Shown here in pieces: positions 1 through 64,000 of a DNA stretch of 64,000 nucleotides. Made by a program: the position numbers and the translations under genes. The DNA is from Balanoglossus misakiensis (lineage: Eukaryota > Animalia > Hemichordata), in contig CM082597.2 in assembly GCA_040954595.2 (NCBI GenBank), forward strand, positions 5,027,244 through 5,091,243. The letters run 5' to 3'. A model generated the notes under the pieces. It searched no databases. It saw only the letters and a program-made list of their open reading frames with translations, and was not told the origin of the DNA. The stretch's first letter is position 1. Each line of letters opens with the position of its first letter.

Positions 1-285
1 TGTTGTTTCATTCCTCCTCAAAGACAGAAGAGTTACAACACAAATGAATAAACATAAATACAGAAATAGACAAATAACAAAAAAGTACAATAGAACCATT
101 TTGCGTAGTTGTGGTACATATTCGCCAGAATGGCACTCATTTTGGAGGTCAGTCAGTGAGTGAGTGGATGAGTCAATCAATCAGTCAGTCAAACCCCTTA
201 GGAATAATTTCTCTGTTACAATCTCTCATATGTCGATTTGTATTCATAGTCCGTCAAAAGGTAAAAAAAAAAATGGAAAACTTAC

Positions 286-3200
286 GGACGCTACCGGCGG
301 TTAGGTCGCTTGCAGCACAGTAGGGATTGCACATCCTCTGAACCGATGTTAGGTCTCCGCTCGTGTAAGTAGCCGTAGTCTGCAGAACAGAGTAAACGTC
401 ACAGTTCAGATTGAGAATACAAGTATGCACGATTATCTAATTTGGTGAAACCGCATACCGAGGGGACATTGCATGTAAAATGAACACATTTTCGGATTGA
501 GAATACAAGTATGCACAATTATCTAATTTGGTGAAACCGCATACCGAGGGGACATTGCATGTAAAATGAACACATTTTCGGATCACTATCTGTAACTTCT
601 GGCTATGTGGTGCGTGTATCGGTTTGTGTATCAAGTAACTGTTTTGTTAGCTCCCTATAGTATCTCAAGATGCCCAGTTTTCTTTCGTCAACAGCTATGT
701 GTAAAACTGTGTGTACGAACAATAGTTAAAGGGACAAAGTCTCTCACTCGCTGCCCTTTTCCCATTATTTATGTTTGATACAAGACACTGTCCATTTTAT
801 TTTACATGTGGATATATTGTGAATCAACGTTCGACTACACACAACTTCCATCCCACCTGTAGTCACGAGAGTGAAAAACTCACCAAAATGAATAATCGGT
901 GTTTACTTTTATTCATTTTGTCGAGATTTTTACTCGCATGTCTTACACACGGGATGGAAGTTGTGTGTGGTCGAACGTTGATGCACTATATATCCACATG
1001 TAGAATAGCATAAACAGTGTCTTGTATCAAACATTATTAATGGAAAAGGGGCAGTGAGAGAGAGACTTTGTCCCTTTAATGTTGATAAATGCATTCCCGT
1101 CAGAACAATTGTTGAAGAATAACAATGCACCCATGGGCTGCGTTAAGAAGATTCGCGCTATGTATTTAACCCTACCTCAGTGAGATGAGATGAACAAGAA
1201 TTTAAACCATCGTTGTGTCACGCTCCTCAAAACAGTGATTATGCTCTTCCAGGGAATCGTGGAAAGTTTAACATTGTGAGCCTGAGAACTACGCAGGCAA
1301 GTTCACACCTTGGAAATTAAATTACCCACGTGTGTGGCTGAGCCCTTTGACATGACCATCTGTGGTCAATGTATTTGACACGTCTACCAGTGTTCACAAT
1401 TTTCCCGCCCAAAAAAAACTTGTCTACTTACAGAGCAGGAGGAGCATGTGGAAGTACCAGTGGTACTGTCGGGAGAACGACAGTTGTTCTCGCCTGGCCA
1501 GGTACAGGAATAGCATGAGTCACTGCCGCCTCCGTTGGAACCTAGAAGTGAGCAGGCGACAATGATGAGCAGGCGGGATTCTGCCGGCCGCACGATCGTC
1601 TTTTGCGCATGTGCAAAGTCCGCGTATACAAACATTTATATGTTCTGCAAATTTTGAGTTCGACGCATTCAAATAGTGGACTGCCTTCGCTGCTATCCGT
1701 ATTTAATTTTTCACTGTATCAGTGGACTTTCGTTTTGTCCGGCCTTCTGTTCACCCAATTTACGGTCTTTTCCTGATCCCCGACACAGACTATGGTCGCC
1801 GCCATCTTGCCTGTTGTTAGGACAGCAAAGTGCCTTATGGCATTGACTGTATAGAATTTTTGAAACCACAGTCTTTGATTTCGCCATAGACCATATAGTC
1901 TATGGTTTCGCACATGCGCATAAGACAATCGGTGGTTATTTAAAAACGCTTTAATGAGTAGAACAAGTAACAGTATTTGTTGAATAGAACAACAATAATA
2001 AAATTATCAACAAAATGCAGAGTTACTGTCTCTATAAAACGATTCTCACAACTTTTAAGGAGAATAAAGCATCTTCAAATTTCTATACCAAGATTGAGAA
2101 CTGTGCATATACCCTTTAGACCCTTAAGACATACTCGTTAGTACGTGTATTGGAGAAAACATCTAGTGAACATGTTAAAGTTGTCTGAAGGTTAAATACT
2201 TACCATCGAGTGATGACGAGTCGGCACTGTTGCATAGGCTAGTGCTGCAGCATTCAGTTTTAGTCCCTGCGTACGAAGAGATGTTTAAGTTGGGTTAGTA
2301 TTTGTTTATGAGATTATTGTCATTGGTCATTTTACAGCGAGAACTTGAGGGGTTCATTGGACTCGTCAACTGTCTCTTTGTGGGTGTCTCTGTCTCTCTC
2401 TCTCTGTCTGTCTCGCTCTGTCTCCCCTCCATCCCTTCCCCCTCTGTCCGTCTGTCTCTCTCTCTGTCTCTCTCTATCTGTCTCTTTCTTTCTCTGTGTG
2501 TCTCTGTCTCCCTTCTCCTCTCTCTGTCTGTCTGTCTCTCTCACTCACTCTCTCTCTCTTTCCCCCTCTCCTTGTCTCTGTATGTCTGTCTCTCCCCCCC
2601 CCTCGTTACGCACCTGTTCCAGAATAAAGTGCTTCTCCAGCGGAACACGAGGCGACACACGAGCGTGTAACGGTTGTCAGCGAGTTCAACAAAAATGTGG
2701 AAATCGTCTGCACGAGAATAAAACAAGACGTGTCATACAAAGCAATTGAAGAGAAATTACAAGAAACTTTATACGGCATGGGTACTCTACTGACACGGCA
2801 CAGTTTCCATCCATGATCCATGGCAATATTCAATACCACATTGTTTTACCACGCACAATGTTTCGTTGTTGCACTCAACCAATGACAGGAACTACTGTTT
2901 AAGGATTACAGATTGTTGGTATGAAACTCCGAACAAGCTTTTATTTATAGAATCGCCGGACTGTTCCCGGTGTACTCTGTGCAAGAAAGGTAATCTACGA
3001 CAATTTTGGCTCCCGTTGGCGGCACTTCACGACCGCCAGTTACGCGGGAAAGAGCCCGATAACGGTGAAAATAAACTGAGGGACAAATAGCCACAATCGA
3101 ATTTCAGTCACCTCTACACATGGTACCTAGGCTACTGTGCAAACTTTGAATTCAAGTCCGGACCAGAATTCATTTGTCAACAATAACAATGGCCGTTACA

Positions 3201-3784
3201 CACATGTCATATACAGGCTAGGTTGACAAGTGGAGTAATGGGTGTATTGCTATAAATACTGAAAATAGTGCCATAAGTTACAAGTAATATCTTTGAATTT
3301 ACCTGACACTGTCCGCTACAAGTATCCGTTGCGGTACCGGCGACTGGGCTAGAACAGGTGTCTGAACCTCCCAAAGATACCGAAACGCAGTTGTAACAAT
3401 CAACAGCCGATCCTTTGTCTGTGAATATGAAATAGTTAAAGACGGTGTAGTAGTGTCACTTTTGACTGAAACGGGAACAAATAGTTGTTCCAGGTGCTGG
3501 CAGAAGGTTTATAGAGGGCGGTATTCACAACCCATCCTTGGAACAGAGTTTGGTCTTGCGCTCTCACGAATTTGAACTCAAAGCCAGGCCAATGGTTAAA
3601 CACAGGCTATGTTATTGTCAACTTTCCGCCATTGCCCTCGCTTTGAGATCAAATCCATGTTGGCTGTGTGAGGGCGCTAGACTCAGGAGGAAAAGTGGGT
3701 ATGACCTGCGCAGTTCGCTGTGTACTTACCGAAGACTAGCGCCACCAAGAAGGCCAGGATCAAACTTTTCAATGCGGTATTCAT
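286..3784 (-). CDS. Ly6/uPAR (three-finger, LU-domain) protein with at least 2 tandem LU domains; 3' end lies off-window
   Basis: Phase-consistent GT-AG exons: 3784-3730 (signal peptide MNTALKSLILAFLVALVF), 3418-3303 (GSAVDCYNCVSVSLGGSDTCSSPVAGTATDTCSGQCQ), 2707-2614 (TISTF...RSCVASCSAGEALYSGT), 2266-2204 (TKTECCSTSLCNSADSSSLD), 1541-1432 (SCYSCTWPGENNCRSPDSTTGTSTCSSCS), 379-286 (TTATY...QRMCNPYCAASDLTAGSV). The first domain has the 10-Cys LU pattern ending CCxxxxCN. The ORF track largely misses this gene. Confidence 0.9.
409..582. repeat. Tandem duplication, 86-bp unit x2
   Basis: GATTGAGAATACAAGTATGCAC...AACACATTTTCG starts at 409 and again at 495, near-identical. Confidence 0.9.
730..1075. 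mobile_element. Foldback MITE, TTAA target site, AGGGAC termini (Kolobok/T2-type), family A copy 1
   Basis: TTAA(726-729)-AGGGACAAAGTCTCTC...GAGAGACTTTGTCCCT-TTAA(1076-1079); imperfect palindrome along its whole length; related copies at 23832-24170 and 60036-60070. Confidence 0.9.
2385..2603. repeat. (TC)n/(TCTG)n compound microsatellite
   Basis: Directly visible, intronic in the Ly6 gene. Confidence 0.95.
3148..3232. repeat. Dispersed repeat fragment shared with ~18690-18765
   Basis: AAGTCCGGACCAGAATTCATTTGTCAACAATAACAATGGCCGTTACACACAT...ACAGGCTAGGTTGACAAG closely matches 18696-18765. Confidence 0.75.
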
Positions 3785-6700
3785 TGTGACGGTTAGCTGT
3801 GTAGCAAAACAACAACAACCATTTAAAACCGTGCGAAGTTCAGGGTAGTTTTATAGTGTTACTTGGTTCTTGTCGTAAGAAAGAGTCGTTCAGCAAATGA
3901 ACGGTGCGCATGCATATTGGAATTTTCCATTCCCAACGGCGTCACCCATTTTCAGTGTATGACCTTAAATGTCGTTGGGTCATTACGTCACGGAATCCCG
4001 GTTTGCCAATAGCGTGACATTTGAAATGAAGAGAAAACATCGGAATTTTCCATTCACGGAAACTCTATATATACTTAACGGCATAACCCCGGAATTGAGA
4101 TATTTTTTTTTCGTGATATCAGCAATGCTTACGGAGACCCACCTCGAGTCCCATTTACAACAGACCGCTGCTTGTAACGTATACGTGCACGTTCTGTGCC
4201 AATCATTTAGGTTCACTTTACCTTATGATCAAGGTCAGTTCAATTAAAATAGAAAAAGGAGTCTAAAATCAACCAATGACGTCGACACTCAAGACATTGT
4301 GTGCAGAGGTGGGCATGGCAACATAAACCCCAATATTGATCGAGAACAATATACATGTACAAAGGCACTGTATTGTATGCCATTGTTAAGATAGTCAATG
4401 TGTATAATAGTGTTGTTCATTGAAAGGTAAGGCCGAATTTCATTTTAATGTGAATACAGCGCTGCTAAGATAGGACCATCGGTGCTGACACTATTTCAGG
4501 GCATGACGTGCGATATTTGGTGGACTTTCGATCGTTTTCAAGTTACTCTTTAGTACAATACATAGAAATGCGTGAAAATGCGGAAGAAGATCGAGAAATG
4601 GCGAATTAAAAACTGGAAACTGCTATACACTTCCCCGTTTTAACTTGTTTACAAACAGCTACTTGACTTTCGGTGTTATTGCGATAGTTTACAAAATACA
4701 TTTTACTGCTAATCAAGCTTGTCATCAAATGGATCTTAGACCTCAAGGTTAATGAATTAGTATACGGTCAAGGTGACATTTCTAGTTGACGATGATTGAC
4801 TGCGTCATTTGGCATTTTAAGACGTCGTTGTTTCAACGCATGGCTGTTATTACTCGACGTGCAACAGATTGGATATACATGAATATGCATATACCCGTAG
4901 CTTATAATGTGCCTTACGACGGGGCACCCGTATCCTTCTGCCCGTTGCTATGGGCCTTTATAGGACACTACACTCAATTTTGAACGAAACCGCTATGAAC
5001 GTCCGACAAGGGGCTTGTAACTAGTTGATCTAATTTGCAATTCAAAATGGCCACCAATATATGAGTTGATTATCAGGAGAAAACACTCTGTTTTCGTCTT
5101 TGATTTTTATAGGACTCGAATCACATTTTAATCAACCGAAGACTTTAAAGATAAGAGGGCAATCATTTTTCTGAAAATCTGAACCTAGGCGCGTCTTTAT
5201 GTATCGATACATAACAATTCCTCATGCGCCTACACGACATGTACTATGCAGTCACACGGCAGATCATTAGATATATAGGAACTATATTGTTATTCAATGA
5301 TAACTGATTCGCGTTATTTCCTCAATATGACTGTGTTTATTTGTATTGCCATAAAAAAATTATAGTATTTAGAAAACCGTAGCACGTACTATACCGATAG
5401 GCTTTGGCGTACACCGGAACCGTCATCTGTTGCACACGAACACCGACAACGTGTTGAGCGCCACACGGCTGTAAACCGACCTCATTTGTCACGCCACTAA
5501 GGGCCTCATTTAAGTGCGTCTACTCTCTACGCCAGACGATCAAAGTCATTCTGACCTTAGTGTACGCGGGAAGATGTTTTCCCAACCCTCGCTATGCAGT
5601 CTTGAATAATTTCTAGGTCAAGATGGCGTTATTCAAGATTCGTTTGATGTTCACAAACGCCTGAATAAACAAACAGACAGACAAACAAGCAAACTGTTGA
5701 CAGTAAATGAAAATTCTGTTGTCACGGGAGATACTACACACAGCTGTCGTTTTGTAAAAATAGATGCGCTCCTGAAACGCGACCGTATATGCCTGAGTTG
5801 TTGAAAATCCAGGGGCGTTAGTCTCCTGGAATTTTGTGGAGAATTGATGCGGCCGTTGATGCTGTAATAATATGTAAGACCGACACTGGAAAAGAGTAAC
5901 TTTCGATCGCGTACGTCTCCATGGCACCGCGAAAACGGCTCCATCGTGGTACACTTTCGATTAATTTATGAGTGCAAATTGTTAACGACAGGATCAGCAC
6001 GTCTACCATAGTGGTGTACTTACCTCGTGTTAGCGACAACCCTAGATGCGTCTACGTTGACTGTCCTCAATTAACTGTGCACTGCAGACACTGCGTGTAT
6101 CGAGCTGTGCGCAGACTTATATCGGAGTGGTCGCCCCTCTGTTGCTAAGCGCGTCACTTGTTTCTATGCACGTGACCTCCCATTAATCACACCACGGAGT
6201 TTCGTTTTTTTAACAGTGACAATCTGATTGTTTGTGAAAAGAGGCTTGGCAACGCGATAAAGCTCAAGCTGACAGCCATACAAAAGAAGAGAAAACGAAA
6301 ACTGAAGAATATATCCGTTGGTTGTAATCTTTCCGGCCGTTTCCCAGTTGCCAGGGAATGTATGGCGTCGTTGCTACTGGCAACATTCACACGGCGCAGG
6401 TACAGCTGAACATGTCGTTACATGTTGCTCTTTCAGATCAGTCAAGAGTAACCAAATCCACTCGCTCTTGCCATCACACAAATCTACTCTAGCCAATCAC
6501 ATGTATTGCCGCTGTCCTAAATCTGAAAATGATCGGTACAGGGACAGAAATAATATACCAAATCCCACATTGGTCCGTGACTGTATTACCCCATTCACAA
6601 CAATGGTTTCGTCAAACTCCAGTGTTGTAAATAGCAATAACGGACCACTGTACAAGGAAAGGGGAAAGGATAGATGTAAGCAGCCTTTTTGTAGAATTAG

Positions 6701-6972
6701 CATCCAAAGATTGAAAGTAGTAATATTGTGGTAAATATATTGCCAAGCCTGGTAAATATCTTGGATGTATACCATGATGATATACAATGTAGATCAAGAA
6801 TGGACTCTAGCAACAAGGCAAGATTTCTACCAAATTTTAGTTTTGTAATTTCCATTGGAATGTAGATTTCAATCATCTATTTACATCTCTTATTTGTTTT
6901 GCTTTTATGCATTATTTTCTATTTAAAATTCTGTGGAGTCTGTATATGGGATTTTGACTTTCATTTTCTTAG

Positions 6973-7013
6973 AAATAAATAAATAAACAAACAAACAAAC
7001 AAACAAAAACAAA

Positions 7014-7068
<55 letters not shown>

Positions 7069-7069
7069 A
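6973..7069. repeat. (AAAT)n/(AAAC)n microsatellite
   Basis: Directly visible. Confidence 0.95.
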
Positions 7070-9639
7070 CTTGAATCATTTTAACTCGTTGCAAACACGA
7101 GAGTATGGTATGCCAAATTAGACCGATTCAACAGATCGAATTGTGTGACACAATCGTTAAAACATTCAGTGTCTGTAAGGTGGTCTGTTTTTCAATTTTA
7201 GTCAGCCACAAGAACTGGAGTGCCAGTTTAGCAAACACCATGGCCAAGTTTACAATAAAAAGAGCCCTAAGTTGATTGAGTGCACAGCGCTTTGTACTGA
7301 ATACCGTATAGCTGTTTTTTGGCCCACAATAACTGATTGTGAAATGAAAGGTTGGGGTTGTCCGATTTTCTTTTCTGTACAGTGGTGCGTTTGCTGATTC
7401 ATCAAGTTCCAACGGCCAAGCGATTGATAAGAGTACAAAGCAAACACTGCCTTTCTATCAAAGTTCCAAGGGCAAGTGACCTTAGAATTGAGAGGGTCGT
7501 TCGAAGCATTCAGCGAACGCCACAGGGGATTGCTGACCCTCACCAGACAACAATGAAATACCCGACAATGGGTGACGTGCAGCGGTATATGCTATTTTTC
7601 CACGGCAGTATTGAGTAAGTATAAACAATTGCCATGGCAACATCTATATATATACAGTTCCCATTTTAGTCACATGGAAAGAAACTGGACAGTGCATTAC
7701 TTTTTTTCACGTGATTAACATGCAAATCATGAACCACCACGATCACTTGCGTCAGTGATCATGATTGGACAGAGTAATCTTAACAGGTGACGTCACCAAC
7801 ACATTGTAATTCGCTGGAAGACATCGCGCTGGGACAAACCAGCCAAGCCCACTACAACACATACGTCATAATAGAACCATTGACAAAAAAGTGCAAGCTT
7901 GGCAATCTGTCAGACCCCGAGGTCTCAGATCGGGGTCTCAGACAAAATGTATTCGGCATCAATTGTGGCTGCCTTAAATAGGTTTTCACTTTGCGCTAGG
8001 GGGTCAAATCCCATTGCATTCTGGTCGAAAAGTCGACAACCCACTGTAGTAAGAGATAGAAGAAATGATATGTTTACTGTATTTCATGACTTCCTTTGGT
8101 CAAACATGTCTGTCTTTGTAGTTACCATATTAAACTCATTAAACTTTTTCACATTTTGTTATTTTTTCTGTTAAAAAGTTTCAGAATTATCCATCATCAC
8201 TTTAGCTTATGAACTCCTATTCCTTAAACATGGCAAAAATCGGCCATCTTGAAATTGTGTCGACCATGTGAGATTTTTATCACCCACCTAGGTAGCCAAA
8301 AACCTATTTAAGGTCGGGAGAATTGCCAGGCTACACAGCAAATTTGGGGAGAGACATCTAAAAAATTAAATGTTAAATTTCAAGACATAATCGGAGGGTT
8401 GAATCGATGTGAGCATGTTTCTGAAATAAATAAACAAATAGGTGCTAGAATCTAAACTTTTTATGTCGATTTTCACAATTATGAACAACCTTCAATCTTT
8501 CATAAACCCAAGTTGCCAACCCACCAGTAAAATCGTCAGCAATTAATAATTTTCGAGTACTAGTTTGTCCACATCTGTTTGTATACTTTGGACGGTATTT
8601 GCGCAGAACCACGGAGAAAATTGTTAACGTACCAGTTAAAAATAGAGTGGAATTGAAAACCAGTGGTGAGTCTCGTAACAAGTTATTGCAATTTTGCACA
8701 TTCGCATTCTTTAGCAAAGCACGACATGGGAGTATATTCTGTCCTCCGCGGGTTATTGCACAATCCGAAGAAAGGCAAGCGCTGACTCTTTAAAAAGAAG
8801 CTATTTTTGGATAATTTTTAAAATAACGACGCGGTTTGATTCTCCTTGCCATTCATGTGTTTTGGCCCTTCGGTCAGGACCCGACCTACTTTCGCTTTGA
8901 TGTGTGACGTCTTGTTTGTCACAAGTTTGTTAGCTTATGAGTAAATGTCTTAATGGCCTCTCTCTGCCTTTTCAATCACGCCCAAAGCAGCAGGCATTAT
9001 TCAAAATGAGATCACAGTCCAGTAAAACAACCCACATTGAATAAACACAGCAAAAAAATGTCCGGATATGACCAGACTTGTGGCAAAGTATATATACAAA
9101 TCAAATGAAAACTTTACCTACGGTTTAATCTCTCTATATGCAAATTCATGTAAAATAAGTGAAAACATATGCAAATATGAAGTAAAACATGCAAATACGA
9201 CTCTGACTATTTCCATGTCCTTTTTTTCCAGCGACATACAGTTTCAACGTTTCATTACTAGGACAGCTTATTCGCCGTCGGGTTATCTTTCATCTGCTGA
9301 AGAGTTTCCCACGATTTATGAGTTTGATGACAGAAAATAAATTGTTAGGATTCTTAGACGTGTCATTTAAATTCCTCCCAGATTTAATGCGCAGTAGCCT
9401 CTCACTGAAGTCAATCGGAACTACTGCACCGGTTGCAATGAATTCATGTACTGGTGTTGTATTCAGTCACGGTGACCTTTGCACGTGTCGACAACACGTC
9501 ACTGCTCACTGAGCATATTTACACCTTCAGACATCTGCCACTGTAATCTAGCGCCATCGCGTGGTGTAAACTAGAACTCTACCAGCTTACACGCTGCATA
9601 GTGTGACCACCAGCTGAAGTAAAGTGTAACGGAAATTAT

Positions 9640-10197
9640 GAGGTCCCAAAAAATGTCAAGCTTTAGTGAATAATGAGCCTTCGACCTAACAGACAACTCA
9701 ACGGTAGTGTAAACGTAGCACGATCGAGCCTTGACGGCGTAGACCGGTCCGTTACAAGTCCTGTGCACGGCAGAACGTGCGCTACGTGATGTGCTGAAAA
9801 GACCGACCGACCGACCGACCTGAGCGTTGCGCACACACAATTACCAAGAAAAACCTCGGAATTACGATCCGTAGACAACTAAAACTCTCAGAGGTTACAG
9901 AGAAAGTGTTCCCACAAACGTGGAGAAGGGTTTGAACGAAAATATAAGAAAGATAGAGGTAAAGTACGAATTCAGATGACTACAACCGAGAGCATGATCT
10001 TCACAGTTCAACCGCCATGTCTCGTCTGCCGTTGATGCCGAGGGGAGTCACTTTATATGCAACCAGCCCACGTGATACAAGCTCCGCCCCCAATAGTGGA
10101 AAATAGTTTCTCCTGCTATAGGGTAGCCCAGTCTGAGAATCAGGAAAAAGTCGTATTTCTTGAGATGCGAGTCTTGTACGTGTACGGCATTTGACCT
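9640..10197. repeat. ~550-bp direct repeat, copy 1 (copy 2 at ~10998-11565)
   Basis: TGTCAAGCTTTAG...GAGCCTTGACGGCGTAGACCGGTCCGTTACAAGTCC...GACCGACCGACCTGAGCGTTGC...CCCACGTGATACAAGCTCCGCCCCCAAT...TTGACCTA occurs twice with high identity. Confidence 0.9.
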
Positions 10198-10454
10198 ACC
10201 ATTTGACCTACCATTACCATAACAATGTATTGAAAGTTGTTTTGTAGCATGTTGCTCGAATTTTGATTTTATGAATATACAGAAAGAATTATTTTTGCTT
10301 GGATTTTATTCATCTTCTGATCTGAAATATGTACATTGTAGGCTTATAAACGTTGTTATATTGTAATAATCAAAAACACATGAGCATATTCCAGTCAATT
10401 ATATAAAATTAAAGTTCTGATATCTGCTCAAAGCTTCATGCCGGTAAATAATAT

Positions 10455-10585
10455 TGTAGCGAAAATAAAGTCGGACTGACTTGCCATCTGCAGACTTCCA
10501 CAACTTATACATGATACCATCATACACACGAAACAGGTCATACTGAGACAATAAGCATTTAATATGGGGGACCTGTGAAAAATGA
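10455..10585 (-). mobile_element. Probable Gypsy-like LTR retrotransposon pol fragment
   Basis: LLSQYDLFRVYDGIMYKLWKSADGKSVRL resembles the linker just upstream of the Gypsy integrase zinc finger (QWxxLxxxDGVLYRxWESxDG); short and degenerate. Confidence 0.5.
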
Positions 10586-10997
10586 AGTTGGATCGCTTTA
10601 ATTCTGCACTTCATCCCTTCACTTCCCCATCAGGTGACATTAGTGGTGGCACATCCATAAAGTCATACAGGTTTATGCTCTCAAGGCCCGATCGTGCTAC
10701 GTTTACGCGACCGTTGAGTTATGAACATTGGACGCCTCCACAGACCGACCTGGAGTTTCACCAACTCCTGTTTGTTCATCTGGCGGGAAACTGATTTCAC
10801 CGTCGACAGAATTCTCCACTGTGCCACAGTGCGAGGTAAAAAAATTGATATCGCTATTCAACAATATAGCAACAATGTATACGAACAATGGAAGCAACAC
10901 CCAAGGAAAGTCTACAGCTGCAAAATGCAGACAGAATGACTCCGCAGCACAAATCTTGTCTCGCAATCCCACCAATTTAACAGAAATTCCCACGGAC

Positions 10998-11565
10998 TGA
11001 GGCCCCAAATTTGTCAAGCTTTAGCGAATGACGGACCTTGGACCTAACAGGCAACTCAGCGGTCGCGTAAACGTAACACGGTCGAGCCTTGACGGCGTAG
11101 ACCGGTCCGTTACAAGTCCCGGTTCGATATACCCTGTGCACGGCAGAACGTGCGCTATGAGATGTGCTGAAAAGACCGACCGACCGACCTGAGCGTTGCT
11201 CTCACACAAATACCAAGAAAAACCTCGGAATTACGATCCGTAGACAACTAAAACTCTCAGAGGTTACAGACAAAGTGTTCCCACAAACGTGGAGAAGGGT
11301 TTGAGAGAAAATATAAGAAAGATAGAGGTAAAGTACGAATTCAGCTGACTACAACCGAGAGCATGGTCCTCACAGCTCAACCGCCATGTCTCGTCTGCCG
11401 TGGATGTCGAGGGGAGTCACTATATTATATGCAACCAGCCCACGTGATACAAGCTCCGCCCCAATTATGGAGAATTGACAGTTTCTCCTATAGGGTTTCT
11501 CAGTCTGAGAATCAGGAGAAAGTCGCATTTCTTGAGATACGAGTCTTGTGTGCGGCGTTGACCTA
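10998..11565. repeat. ~550-bp direct repeat, copy 2
   Basis: Matches 9640-10197, with an extra short insert (GGTTCGATATACCC). Confidence 0.9.
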
Positions 11566-11804
11566 GCAATTCCGTGGCAATAGTTATGGTGTGGTTATGC
11601 GATTGCATTGTGGCTTGTTCCGGGTTGTGTTACAAATAAGTTACAAAAATAGACTATGTCACGTAACTTCAGAAAAAAAAATTATTGAAAAGGTTTAATA
11701 TACCAATAGCTCAGAATTACATTTGAACGAACCCTATTTTCGAGAAAGGGAAAATGTAAAAAGAGAATGGTTAAAAATAAGTCACTTTTTCTGTATGTAA
11801 CGTA

Positions 11805-11903
11805 ATGTATGTATGTATGTATGTATGTATGTATGTATGTATGTATGTATGTATGTATGTATGTATGTATGTATGTATGTATGTATGTATGTATGTATGT
11901 ATG
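11805..11903. repeat. (ATGT)n microsatellite
   Basis: Directly visible. Confidence 0.97.
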
Positions 11904-12093
11904 CTTTATACATGCATGTTGCATGCATGCTTGAACATAACTCTCTTGATTACATTAAATAAGTCCTATTAACAACATAAGTTCCAATTCTGACAATCCC
12001 ATGTGCAATTAGAAATGTTTAACATGAAAGATTTGCAAAATCACAAGGCATATTGTGGTAACTTCCAACGCCAGTCACTTTTACGGCGCCCTG

Positions 12094-12961
12094 TTATACC
12101 GTTGCTATGGCAGCCATTAAAGACACACATACAACGATAATAGACGAGGTCGTCAAGGAAACCCCTGAAAAATCAGCATCGTTGCAGTTATCGGTGTTAC
12201 AACAGCCTATGATGTCACCTGAAAGAAAATAGTGTCTTTATTAGTCTAACTGCATGTACCATCTGAAGACAAGTTTGCAATTTGAATACAGTTCTATTCA
12301 AAGATTCATGATCTTGGCCGTTTTACCAGAAGATAGATAATCTCAGGTAGATATTAGCTGGGCTATCAACTAGCAATGGTGAGTTCCTGAAAAACCCAGA
12401 TATCCTGCTATTTAGGGTATGATCTTTCATTATTACCCGGTAGAGCCGGCCATAGTTTTAATGTTGGTGAACAAATTGACATTTTTTTGTATTCATAATG
12501 GGTGGAGATTAAAGAATCAAGAAGGGACAATAAAGCTCCCTAGATGAAGTATAGTCAAAATGAATAACTTGCAAGTGGACGGGGACGCAACGTTGCCGTG
12601 CAACACGTGAATCATAGCAGATAAAAACAATGTCTTTGTTGTTCATCAGACCGAAAGTACAGCATCCAAAGGAACTCCAATATATTTAAGCCTTTCACCC
12701 AAGTTCCCTCTTTAGAGGTCCAACCTTACCATAGAAAACGTAGGGTTTGGACTGAACCATGGCGGCGAAAGGGGTAGGCATACTACAATTTGGACAGGGT
12801 GACTCACCTGTACCCCAGAACCTGCCGTCTCCTGCAGAGCAAGAACTTGAACACTCGCGCTGAACAAGGATAAATGCTGAAGCCAGATACGATCGTTTGG
12901 TCTGCAAAACGAGAAGGATAATATCATCATGATCATCATCATCATGATCATCATCATCATC

Positions 12962-12997
<36 letters not shown>

Positions 12998-13717
12998 ACC
13001 ACCACAATCAGCTAAATCACCACCACATTCAGTGTCATGTCGCTGCCGCTGCTAATTACGATCACACATTCTATTCTGCTTGCGTTTCATTTAACAAGAG
13101 TAAGATAACACTGAAAATATCCAAGATCAGATATGTGTTTTACACTTTCTTCAAACATTCTTTTTTTACGTACTTTGCATACTTCTCCTGCCGTACAATT
13201 TTCTACTGTTGTGTTCTCATTGGCTGAAAGACAGTCACTGTTGGCGTCCCCTAAACAGTCATAACATTGCAAGGCTTGTGTAGTCGCTGAAAGAAATAGA
13301 AGCATAACATTGGTGTATTAGCTTCAGTTTCTCACACGAATTTTACCACTAATGGCATAATACGGTGCATGCGTTTGTGTCTTCGTCGGGGGGGGGAGGG
13401 GGTGCATTCTGTTTAAGAAAAAAAATTACCTAGAATTTTCATCTAAAATGAACAAAGGTCGATAACTCAGAACATATGCAAATCTTTAAGAAAATGTTCA
13501 CATGCAACAGAGCAGGGGTTTAACAAATATCTAACAATAGATCATTTTTAGTATACATGTACATGGGTTGATCTTTTGAAGTTGGTCCACAGCAACCGTT
13601 TAAAATATGACAGGTAACTTCTGGGGTAAAACTCTATATAATTAGAACTTTGTTGCATACGAATCAGTACTTACCATAGAGCAGACACACGGCGAAAACG
13701 AACAACAAATACTTCAT
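12094..13717 (-). CDS. Single-domain Ly6/uPAR three-finger protein, predicted GPI-anchored
   Basis: Exons 13717-13675 (MKYLLFVFAVCLLY), 13286-13174 (TTQALQCYDCLGDANSDCLSANENTTVENCTAGEVCK), 12901-12808 (TKRSYLASAFILVQRECSSSCSAGDGRFWGT), 12218-12094 (DIIGCCNTDNCNDADFSGVSLTTSSIIVVCVSLMAAIATV*). Ten Cys, CCxxxxCN motif, hydrophobic C-terminal tail; all splice phases consistent. Confidence 0.93.
12690..12775. mobile_element. ~90-bp piggyBac-like MITE family B, degenerate copy
   Basis: CCTTTCACCC...GGTCCAACCTTACCATAG...TTTGGACTGAACCATGGCGGCGAAAGGGG; homologous to 18233-18318. Confidence 0.75.
12924..13005. repeat. (ATC)n-(AAC)n microsatellite
   Basis: Directly visible. Confidence 0.95.
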
Positions 13718-16700
13718 GATATTTGTATGTGGAATTCTGGAAGAAGAAATGAAATCAATATTATAAAATATGATTATCTGAATTGGAAAGTGTAAATATT
13801 TACAGGCATTGTAGAATCACAACTCTCGTGAAGGGGTCGCCGTTTTGAAAAAATGTAAGTTGGCGACCTATTTGTCTTTCGTGAACTTGGCCCAGTGTTA
13901 TCGTGTTCGTTTTTGTTTGTTTTTGTTTTTTTTTTCAGGATGGGAAATATGTGATATTTCGGCTCCAAATCGCGAATCATGACCTTGGTCGTGAAGTCGT
14001 CGGAGCCATTGTTTACCTTGGTCGCATGGCAACCGCGCTGCTACAGGCAGCAATTGGACATTGCATTGTTGATTACGTCACATATGGTGTTAGACCTGTA
14101 CATGTATTGGGTAACACGTGAATAAAATGTGCAATTGTGGATTTGAAAGAATAACGACATTTGTCCACTCCTCAATGAACTGGCATAATCAGATTCTATT
14201 CCTCGCGAATGTGCCCATTCTTATTCAAATGCAGCGCGCATTTATGGCTTAACCGCGAATTTCAAGGACTTAAGTAAAATATAACCCCCTAGCCATATGG
14301 TTGACACAAACAGTATCATTAAACCGGATAATTACCATTTTGGGATAATTGGATACGATTAAAATGTGTTCAAAATAAACAGGATTCGTTGTACATGGGG
14401 AAATGTTGTAAATCTCTGCCATTGTTTGAAGAAAACTGTGGATGGATAGCACCACTGTTATGCTGAGAGTTTTACACACTTTATCAACATGTAATTATCG
14501 CAGAATATTTCCAATCGTCTTATTAGTTTCTGGCGTTATTAAAAAGCAATTAGATCTTCTGCCACTAATATCCGCTTAGCTGGCCGCACATGTGTATACA
14601 GACGTCGCCGAATTAACCAGAAAATGGGATTTAATCGAGTGGTCTTTTCCGCGAATCACCAGTCTGGTTACGTCACGACAACGATCGATTGTTTCATTAT
14701 TGTGTCAAAGAGTCGTCATTGTGAGAAATGCTGTATCCGTTAATATGCATACCGCGAAGTGATCGCCGGATGGAAAAGAATTGAAGCGGGCGTATCCAGC
14801 TCCTGAATTCAAATTGTCTAACCCAGATGAAAGGATCTAAAGCGTGGATTGGACTATACATTATCGTCCGTTTGTTTACCTGTCCGAAATGTACCACCTG
14901 TACATATATGACAGACTGCTCGAACGTGTTTAGTATTGAAAGATATCATTCTCGAATCTAAATGTTTCAGGACTCGAACCCTAGCAAATGATATGTTATC
15001 GCCAAAATAAAGTTCCATTGAAATCGTTATCAAATTAATCTAATTAATTGAGATAAAACTGAAAAGGAAGGCGCGCCTTTAAGAAAGATGAACGGTGTTA
15101 CATTTTTCGTGTGCACTCCCACGTCGTTGAACCGGCCAGTGATTGCAACTTTTGCAAAAGTATATTTATCTGATGATCTCAAATTTCCACTAGTGTTCAC
15201 TGTGCGTTGACGGCAACTCATAATTAGAAACCGGCATGAAAAATGGAAGGATAGTTAAGATAAGGTAAGGTACTGCATGTAGTGTGGTAAGGTATGGTGT
15301 GGTAAAGTAAACTTGAAAACTCACCAGATGATTCGCTTGTGCTTTGACAGAAGCAGAATAATTCTCTCTGGTGGGTGTGAATCGAGTAGTTGATACTCTG
15401 AAAGTGATGTTTAGTTGCCAAGTTGTCTACCTAAATCAGTCCGATTTCTTTATTATGCAAATCGTGACGCACTTGTCGTTATGCTAATAGTTGACGTTAC
15501 TTAATTCAGTTATTGTATAATTAATGAAAGGCCTAGAACTGAAAGCGTCAATTGTCTTCGCCAGTTTGGTTCGTTGCCATGGAAGGCGCGCGGGACGCCT
15601 TGTGCAGTCGTTCCCAACAGGTGCATGACGTAAGACCCACAGGGGCTGTTGTAATGTAAGCAAGCAACGGAATAAGTCTTTAAACCCATGTTAATTTGCT
15701 AGTAGACCCACTCTATGGTTCGTTGTCTTTTCTTTGTGACTGGAACAGAAAAATGTTGTCTGCATGCTTCAGTAACTACTGGTATCCACCATTCGCATGA
15801 ATGCATAACATGAATCGATTGGTCATCGATCGGGCTATTTCTGTCCGTGTTTTATTACCACCACAGGTGAATAATAGGAGTTTTCATAGCAAGCAGCTGA
15901 TTGGCGGTCGAACTTCTTTGCGCATGGTCAGAAGTGACTGCCATGGAGAAGTTGAGAAAAGACAATGGTTGCCGAGTATCGATCTGCTGTGTTCGACGTC
16001 AACTTTTCAAGAGGTTTCAGAGTATCACGGCGGTCATGGAAACATAAAGAAACCGCCTCCAGGGAGGATGCTAATCCTTGAACCACGGTTATGAGCATAT
16101 AGCAGTATTAAGGCGTGCGCCCGGTAGAATACATGAAAATGTCGCCGTTGTTAGGTAGTGTGCGACTGCAGAGGTTTGGGGACGACCGTGGCGATGGCGG
16201 GAAAACTCACCGGTCGTCGCACGTCATTTTGTGTCTCATTTATGTAAAGTGGTTGCGTTCGATGCAAGTCTTCCATGAGGTGAACGCCCTTTTTAGTAGC
16301 CCCCAAAAAGGGAGCGACCTTTTCCCGGCCATGATTGGGATCCCCCTGGCGTCGTTCCACCAAGGGCGGGTCTTCATGCACCAAGCTGCATGGTGGTTGG
16401 AACTGTAACATTTGTCACCTAAAACCCGCATAAATGTTATTTTTACACATTTGGTAGTTTAGTCTCCGTCAATCTCTGTGTGAACTTTATGAAAATGAGT
16501 ACCACACAATTTTCTTCTTTGTTTTCAAGACTTCTCACACACTTTAGTAAAGAAATTAAAGTGTGTTTTTTTTCACTTATCCCCAAGAACATTTTCATGT
16601 TGTTGATTACATAGCACAAATACTGATATTGATATAACTCTTCATGAGTAAACAAAATAATGAAAATGAAGCCAAAAGACACAGCTAATGTTCCTTTAAC

Positions 16701-16728
16701 AATACACCTGCAATTTTCCATCATCTAC

Positions 16729-17455
16729 TCATAACTTCTCTTTATGTTTCTTCTTCTTTTTCTTTCTTCTGTCATCTTTTTCAAAATCTGTGTCTGAATG
16801 AGAGTGTTTCCGTTTTCTTCTCTTAAAATTCCCGTCATTTTCGTCAGTATTGCTGGATTTCCCATCCACACTGGCTGCCTTGTGTCTTTTATGTTTCTTG
16901 TGTTTTGAGTTCCTTGATTTCTCAGTTTTGGAGTGCGTTCTTTTCCCTGAATGATTCCTGCCCTCTTTCTTGTGTTGTCTCTGATTGGATTCTGTCTCAT
17001 CTACAGAGGAAATACTCTCTGATTTTCTCCTTCGGTGTTTTTCCTTCCTCTCTTTTGTCGTTTTCTTGGATTTCTTCTTGCCTCTGTAAAGAAAATGGTT
17101 GCATAACATGAAAGTGATGAAATTCTTCTTAGGGACAATCTCAATATTCTCAAGAATCTTCCAGCGTTCAAGACATAAGCATTGAATGAAATACTTTGTT
17201 ACAAAATTGATGGTAATAGTACATCATATTACATGACAAACTGGTGTTGATGTATCAAAGTTACAGTGTATCATGCATGCACTAAGCATCAGTAATGAGA
17301 GACAAATATATGAATTAAAGGCACATGGATTAAGCCACTCTAAGGTAAGTTTTAGTTAACAGGATGGACCTCAATGGAACATTAAAACCTCTTTATCAGC
17401 AGTTTGAACTACTCTTTCAAGATCAATTTAATATAAAGTACTAACTAACTAACTT

Positions 17456-17504
<49 letters not shown>

Positions 17505-19164
17505 ATAAATAAATAGATAAATAAATAAATAAATAAATAAATACATTAATAAATTAATTAATTAATTAATCAATTAATTAATTATTAAATTCTCTATTGG
17601 AAATCATATATAATTAATAGAATCTCTCACTTTATATTGAAAACAATGTTAACTGTTCTTTCACAACTACGTTAAATGAATGAATAAATGAATTTGTCCA
17701 TCCATCAATCAATCAAATAAAACAAATAACCTGGGTGATATGAATACCTTTTCAGACCCATTTCCTTGCAAATGAGCTAAACCCAAATTGGCCCTTACTG
17801 TGGAAATGAAAACAAAAAGGTGGAAGGAACAATATTCACCTCTTCTCATTCTTTTTCTTTTTTCTCCTTTTGGTGGCATTGTCACTGTCATCATCACTGC
17901 TGTTTTCGCTTCCAAAATCATCCGGGTAAAGTTCTTTATATCCACTGTGACCCCATCTGCAAAAAAATACAAAACATGTTTGGTATCATTGTAAATTCCA
18001 CTTTCCATTTTGGGCCAAAACAGTGGTTTGAGTTATGTTGTATTGTAAAACACCTTGATGTAGCGGCATGCTGTTTTAACGATTTTTTATTCTGAATACA
18101 ATTAGCAGGTTTTTAATTTAGCTATGAAGGCATCCCCAGCTCTTATAACTTCTGATCCTGTTTTCAGTATGTCAGTTCTGTGTGTAATGGATAGATAAAT
18201 TTGACATTCTCATTGTGTATGTACATCCTTAACCCTTTCACCCCCGGTTCCCTCTTTACAGGTCCAACTTTACCATAGGAAACAATGGGTTTGGACCGAA
18301 CCATATTGGTGAACGGGGTTAAAACAATTAGCAATGAGCAAACAACAAGTTTGGACACTGCAATTATATGTACCTGTTAGAATCTTCCTCTTCAGCCTGG
18401 TAAAGTTTTTTCATCCAAAAATTTCCACTTGGGCCATCTTCTGTTCGGTCGTCGTGGTAACTTTTATATCTCGCGGACTCTTTAAGATCAGGATATTTTC
18501 TATTCTCAACAGAAAATAAGTGTAAATAAATTAACACTAATGCGAGGTATAGTGAGCCCTGCAACTTGCAAGTCCATATGGCGCGCTGCTTACTCAACAA
18601 ACTCACTGGTGACTCAAGAAAATCATCCACACTACATGCAAAGATATGGGGCTGACTCAGGGAATTTTTTAGAAATCCTCAAATTGACTCAATTTAAGTC
18701 CGGACTAGAATTCATTTGTAAATGATAACAATGGCCGTCACACACATACAGGCTATGTTGACAAGCAGCATACTGGGTATATGAGCATGCTGTTTGGAGT
18801 CGAACAAGAAATCACATGTGGTACATAGAACAAGAAACCTGAAAATGTAGCCAAAAGTTACGGCGAATGCCCCTTTCACCATGTGTCCCCCTATAGTGGT
18901 CCAACTTTACTAAGGAAAACAATGAATTTGGACCAAACCATGGTGGTGAAGGGGTTAAACGGATTATTTCAAATGGGTGGATGATTCTTGTGAATGGGAG
19001 AGTACTTAGAGCAATGATCGTTTCCATGACTACCTGTGAGAGTCTCCATCTTTTTCTTTCTCCCACATTTTCCACATCTCCGTCTCTTCCTGGATTTTAT
19101 TGTGAGCTCCAGTGTGCCGTATGTAGTTCCGCAGGAGTTGCTTATCCACGCCAGTCTTTGCCAT
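16729..19164 (-). CDS. NKAPD1: NKAP domain-containing protein 1 (C11orf57) ortholog
   Basis: Exons 19164-19034 ([32 protein letters not shown]), 18499-18374 (...[15 protein letters not shown]), 17956-17840 ([15 protein letters not shown]...), 17083-16729 (Lys/Arg/His-rich tail). [23 protein letters not shown] and RWGHSGxKELYP are motifs I recall from C11orf57; all three introns are phase 2. Confidence 0.9.
17438..17588. repeat. (CTAA)n-(AAAT)n-(TTAA)n compound microsatellite
   Basis: Directly visible in an NKAPD1 intron. Confidence 0.92.
18233..18318. mobile_element. ~90-bp piggyBac-like MITE family B, best copy
   Basis: TTAA-CCCTTTCACC...GGTGAACGGGG-TTAA; other copies near 12690, 18870-18954, 57640-57726 and a fragment at 63499-63527. 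Confidence 0.85.
18870..18954. mobile_element. MITE family B copy
   Basis: CCCCTTTCACC...TTTGGACCAAACCATGGTGGTGAAGGGG-TTAA. Confidence 0.8.
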
Positions 19165-19599
19165 TGTATCAGAACCTACAGTAGATCACCTGTAAGCAAA
19201 ATGGCACGTTGTGTGTTATAAGTATTATGAAAGGCCAACCTTACTACGCAGTGGCTACGTACACGGTCTAAAACCAAATTGTTGACCTTGTTTTACCATG
19301 GGAATTTTACAATAAATGGATATGAAAATTTGACAGTATGGGTTGAATAACACACAGTCGCATGTGGGACCCAGTTCGCTCACCGCCAATTGCCATGGAC
19401 TGTCCTGTATATGCGCGAAATTTTAGTACATAGTACATATACAACCATGGCTGGTTTTCGTGTTTGTACGAGACACCCCGTAGTATATTACTTATTAGCA
19501 ATGTGTTCCCGGCGTTAAACGGCCTCCCTGACATGCCCTCTCTAGTCATGGGACTAATCGCAGTCTGTATTAAGCGACTGTGGGCTCTGAAGCCAAAGC

Positions 19600-20386
19600 A
19601 ACAAAGATCGTGTACTCACACTTGGATTAGGTACGTAACCAGGTCAGGGCGTGCAGCCGAAGAGAATTCGAGGAATTGGTTCAGAATGACGACATGTTCA
19701 TTCTCGATTCGAGCTGAGATAACTGTGGAGTAAATTACTATCTTGTACGCATTACTGAATAAATGAAAACGATGTGCATTACTGACCAGAATGCCGAAAT
19801 ATTACGGAACACGGAAGTCAAAGTGTTCACGATACCAATGCTCGTGTGCTAACGTCACTAGTACGCAACAAACAGTGACGTAAGACCCAGCTGTGACGTA
19901 GTACACACCAGGAAACCCCCTTGCTGAAAATAGTTTATGGTAGGCAGGGCAGTCGCGACGCAGGCGATAGGCAAAGGACGTGTCCAAGCGACAGCACAGG
20001 ACGACATGCAAATCGTACTAATGGCGATCGTCGATAAATAAAAGGTAATCCTAGCGAACATGATCTTATGGATGTTTTTATTCGTCTATTTACGCTTGAC
20101 ACTGCGTCCCCGTGCGCGTGTGACAGGGCTGTGTGTGTTGTTTACCACCTGCACCCCAACAAATCGCCGGTAACTAGCTGTGCGTACAGGTCTGTGTGCT
20201 CCCCATGATCCCGGCGTTACACGGCCTCCAGCCAACCTGTCAAAAGTCACAACATACAAGCTTAGGGTAGGAGGAAGGCCTATATGTTGATGTTTTACGA
20301 GCGCAAATGTATATTGTATGTACGATTACAGATTTGCTGTCAGACACTGACTGAGACAGGAAGCGCGTCGAGATTTCACGGTCGCC
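19600..20386. promoter_or_regulatory. Probable bidirectional promoter and 5' UTR exons of NKAPD1/PIH1D2
   Basis: Divergent ATGs 1.2 kb apart; CpG-rich; ETS-like CGGAAGT near 19811; TGACGT(A) near 19876 and 19894; candidate UTR donors at ~19619 (minus) and ~20045 (plus), acceptors at ~19190 (minus) and 20343 (plus). Confidence 0.6.
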
Positions 20387-23358
20387 ATGGAGACGAACCA
20401 GGAACTCTTACAGAAAGCCCAGCATATCTGGAATATGCTGGATGAAATGGTGGACTCCGATCCTCAGAGTTACGATAAATTCATCAAGGGCCAAATGAGT
20501 GAAGGTCGTCAAATGTTTGCAACCCCCAGACCCTACATGTGTGTTGTCACAGATCTCTTGGTAAGTAGTGGTACCCTTTTTATTCTCTCTCTGTCTGTCT
20601 GTTTCTCTCTCTTCCTCTCTGTATCTGTCTGTCTATGCCTGCCTGTCCGCTTTGTTCCTCTTTGTCTGCCTGTCTGTCTGTCTCTCTTCCTCTCTGTATG
20701 TGTCTGTCTATGTCTGGCTGTCTGCCTGTCTGTCTGCCCGCTCTGTTCCTCTTTGTCTGGCTGTCTCTATTTCTCTTTGTATGTGTCTGTCTATGTCTGC
20801 CTGTCTGTCTGCCCGCTTTGTTCCTCTTTGTCTGCCTGTCTGTCTGTCTCTCTTCCTCTCTGTATGTGTCTGTCTATGTCTGGCTGTCTGCCTGTCTGTC
20901 TGCCCGCTCTGTTCCTCTTTGTCTGGCTGTCTCTGTTTCTCTTTGTATGTGTCTGTCTATGTCTGCCTGTCTGTCTGCCCGCTCTGTTCCTCTTTGTCTG
21001 TCTGTCTGTCTGTCTCTCTTCCTCTCTGTATGTGTCTGTCTATGTCTGGCTGTCTGCCTGTCTGTCTGCCCGCTCTGTTCCTCTTTGTCTGGCTGTCTCT
21101 GTTTCTCTTTGTATGTGTCTGTCTATGTCTGCCTGTCTGTCTGCCCGCTCTGTTCCTCTTTGTCTGTCTGTCTGTCTGTCTCTCTTCCTCTATGTATGTG
21201 TCTGTCTATGTCTGGCTGTCTGCCCAGTGTCTGTCTGCCCGCTCTGTTCCTCTTTGTCTGGCTGTCTCTGTTTCTCTTTGTATGTGTCTGTCTATGTCTG
21301 CCTGTCTGTCTGCCCACTCTATTCCTCTTTGTCTGTCTCTGTTCCTCTCTGTATGTGTATGACTGTCTATGCCTGTCTGTCTGTCTTCCTCTGTCTGTAT
21401 TTATCTGTGTGTGTGTTTGTGTGTCTGTCTGTCAGCCCCCATCTAGTTTTGTTTTAACTTCAGTACCATAGTTTGAGTTAGGCACATGCTCTGAAAGCCA
21501 AGGTTATATACTTCCACGCTCTGTCATTTTTGTTACACAGTTTTTGTACCCCTGAACTGAGATTGTGGTCTGAGGGCCTCACACACTTGCTCAGAGGGGG
21601 GGGGGGGGGGATTATAGAGGTGGGGCTATATACTGTAAAATTTACCACTCTCGTCACCATTGCAGCATCCCAGGAAAGAAAAGCTGTATGTCAACATAAC
21701 CAGCTGGGTTCGTGTACCGAAACCCAAGACACGAGAGGATCCCATTCCGGTGATAGCTGATTCCATGGACCGGAGAAAACAAGGAAAAGGTAAACAACAT
21801 TCCTTCTTAACATACAATAACACTCCATTGTCTGTAATGTTTGGTTATTTTATCAGTATTTTTATTCTATGGCTCCATGAATCAGGGTTAAAGCCCCAAT
21901 AGCTGTCATTGTATACATTCTTTTCATGATTTGATTTTCAAAATTGTGGGTATACACAGACACATTATCAGCTTTTGACCATAGCTGTACAGTAAAGGGA
22001 CACTAGCTGTAAATGTTAGCTTTATTTTTATTATTTTACATACTGTACAGTGAAACCTGTCATTACGGACACCTCTGTAATCAGGACACCTCTCTATTAA
22101 GGACAGATTTTCTGTTCCCATAGGTGTCCTTAATAGACAGGTTTCACTGTACATACCAAATATTTCTTGTTTTATACCACCAGAGAAGATGTCACTGATC
22201 AACTGTGCTTTCAACCTCAGCGTCTTGGACGAGTGCTGCGAGACGGAAGAAAAGAAAGAAATGCTTGTGAATTTGGCGCTGGATTTCGTGGAACAGAACT
22301 GCGAGGCGAGAGTCTCGCGCGAGTACGAGATCTTGTCCGACAAGAAGTTCAAGGGCAACCCGCAGAGTTTGCGGTTCGCGTTCCAGAAGAAACCACCTCC
22401 GGAGGAAGCTGCCGCGAATGTCTTGAAGGATCCGGACAGTCTCCTGCGGCAGTTCGGGAAAATGACCGCGGATGAAATGGTCGACCCGGGAAAGACGGAC
22501 TCAGTGAGATTTCCAATGGAGTCGACTCCCAAGAATCCGGGATTGATCGAAGAGATCTCCAGCAGCGATGGAAGGTTGGAGAGACCCAAGTGTGAGCTTT
22601 CAGTGAAGGGAGCGTCCGATAAACACCCGAGGCGACTGGTAGCAAAAATCTCCCTACCCGGGGTCGAATCAGTTCAAGAATGTGTTTTGGATATCTCAGA
22701 GGTAAGTGGTCGGTATTAGGTGATAAATAAATACTGGAAAGTAACATAATATTGCATGATAGTGAGGGAAATATAGTATATTGCCTGCCCAAGGTATTGT
22801 TAACACGGTAATGCAATATAGCCTGGTAAAAGAGGTTATATTTTTTATGTTGGAGTTGACATACCTGTTATTGTTAGTCTAGTGATGAGACTAGGAACAA
22901 GCAGGACACTCACTCATATTGGTTGTGTTATGACCGTAGAGGGAGCTTGTTTCTTTACTGCTGTACTCAGGTTCATAGCCTACTATTAGTACTAGCAAAC
23001 TTTGCATCTCAAAATGAAACAAAGCTAAAGTTATTATCATCAAGAACTGACAATTTAATTGAATTAGTACTTTATTTCAGACTTATATAAATGTCCATAT
23101 ACCAAAAATACCTGGAAAATCTACTCAGTCACTTGGATATAATCTTTTGTGGAGAATTATTACCAGTTTGAAAAATACACACACAACTTTACTTATGTTA
23201 TCTTTCATGTCTAGGATGATTTAACTTTGGAGGTCCCTTCCAAGTATCAGCTGCACTTACAGTTACAAGTACTTGTCGTTGAGGACCAAGTGAGTGCCAA
23301 GTTCAGCAAAAAGTCATCGTCCTTGACCGTTACTATGCCCACCAAGCAGCAAAGCTGA
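20387..23358 (+). CDS. PIH1D2: PIH1 domain-containing protein 2 (R2TP-like co-chaperone subunit, dynein assembly factor)
   Basis: Exons 20387-20560 (METNQELLQKAQHIWNMLDEMVDSDPQSYDKFIKGQMSEG...), 21666-21789 (KEKLYVNITSWVRVPKP), 22184-22701, 23215-23358 (DDLTLEVPSKYQLHLQL...SAKFSKKSSSLTVTMP, CS domain). N-terminal WxxLDxxxxSDPxxYxKFI matches PIH1D2; adjacency to NKAPD1 as in human. Confidence 0.9.
20583..21432. repeat. TCTG-derived minisatellite, ~166-170-bp higher-order unit of two subunits, in PIH1D2 intron 1
   Basis: GCCCGCTCTGTTCCTCTTTGTCTG recurs with alternating ~74 and ~92 bp spacing. Confidence 0.9.
22048..22149. mobile_element. Tc1/mariner (pogo-like) MITE with TA target site
   Basis: TA-CAGTGAAACCTGTC...GACAGGTTTCACTG-TA. 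Confidence 0.85.
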
Positions 23359-23831
23359 TCCAGCAGAACCACAGTGTTTAATTAAAAACTAAGAAATTTT
23401 GAAAACAGGAATATGCTGCTCCACTGGTAGAATAATATGCTCTTTTTCCTTTTGTGTTAACATTAAGTGACTATTGTTTTAGCTTTAATATGAGTCAGTT
23501 GATTGATTGATTGATTGATTGTTGACCATATATTTGAATGACAATGTAAGAAAGATGCCATGTATATTTACTGAGACATTCCAGAAATCCATTAAACTTG
23601 ATTTTTTCTAATTCAAATGCAAATACTGGCCGTTTGTAAAGTTATTAAAAAGCATGTAATGTTTGTGACGTTTTGAAGTACGGGCATACAAATATGATTT
23701 CAGAAAGAAATGATATCTCAGACTAGACCCCCTGGGGAACTAAGGATATAGGTCACGTTAGGGAAGCTCAGGGTTAAAAGGGCTAGAAATATAGGCCTTT
23801 CTCGATTTTATTGACAATGTCGTTTCTTTAA

Positions 23832-24170
23832 AGGGACAAAGTCTCTCTCTTGCTGCCCCCTTTCCATTAATTATGCTTGATACAAGACACTGTTTATGTT
23901 ATTCTACATGTGGATATATAGTAAATCAACGTTTAACTACTCACAACTTCCATCCCGTTTGTAGGATATGAGAGTAAAAATCTCATCAAAATGAATAAAT
24001 GGTAAACACCAATTATTCATTTTGGCGAGTTTCTCACTCTCGTGTCTGCAAGTGGGATGGACGTTGTGTGTGGTCGAACGTTGATTCACAATATATGCAC
24101 ATGTACAGTAACATAAATGGTGTCTCGTATCAAACGTAATTAATGGGAAAAGGGCAGCGAGAGAGAGACT
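23832..24170. mobile_element. Foldback MITE family A copy 2, opposite orientation to 730-1075, right TIR tip deleted
   Basis: TTAA(23828-31)-AGGGACAAAGTCTCTC...GAGAGAGACT-TTAA(24171-74); the central loop is the reverse complement of that in copy 1. Confidence 0.9.
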
Positions 24171-25943
24171 TTAAGCCTTGAGGATAAGGATCTCTGCTTC
24201 GTCATCTGGTAGAAACAGCTCACCACCAACTTCAAAGCAGATCTCGCTCTTCAAAGATCTTAGAAATTGACATAAGACATCCTTCGGTGTGCGTGTGCCG
24301 AATCCAGGTGTCTCAGTAATGAAATCCAACATCTTAATTCCGTCTGGTGTGCCTTGAAAGCATTCACCGGCTTTGATACCATACTTCTTGTAAGATGTCA
24401 CGATTTCGACATCGGGCAGCAGAGCACGTATTGTCGCCAGTAGAGCAGATGCCCCGGTACACGTGAAAGTGGGGTTTAATTTCAAAGCACGTTTTTCAGC
24501 AGGACCTAAGGGAAAAATCAGATATGCTCGTCACTTTGGTACAAAAAATTATATATTACACGTCGAAAGTGGTATTGTCAGATTTGAAGGCATGTTTGAA
24601 AATACACGTCATGCCTTCGAATTCAGGATGTTCTTACACAAATACATATACATGCGAAGGCCGATCGCGTAGCGAGCACTTTAGATAGCCCGTGTACGAT
24701 AATGAGGGATTATGGGAAATAGAATGTATATCTCTATAAACCTACGAGTTCGAAAAGTGCGTCGTGCGCTGTTCTATGGGGCCATCCATTAATTTTGATC
24801 GCTTCCTTAAAACGTAAAACCAATGTCGTTATTCATCGCAAATGCTACTCAGAAATGTACACCGACCACAAGACCATCAAAGACGGTGGAAAATTAAGTT
24901 GGAAAATGAAATTTAGTGGCGTTTCAGAAACTTTCTGGATCGTTTTCCCTACTCTACTACAATAGAAGTGAGACACGTATAAATAGTTCGATGGGTCTAT
25001 ATGAGGGGATATATCGTTTGTAGTAAATTGCAGAATTTGCTCAAAGACGAAAATGTACCTACCAGCAATAATTACATATAATAGCATTCCGCCATTGATC
25101 AGTAGTTGGTATAGATCTGCAAAAACGCGTTTCGAAGACGAGAAGTAGTACGCGCAGTGTTGTGCGTGAATCACGTGGAATTTGCAGGGGTTTCCATCTC
25201 CACGAATCCCTTCAATGTAATCTTCTATGGTAGCTGCGTGGAACTCGAAAGTAACGCCTTTCCACACACCTTCTACCTGCTTTTTTGCAACCAAATCTTT
25301 GAACATCTGGACTTGATGTTGTCCAGGTTCCACGACGACGTAGAAGACGCGCTTGAATTTACCGCTCAAGTGGTCGATGACCTCAATATCATTGGATCCT
25401 ATAACACAGTACGAAATATCAACAAAGAAATATTTTGATCAAAGAATAACACATGAAACAGCGGCCAATATCGCGATTTTCACCAGCCCAAATACCGGTG
25501 AAAATCACACAAACATTGATGCTATACAGCCAAAGAGACGTCATCGCAGAAAAAAAATCCAGTAATGTTCACGTACTCATTGAAAAATTCTGCCCGTGAC
25601 AGTACAAACAACCAAAGATCACTCGCTCCGTCGCAGAAAAAATATCCAATAAGAGTTAAATTGATTGTTTGGTTTACAAATACAAATTGACCACAAATTA
25701 CCTAAAAAACTAGCCACATTAAGGTAAAATTTCACCAAAAACTTTATACATACCATCAGATGTGCCGATTGCCAGAACTCGTAAAGCAGAGTTTTCACCG
25801 ATCAGAACATTTCTTAGTTTATCTCGGAAAATCTGAAGTCGCGGACCACCGGTGAAATCAATTCTGTTTTTGAGAAATATGGAAAAGTCTTCAAGATAGT
25901 CGTCTGTTGTTTTGCACAGATTTTTACCATCAGCGGGATCCAT
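24171..25943 (-). CDS. Histamine N-methyltransferase-like class I SAM-dependent methyltransferase, 286 aa
   Basis: Exons 25943-25754, 25398-25063, 24505-24171 sum to 861 nt in frame. Motifs LRVLAIGTSDGSND (motif I), YVVVEP, KFHVIHAQHCAYY and MLDFITE correspond to HNMT (ILSIGGGAGEID, EVVEPS, DFIHMIQMLYY, LWDFLTE). Substrate unknown. Confidence 0.82.
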
Positions 25944-28888
25944 CTCCCTCTGAATTGAAATATTTGACAAATATTTGGTATTTGTGCAAAATAAACAAGT
26001 TTACGTTGTTGGGGAAAGGAACGTGATTGCCAAGGGTCGAAAACAGTCGATGTCTTTATTCTAATGTTGTCCACGGTTGAATATCAAGATGACCTACAAC
26101 CACAATTAAGGTTCTGTCTTCTTTTCAGTTATAATGGTTGCAAACGTGTGTCAAGGGCTTTCGCTATACGCTATTATAATCCACGAGGTTAGCTGCTCAG
26201 CGTATGTCCTCGAACGATTCTACAAATCACGACCGTGCCTATTGTATCACGTTGTATGTAAATGTTAATAATCAGCACTGGCTTGACAAGGATTAAGATG
26301 ACGTTATTCAACACTATGTCCGGACACCGAACTTGCAAAGTACGCCCATTCAATTTGTCGACGTGCTGGCAAACTCTCCGAACACTCGTTTTTATTTCTA
26401 CAAGTAACGGTAAATCTGGATCTAGTCATGAATTGCACGAAAATTTCGTGTATGCCCATGGTCCCGGTTTGCCGGTTTTTTGTTGTTGAAATATATTGTC
26501 CTGTAGCTCACTCGATTCTGCGTACACGTCTTTAGTGAAAGTACAAACAGTTTTATTGGGTGGTGGAAAATTGCCACGAATGCATCTTCCCTACCACCTG
26601 TGTAATCGCTTTATATTTGTATTTACAATGTCGTTACAACCATGATCGATAATAAGAAGTAATGATACGAATAGCTGGTCGTGTTATTTACATCCAAAAA
26701 TATTGAAAAGTAACGCGGTAAAAGTATTAACCAATGAAACCTCACATAATTTTATGTTATTAGTGACCTTGTTTTTAATGTTGATCAATCTGTCAATGAA
26801 AAAAAAACAGTTCATCTCACAATTTACAATCTGGAATTAAAGAAATTGCACAAAAGCCAAAATTCGTTCGGAGTGTTAGTGCACAGACGTCGACGGCCAA
26901 ATTCTTTCGGAGTGTTAGTGATGCTTCGTACATAAAAGTTAATATTCAATCCGAATGGTCCATCACCTGTGTCCAGTAACTGCCACTCGAACACCTTTGC
27001 CATTCTCTACACTTAGTAGTAACTGATCGGACGTACACTCGCTGTTGTCTGCGCTAATTTGGATATTGCTGTAAGTTTCAGACTGTTGCCGAGCACTACC
27101 AGGTCTACAATTAACATAATCCTCAAGGAGTGACAAGCCCCCTCGATCAGTCTACTTTACAGGTAGAGACACATAATTTTAGTTTAACAGTGGAATGATT
27201 ATATACTGTACATGTTGAGATTGGTTTCTGAAAAAAATGGCGTACGCTAAAACGCAGGGCGACGCCGAGTCTGGTTTATGAGTGACACATATTCTGCGCA
27301 TGAGCACAACACGTCTGACCCGAAATGCACCAGTAAGAGGAACTTTGTGTAATTAATATGTGGGGTAACTACGATCAGACTTGTTTTGAGAAACTATCGG
27401 CGTGATATTGGTTTACTCAAGTAGTTGTTTATTCCTCGGAGATTAATTCAAGACAGCAATAATTACTTTTCCAGTATTTTTATGTTTCGTTGTAACCATA
27501 AAAAAACATATGGACAGTAAGTCTTCCACGGGGGTACACTATACAAAAGATCAAGCAAACACAACAGGAAGAAAATAATTGGACATGTACTAAAACAAAC
27601 ATTATATTGAGTAGATATTTTACTACTTTAGTTGGCAATATGTATCAAATTTTAATGTTGATATTCAAACCATCAAACTTTTTAATTGTTGTAAACACGA
27701 GACGAGTCACCCGGAATGGCGAAACAGATCTTTCCACGATATCGGTTTATAAATATCAAATTTCACCAAAACGGCTTTGAACGTGTCAAGGAAAAATCGC
27801 TGAAGATTCATTTGTCAAAATTGCATGATTAAGTAAAATTGTGAGAAAACGTTGTCCGATTTGACATACTTAAACAGATTCCCATGATATATCGACGTAC
27901 GGCCGGAAGTTGCATGGCTCCGCGAAAACGACTCGCATACGGTGACGTCAAAGAAAGAAAAATGTGAGATTATATTTATCACATGAACTGTCTTCCAGCT
28001 TTTTCCTTAGAAGGGGGATGATCATACATTTCAGCATTTTGCAAAAATATCAGATCAGGGCCGGTGGAATGTTATTTAGCGGGATTATTTTCTTTCCCGT
28101 GTTTGAAGAGTCTGTTCCCCACGTGATATGCAAATGACGGAACTACTTTCATTCGTAAAATCAAGTCGACCTTTTGGATGCATACAGCGTCTTGACTCAT
28201 TACATCATAGGTTAGCTTTTTTAAATCTCGACAATATTCCTGTCAAATGGTCCCTTTGTTTAAGGTCCAATGTCTGCGAATCACATATCACGCCACAGTC
28301 TTATTTGCAAACCTACTTGTAAACTGTTCATTAGTGAACAGGCTTCAGTGCTCAAGAGATAGACACTGCAGCTGACCTTTGACCGCCGTTTATAAACATT
28401 TCACAGTTTAGGAACATTTCGATTGCTTGGCAGTGGCCATTATATGCTAAGCTATTTTAGAGTCGAATAGTGATGTTCGCAAGGGCACTTCATTTAAAAT
28501 TTGTAAAAATTACCCCCTTCATACAACTATTCATTTTTCTACCACCCTTAGGGGTGCGCATACATGTCAGCTCGTAAACAATGACTGGTTAAATGAAAGC
28601 TTCTGACCTGGCTTTGAACAATTGTGATGACAAGTTCGGCAACTTCATGTGTGTACACATTACTAAAAATGGTGACACAGGCATAACATTCTCTCAAACA
28701 GCTGTCCATTGTTACGGTAGAAATAACCTGGAGCACACAGTGGAGTTTGTAGTTCAACAACAAAATATCTAATTGAACAATTAGCTTTCTAAAGGTCTTA
28801 CAAAAAAATGTTCTATGTGTTTTTACCCTGCTTGGTCGAGGAGTAATTGAGTCCACAAAAGTTCTGGCCGAACTCAAGCTTCACCAAG

Positions 28889-29005
28889 GCACAGAAGTCC
28901 GTTGCTGACAAAGTCTGTCATTCACAGAAGCCAGCCGCTCACAGAAGTCGGTTGCTCACAGTAGTCCGTTGCTCACACAAAGCCCGTTGCTCATGAAGTC
29001 CGTTT
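28889..29005. repeat. Short minisatellite, ~17-18-bp unit CACAGAAGTCCGTTGCT
   Basis: About 6 degenerate copies visible. Confidence 0.75.
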
Positions 29006-29793
29006 CCAGACAACGCGATAAATTTGTAGGACCAGCTAGTTAGATTCCAAATTCCCAGGGCGATGTGGAGCGACGTGCTCCTCCCAGGCAGTATTGAGAA
29101 GTGTTCCTCGTGTGGTTTTTTTGAGAATGCCTTTTGTATGGGTGACCATCTGGTTAGCTAATATTTTAATGAAGCAATTGAAAAAGCAGGGCCTTTTCTT
29201 ATGCAAACTACCTCTCTCTTGACCAAGCAACTAAACAGGGTGTGTCGTAACACCATTGATATATGTCTTTGGTGTAATTGATTAATTTTACCAAGACCAT
29301 CGTGGTTTAAATGACGTTGTCACGAACCTAACAAGCCATCTTAATTGTTTGGAACACTATAATTTTAACTTGGCTTTTTGATAGGCGCATTTCCCCCTAT
29401 TTTATCACACGGCGTGAGCTTATCTGCAAAAACAGGGCGTAAAGTTAAAGTAAACAATGGATTCCCATTAGTCTATCTAACTGAAAACTCTATGGTAACA
29501 GATAGCGCATGTGCGTGACCTGGTTAAGGTACAACACTACAGGTGTCTTGTTTAGGCATGACATTCTGATAAGGAATTCTGCAGTGGACGTGCTTGCTGT
29601 TTATCATACCAGGCTACATGCGATGTATGCAGCCCGCCAGTTTGATAACTAGACCAAGTAGAATGTGTTTTACATTTACATATGAAAATGCACATATAAA
29701 AACGTCCTTGGAGACACATCACGAGATAGGTAGCAGGAGGTTGAAATATTGTGCAATTATTCTTGCAGTTATTTGTTGGAATTGGTCGGTACC

Positions 29794-32700
29794 ATGCAAA
29801 GTACATTACGCAAGAGTTCAAGGGGAAGTTCAAGTGATGACAGTGATGGTGGCAATTACACGGACGGTGATTTTCAGCAAATCATTGATGACACCAACGC
29901 TGCCATTGCAAGAGTCCGCGCCCAGGGAATGTTTACATTTGCACCAATGGGACACTTCCCTGACGATGACGACCAAGAAGAAACTCCAGACACCTTCACA
30001 GGAGACCCACCTTCTACTGGAGGTAGTGTGCCAAGACGCTCGCCAAGAAAACCCAACAAGTCTCAAAAGCAGCCTAAGACAAAGTAAGTGCATGCAAACA
30101 TGTCAACGTAGGGAATTATCCAAACGTAGACTGTAAATATATATATATGTATATGTATATGTATATATATATATATAGTGTATTCGTTATTTCGTAACCA
30201 TATATGCAGAATTTCGAGAAAATACTGTTTTAGTACATGCCACCTACTGAGATGCTAAATGAGTAGATAAGAGCTCACTGAAAATCATGTTGTTTACTCC
30301 TATTGTTTTCATATCTTCTTCTAGAAAAAACATGGGCAATAAAGCTCTGATAGTCAGTAATTGTTGGGGAAGCCCACTCCAGGGAGGATTAACAGATGCT
30401 CTTCACATCCTAATCCGATTGCTTCGTGCCATGGGGATACAAGTACTCTGCACTGTATTAAAGGCAACATCAGAGGAAATCGAAGAAGCAAGGAAAATGG
30501 GAATAGAGCTTATCGTTCCCACTCCTGTGCGTAAATTTAAAGTCAGGAATGAAGCACCCAATACTGACTGGTTGTATCATCATAAAGCGTACTTCCCGAA
30601 CTTGGGAGAGTTAGCTAACGTCAGGTTTGTCTTTGGCTTTGGAATGATAACATCTGATGTAGCTTTCGAAATCGAGAGAGATCTCTTCCCACGAGCAGCC
30701 TTCTACTTGATCAACCTGTATGATAGGGATATCATAACCCCTATCATCGCTGATTGTGTGAATGACGAGCTTGTGTTCCGCCGTGAAGATGTAACAGAAG
30801 AAGGGCAGGCAGCAACCTCCGTCTTTTCTGTTGGAGGCAGCATTTTCAAAAAGTACAAGAAGATTTACCGCACGCTTCGGGACATAAAACACTATAAATT
30901 ATCTGCTATGGTAGATGAGAAGCATTTTAAGATTCCAGCTCCAGACCCTGTTGAAAATGATGACGAGCTTCAAATTCTCACCTTGTTCCAAGAACACGAA
31001 CTAGCAGATCTTACGTGTGACAGTACCATCTTTAAGGTTATGAATCGGGTAGCAGATGCGTTTCACCTCCAACGCAGAAATTCTCTTAAATGGAAAATTC
31101 TTGGAGTATCCCCGAAGTGTGAATCTGAGCTTAGAAAACACTTACAATCACACATTAACCTGGATATCATATTGGGAAGAATGCCATCAGCTAAAGCTTT
31201 GGAAGATGAGCTGTCTCAATCGCACCTTGTTCTCGTCCCACAATCGTCCATACCCTATGTTAATCTTACGCTTGCAGCCATGTGTGCAGCTGTACCTGTT
31301 ATCGTACCATGGAAATCCCTAAGCCACGATGTGATTAGACAGCATTTTAATTTTTATGAGGAATCGATCGTTGTAAACATGGACAATACAGAAGAATTGG
31401 AGGGGCGCATCAAGAGATCCCTCGGCGACTACAAAGTTACACTTCACAGAGCCAACTCAATAAAAGAAGAAATGCAAAGTATCGTAGCAAAGGAGCTGGA
31501 AAAAGTTAACAATACTTTTGTTGAAGTGGTTACCGCTGATGCAAGAGACCAATTTGGCGTTGTATTGGAAAGACCTGTAAATTTACAGATGAAAGGTACT
31601 TCAAATACTTAAAATAGATTTGTAATATCCATTTGTAACGTTTGAAAACTTTTATTCTGTGTCTGTTTCATTTGTGTTTGTGTATTTGTGTATTTCTCGC
31701 ATAAATTAACACAAAAACAGAACTCTGCTTACTTATATTTTTACATGTTTTCTTACATAAATTAAAGTGATAAACGAACTTTCCTTAGTAATGGTAAAAA
31801 CAAAGCCCTTTATTTTTTTTTTTACATTGTTACTTTGTAGATCATGAAGAAGGAAGGAAGGAGACAGTGTCCAGGAAGATGAAATCAGACCAACAGAAAT
31901 TAAGTAAGTGATCATTACTAGTATAATTAATTCATTCATAACATCCTACAGGAAATAATACATTATAGAGACTAACTATCAGGAGTTTAACACATACCTT
32001 TTATGAAATGACTGAATTGAGACCAACGAGTATGATGATGGTTGTACATGTGTACATATTTTGTAATGTGGACATTACTTTTGTGTTTGAAGGTGAGGTC
32101 AAAGTTAAGTTACGTGTTAATGGAGTTGTTCCTGAAGAAGGAAAAACAGTAGAGGAAGTTGAGAACGATTTCTACGAAAGTGAAGAGGTGAAGATGAAGT
32201 CAGAAGAGGTTCGTCAGAACCTGGATACGCAACATGAACAACTGAAGGTGAATGATGTTGGTCATGATAGCATTTCCTACACAATGGAATGTCAGTCTCT
32301 CGAGGCTCTGAATCACTTGATGGAAGAATATGAGAGTGGGCGTCTGCATGTTATAATGGAGGATGCATTCCTATCCGACCAACTGCTGGAGAGAATTGGT
32401 GCCTTTTATCTGTCACTGGACACTACAATAGACTATGAACAGTGTTCCGTCTGCAGAAAGGAGTTAATCAAGAGACACGGTAAACATTTAATTTCACTAT
32501 CAGCGCTTTTTGACCTGAAAGATAGGACTGTATATGGAAGCAATCAGTCAGTTGTGCACGATCAAACAAGGAAAGGCAGATATCAGGTAGGTATACAAAT
32601 CATAATGATATAGACTTCCACTTCTGTAACTTGCCACTCTCATTCATGTAGGTCCACCCTCAGATGAGTTACACGACCAAAGAGATGCTGATGGTACTCA

Positions 32701-35700
32701 ACTTAGGGAACGCACCATCGAGACAGAGACAGCTTCTGATCCCGAGAGAGTGAATTTGAGAAAGACAGCTAGAGATCTGCTGAAAGCCTTTGAAAAGGAG
32801 GGAGGCGAAGCCACTGAAAGTCAAATAACACTTCTGGATGAGGCTCTACATGAAAAGCAGGTGCAGCGAGAGATTGACAGCAAAGAAGGTGAGTTGCCAG
32901 CTTTTGACACTTTGGAAACAATTCAACCATTCATATATACATATCTATGTAGGTTTGGCTGAAAAACACTGCATAGTCACCAATGGGTGAGATATAGAAT
33001 AAAGTGTCATTAAGCCTAAACTAGATTCTTGGAAACTAGGGTCATCATTGTGTAGTTTTCAAGAAGCTAGATCAAGGCAAACACTCAAAATCAATTTCTT
33101 CCAAGTGACTGCAGTGTTTTCCTGTCCTGTTTTCAGATTTATACCCAATTTCCTGTGAGTTGTCTTTAACTGTGTGTTAATGTTCAACACCTCTTGTTTT
33201 CTTCCTCCGTGATTAAAATTAACCAGAGACTACAGGGAAGACTGAACCCAACCAGATGACTGAGTTACACCTACTTCCAGATGAAGTAATAGCCGAGATA
33301 TATGAGATTCTTGACCATAAGATAAAGAGACAGAAGATGAACAATGAGATACTCAAAAGAGATAACAGAGACAAAGCACTAAACAGAGAGATCGCAAGAG
33401 CAATGATATTAGAGGAAGTGAGAGTGAGTGATCGTAAACAGAATTCACAATTTAGTGAGTTTATACAGATGAAGAACGAGCTGAGAGTGATGGTGGCTAA
33501 TCAACCTGTAGTGGCCATGGAACGAGAGAAACTACAGGCACGTGCAGATGACATCATCAAGGCAGCTGACATTCCGGGAGAAGTGAAAGACGTTTATAGA
33601 GATGTTAAACGAGTGGAAGCAGGTAATTAAATTTCACTGTACTTTAATCACCACTAAGTAATTCACACTTAAGCTTGTTTAAATAATAGCACATGATAGC
33701 AAGGGCAATATCACATTTAGTTTTCCTTGAAATGACCAATTTACTTTAAAGTTAAATGTTTTAACATATACTTGGTAAAATACCAGAACCTAACGGTAGA
33801 AATAGTAAATGCATAAACTATAAGAAGTAGGACGTTTAACTTTGCAAGAAAATGCCCCCAAAAAATAATTTTGTTCAAAACGTTTCCATGGAAACATGGA
33901 TGACAGACTTACAACAATGATTACACAAAGTTGAACCGATTTCACAAATCTCATTCCAAATCAACCCAATCCAAAATAACTTTAATATAAGCAATAAAAT
34001 GCAGACAAATAAATTTATTTAAAATGTTTCCATGGAAACAAGGCTGTAAGACGCAGAACAATGACTACATAATGTTGAACCAATTCCACAAATCCCATTC
34101 CCAATCAACCCTTTCCAAAATATCCTTGATATAAGCAATAACATGCAGAAAGATAATTTTCTTCAAAATGTTTCCATGGAAACAAGGTTATCAGACTTAC
34201 AACAATGACTACACAAAGTTGAACCAATTTCACAAATCCCATTCCCAATCAACCCAATCCAAAATATCCTTGATTTAAACAATAAAATGCAGACAAAAAA
34301 TTTTGTTCAAAATGTTTCCATGGCAACAAGGTTGTCAGACTTACAATGATTACACAAAGTTGAACCAATTTCACAAATCCTATTCCAAATCAATCCAGTC
34401 CAAAATAACGTTGATATAAGCAAGAAAATGCAGAAAAATAATTTAGTTCAAAACGTTTCCATGGAAACAAGGCTGTAAGACTCAGAACAAGGAATACACA
34501 AAGTTGAACCCATTTGACAAATCCCATTCCCAATCAACCCAATCCAAAATATCCTTGATTTAAACAATAAAATGCAGAAAAATAATTTTGTTCAAAATGT
34601 TTCCATGGAAACAAGGTTGTCAGACTTACAACAATGACTACACAAATTTGAACCAATTTCACAAATCCCATTCCAAATCAACCCAATCCAAAATAACCTT
34701 GATATAAGCAAGAAAATACAGAAAATAATTCATGAAAGTCGTGTTTCCATGGTAACATGACTTTGGTAGCCACGCCGATGTTATTTGACATCCAAATTTT
34801 GTCAGCACAAATTCCATGACAACTGAATTTGTAAAGCGTTTGAGTTTTTGTTCACAGAAAATTTGTTTTTGAACTGGAAAGTGTGTAGGCTGCTGATTGA
34901 CCTTTGACCTCTCTTGTTTACCCGCAGGAATTCCTCCGAAAGATACTGTCTGGAAATTGTCGGTTAATGGTGAGGAACCAGGACAAGTCTCGGAGCCATA
35001 CGGATTGGTGATAACCCCGGATGAAGACTTGGTTGTGTGTGACCCGGGCAATGAGAGAATACAAAGACTGACCAGTCGTGATAATCAGTGTGTGTCCATT
35101 TTATCTTTCCATGCAATGCCAGAGAGATTCGACCCATTGGATGTCGCTGTGTCTGATAAAAACATTTATTACATGGCTGATGTTGGAAATAAATGTATTA
35201 TTGTGAGTGATTCAAAGTGTAAAGTCAAGCAGGTCATCGGCATGGGTGAATTGGAGTGGCCCTCTGGTGTGTGTGTGTGTAACCATGGCAATGTTTATGT
35301 AGCAGACCATGATGGAGACTGTGTGATAAAATATGACACATTTGGTAAAAGAACTGCACGTAAACAACTCTATAGTCCCGAGTGTGTGCGACTGAACAGT
35401 CAAAATCAACTCATTGTGTCAGGTGGAGGTGCTGCAGTTTGTATCTATGTTTTGGACAGTGATCTCAAGATACTGTCTTCATTTGGACGTGATCACTTAC
35501 GGCTCGCAGAGGGAATCTGTTGTGATCAGAATGATGACATCTATGTGTGTGATTGGGGGAGGGGGGAGGAGGAGGGGAAGGTTGTGAAGTTCAATTCAGA
35601 CGGGAAGTATTTATGTGATGTCATTGAATTCCAAGGACTGCCTATGGGTGTTGGTGTGTTTCCTGACGGTAGAATAGTTTGCACAGATTGGGGTGAGCAG

Positions 35701-35724
35701 TGTATCAAATTATTCTACCCGTAA
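29794..35724 (+). CDS. Multidomain protein: disordered N-terminus + GT-B/GT4-like domain + TRADD-N-like domain + helical region + 6 NHL repeats (~1146 aa)
   Basis: Exons 29794-30083, 30325-31595, 31841-31903, 32093-32479, 32652-32888, 33227-33622, 34928-35724 sum to 3441 nt in frame, all GT-AG, Kozak accATG. GT-like LIVSNCWGSPLQGGLT and SHLVLVPQSS...AAVPVIVP; SISYTMECQSLEALNHLMEEYESGRL; NHL blades such as PYGLVITPDEDLVVCDPGNERIQ and PSGVCVCNHGNVYVADH. Confidence 0.85.
33860..34757. repeat. Intronic tandem repeat, 144-bp unit, ~6.2 copies
   Basis: TTTCCATGG anchors at 33883, 34027, 34171, 34315, 34456, 34600, 34744 (spacing 144,144,144,141,144,144). Confidence 0.95.
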
Positions 35725-35734
35725 CAAAAATGAC

Positions 35735-36510
35735 AACAACACCCCAACATTTCTTGGAAATAATGGATATTTTCCCTGCAAGTGTGGGCTAGATTTTATT
35801 ATTATGATGTAGAAAATAATCTTATGAGATGGAAAACACATTGGCGAAAACTTTTATGTTTTGTAAAATCTTCAATTTTTAATATTCCCACTGAAATATT
35901 TTAGAAATTGTATGAACAATGCTTTTCATACACAGAAATGTCAGCAGTATTGTAAATTTTCTTCCACGTTTTGGTAAGTTTCCTTGCAAATGTGGGCTAG
36001 AATTTATTATTATGATGTAAAAGACAATCTTATGAGATGAAAAAGACAATTAGCAAAATAAATTGTTTTGTAAAATCTTCAATTTTCAGACTGCATTATT
36101 TTACAGAACTGAATCAGTAAGGCCTTCACACCTGAACACAAACATGTCAACAACATTCTAAATTATCTTGGAAATATTGGATATTTTCCCTGCAAGTGTG
36201 GTCTAGAATTCAATAGTATGATGTAAAAGATAATCTTATGAGATGAAAAACACAGTTAGCGAAAGTTTTTGTTTTGTAAAATCCTCAATTTTTAATATTC
36301 ACACTGTCTTAGGGTAGTATTTTAGAAATTTAATCAACGATGCTTTTCATACACAAAAAATGTCAACAGTATTGTCAATTTTCTTCCAAGTTTTGGTAAT
36401 TTTCCCTGCAAGTGTGGGCTAGAATTCATTATTATGATGTAGAAGATACTCTTGTGAGATGAAAAACAAAATTAGCGAAAATTTTTGTTTTGTAAATTCT
36501 TCACTTTTCA
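35735..36510. repeat. Tandem repeat, ~210-bp unit, ~3.7 copies (alternating A/B variants) immediately 3' of the NHL exon
   Basis: CC(C/T)TGCAA(G/A)TGTGG anchors at ~35774, 35982, 36188, 36404. Confidence 0.88.
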
Positions 36511-39344
36511 AAATAAATGAATAAAAGATGCATTGCAGGATTGTGGACAGTGGGAACAGTTGTCAACATTAGCCATTGCATTGCACAAAAAACGATCACA
36601 GAATTGTTGTCATTTCTTTTGAAAATTCTACAAAATAACTGAACCTGTACATCCGTGGTATCACGCTACACTGATATTTGGTAAAGAATTCCTTCCAACA
36701 TCGGTAAATGTTGACAATTTTGATTTTACCAGAAAACACGGCGCGATGGATGTGTATACAACGCCGATACGTTCCGAAATGTTTTATTTCTCGCCTTTGT
36801 GTTTCTTGTATTTCGCCGATGCTGGCCTGCTATATCATCAATGCACACATCTCATTCTAGCTGAACGTTGAAATCTGTTCTGAGATGTTGAACTTGAAAA
36901 AAACTTGATGTGTACAAATAGATCTTTCCTTTTATAATTCACCCATGTTTATATTTTGGATTTTAATGTAGTAATGATATCTTCAAGCTGACCTTGTTAA
37001 TTCGGACGGTTTACATCTGTAAACATTACAGTTTTATTGTACGAGAACACAGTACTACTATAATACCCCTCCATGTACTGTTGAAATTCAAGAGTATGAT
37101 CGATTGGTTGTTTGCTTGATTTTCGTAGTGTTATTTCCACAGTTGTATGAACTTTGTTTCTACAATAGAACACGACTACTGCTTGACGTAGACTAGCTGA
37201 AGTCGGTGGTCTATATTATGTGAATAGCATATGATGACACAGAAAAAATATTCTCTAATCAGTGACATCTACACAAAAGATTTATATGATAAAGAACCAA
37301 TTTTTATTAATTTTTATTAAATTCAAAAACTTATTCACAATTATTTGTATGTTTAATCAACCTGAAAGTTTCTCTTAAAAAAGAAAATCATAAACAAAAT
37401 GCGTTATGAACAAAAAAGGAACTCTAATCTGCAAGAAAACGTCATGTCATGCATATTTTGTAAATTGATAATTGATAAAACTCCACCTTTTTTGCCAATG
37501 AATGGGAAAATGGGAATCCCAAAACTGTAGTTGATATTTCGGAAAAACACTTTGCAAAACACACACGCACAGTAAAATCATTGAAATGAGTCTTCTAAAA
37601 TAGATGACAGTATACTGTACAACAGAAAAAAAATTATAACTGAAAAAAAAGAAAACTATTTCCAACAAAACAGATATACATGTAAATAAATTACAGCTCT
37701 GGGTTTTATTTCCTATCTATATAAACTCTACAAATTTAAAGGCAGTCACAACATTAGTGAAGATCTTGTTTATGGCCATAACTAAGTAAACCTAATGAAA
37801 TTTTGTCGACTCACGAATTCATCTTTAACAATGCCATGACGGTTTGAAGTTGAACACCAATGGAAACTCTATGATTGGTTGATGACAGTGAGGCAAATCC
37901 TTAAAAGCACATGAATGAAATTAAAGCATTTTGTACCATTCAACTGTTAGAGTGTCACAAAGTAGGTGCGAACACTGATTGGTTGAGCAGGCATCATGTG
38001 ACTAGTATTGCTACAATTGGTTGAAGCTGACTGGCTGGGCTGCTTTGTGTCAGCTGATAATGCTGTTGCCTGCAATTGGTTAATATTGTTGGATCTTGTT
38101 ACATAAATAAAATATCTTCAACCGATGATTTGTATTCCTGGGCCAAATATACTGGTAATGGTATTTTTACATGAAGTAATTCACCCCTTTCACCCCTAGT
38201 ATCCTTTATATGGTTCAACCCACGCTATTAAAAACACAGAGACTTGAAGTGAAAGGGATAAATCGAAAGGGTATTCTGTATCCCAGACAATGTCAATAAT
38301 GCCAACAGTAAATACCTTCTGTGATCTTAGGGAAAAAAAATCGAAAGAGTCAACTTTATATAAATACAATCCACTGATCATTGTTTGGCTGAGGGATTAA
38401 ATAAACTATATTTTGTCAACATCATACAATCACAAACTGGCCTCTCACCACGTCTGCTGGATAAGTCTTCTTTTTCGACACTGTTCAGTTCTTACAGTTA
38501 ATGTTACACACTGGTAGTTGACACACTCTATCACATGAAAAAATGTTACTTTCCAACACTAAAAAATTATGGCATAACACAAATAACGAACACATATCTC
38601 AAACAAAGCGCAACAAAACAATAGTACACAAGTTGAAAGTAAAATCATTCAGTCTCAAAACTCTTCCATGACACCAAAAAAGGACTTTTCTACAAAAATA
38701 ATTCTTTGTTCGTGCTCTGTGTAAAAATATGTCCTCTTTTTTAAAAAGTACACTCTGGCCTATATGACAGTTCACAACCTTCTTGGGAAGAACAAATATA
38801 CAAAAAATATTGCCATGGCAATGACCTTTGACTCCCAACGTTGCCTGAGTTAAGCCGTTTACGAGTCTGTAAATACAGTAAAAATTGTCATCAAAAACAG
38901 AAAGTGTAATTTATTAATGAAAGTCACCCTCTTTTTTTCACCTGCCACCCCTAATTTAACACCAAAGTCGTTTCTCCCTTGATGAAAAATGCTGATAGAT
39001 TCTAAAAATATCACAGGAGAGGGGTTTGGAGCGCTAGGTACAGGGGATTAATAATGGGTGTTTGTTATCATTGGCATTGCATCTTTCAACACAGTATTTC
39101 CTGTTGTTTATCGTATACCCATTGCACTATACATCATTTTTGGTATCACTTGTGCGGTCGTTATTGTCTGGTAGAGACAACATAATTTTGGTTGGACCAA
39201 TCACCAGTACTGTAGCTGGACGTCTCTCCTTGAGACTGTTTTGCACACTTTCTCATTCTCAATATTCACACCAAATTTACATCTGCATAAGACACTCCAG
39301 ATTCATTACAATTATCGCTCAGTATCACATCACACCTCTGCATA

Positions 39345-39600
39345 GCATGTCATAGTTTACATGGCACCATTGGGCAACCATACTGCAAACTGTCCAAGTC
39401 AAAGCACATATGGCCCTACTGGGCCACCGTACAGCAAACTGTCCAAGTCAAAGCACATAATATGGCTCCACTGGGCCACCGTACTGCAAACAGTCCATGT
39501 CACAGCACACAGAATGTGGTCCCATTGGGCCACCGTACTGCAAACTGTCCAAGTCACAGCGCACATTATGTGGTTGACCGGGCTACCGTACTGCAATACT
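39345..39600. repeat. ~50-55-bp minisatellite x5 in the presumed KMT2 3' UTR
   Basis: TGGGCCACCGTACTGCAAACTGTCCAAGTCACAGCACA repeated. Confidence 0.9.
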
Positions 39601-39768
39601 TTATCAAGTGTAAAAAAATGAATGCATGCAGTTTCGGCAGTCCATCTGTACTGACCATCACCCCAATCATCAAAGGAAAGTAGATTACACCAATTCAATA
39701 CTTCAACTGGGTCAAACCATAACTCTAACCCTAGGGGTGTTTTCATATCTCTTTTCCCTGTAACTCTT

Positions 39769-42700
39769 TTAATTGAGATGCTTTCTGCACTTCTTGGAAC
39801 CGCAAGAACAAGGAATCTTTTCTTCTTCAAATGGAAATTTGTAATCATATGTCAGTTCTTCTCCAGGCATAATCTTGCGACTGGCAAAGATGACGATGTG
39901 TTTCTTTCCATCGACTTGAATCACACGGGAGAAACAGTTTGGCTGAAATAAGGAGAAATAATCAGTTTGTCACTGGTTTCTGATAACATGCTTCAAAACA
40001 TTGAATCACAACTCTATTTTTTGTTTTGGGTAAGTAACTCAGTTAATACCTGTACAAAACTCACTTACAGCTATGTCTGAAATAATAGCTGTGACAAAAT
40101 TTATCAAAAAGATGAAAGAAAAACATAGAGTTTCATCAACCACTGGCTTGCCCAAAATACAATTTCAATGTGGACTTACTTCACACGAATGGTTGATGAA
40201 TCGAGCAGCATTTCCATGCATGGTCGCATCCACAACATCGTAGTCATCAATACGGAACATGTAACAGCCAATACCCTGTAAATTGAAAGACATATAACCA
40301 TGACTGTAGTACATAAATTGCATACAATGTGGTTGAAAAAAAATGCAGCCAGCAGTTTGAATGATATTGGTCTAGGCATGATAGGTAAAAGCTACTTATA
40401 AACGGACACATGCACACAGATCACCCACCTTACTGTCATAGTATTTTTCTCTCTTATCTGTGAGTACTGATCTGATGACCATACCACTGTACTCAATCAC
40501 CATCTCACCAGCATCAATGGGACGCTTACAGAACAAACCTCGACCATGAATTCTCGACCTACAATGCAAATATCAAAGTATTTTTTAAAGGAACGTGCCG
40601 ATTTGTGCAAATTTTTGAGAAATTGCCATTCAGAATTCCTCAAACCACCACGAGGTATGCAATTGTGTAATGTAACACGCTAACCATCAGTTTCTGCCTT
40701 AGAAACCTGAATTTTGCGTAAGTTCAGCTGCCTGACTGGTAAAAGTAACTTTTATACCTAAATTCCATATTTCATGGATTTTGGTGATACAACAGATCTA
40801 GTTCACACATGCCCATATATGATATGATTAACAGGGATTATGTCCAAGTCTTCTAACACCCATGCTGGTAGTATTATGTTCAAATATCCATAAATTAAAT
40901 AAATAAGTGACAATGCAATTGTCATTTTTGAGTGCCACAATCTGGTCTGTTAAATCCACAAACCTATAGACGCCAACAGCTTCCCTGGACGTCCTTTCCA
41001 GATGGCGGAATCTCATGGCCATCGGTAAATCCATACTGGTAGCTCTCCTGTCGAGGAATGAACACCAGAGATATGTCAACATTGAATATTCCAGATTTTT
41101 TGTATTATTTGCTGCATACGAGAGCCATACATCTTAAATGATGCACCATTTTCAGTTTGCCTCGTTCCATAATGTTTACTGTATTTGAATGTGAAAATAT
41201 GCACCAGGCTTTTGTGAAGAAACCAATTATCCAAATCATACGGCAAAGGCCTCAGTAATAGCTGGGTAGGCACATCTCCTTCACACATTTGACCATTAAG
41301 AACATTAGTATTTTGAAAAATTCTATAGTGTCTTTTTGAGTGTACATGATAAACAACCACTCCTTCCTTCTGTAATTAATGGAAATCCCTGAATAAAACA
41401 TTTCTGTATACACTGACTGAAGATCAGTCAGTGATAATCTTCAGTCAGTGATACATATGTAGGGACAATGCATGCACAATTTCCACATTGTATCAATCTG
41501 TGAAGACACAGGGGGGTACAGTGCATCAACCCTTGATGGTGGATCTCACAGTGGACCAATCCATATTGACACGGGGGTGCCCATACCTCGCTGACTTGTG
41601 TTGTATTTCTTCTTCTTCGTCCAAGTTATCGGTATGGATTGCCAGCTTGCGATGCTTGGACGCCAGGAAGTTGAACATGTCGAACTTGGATCGTCTGGTG
41701 TAACATTCTGTCCTGGCACAGCCGTGAGGATTTATTGGTGGTTCCTACATGGACCAATAAAACAATGCACAGTTTAACATTTTGTGTACAGAACATCTGG
41801 TGTGGTATAATATGAGCTATGGGATTTGTTTTGATAGTAACTTTCTTATGCCTTTGTTTATTGAGCAAAAGAGGTCTATTGGTATTAAAGATCCAATAAC
41901 TCCAACTTTGGGCCATTTTCTAAACGCACCAAAAAATAAAGAGTTAATATTTTGTGTACAGCACATCTGGTGTGGTCACATACGCTATGGGATTTGTTTT
42001 GATACAGTTAAACCTGTGTTAGTGGCCACCTCTATCTAGTGGCCACTTTGTTCCGGTTCCTGCGCAATAACATGTACATTAATTGACCTGTCTATAAACA
42101 TCAGTTTAGGAAAGTCCCTTGACCGGCCACTATAGATAGGTTTGACATTAGTAACTTTCTTATGCCTTTGTTTATTGAGCAAAAAAGGTCTATTGGTGTT
42201 AAAGATCCAATAAATCCAACTTCTATCCAGAGTATAACAAGAAACAGGACTTAAAATACGGGGAGAAAAAATAGTTAAAAAAAAAAAGTTCCTAGGACAA
42301 ATTTAACATGACAAAATTCCCCTCACCTCGTCAATGAAGTCCTGGGATGACTCATATTGATGAAATTTGAATTTGTATTTGCGGCAGTTTTTTGCTCCAT
42401 ACAACTGTTCCAGCAGATAAACCACAGCATCATGGGTAACACCAATCATGCGTAGCCCATCGACACCTGTAAAGGTCAAAGTTCAAAGGTCAAGAAGCAA
42501 GTAATATCATTTCTGTTAATGACAAATTGTCGTACTACTAAACATTTGACAAAAAGCCATGCCACTAACTGAATATCATATTTTGCCTTATACTTAAATA
42601 AGTAACTATACTTGATTTGATATCCATTCTCTGAATGAAAAATGTCCAGCAATAAAAAGGATCTGCCCCATAGCCAAATAGAGACACTAACCTGCAAAGG

Positions 42701-45700
42701 ATAAATACTTCATCCCTTGGCTATTCCGTGTTTCTTGAACTTTCTCCAGAACCTTCTGCCAGGCCTCTGTGTAAAATTGCAATGGAGATAAGGCAATGTT
42801 AAAGTTGAGTGTGACTGACATCAATTCATGTGGCCCTGGTCACCTCTTCACAAATTGTTGAAGACTGACAATTTCGTGTGTACAAACATTACTTGTCTGC
42901 AGAGTGTAGTTTTTCTTCAACTCTTTATAGTTTGCTTGTACGTGGTGATCATTAAAGGTATAGTCACCTCCAATTTACACACGCCCATATTTGGCTGAAA
43001 AGGCGTATTTGAGTTCTCTAAAGAACATATGGTGGCACCCTTTTTTTGCATGTGCCACCCACTGAAAATCTGTGATTGGCTATATCTCAATTCGCCATGG
43101 TAACTATAGATAATTTTCCATAGGTGAACGTATATCTTGAACTTGACAACATACTCGGGTTGGCGATTATACCTGTTATTGTGTCAGCTTCTGTATGAAA
43201 ACCATCATCACTGGTGACTTCAAACACAAGATGAGGCTCATCTTTATTTTTCGGCGATTCCTTCTGTTTTCTCTTCTCCTCCTGTTCCATCATCTTCATC
43301 AGGAAAGACCCGGCTTGGTCATCGTCTTCATCATCATTCTCCTTGTCTTCCTCCATGAATCTGGTCAGATCAATGTAAGATTCTCTTCGCCTGTGTTTGG
43401 GCTTCAGTCTTTTCGGTTTGGTTGGAGCGCCCTCTACAAGATTTGAGTGAAGCAACAATTGGTGAATGGAAATTTTTAAGAATACTACACCAAAATATTA
43501 CCCAACAACAAGGCATAGCTGTCAGTTGGATTTTCATAATGCTTATTTCTTTCGACCCATACTGAAATGGTTCACCTGAAAACAGAAAACTGTGGCACAA
43601 TTTGAAATTTAAACTGAAAACATCAAGATCAAACCAATATATGGTGATGATGGTTTAATCAATAGTCTCGATTCATGTTTCATCCTTTACCGCGACTTAA
43701 TTTTACTTCGAGACTGACTCACCTTCTGTACACGTACTGTCATCACTCTTTGCTTGCAGCTTCTCTTTCCTCTTTCTCTTCTTCCTTCCTTTTGCCACCT
43801 CCGCCCCGCTCTCACTGGTCGACTGATCCTTCATCATCGGAGGCTCTCGCAGAAGACTGTACACGGAGAGATCTGCGTTCTTCAGCCTTTCCTCCACTGC
43901 CTTCTCCCAGCTGGAGTTGGCCGGATTGAACGTCGGAGGAGCGAATTCATCCGACTGGAATGTTGGGTGCTTCATGCGCGGACGATTTGATGCAGACGAA
44001 GATCCAGGGTTCTTAATCCTTGGTTTGGGTTTTGTCTGTGATGGTCCTGGAGTGGCTTTGTTAACACTCTCTTCTATGCTGGGCTCGCTCTCCTCGCGAG
44101 TTGTCAGGTCACGGCAAACGGCTCCAGGCATGACCATATTGGCGCCCATCCAGACACTATGGCTCCTCTGGTTGGTTTTGGGACTTTTCGTCTTCCTGGC
44201 ACGCTTGGCTGCAGGCTGCTGTCTTCTCTTCTTGACTGGTGGGGTTCCGAAAAGCTTGGCCGACACCAGGTCCAAGTCGATCGCCGACTGCGTCACCAGA
44301 GCCTGGTGAAGAGAGGCCAGTTCCGCCGGTGACAGATTACTCAGGCTGTCCAGCCCAGCAGCAGACAGGATGCTCGTCAGCTGCGTGATCTGGTCTGGCT
44401 TGGCTGGTCGCCTCCCACCCAAACTTGCAGGGATCTCTTGAGGCGTGGTCTGCGGTTTTCCGTCCACAGCAGCAACGGTCGCGGTGTTGCTTTGAAAGCC
44501 GGTGAACTGCTGCGTCGCACTTGTTTGAGGCAGCGGGGGAAGCAAGGACGCCGGCGACAAGAACGTGCCGTGCAGCTGATTCTGCTGGACGATCGACCGG
44601 AGGGCAGCTGACGCCCCGAGGCCGCTAGAAGTGGTAACAGACACTTTGGCTAAGTCTGCCGAGTACTGAAGATTCTGCTGCGCTAAGAGGCTGTTCAGCC
44701 CAGTGTTTTGCACAGAAGGAGAAATCTGCCGTAAACCAACGCCCACAAGGTTTGGAACAGCTGTCTGTGCAGTCTGTGATGTAATCATAGTAGGGTTCGT
44801 ACTGTGCTCCTGGGCCGTGTTGCATCTGAAGGACATCATTGCTTGCCTAGCAGCATCACTCAAACCAATACTGCTGGTGTTTTTGGCAATCTGGTGTTCG
44901 TCTGTCAAACCTGTGCCTGCCATCACTGGAACGCTGTTGGTTGGCATAGTGCATGACGTAAGGGAATTAGAAGTTCCAGTTGTCAACATCCCATTGGCAG
45001 CCAGTAGCTGAGATGTTGTGGTAATGGTACTTGGTATCGAAGAAAACTGGACAGAATGCTTTGCAGTCGCGTGTGGATCCTGAGTAAGAGAAACCTGTGC
45101 AATGGTGACAGAGTTTGGAATGCTTGTGAGGTTCGAAACGGTGCCCGGAATGGTCAGGTAGGCAGACGTTACTGGCGACTTATTGCGGAGGATGTTGGGC
45201 GTGGTTTGTGCCCTAGAAACGGTTGCCGTAGGCTGCATGACTTTCAAGAGATCCTGCCACACTTCCTGTGTGATTGCATCGGCAGTTGGCATCTTGTGTG
45301 TACTTTTCTGAGGCGACAGGCCCTGAATTAATTGTTCTAGAGTAGGGTTTGTCATTGGAAGCCCTGCTTGGTTCTGCTGTATGACGTTTCCTTTGATGGT
45401 TAGTGCATTGCTGTGAGGTGCATTATTGCCAGCTAACTGCTGTTGAGTGAGGAACTCTGAATTCAAGCCAGGCTGTAGAAGAATGTCAGACACCACATTC
45501 TGTTTCCCGCTTGTAGAGTACAGGTTTGCTGCCATGTCCTGAATCAAGTTGAAGTTCGGGGTCCCCTGTACCTGGACCTGCATTCCACCTGGTACTTGAG
45601 TTATTGGATTGATTGATAGCGATGACTTAGATGTGTTATATTGTTGGGGTAACTGTGCCCCTACTGTGTTAACACCCTGTCCCATGTTCGTCTGTAAATT

Positions 45701-48700
45701 ATTCTGCACAATCAACGGTGCTCCAAAATCCGTGCTTTGAAACACTGTGTTTCCAAAACTGTTGCTGCTTGTTGGTGTAGATTGTAGGAATGATTTGATT
45801 GGGCTGTAGACAGAGTTTTGAGGAACTGTCGGGGACTGTTTCAGGGGACTTATATTAGCAGTGCCTGGTACATTCGAATTGGTAATGTGTGCTGACACGA
45901 TGGGTTTCTGACTGGACGATGTGGGCACAACTGGAGGCTGGAATCCGCCGAAGCTGATGGAATTATGAACCGGGGGCATTCCTGGAATGTTGAGTGTCTG
46001 CACCTGACTGCAGGGCTGCGGAACCAGGTTCGCGCATCCCTGCGACTGGAGTGAAAGTCCTGTCCCTTTGCCGAGCGCATACGTTGAGTTGATATGCAAC
46101 TGTGGCTGTAACTGCTGCTGTACCACAGTGGCTGAATTGTGGCTTTTCATGTCAACGATCACTTTGACGGGACTTTGTTGCACTGTGTGGGTTTGGGATA
46201 CACTAGGCAACTGCTGGCCCACCAAGAGGGTATCCTCGACTGGTGTCGGAGTGTCTTGATTGTTATACAACAATACAGGAACTCCTTTGTTGTTGACTAC
46301 CATGTATGGGGTCGCTTGAGGGTTAATGACGGGTACATTTTGGACCTCGATGCTCCCGACACCATCGTTAACCCTGGTGGTGATCTTCTGTGGCGTTCGG
46401 TTCTCTGCAGGTATACCCTTGTTGACAACAGATGAATTATCTCGGATATTGACCGCTCGGGGTACGTTAGCCGCCTGCACTGCATTGGCTGCCATGATGA
46501 CCATCTGCTGTTGAGGATTACTAACCACACTCATCATAACTTGTCGGTCTTGTTTGTCCTGTCCTGGGCTGGGGTCGGAGGCTCTCTTTGGCAAAATGGC
46601 CACCGGTGGTTGGGGTGATTTCATGCGGTTAGGGCCTGAGGATCTGGTGGGACTGACTGAGTTGGGTACTCCAATCACGGTGGACGGATCAATGAGCGCC
46701 TGGCTCTGCTGCAGCTGTGCTTGGTTCTGAGAGTGTTGTTGATAGTTTGCCACTGGCTGTGGCTGAGGAATCCCTTGTAGCAGTTGCTGTGGTTGGTAGC
46801 CTTGCTTCTGGAGCTGCACAGGATGTTGCTGCAGTATAGCCAAGGCCTGTTGGTGCTGAAGCAGCTCGGCTGTCATGTCCCGCTGCTGTGCAACGGAAAA
46901 GGTCGGCTGCACTACCTGCTGTTTAACCTCAACTGCCTGTGTGTGCATCTGCGACTTCTGCAAAACGTTTGCCTTCTGCGACGCATTACCCTGCAGTGTC
47001 TGTTGATGTACAGTGATGATTTTCTGCTGCTGGGGAAAACTCGTATCTCTCTGCTGCGCGAATGGACTCAGTTTAGGCTGGTGCAGTTTTGATGCCTGTT
47101 GCTTCTGTGATGAACTAGCTCCAGGCTGCTGAGACTCCTTCTCTGCTGACGAAGACCCTGGCAGCTTGCTCTGCTCTTGCTGATCGTGCTTCACAGATTC
47201 TTGCCACGCTTGCCCTGCAGGTTTCTTCTTATCTCCTTGCGTTTTGTTTCCTTGATTGTAGACATTTATCTCCTTCTGCAAAGTATGTTCAATTAGATCA
47301 CCCATGCTGAAAGTATACCCTGCCGATGAGGTATTGGTCATGGCAGTGCTAACTACAATTCCTTTCGGAAGTGCAGCTGTCTTGCTGCTTCCGTCTGGTA
47401 AAGTAATCACTACAACATGTTGGTCGCCGATTTTTGACAGCTTACCATGTACAAAGTAAGAAGATGGCTTTGATTTGCTCTCTGAGCTATTCTTTGGTGG
47501 GTTATCTTTAGGGGTCGTAACTGGTGTGGTTTCCCGTAGGAGCTCACTCAAAGAGAGATCTTCATGAGCTTTGGGTGTTTTAACAGAGCCCCCCTGAACT
47601 GGATCACCAGATCTCAATTCTACTGAGGGGGTGGGTGGCTTATTGGGGATAGTTTTATTCTCTGGTTTGCCTTTGGGAGATGTCGTTGGAAACTCGTCTT
47701 TTTGGTGACAGGTCTTCTCCTCCGGAGAAGTGGTGTATTGTGTTGGCAATACCTTCTCTGGACTTAGCAACAGTGACTGAAGTTTTAAACCAACGGGAAC
47801 ATGGTCAACTGGTGATGTTGGAGGCTCTGGCATTGATGATGGTGACCTTGAGGGAGTCTTCAAGCCTGTCTCCGCCTTTTCATCAGAAAGTCCCTTTGGG
47901 GTTACAGACCTGACATCACGCATGGAATTTTCCTTCACAGCATCATTAGCACATATCTTGTCCGGCCGAGATTTGTCCGATTCAGTGGGGTTCTCTGTAT
48001 TTTTACTTGTGGATGCTGCAGATTCTTCCTCTCCTGCTGCTGGAGGTGAATCTTGCCCCGCATTCTTCAACTCATCACACTTGTTCAAAACCACCACAGG
48101 GTTCAACTCCTTGATGGCAGCAATCTTGGCCATGTCATTTGTCAGGAAGACACCATCAGACTGTGCCTTATCCACAGAACTACTATCTTGAGAACCACCA
48201 ACAGAATTGTCTTGCGAACCACTCGGATCTAGAGAAGATCTTCTTGACTTGACTTGAGAAACACCCTGATCTACAGATCCTCTTCTTGGTTTCTCGTTAT
48301 GGTCACTCAGATCAACAGACGCCTTTCTTGACTTTTCTTGAGAACCGCTTAAATCCACAGATGTTCTTCTCCTTGATCTGCCATTTCTCACTTCCTCTAT
48401 CCTTTTCTCCTCATTGATATTACTTTTCTCACAGGCACTACTCCGCCTGCTTCGAGTCCTTGTCTGTACTTGTCCATCATTCTTCCTACAACTAACACGA
48501 CCTTCTTCACATTCCTCACTCCTCTCGCTGCTTTCTTGACCCACTAAACTCTCATCTGCCCTCTCCTCCTCCTCTGTTATCCTTTCATGAACAATACTGT
48601 CAGCACTTCCAAAACTTTTCTTTCTGCCTCTCTTCTGGGTAGGTGAGACCATCTCCTCCTTGCCCGGAGACTTATTGGGTTTGGGCAGCGTCGGAGTTCC

Positions 48701-51700
48701 ATAATCCACAATCCTCATTAACCTGGTCTTGGTGCTCCTCATTGGGTACCTCTTCTTTCCATGAACACTGACATCGATGATATCCAAATCTTTCTCAAAT
48801 TTATCATCTTTGCCGTCCTTTCTTCTCTCCTCTGAACACAGCCGCTGGTGTTTGGTAAAGTGTCCTTTCAGTTTGTACCCTTTCCCACAGTAGTGACAAA
48901 GAAACGAGGGACACTGAAATTCCTCTGCCTGCTCATCCTCTTCATCCCTGCTTGGTTGCTTAGCAACTTTATCTGCATCATTACTTGTGCATTCATTCTT
49001 CTCTTCTGAAACCTTGTGACTCTCTTCTGCACCAACCCTTTCCTCAGAGTAACTTTCACTGCTTGCTTTTGCTTCATCGGTGGTGTCTTCTTTGTCGGGG
49101 TGACGGGTTGCCATACTAATGCTGTCACTTTCTACATCTTCGCCTAAGCTACCACTCACTCCATCATCTAAAGAGCCCTCTTCATTGTCATGCTTAACTG
49201 CCTCATCAGTAGGAAGTTTCTCGGTCTCAGAAATCATACTGTCACCGTCTTTTCGATCTACAAGCTCACGCAGTTCATTTTCTGTTGGAGAGTCATCCTG
49301 GCTTTCTTTGAGTTCTTCACCTGTACCTTCTGCGGCAGGTGGTGCCAACATTAGTAGTGAATCCTGCTGACTAACGTCGCTACTCTGTTGGACATTATCA
49401 CTCGTTTCATCTTGCAATAGAGATTTTATGATTGGCAGTGATTCTTCAGAAACTGTAGTCCCATCCACAGCTTTACCAACTGATAAGCCTGATTGACTCT
49501 CAACAGACCCAGTGCCACACTCCATTTCACCTTGATCTAGGGTGCCTGGCACATTGTCTACATTTGGTCCTGTAACTATATTGCTCGTATCTGGCGTTGG
49601 TGAGTTGGAACCACCGGCTTCACGAATTCCTGAAACACTGCTTGCAGTTGCAATCTCACTGGATCTTAAAATTGCGTCCGAATCTGAACGCTTATCTTTA
49701 TGTTGTAAATCTTTTATTTGATCAACAGGTAAGGTACTGCCATCGGTCACAGCAGCACTGAAATACTCAAGTGCCCCTTCTGGGTTTCCTTGAATATTTC
49801 CATCATTTGAAACCTGACAGGCTGGTGCTGAATCTGACGAATTTGGTGTTTCAATTTCATTTGCTGCCACTTCAGTCGTACTACACTCTGATGTACTAAC
49901 GACAGATGTAATGGGTTCTTGAACAAGTACGCCAACTTCTTCAGTGGGTTCTTGAACAAGTGCGCCAACTTCTTCAGTGGTTTCTTGAACCAGTGTGCTT
50001 ACTTCTTGAGTTAGGATGACTTCCATAGTCTCTTCAGTGCCAATGGGTTCTTGACCAAGTGTGCTGACTTCTTCAATGGGTTCTTGAACAAGTGCACCGA
50101 CTTCCTCGTGAGTTAAGATGGTTTCTATAGTCTCTTCAGTGCCATCTTCATTCTTTCCATTGCCATGCATCACACTGCTTTCTACCTCCTCTAGTTCTTG
50201 CTCAATCTCTGCGATCTGAAGTGCCGAGTTTTCATCTACAGGTGGGATGGAGCCAGATGTTGACGCTGTGGTGGATCCGGCCACTGGAATGGAATTAGCG
50301 ACGGAGAGATTGTCCGAGTTAAGAGCCATCAACTCCAGGGCTGAATCTGATAACTGAAGATCTGAGTCTGCAATGTCAAGCACTAGTCCCGACTCTTCAT
50401 TGTGGTCCAGATTTTCCGGGTCTGTATCCAGAATTTCACAGTTTTCCTGGAATTCGGTCTTTCCCTCCTGTTGAAGGCTTTCTATCGGCATGAACTCGTT
50501 CTGATCCGGGATCGCAAGGGAGTTGCTGTCACCAGTGATTTCCGTGGAAACTAATTTGCCAGAAGCGTCACCGGAAAAGTTAATCTCCTTGGCACACTTT
50601 GCCTTACCCGCACCAGTATTGAGTCGCTCAGCAATCATCCCTAGCGTCCTGGGTGACGCCGTGTAATTCGGAGACGCTGTCACGTCAATGCCCGACTTGC
50701 TGGACAAACTCTTTATCCTTGCTGCGGGTAGCATCTTGAGTGTGCTTGGTGCCAGACCAGCCACAGAGTCCGTACTCACTGGACCTGATTTGTCTATGAT
50801 CACACCGTCCGTGCTCTGGGTCGGATTAGAGTCTGTTTCCCCCAGTATCAGATTCTGACTCGCTGTGATATCATTAGACTCACTATCAGCCTGCGTCAAG
50901 TACTCTGTTGCCAAAGCAACCGCATCATCCACTTCCATGATAAACTCCCCCTGCCTCTCAGATTCCATCTCCACGTTCGGAGGCAATTCCATGATCCCGG
51001 TCACTCCATCCGCAGCCACGCATCCTGCTCCCGCGTCAATCGGCAAATCATCCGTGGGCGAAGGGTTACTCTCGTGCGGAATGGTGTAATTGATGTCGTC
51101 GATGCCGCTTGGCAAAGTCGCATTGTGAACGACGGTCCGATTCATGTCCTGGATCTGAGTCACCGGTTTCAACGGTTTGTACTCTTTGATTGAAATGGTG
51201 TAAATGCAACGTCTTCTGGTGTCCACAGTACTCCAGTACACACGAGTCACTCTGCAAAATACAAGAAATAATGATCAATAACCAGGTATCATTATGGCAT
51301 CTTTCTGTTAAATCATGAAAGTGAGCATTTTTCATTCAGAAAGATAAAGCAGCATGTCTTGTATGGGTAAGTTTCTATATAATGAAATAATTTTTTCACA
51401 ATAACACTTACACCTTAATGTATGCAAATCATAATCTTATGAAAGAATTAAATCTATCTATACTTAAACAATTAACAACACTATATAAACTAAATCTTAG
51501 AAATACAGTCAAACCTGTGTTAGTGACCAACTCTATATAGTGACCACCTCTATAGTCCCTGTGCAACTTACATGTGCATTAATTGACCTGTCTATAAAAT
51601 CCACCTGTCTATGAAGGCCAGTTTATAAAAGTCCCTGGACTGGCCTCTATACACAGGTTTGACTGTACATCAAACTACTAGAAACCTTACACTCAAGATA

Positions 51701-54700
51701 TGCTATTTTATATTAAAATATTCATGATATTCGGAAGTATAAAAGATAGTCACTTACTTGAAGTCAATTGGAAACAAGGCAGCTTTGGTATCTGATAAAG
51801 AGGACAACACACCAAGATATTCGACAGTCATGGCACCTGAAATGTATGAAGTAAACAACATTAAGTCAACTGTGTGATTCATTTTCTATAAACATAATAT
51901 CTTCAAATATATCAAGTATGGAAATTATCAGTAAAACTATAATAAGATGACATTGTCTTTCATATACTGATAGTATATTTACCTTTTCAGAACTGACCAA
52001 TAAACCCTAAAACATACACAAATATACAACTGTGCAAAACTTTCTCAGCTCCAGGCTTATAAATAAATGTGAAAGACATATTTCAACGTGAGTATCGCTG
52101 ACAAAACACTCACCTGTGAGAACATTGATACTTCTGGGGTCCCATCCTTTGACGAGTTCTTTCTTTAGTTTCATACCTTCCATGTTGACACAGACTCGAC
52201 GTTTCACTGCAAAGTTATCATCATCTACAAGCTGTGCGCGACAAGAACGATACAAATTTAGACAAAAGAATAAAGAACAGAGATGTATATTTGATAGAGT
52301 CAAATTGAACAGAGTTTGGAAAAAAGCAACAATGTGATGAATGTGTTTCCATGATTTATGGCCACAAAATACAACTAACTCTCCCTTTTTCATAAAAACA
52401 TTTATTGATCACCTGTAGAATCTAATAATCAGTATTTAGTTTATCAATCTATCACAAGCCATTGATGAAGATAAAAATCACTGTGTCCCTGAGTCAAAAT
52501 ACCTGGTTGAATTAAGCGCCTATGATAGGTCTGCTAGTATGCAGATTTCCTAGAAACAGGCAAATGTGCCCACTGTAATAATCATTGGGAGACCCACACA
52601 GAGACTTTGATTTTCTCACCTCATGATCTACTTTGTTTCGATGGGCGTAACAGAACACTTTCTTATCCTCTTGGAAGACTGCAAGTTCTGTTCTAGCACA
52701 CATGAAGTGAAAGTTGGCCGGACAACCTCGCATACAGCAGCCAACAGTGGCACCAAATCGGTTGCAGTGCTCACAGCGCTGTCAATGGGTAAGAAAAATT
52801 CAGTCAGTTTATATTAGAAGATGGAGAAACGAGGGCTTGTAGGACATGGTTTTAGTGAGATGAAATTGGTGATGATTTAAATGTGCATATCATGTCATTT
52901 TTAGTAAATTTTGATGAGAAAGTACCACAAAATGCAAGTTGATGCGAAATGAATAAAATTATTACAAAATTAACACAGGAATGCTTCATTAACTCTGAAT
53001 ATAGGGACATGTGCACAAAGATATCAATCATATTAGGACCAGGAATACTATGTACACTAATTTGAAAATGTATGATAGAACTCACGATGATAGTAGATGT
53101 AAAACTTGACAAACATCACTTAGAATGGTACAGAAAGCTAACATATGGGATGAAGTACTCCCAACATGGCTAATGATATTTGAAGTAAGAACCACAACTC
53201 AAAAACTCTAAATTCTCACCATCTGTCGCCCTCTGGTTACTGCTGGGTGAACATTGATCAGTGACCCATCGACCTCCTCGAAGACCTCGGCTGACCACAA
53301 GGCACAGTTGATGTGGATCCATTCATCTTGTCCGCAATACAAGAGTCGACCTGCATCCTGTAAGGCAAATATGAAGCAAATGGTACATGAAGCAATCAGA
53401 CACCAGGCCATAGTTTTACCATATGTGATTCTGGGGAAAAAGTCCCTAGCTGGGAAAATCTCCTGCATATTTCTAGAAGAACATATCCAAACGAAACTAA
53501 GTAACTAAGAAATCAGTTCAGTTTGCACGTTTCCAGTTCATAGAGGCTCTTTTTATTGCTGTCCTATGTGGGAAAAATTTGGACTAGGTTTCCAGATTGG
53601 TCAGAGTTTGGTTTTGACAGGCTTCACTGTACAATATTTAACCAACAGGGATCCAAATTCAGACATGGCCACTGGACAGGGCCACTCTACAGTCTAATTC
53701 TCTGCACTTACATTAGGTTCATCATCCCCAAAATGTCCACAGAGGCAGCACCTTCTAGTGTCTTCACCTGCTGTATCCATTGGCAGGTCAAACACACCAT
53801 CTGATCAGAGTGAAACAACATGCATTTTAGTTTGAAAGTCTCATAAAAGGATAATATGAACTTCTGTCGGGTTTACCAAATGGCCTGAGTCTATTGTTCC
53901 CTTGGCCTTGGTGGGAAGACAACTTTTAAACAAGCTTGTAAGGTTTGAGAAAGGAACTTCTATATTGCCATGGTAAAAGCTAATTTAATACTCAGAAACT
54001 GAGTAGACTACATTTGGATGTACATGTACACATATCCAAGATGATGCCATAGTAACAAAACCAAAGTAACATTTCTTACCATCTGGCATTAATTTATTTG
54101 GTGTTGGTGGTAATTTTTTCAGCGGTGATGGCTGTGGTGTTGTCGGGTCCGTAGGGTACTTCTCCCTCCACTGTGCATATTCATGATCTGGATGCGGTGG
54201 TAACACTGCATTTGGCAACATGCCACTGTAAAATCATACGTAGAAAAGTCAGTTTCTAGAAGTTGTTGCATTAAATACAAATATGTGTATTCTCAATTCT
54301 TCTCATTAATTATAGTTAAAAGTAAATTATTTCTCACTCAGAAGTTAAAATTAAAGCAAAACTGTAGTTTTCTTTGATTTTAAAGCTCAACTTTAGTTTC
54401 AGTATAATTCTTCATTTTATACCTTTATAAACCCATACAAGGTTATACTGAAAGAAAAAACATTAATCCCCAAAAGTCATATACCAGAGTTGAATACTGA
54501 AAATCAGATACATGTTCACTTCACAATATTCAGATGTCAGAGGGGTTTAACTGTTAGTTTTACATGGCGCCTGCAACAGCCAGCTGGAAGTCTGGAAGTG
54601 TATCAATCTATTCCGGTTGGAACTTACTCTGGAAGATTCTTGTTGTGTTCCCAGAAAGAAGATGCATGTACACTGAACCAAGGGAATACTTTTTCCATTT

Positions 54701-57700
54701 GCTGGAAAAGAAGGAAAAGAAAGTGAATTGAAATCTTGAAGTGAGACTTGTTTTGCTTTACACATCTCTCTATCAATAAATCGACACACTTGGAGTAATT
54801 CTTCAATCTTCACAAGATAAAATCCAAGCATAACAATAATGCAAACTACCAAAATTCTTCAGAAAGATGTGTTTGCGGAGTGACCATTTGTACAATACTA
54901 ACCCTAATGAAGATGTTCTTGGCAACCCTATTCATCCTCTTGAGGGAGCTGTTCTCATCTTTTTCACTGGATATAGATTCCTGGATTATTCTGACGATGT
55001 CATCATTGAAACCAGACTGTAAGGAAAAGGGTAAAGTGGCAATTGTGTTATGTTTGAGAACTGACTTCTTTTCTTTGGTGGAATGTTTTTATTCATAAGA
55101 CTGGACACAGGGAAAATGAAAAAGAATCTAGACTTCAGAGTACTCAAATCTGCAATTAATTTTTTACACTAATTATTCCTTGGAAGATATGCCATTTCTA
55201 GAAAACACACAACATTTGAAATCCCGCTGACAAAAGACTATTTCTGTGGAACAGTTTAATATTAAATGCCACCCCACAACTATAGTGCCACAGAGATATA
55301 ATTTTTGACAAATGACATACTTTGCAATTCTAGAATATTCTACAATTGCATGACACAAGAAGTACACTAGCAAATTCCATATCAACTCACCACAGATATG
55401 TACTTTCCCTCATTCATTCTGTCTCTCATATCCAGCAGTCCATCTGCGTGGTCCTTCTTTGGTGGTCCTATCAGAGATATCCTGCCGATCGTCAACCCTT
55501 TCCGACGACAGATAATGCGTCCGGCACTTTCATCGGATCTTTCGAGCCTGGCTGTTACCTCTGACGTCTCAGAGGGGGCAGAGTCTGTGCTTTCCGAAGT
55601 CCTGTTGTCCGGTTCCGGGAACAGAGACTCTAACCTCAAAAGACTATCGGACGTGTCAAACTCTAAATTGTCTATTTCTGACTCTTTGGCTGGTTCGTCA
55701 GCCAGAGGGTCAGCCGGTCCCTGATTGGTCACCTCGACGTCACCGAGACTCTCCTGAGGGGTTTCCGTCTCTTTGGTATCTTCGCCCTGAGTTGCTGGTT
55801 CGCAGCACTGAATCTGATTGGCCAACTGCTCGCTTGCTGGCTCCTCATTGGTCACGTCATGTACTTCATTTGCATTTTGAACCTGTTCTATGGTATCGTC
55901 CACTGCCATTGGTTGTTCACGCTGAATTTCTGCCAAAGCTTTGCTGAATGGGCTTACAGTCCTGTCTTTTTCAACTTTCTCACTTCTTGACAATCTCTCG
56001 CTTTTGGGGGAATCTTTCAAATCCTCTTTCTGAAATGGAATCACATGATGTATGTAAATATTATTCCGAGTTATATATTGGTCTTAGTGCTGAAATATGA
56101 TAAAAAGTAACCTAACATTGTTTGCCATGATGTACATTCCCTACAGTTTCCCTCAAAGACTTTGTGACTTGAATGTGCCAATGAATACTGTCAACAGCAC
56201 TTCAGTGCCAGTAGTAGAAACACATTGCCTTTAGGAAATACATGTAGCTACCCATAAATGATAATTCCACCCACCTATGTGCTAATGCCTGTTTTATTAT
56301 AAAATCGGAAAATACTTAACTGCCGTAAGAGCCACTGACACAGACAACAAACAAGACTTCCAAAGCAACATCTATCTTAACATTGTTGCTTTTGGTATCA
56401 AGGAATTTTTCCTTTTCCCTGTTGCAAGATACTAGTCATACCTTATCTCTCTTCCGGAACAGTTGCTCAATACTCTTAGTAGCCAAGAGCTGTCCTAGGA
56501 CAAGTTGGAATCCCGCCTGCATTTCTTCCTTGATGTCAATCTGCCACTGTGCCGGCTTTTCCGGTTTGCACCTGGAACAGGTGTAATGGATATCTTCCGG
56601 CAGCTCACACATAATCTGGTACATTTCGTCTTGAGATAGAATAAAAGTGTGGTTGAGTGAACAGTTCTGGGTGATGTTTCAATGTGTTGTGACTGAATAA
56701 ATTGGTAATGGTTGACACACTTATGAATTTCTGTTACTTACCGACCTATAGAAAAATCATACAGAATAAGGGACTTACCTGTAAGACCCTCACATTTAGA
56801 ATGTACCCAACTCTCACAGGATGCACACTGCATCATTTTCGATTCATAATCATCGTCCGTGTAGCACTGTTGGCATAGAGGGCAGTAGTTACCTGTCACG
56901 ACAAAAAAGAGAGAAAATGCAACGACATTAAAATACTGGCAAAAGCTTAGTACACTGATAGTCTATCATAGTACAGACTTAGAAATGTATTAACACATGC
57001 TCTGGGGCTTTTGAAATGCTGGCATAAATTCTAGTGTGACAAATGTGTTAGGGAAATGCCAGCATTTAATGAACAGCCTTGTACATTGTATTGTCGCGAA
57101 TATTGTTTTCACATCATAGTGTTTTTCTATGCTATCAAATTACATGTCAGAATAAATAAACACTTTGGTTATCCATAAACAGTGCAATAAAGCAAATCTG
57201 TCTTGATATATGTTGTTACAAATCTGTTACGTTGAATGTTACAAACCTTTGTCAAATAGTTTCCCACAATCCTGACAAAGTGAAAAGTCATGTGACCACT
57301 GAGCGTTGAATGACTGGCCAGGGGTCGTTGCTCCACAGCTCTTGCACCGAACACATTTCGTGCAGATCTGAGAGAAAGATTAGAAACAAGTCAAAAAGAA
57401 GTTCAAGCAAGTCTTCTCTCCAAGAAAGATTGTCAGTCCAATTCTCTGAATATAATGATAAATCAACTTGCATTTTATGAGTTTCAATCACAGATCTCCC
57501 AAACGAATCCATGATTCACATATAAAGTAAGTCTGTACACACAACCACAAGAACAAATCCGCAAATCCACCCCCCCCCCCTTCCAAAAAAAGTTCATCCT
57601 CGCCATTGAAAACATGTGAAATGACGTGAGCATTTTTTAGCCCGTTCACCCCAAGTTCCCACTTCACAGGTTCCACCTGGCCATAGACAACAATGGATTT

Positions 57701-60700
57701 GGACCAAACCATGGCGATGAAAGGGCATAGGAGAGTAAAATAGCATACTCACCCAGACTTTCTTCCTCTTAGTTGGTTTGGTTGGATAATTTGGACCTAG
57801 ACATTCAGCATGGTACGTATGGTGGCACTTATCACACTGGAGTAACTGTTAAATGCACAAACATACAACAAAGACAAATTATTAAGAGCAAGTAAGGGAA
57901 CCAAAGCACATGACATCCATACGTGTCTCTATCCAAAATTTCCTCTGTGGGCGTTTTAAAGGCAGACAATCGTTTTATACGCATGTGCATAATTTCGTGT
58001 ACAAACATTATGTCCAATTCAAATCTTCCGCAAATTTTGCATTTTACAAATTCAAATAGTCGTCTGCCTTCGCTTCCTTCCATATTTCATGCACACCGTA
58101 TGTTGGCATCTAATGGGGCTTTAATACTCCCATGAATGATTAATAATCTCTCCCCTCTCCCTCACACACACACACCCTCCCCTCCCCCCACCATACTTAC
58201 ATTCTGTTGCCTGCCACAGACATGACAGAATTTACATCTGCGACAACACCAAGTATCCGAGTGACCTTCCAATGGCTTCTCGTCGTCTTCCAGACAGAAT
58301 TCATGGAATGGTTCACAACACACGTTGCAATACACCAACTGGAACCAAAACAGATAATAACAGGTATACAATCAAGCAGTGTTTTTGTTAAGGTCGGTGC
58401 CCAGGTAAATATTACCAGGGTTGATAATACTGCCCGTACAGCACTGGGTCAGGGAACCTGACTATTTAACCCTAACGCTGCCAAGTCAGTTGAAACTGGT
58501 TTGATTTCCAGGGAGCCTAGAATCCTGGCTCCCAGGCCTGTTAGGCTGCCAAGTGTGTGTTAATCAGTAGGGCGTATACTGAGACCCTCAGACCAATACA
58601 GTACAAACCAGTGCAATTTGGTATATTTTACAGGGGGCTCAGACTGCCAAGTGTGTCTAGGTCTTTATGAGAGCCATGTCAAGACAGTAAAAATACGTTT
58701 TAGAAGAAAAATACGTATTTTAAGGGACTTGACACTCTAAACAGGTATGACACCCAGTAGCATTAGGGATACAGACAACAAGCATAATTCACCTACCTCG
58801 TGCTTGCCAGTACTAGCACAAAGGAAACACACTGTCCTTGTTACCAGAGGCATGGTCGATATGATTGGCATCCCATAATCCCACACACTCTCCACCTCGT
58901 AGTCTTCTTGCTGCATGGGAAGGGTTCAAGTCAAGACAATCATGTATCGTGGTAAAAATATAATAAAACATTTTAGAACCATATCTTTCAGCTGATTTTG
59001 GAGTGCTTTTTCTGAGACTGTTATGGGTCAAAAATTAATATCTCCAACATGCAGGTGACATCATTTTAAGGGGCACGGGTCCCCTGTTGCTAGGGGGTAA
59101 ACCAATAGGGTTTCATGTTTCTTATACCCCCTGTAAGCATTATCTACTCTCGTCAGTGATTGGTTACCTTGTACTCTATCCTGATGAGATTGCCATTGGT
59201 TATAACCGGAGCTGTCTTTGGTCTGGCAGCCACTGAACTGCCAGGCACTGCTGAGACACTGCTGTTGGGTCTCTCCTGAAGAATAAACACATGCATAGGT
59301 AAGCAATGTTCACCGAATTAAATAGTTGTGCCACCTAGGCATGTGAAAATAATGACTGAATTTCAAGATGGCAGACTACTGCTATGTTTTATAATTTTTT
59401 ACCAGACAATATAAGGTGAATGCATTTTGCTAGTTGTATACAATGACACAACTCAATGCCATAAACCTTTTTTTGAAATACTAATAATTTCATGAATTGT
59501 TCAGTGATTTCAAATTCGAGGATTTTTTCTGTGATTTTCAAACTTTAGAGTAATAGCAATAATTCTCTTTCAATGCACGTACCTCTTTCTTCCTTTTCTG
59601 CAGTTTGCTAGGGGGTACTCTTTCCCTCTTTGGTCTTGGTGCTTTGGGTACTACATAACATAAATTGAGTAACATAATCGTTTTAAGGTAGATGGAATGT
59701 GATAACCACACACTGCATCTGGGTAGTCACCTACCTTAAAAACATGCAGCAAATTTGGAAAATTTGAAAGCTTTTGCAGAAAACTTGCACGGGTCTAATA
59801 ACTTTGAAAAATATAGTATAAAGGCTATAAAGTATCTAGCCAATGTTTATATATAATATTTATAATGCAAGGCATACAAAACTTGCAAATAGTTGTGATT
59901 AGTTTCATCATAACACGATATAAATATTGCAAATGGTATATTCTTACCAATTTCAGGTGCTCCAAGTGCTGGTATTGGGGCCTTACACTTCTTATGGCTA
60001 AAACAAAATGGTTGGAGAGTCATTACATGTGAAATTGAAAAAAAGGCAGTGAGAGAGAGACTTTGTCCCTTTATTTGTCTATCACTATTATCAGCATACG
60101 ACCTAGAATTCACTTAGGTAATCAATTCATTTACATAAATATGATTATAACACATGTTAAAATTATATATTTATATACAGCAATAAAACAGATAATTCAA
60201 AAACAAAGAAACTGAATATGACTGAGTTTTGTGTGATGACAGTATCATATAAAGTCTAATGGTAATATGTTATAGATATAAAACAAATTCTGCATATAAT
60301 GTTATAATTCTGACAAAATTATAAATGCTGTAAGTACTATCTCTTTACAAGTGACATGAAACATTATGTCACGTATATAATGTCAAGTATATATAACACA
60401 TAATCAGGGTTCTCCCCAGGAAAAAATCATAGCGTCGGGGCTAATTTGCATGCTAATTTGCATATTAATTAACATAAAAATTACATATAGCATAAGCTTC
60501 TATTTGACATCACTGTGCCCCCCCCCCCAATTATGTCGTCTGCTATACAAGTATTCTGCAGATTTGTGGACGCATAGCATGACCTCCAACAAAAGTTGCT
60601 ACATCTTTTGACAAGTTTAGATAAGGTGTTGCAAAATGCGTACGCTCACTTGTTGCCATCTGTGCGTGCGTGCGTGTTACTAGGGCTATGATGCTATTTA

Positions 60701-63700
60701 TAGGACGCCTGTCTGAAGATAACTGGTGCACTGAATGAAATGGGCAGCGTACTGCTCTTGAGAGCGTGCAGAGCTGCATTGCTTCTAGGGTGATTAAAGC
60801 CGTGATTAACACCGTGAAAGGTGTGAAATGACTCCGTTGTGTTCACTATTCATCAAGAATTGAAAGGAAGTAGCAAGTTATAGTAAAAACAAAGGCGGAC
60901 GTAAGGCAAAAATACGGAGTTGACAATAACATGTTAGCGTAGCGGGCAGACATAATAGCGTCGGGGGGAAAGCCATAGCGTCGGGGCCGTTAGTGATAGC
61001 GTCGGGGCCCCCGACGCTGTTTGGGCCTGGGGAGAACCCTGATAATGTAAAAGCTGCAAGTACCCAGTGAAGGGGACAGGTGAATTAATACCATTAAAAC
61101 ATTTAGATTACAAATGAAGTGTATTAATCAGAGAAAAAGGAATCCACTTATCATACTGTTAGTGTTAGTGGAACAGAGAAGGGTATATACCCTTTCTGTC
61201 ATAATCATGGACTAATCTGCCACTATTGTCTATGATTGGGTTATTCCATGTTTGTTAGAAAGGGGTGATAAGGTCACAATTGGATAGCAAGAGAAATGAA
61301 AAGTGTTTTTCAGTGAAATTAGGATATTTGACTTCTTGCCATTCTGGGGCCAACTGACTTACATGCAACACTGACGTTTGATGTTTGGTCCGCCATATTT
61401 CGTTTTGTCGCTGCAAAATAAAGGCAGGGAGTTTGTTTATTAATTTTGAGAATAGCAAGTTCTCAACTTACATGCAACACTGTTTTTTGACATTTGGTCC
61501 ACCATACTTAGTTTTATCGCTGTGAAGAAAATAAAATAGATAGATAGATAGTTTGTTTCACCAGAAAGATGCATTTGACATAACTGGTGCGGACCAGGGA
61601 AGTAGTTCTAGTGGAACTAGTCATGTCCCTGGCCCTAAATACATATAAATCATTGAAACAAATAATGCAATTGCCATACACAATTGCATAAACAATTTAA
61701 AATGGGTGTTGTGATGGCCTGTGATCCGAGAAACTTTCTCTTAGTGGTAGGGGTCAAAATGATCAGATTCAGCAAATGTAGAATATAGATCAGTAAGTGT
61801 CGAATGTACAGTCAAACCTGTCTGTAGTGGCCAGTCAAAGAACATTCCTAAACTGGCCTTTATAGACAGGTGGCCTTTATATACAGGTCAATTAATGTAC
61901 ATGTAAATTGCATAGGTACTGTAACAAAGTGGCCACTATATAGAGGTGGCCACTAACACAGGTTTGACTGTGCATGTAACAAATTACTGGATTTAGAATA
62001 GATGAGAACAGCAAATGTATATTATTTGCTCGACATTTTGCTGACTCAGCATCCTGTGTACTCACAGACAGTATTCACACTTGCGACAATCCGCAACGCG
62101 TTGACATCCCTCGCATTCTCCGCACCGCCGTCTCCTCTTCCGGGGCTTGGCTGGAGTGTCTTCCTTGGGAACTGTCTTGGTCTCCCTCTTGGGAATCGTC
62201 TTGTTCTCCTTCTTGGGAGAGAGTTGGGGTGTCTCGTCGTCACTCACAACAGGCTCTGTGACAAAACGGCAGGGAAAATGTTGGTGCTTGATTATAGCGA
62301 TCTGAGAAACCACTTGAAAGTGAATTTGTTACAGTACGCAATCAACTGACATACATGCAAGCCTTTGATGAAAAATCAGCAATGAAAATGAGAAGACAGA
62401 TATAAACTTTGACTAAACCCATGTCAACATTTTACTTATCCATTACATTTTTGAAATTTATTTTATTTAAATTTTATTTCTGTTTGCAGTGGAACAAGAA
62501 AATCGCCTTTGGTACACAGAACACAAATACTGAAATTAAAACGCAAAGTTATAGCTAATGTCCCCTTTTAATGGCCACAACCAATTCTGTGCAGCTCAAA
62601 CCATTTTCCTTGTAACACTGCAAATCCTCACACTTACTTTCCTCTTTCTTTTCTCTCAGTTTCTCCTTCTCTCGTTCCGGCAAGGCACTTAGTCTGAGTT
62701 CATGGTTGTCGTCTCCAAAAAGCGCCCTGGACTGCCCCAACACGACCGCAGCTCTGCGGCAGACATGTTTGATCCGAGGCCCCCTAGTTGAGTTGCTACT
62801 CGTAGTGCTGACGTTGTCCGACGTATCTGCGTCATCATCCTGTATGGGCTATAACAATTTGAGACAAAACGTGCACATCATTTGGTGTCTTATCACCCCC
62901 GTATCAATCTGACAGTGGAACAATCTCAATCCCCTCACGCGAGACAGATATGAAAGTCCAAATACTGCAATTTTTAGTGGGAAAACAACATCACAGCACA
63001 ACAAATCTTTAGGACGTTTTATAAACTATTGAAAACTTACACTCTCTCTGGTAGGCTGGTTTTCCTTCACTTCAGGCTGTGACATGTTTGCTGAAAAACG
63101 AAGAGATATAGAATACTTATTATTATTATATCAAATCACCTTCATGAAATTACATACGTACATTGTAAGTTGTAAATTACAACTTGACTAGCAACTGAAT
63201 CATGACAATCTTATAAGTCATTTCCTTTAATCAGGTTTAACTGTAATAACATTATGAAATTCTGTCTTCCTGTTTTCAAGAATCATCCATCCTTGAAAAA
63301 TAAGCTTAAAGGTATATGGTCACCTCCAATTTAGATACGCCCATATTTGGCTGAAGTGGCGTATTGTAGCGTTCTAAAGAACAAATAGTTGCGCTCTTTT
63401 TTTCGCGTGTGCCACCCACTGAAAATCTGTGATTGGTTAGATTTCAATTCGCCATGATAACTATAGCTAATTTTCCATAGGTGACCGTATACCTTTAACC
63501 CTTTCACCACCATGGTTTGGTCCAAATGATGACTCACCTGTTTGTAGAAACTCTGGCGATTCTGTATGGGTGGCCTGTGTTGCATTGTCGCTGCTGTTCA
63601 TATCGACCAGCGACTCCAGATTGACGACCGGGAACGACTTGAGATCCACCGGGCTGTGAACCCTCTTCTGCTCCATCTCCAGCTGCATGTTCAGTTTCAC

Positions 63701-64000
63701 CAGCTGGTCCTTCTTGACGGCCTCCGCCTGCTTCACGGCCTTGCTCAGCGCGGCCTTGTGCAGCTGCAGCTTGGCCTTCTTGACGAGCTCCGAGGGCCTG
63801 CGCGAGCCGGGCTTGCCTCCTTTCTTCGCGACCGCGGCTGTCTTCGACCTCGAACTTGCTTCAGTGGCAGCATCGTCGTCCGCTTTCGGTTTGCGGTCTC
63901 GCCCGAGCAGCTTGGCGACCGACGACTTGAGCAGCACTTTCCGCTTGGATCGCCTCTCCGGAGTCACGACTTGACTGCTGCTCGCCGGACGTTCGACCGG
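39769..64000 (-). CDS. KMT2A: Histone H3K4 methyltransferase MLL/trithorax (KMT2A/KMT2B co-ortholog); 5' end lies off-window
   Basis: Ordered domains: [13 protein letters not shown] (62839-62638); CXXC (62255-62066, 61519-61472 or 61410-61363, 59997-59948); PHD1-3 (~58914-56441, e.g. [31 protein letters not shown]); bromodomain-region exons (~56030-54627); ePHD (53800-52620, [15 protein letters not shown]); FYRN (~51836-51150); giant exon 51251-43723; FYRC (43433-42327); Win motif GCARTE (41744-41587); SET (41047-40964, 40558-40429, 40275-40180 [12 protein letters not shown], 39942-39769 ELTYDYKF plus post-[16 protein letters not shown]). Confidence 0.97.
42005..42146. mobile_element. Tc1/mariner-type MITE family C
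   Basis: TA-CAGTTAAACCTGTGTTAGTGGCCACCTC...TAGGTTTGAC; homologous to 51506-51665 and 61809-61970. Confidence 0.8.
42956..43137. mobile_element. TTAA/AGGTAT MITE family D (Kolobok/T2-type), degenerate copy
   Basis: Homologous throughout to 63310-63494. Confidence 0.8.
51506..51665. mobile_element. Tc1/mariner-type MITE family C
   Basis: TA-CAGTCAAACCTGTGT...ACACAGGTTTGACTG-TA, perfect TIR and TSD. Confidence 0.9.
57640..57726. mobile_element. MITE family B copy
   Basis: CCCGTTCACCCCAAGTTCCC...TTTGGACCAAACCATGGCGATGAAAGGG. Confidence 0.75.
58470..58768. mobile_element. piggyBac-like non-autonomous element
   Basis: TTAA-CCCTAACGCTGC...GTAGCATTAGGG imperfect TIRs; right TSD degenerate; internal CTGCCAAGT repeats. 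Confidence 0.6.
60036..60070. mobile_element. Solo terminal fragment of MITE family A
   Basis: GGCAGTGAGAGAGAGACTTTGTCCCTTTA matches the right end of 730-1075. Confidence 0.75.
60405..61041. mobile_element. Non-autonomous DNA transposon, 16-bp perfect TIR, 5-bp TSD (hAT5-like)
   Basis: ATAAT-CAGGGTTCTCCCCAGG...CCTGGGGAGAACCCTG-ATAAT; subterminal TAGCGTCGGGG repeats at both ends. Confidence 0.85.
61363..61410 (-). CDS. KMT2A: KMT2 CXXC alternative exon B ([15 protein letters not shown])
   Basis: 48 nt, tattttgcag acceptor, gtaagt donor, phase 2-2. Confidence 0.85.
61472..61519 (-). CDS. KMT2A: KMT2 CXXC alternative exon A ([15 protein letters not shown])
   Basis: 48 nt, ttcttcacag acceptor, gtaagt donor, phase 2-2. 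Confidence 0.85.
61809..61970. mobile_element. Tc1/mariner-type MITE family C, inverted relative to 51506
   Basis: TA-CAGTCAAACCTGTC...CACAGGTTTGACTG. Confidence 0.85.
63310..63494. mobile_element. TTAA/AGGTAT MITE family D (Kolobok/T2-type)
   Basis: TTAA-AGGTATATGGTCACC...GGTGACCGTATACCT-TTAA. Confidence 0.88.

Follow-up and report, generated by a model that had tools for sequence, protein, structure and literature searches.

A conserved and apparently recurrent tandem exon pair encodes the CpG-reading loop of a KMT2A/B-type histone methyltransferase

The E12 and E47 products of TCF3 differ in dimerization and DNA binding. They carry homologous alternative exons in the bHLH DNA-binding domain, and the gene is listed as a human tandem-duplication substitution (PMC8373072). 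A comparable arrangement is found in FoxP/FOXP1 (exons 16 and 16b in mouse, isoforms A and B in Drosophila), where a tandem exon lies within the DNA-binding domain, one copy is used per transcript, and the copies differ at base-contacting positions (PMC3002244, PMC8989529). Exons 4a and 4b of OGDH are kept exclusive by a donor-to-branch-point distance below 50 nt (PMC7969005), and enforcement by a spacing of this kind applies to 57 of 629 human clusters of mutually exclusive exons (PMC5740500). Tandem exon duplications are a common class, and some of them are recurrent (PMC3342872).

The CXXC domain ties MLL1 and MLL2 to unmethylated CpG. Wiedemann-Steiner variants concentrate in it (PMC9249231), and MLL leukemia fusions need it (PMC3072069). 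In MLL1, the cytosines are bound by the backbone carbonyls of residues 1185 and 1186, and the guanines by the K1186 and Q1187 side chains (PMC4642587). R200 of CFP1 takes the role of K1186 and hydrogen bonds to the CpG guanine, and the Q201A change abolishes binding (PMC3072069). The KFGG motif has a structural role, and type-1 CpG binders are defined by either KQ or RQ (PMC3685328). C1189 of MLL1 is a zinc ligand, and the C1189A change unfolds the domain (PMC9249231, from which the MLL1 residue numbers used here are taken).

A KMT2A/B-type (MLL1/2, trithorax) gene occupies positions 39769..64000 on the minus strand of the window, the 64,000-nt stretch of Balanoglossus misakiensis DNA analyzed here, and its 5' end lies beyond the window. 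It was recognized from Pfam matches (zf-CXXC, PHD, zf-HC5HC2H and SET), tblastn and the open frame. The domain order (CXXC, PHD fingers, extended PHD, FYRN, FYRC, SET, post-SET) and the nearest named proteins, which are KMT2A/B orthologues, bear out the MLL/trithorax identity given in a first-pass annotation of this DNA. The gene model, which was guided by tblastn with KMT2 proteins of Ptychodera flava, Saccoglossus and other animals, has 33 exons between the window edge and the SET-domain stop at 39769, and all 32 introns are GT..AG. Between the conserved N-terminal motif and FYRN, 83% of 969 aligned residues are identical in the protein of P. flava, the closest relative found, and the identity to the Saccoglossus kowalevskii protein is 68%. 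Amphioxus, echinoderm, bivalve and bat proteins are 47-56% identical, with amphioxus at 56% and bat KMT2A at 52%. On these figures the animal is likely an acorn worm nearer to Ptychodera. A single coding exon at 43738-51251 (7.5 kb, about 2500 codons) is 47% identical to P. flava in the part compared. The window gene is complete at its 3' end, reaching the SET stop, and the P. flava model ends at 2748 aa. In the precomputed domain annotation, neither the P. flava nor the Saccoglossus RefSeq model has a SET or FYRC family, and both look truncated.

At 0.51, the CpG observed/expected ratio of the KMT2 gene body (39769-63400) is below the 0.68 of the whole window, in keeping with gene-body methylation. 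A short, MITE-like inverted-repeat element is present in three copies (61804-61975, 51505-51670 and 42004-42146), all of them within KMT2 introns. The third copy is flanked by a duplicated stretch at about 42150-42230 and 41810-41900, which was considered as a second exon pair and rejected as an intronic duplication between FYRC-region exons. Minus-strand ORF pieces elsewhere in the window (about 1387-3500, 12700-13300 and 24174-26000) resemble what we take to be Ly6/three-finger exons and a histamine N-methyltransferase-like methyltransferase.

Exon A (61519-61472) and exon B (61410-61363) of this gene are adjacent homologous exons of equal length (48 nt) and phase (2/2) on the minus strand. 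Their splice sites are intact, each exon having a CAG acceptor and a GTAAGT donor, and a 61-nt intron (61411..61471, minus strand) separates them, all at the positions that the first-pass annotation had given. The upstream constitutive exon (62066..62255, minus strand, acceptor at 62255) encodes the first half of the CXXC domain with six cysteines (PF02008 positions 2-27) and ends in phase 2, and the downstream constitutive exon (59948..59997, minus strand) encodes the final zinc-ligand cysteine. Either copy does complete the domain, as had been proposed: with exon A or with exon B there are eight zinc-ligand cysteines at conserved spacing, the loop exon supplying the seventh (the C1189 equivalent), and an open frame of 4047 codons connects the window edge with the SET stop. 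The frame is also open with both exons (4063 codons) or with neither (4031 codons). At 61 nt, the A-B intron is shorter than each of the other 31, which measure 149-1365 nt. The longest of the modelled gene lies 3' of exon B (59998..61362, minus strand, 1365 nt) and contains a 637-bp non-coding element (60405-61041). The element has 16-bp terminal inverted repeats, is bordered on each side by a duplicated 5-bp ATTAT and occurs once in the window.

The two exons differ at nine of 48 nt, which comprise five synonymous codons, a GTC/ATC change (V/I) and an AAA/CGT change (K/R) in which all three bases are replaced. Six synonymous positions had been claimed earlier, and the purely synonymous codons number five. 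The accompanying suggestion of purifying selection on both copies stands, with pS = 0.58 and pN = 0.10 in a Nei-Gojobori-type count (Fisher p = 0.003) and the same residue split in P. flava. The flanks had been described as unrelated, which holds in part, as about 26 columns can still be aligned locally upstream of the acceptors. Both donors outrank 24 of the 30 other donors of the modelled gene, and the acceptors of A and B outrank 27 and 28 of the 30 other acceptors. A degenerate exon-plus-splice-site pattern has two matches in the window and none in 100 shuffles, and no third copy of the loop exon was found within the 64 kb.

Four KMT2A-like RefSeq isoforms of P. flava (X1-X4) were recovered by a PHD-exon search and a cluster look-up. 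X1 and X2 (XP_070548619.1 and XP_070548620.1, 2748 aa each) differ at three positions (1026 V/S, 1033 I/V and 1035 R/K), and X3 and X4 (XP_070548621.1 and XP_070548623.1, 2645 aa each) show the same three differences, all confined to the loop exon. Since these isoforms come from one assembly and differ only in the loop exon, two genomic copies are implied. RefSeq isoform models rest on transcript alignments. Each exon version is present in two of the four isoforms, and the alternative use proposed before is thereby supported at the level of annotation in the relative. All four of these computed models contain exactly one copy, and none joins both copies or misses the exon. An orthologous pair is already implicit in the automatic RefSeq annotation of P. 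flava, where it is unremarked. Exon A matches X2/X4 at 14 of 15 residues, and exon B matches X1/X3 at 14 of 15 and the one Saccoglossus model on record, which is B-type, at all 15. The V..KQ versus I..RQ split is common to the window species and P. flava. It is very likely that A and B are a real, used and mutually exclusive exon pair.

Pairing of this exon recurs in other animal groups, which the first-pass annotation had missed. Metagenome contigs were scanned for any AG-48 nt-GT exon of the KMT2 CXXC-loop type, and 13 loci were found; the pattern has no match in genome_contigs or viral_contigs. Two loci in bivalve-like KMT2 DNA, L002 and L010, have tandem exons encoding DKPKFGGPGLAKQAC and DKPKFGGPGVIKQCC with intervening introns of 55 and 56 nt, and they are 97% alike and therefore come from one species or close kin. 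Among 20 named proteins, Mya arenaria KMT2 is the best match to their flanking exons, with 65% for the upstream one. In L002 the neighbors of the pair can be spliced in frame to either copy, across flanking introns of 631 and 2112 nt. An identical 13-nt UG-rich stretch precedes both acceptors in L002 and L010 and spans the predicted branch point; it could be either a duplication remnant or a shared splicing element. A further candidate locus, L013, carries the tandem pair DMKKFGGPGTIKKAC and DKPKFGGAGVLKQCC at 392-439 and 510-557 as oriented, 70 nt apart, on a contig without a flanking exon. Its second exon differs from that of L002 at six of 48 bases. Its first copy has KK-Ala where others have KQ-Cys and is without the CpG-reading Gln, and it is predicted not to read CpG. 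The DMKKFGG start of this loop presumably recalls KDM2-type loops.

At the other 10 of the 13 loci there is a lone exon, which keeps these boundaries. A relaxed scan found no second copy at these ten, five of which show their upstream intron in full and several of which have limited flanks, and an ESM Atlas search with one of them (L007) returned generic PHD clusters only. Mollusc protein models give hints of unannotated exon pairs in bivalves: the Sinanodonta loop is one residue from the first exon of L002, the Mya loop is two residues from the second exons, and the Pinctada loop is without the Gln, like the first exon of L013. Vertebrate genes have a single loop in every isoform with a CXXC domain that is listed in three clusters (39 of 39). 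These are 11 of 11 for lizard KMT2B (among 14 members), 15 of 15 for skate and ray KMT2A (among the members listed, with 19 in the cluster) and 13 of 13 for mammal KMT2A (among 15 listed of 236). The names KMT2A, KMT2B and CXXC are absent from the supplements to two human catalogues (PMC8373072, PMC5740500), in which the TCF3 control is present. The earlier remark that the arrangement was not known from vertebrate KMT2A/B agrees with the isoforms and catalogues checked. Word-based protein searches with short fragments gave 13 candidates in one case and 1 in another, with no scoring match, which is weak evidence.

We consider it probable that a CpG-loop exon was duplicated in tandem and is spliced singly by virtue of a 61-nt intron that is too short for joint use, giving two full-length enzymes that are predicted to differ slightly in their affinity for unmethylated CpG or in dwell time on it. 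A symmetric phase 2/2 exon that carries the whole loop would be easily duplicated. The P. flava CXXC domain aligns without gaps to the human MLL1 and MLL2 structures (PDB 2KKF, 4NW3 and 4PZI), and in this alignment the loop exon spans MLL1 1175-1189, the V/I site is MLL1 1184, directly before 1185-KKQ-1187, and the K/R site is MLL1 1186. Exon A has the MLL1-like KKQ tripeptide, and exon B has an RQ like that of CFP1 and ray-finned-fish KMT2B. KYGG followed by KQ (A) or RQ (B) places both window loops in the type-1 ZF-CXXC class by motif. Among 173 CXXC loops, KYGG is present in further KMT2 loops, RQ is found in ray-finned-fish KMT2B and acorn worms, and KQ is found in KMT2A, tetrapod KMT2B, amphioxus and echinoderms. 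From this distribution, exon A likely retains the ancestral Lys, and the Arg of exon B is shared with Saccoglossus. The P. flava domain was also modelled with AlphaFold from a single sequence, and the poor result (pLDDT 65, pTM 0.42) was discarded.

Tuning would operate through a choice between Lys and Arg where the side chain reads a CpG guanine. Fine-tuning appears likelier than a specificity switch because KQ and RQ are both known CpG-binding types. The K/R change may have a small effect, since both motifs are type-1 and the residue has switched among single-copy orthologues, with TKRQ in ray-finned-fish KMT2B and TKKQ in lizard and human KMT2B (human KMT2A and KMT2B are both KQ). The chance that A and B differ measurably in binding seems to us slightly under even, and such a difference would more likely concern affinity than sequence choice. 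Altered flanking preference, which had also been raised, is doubtful: the CpGG preference of CFP1 is due to R213, further downstream and beyond the part that the exon encodes (PMC3072069).

These conservative changes are also what would be expected if the exons were mutually exclusive yet functionally equivalent, which we regard as possible but unlikely. A chance duplication would have left a short intron that forced a choice, the V/I and K/R changes would have been tolerated and fixed early, and purifying selection would act on both copies because each is used in some transcripts. K/R and V/I/T do vary freely among single-copy KMT2A/B loops, the MLL1 1177 position is T in both window copies and S and V in the P. 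flava copies, and tandem exon duplications occur in 7-17% of metazoan genes, many of them perhaps near-neutral (PMC3342872). However, equivalent exons would not readily explain why the V/K versus I/R split is conserved between two species whose proteins are 83% identical and whose disordered exon is 47% identical. The same exon is moreover paired in at least two animal groups, a recurrence that suggests selection, and the copies of the bivalve-like pairs differ by three and seven of 15 residues.

An exon tree (nine exons and 48 columns; three of the ten single-exon loci are included, and L010 and the other seven, most of them as near-copies, are omitted) groups window exons A and B with support of 99/99, and AU tests reject a clade of all first copies (p = 0.018) and a clade of all second copies (p = 0.003). 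The tree favors separate duplications, and gene conversion would yield the same tree. A single duplication that predates the protostome-deuterostome split, followed by gene conversion within lineages and many losses, could explain why the window gene and L002 are alike in the exon, the very short intron between the copies and the long intron after them, and why a 48-nt exon with the same boundaries is single-copy at 10 further loci. FoxP offers a precedent for a pair of bilaterian age (PMC3002244). We nevertheless hold such an origin to be quite unlikely, given the grouping of A with B, the rejected cross-group clades and the single loop found in amphioxus (8 of 8 isoforms), Antedon (3 of 3), Mizuhopecten (2 of 2) and Ostrea (2 of 2, these being the members with a CXXC domain out of 6). 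The duplication likely arose separately in acorn worms and bivalves.

Single inclusion in the preferred reading, in which two enzymes with slightly different loops are made, could follow from the geometry of the short intron. The two splice sites of the 61-nt intron would presumably not be engaged at once, and one exon per transcript would result in the window species. The only YTRAY branch-point candidate places its A at about 61440, 32 nt from the donor, and beyond 40 nt there is no A usable as a branch point. The predicted distance is below the 50 nt used as the steric limit for mutually exclusive exons (PMC5740500, PMC7969005), a limit of about 50 nt that derives from vertebrates. The corresponding introns of the four paired loci are 61, 55, 56 and 70 nt long, and the predicted donor-to-branch-point distances are 30 nt in L002, 31 nt in L010 and 27 or 39 nt in L013, where a further A, at 52 nt, is on the steric threshold. 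Points against a steric block are that introns of 60-70 nt are the fastest-spliced short class in Drosophila (PMC5762160) and that the acorn-worm minimum is judged from one gene whose other 31 introns are at least 149 nt. Steric exclusion between A and B is fairly likely on these predicted positions. A steric block would be needed because a 48-nt exon keeps the frame and NMD cannot clear double-inclusion or skipped transcripts; exclusion by frame shift and NMD was rejected for the same reason, 48 being divisible by three. A one-copy rule might also act at the protein level, as skipping would lose a zinc ligand and double inclusion would insert 16 residues between two ligands. No inverted repeat of the Dscam docking/selector type was found near the exons in the window, and local folding z values in three loci are -0.69, +0.44 and +2.06.

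If exclusivity were not strict, then transcripts that include both exons, skip them or retain the 61-nt intron would give a protein unable to bind DNA, and the pair would serve as an on/off control of CpG targeting. Double inclusion and skipping do keep the frame, and invertebrates can splice short introns (PMC5762160), but this is very unlikely because a doubled loop occurs in none of the four P. flava isoforms and nowhere among the 173 CXXC matches in the proteins compared, and each of the four has exactly one copy. That a pseudo-exon or an assembly artefact accounts for one copy is largely refuted and highly improbable, since P. flava has both copies with matching diagnostic residues, the A/B differences are mostly synonymous, and both exons have strong splice sites.

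The loop-exon pair of KMT2 is real and conserved, and it is apparently recurrent. More tentatively, the CXXC loop exon could be a repeated hotspot of tandem duplication across phyla and an invertebrate splicing dial on CpG reading by an H3K4 methyltransferase, which acorn worms would use for fine K/R adjustment and some molluscs, through a Gln-less copy, as an on/off switch. Naturally paired variants in one gene offer a clean test of how Lys and Arg compare in guanine reading, and the exon pair offers a handle on the targeting of trithorax to chromatin in invertebrates with mosaic methylation. If the pair is recurrent across phyla, then a chromatin enzyme joins the short list of convergent exon duplications. 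In the open literature we found no report of an exon pair in KMT2/trithorax or any CXXC protein and none of splicing control of a CXXC reading loop.

The window gene shares with FoxP a tandem exon in a DNA-binding domain, but FoxP acts as a sequence-specific transcription factor, its change in specificity is demonstrated and its pair has a single origin of bilaterian age (PMC3002244, PMC8989529), whereas the window gene encodes a histone H3K4 methyltransferase with a 16-codon exon, what reads as a conservative swap, and duplications that look recurrent. TCF3 likewise has homologous exons in its DNA-binding domain, but these encode 79 residues and are listed with a vertebrate origin (PMC8373072). 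The block in OGDH is the same as the one proposed for the splicing of the pair, although OGDH has distant branch points that were mapped experimentally and a longer intron (PMC7969005), in contrast to the predicted branch point and 61-nt intron of the window. [quoted passage not shown] In the vertebrate isoforms listed, KMT2A and KMT2B show one loop per gene, whereas in the window gene exon A gives the MLL1-type KQ and exon B the CFP1-type RQ.
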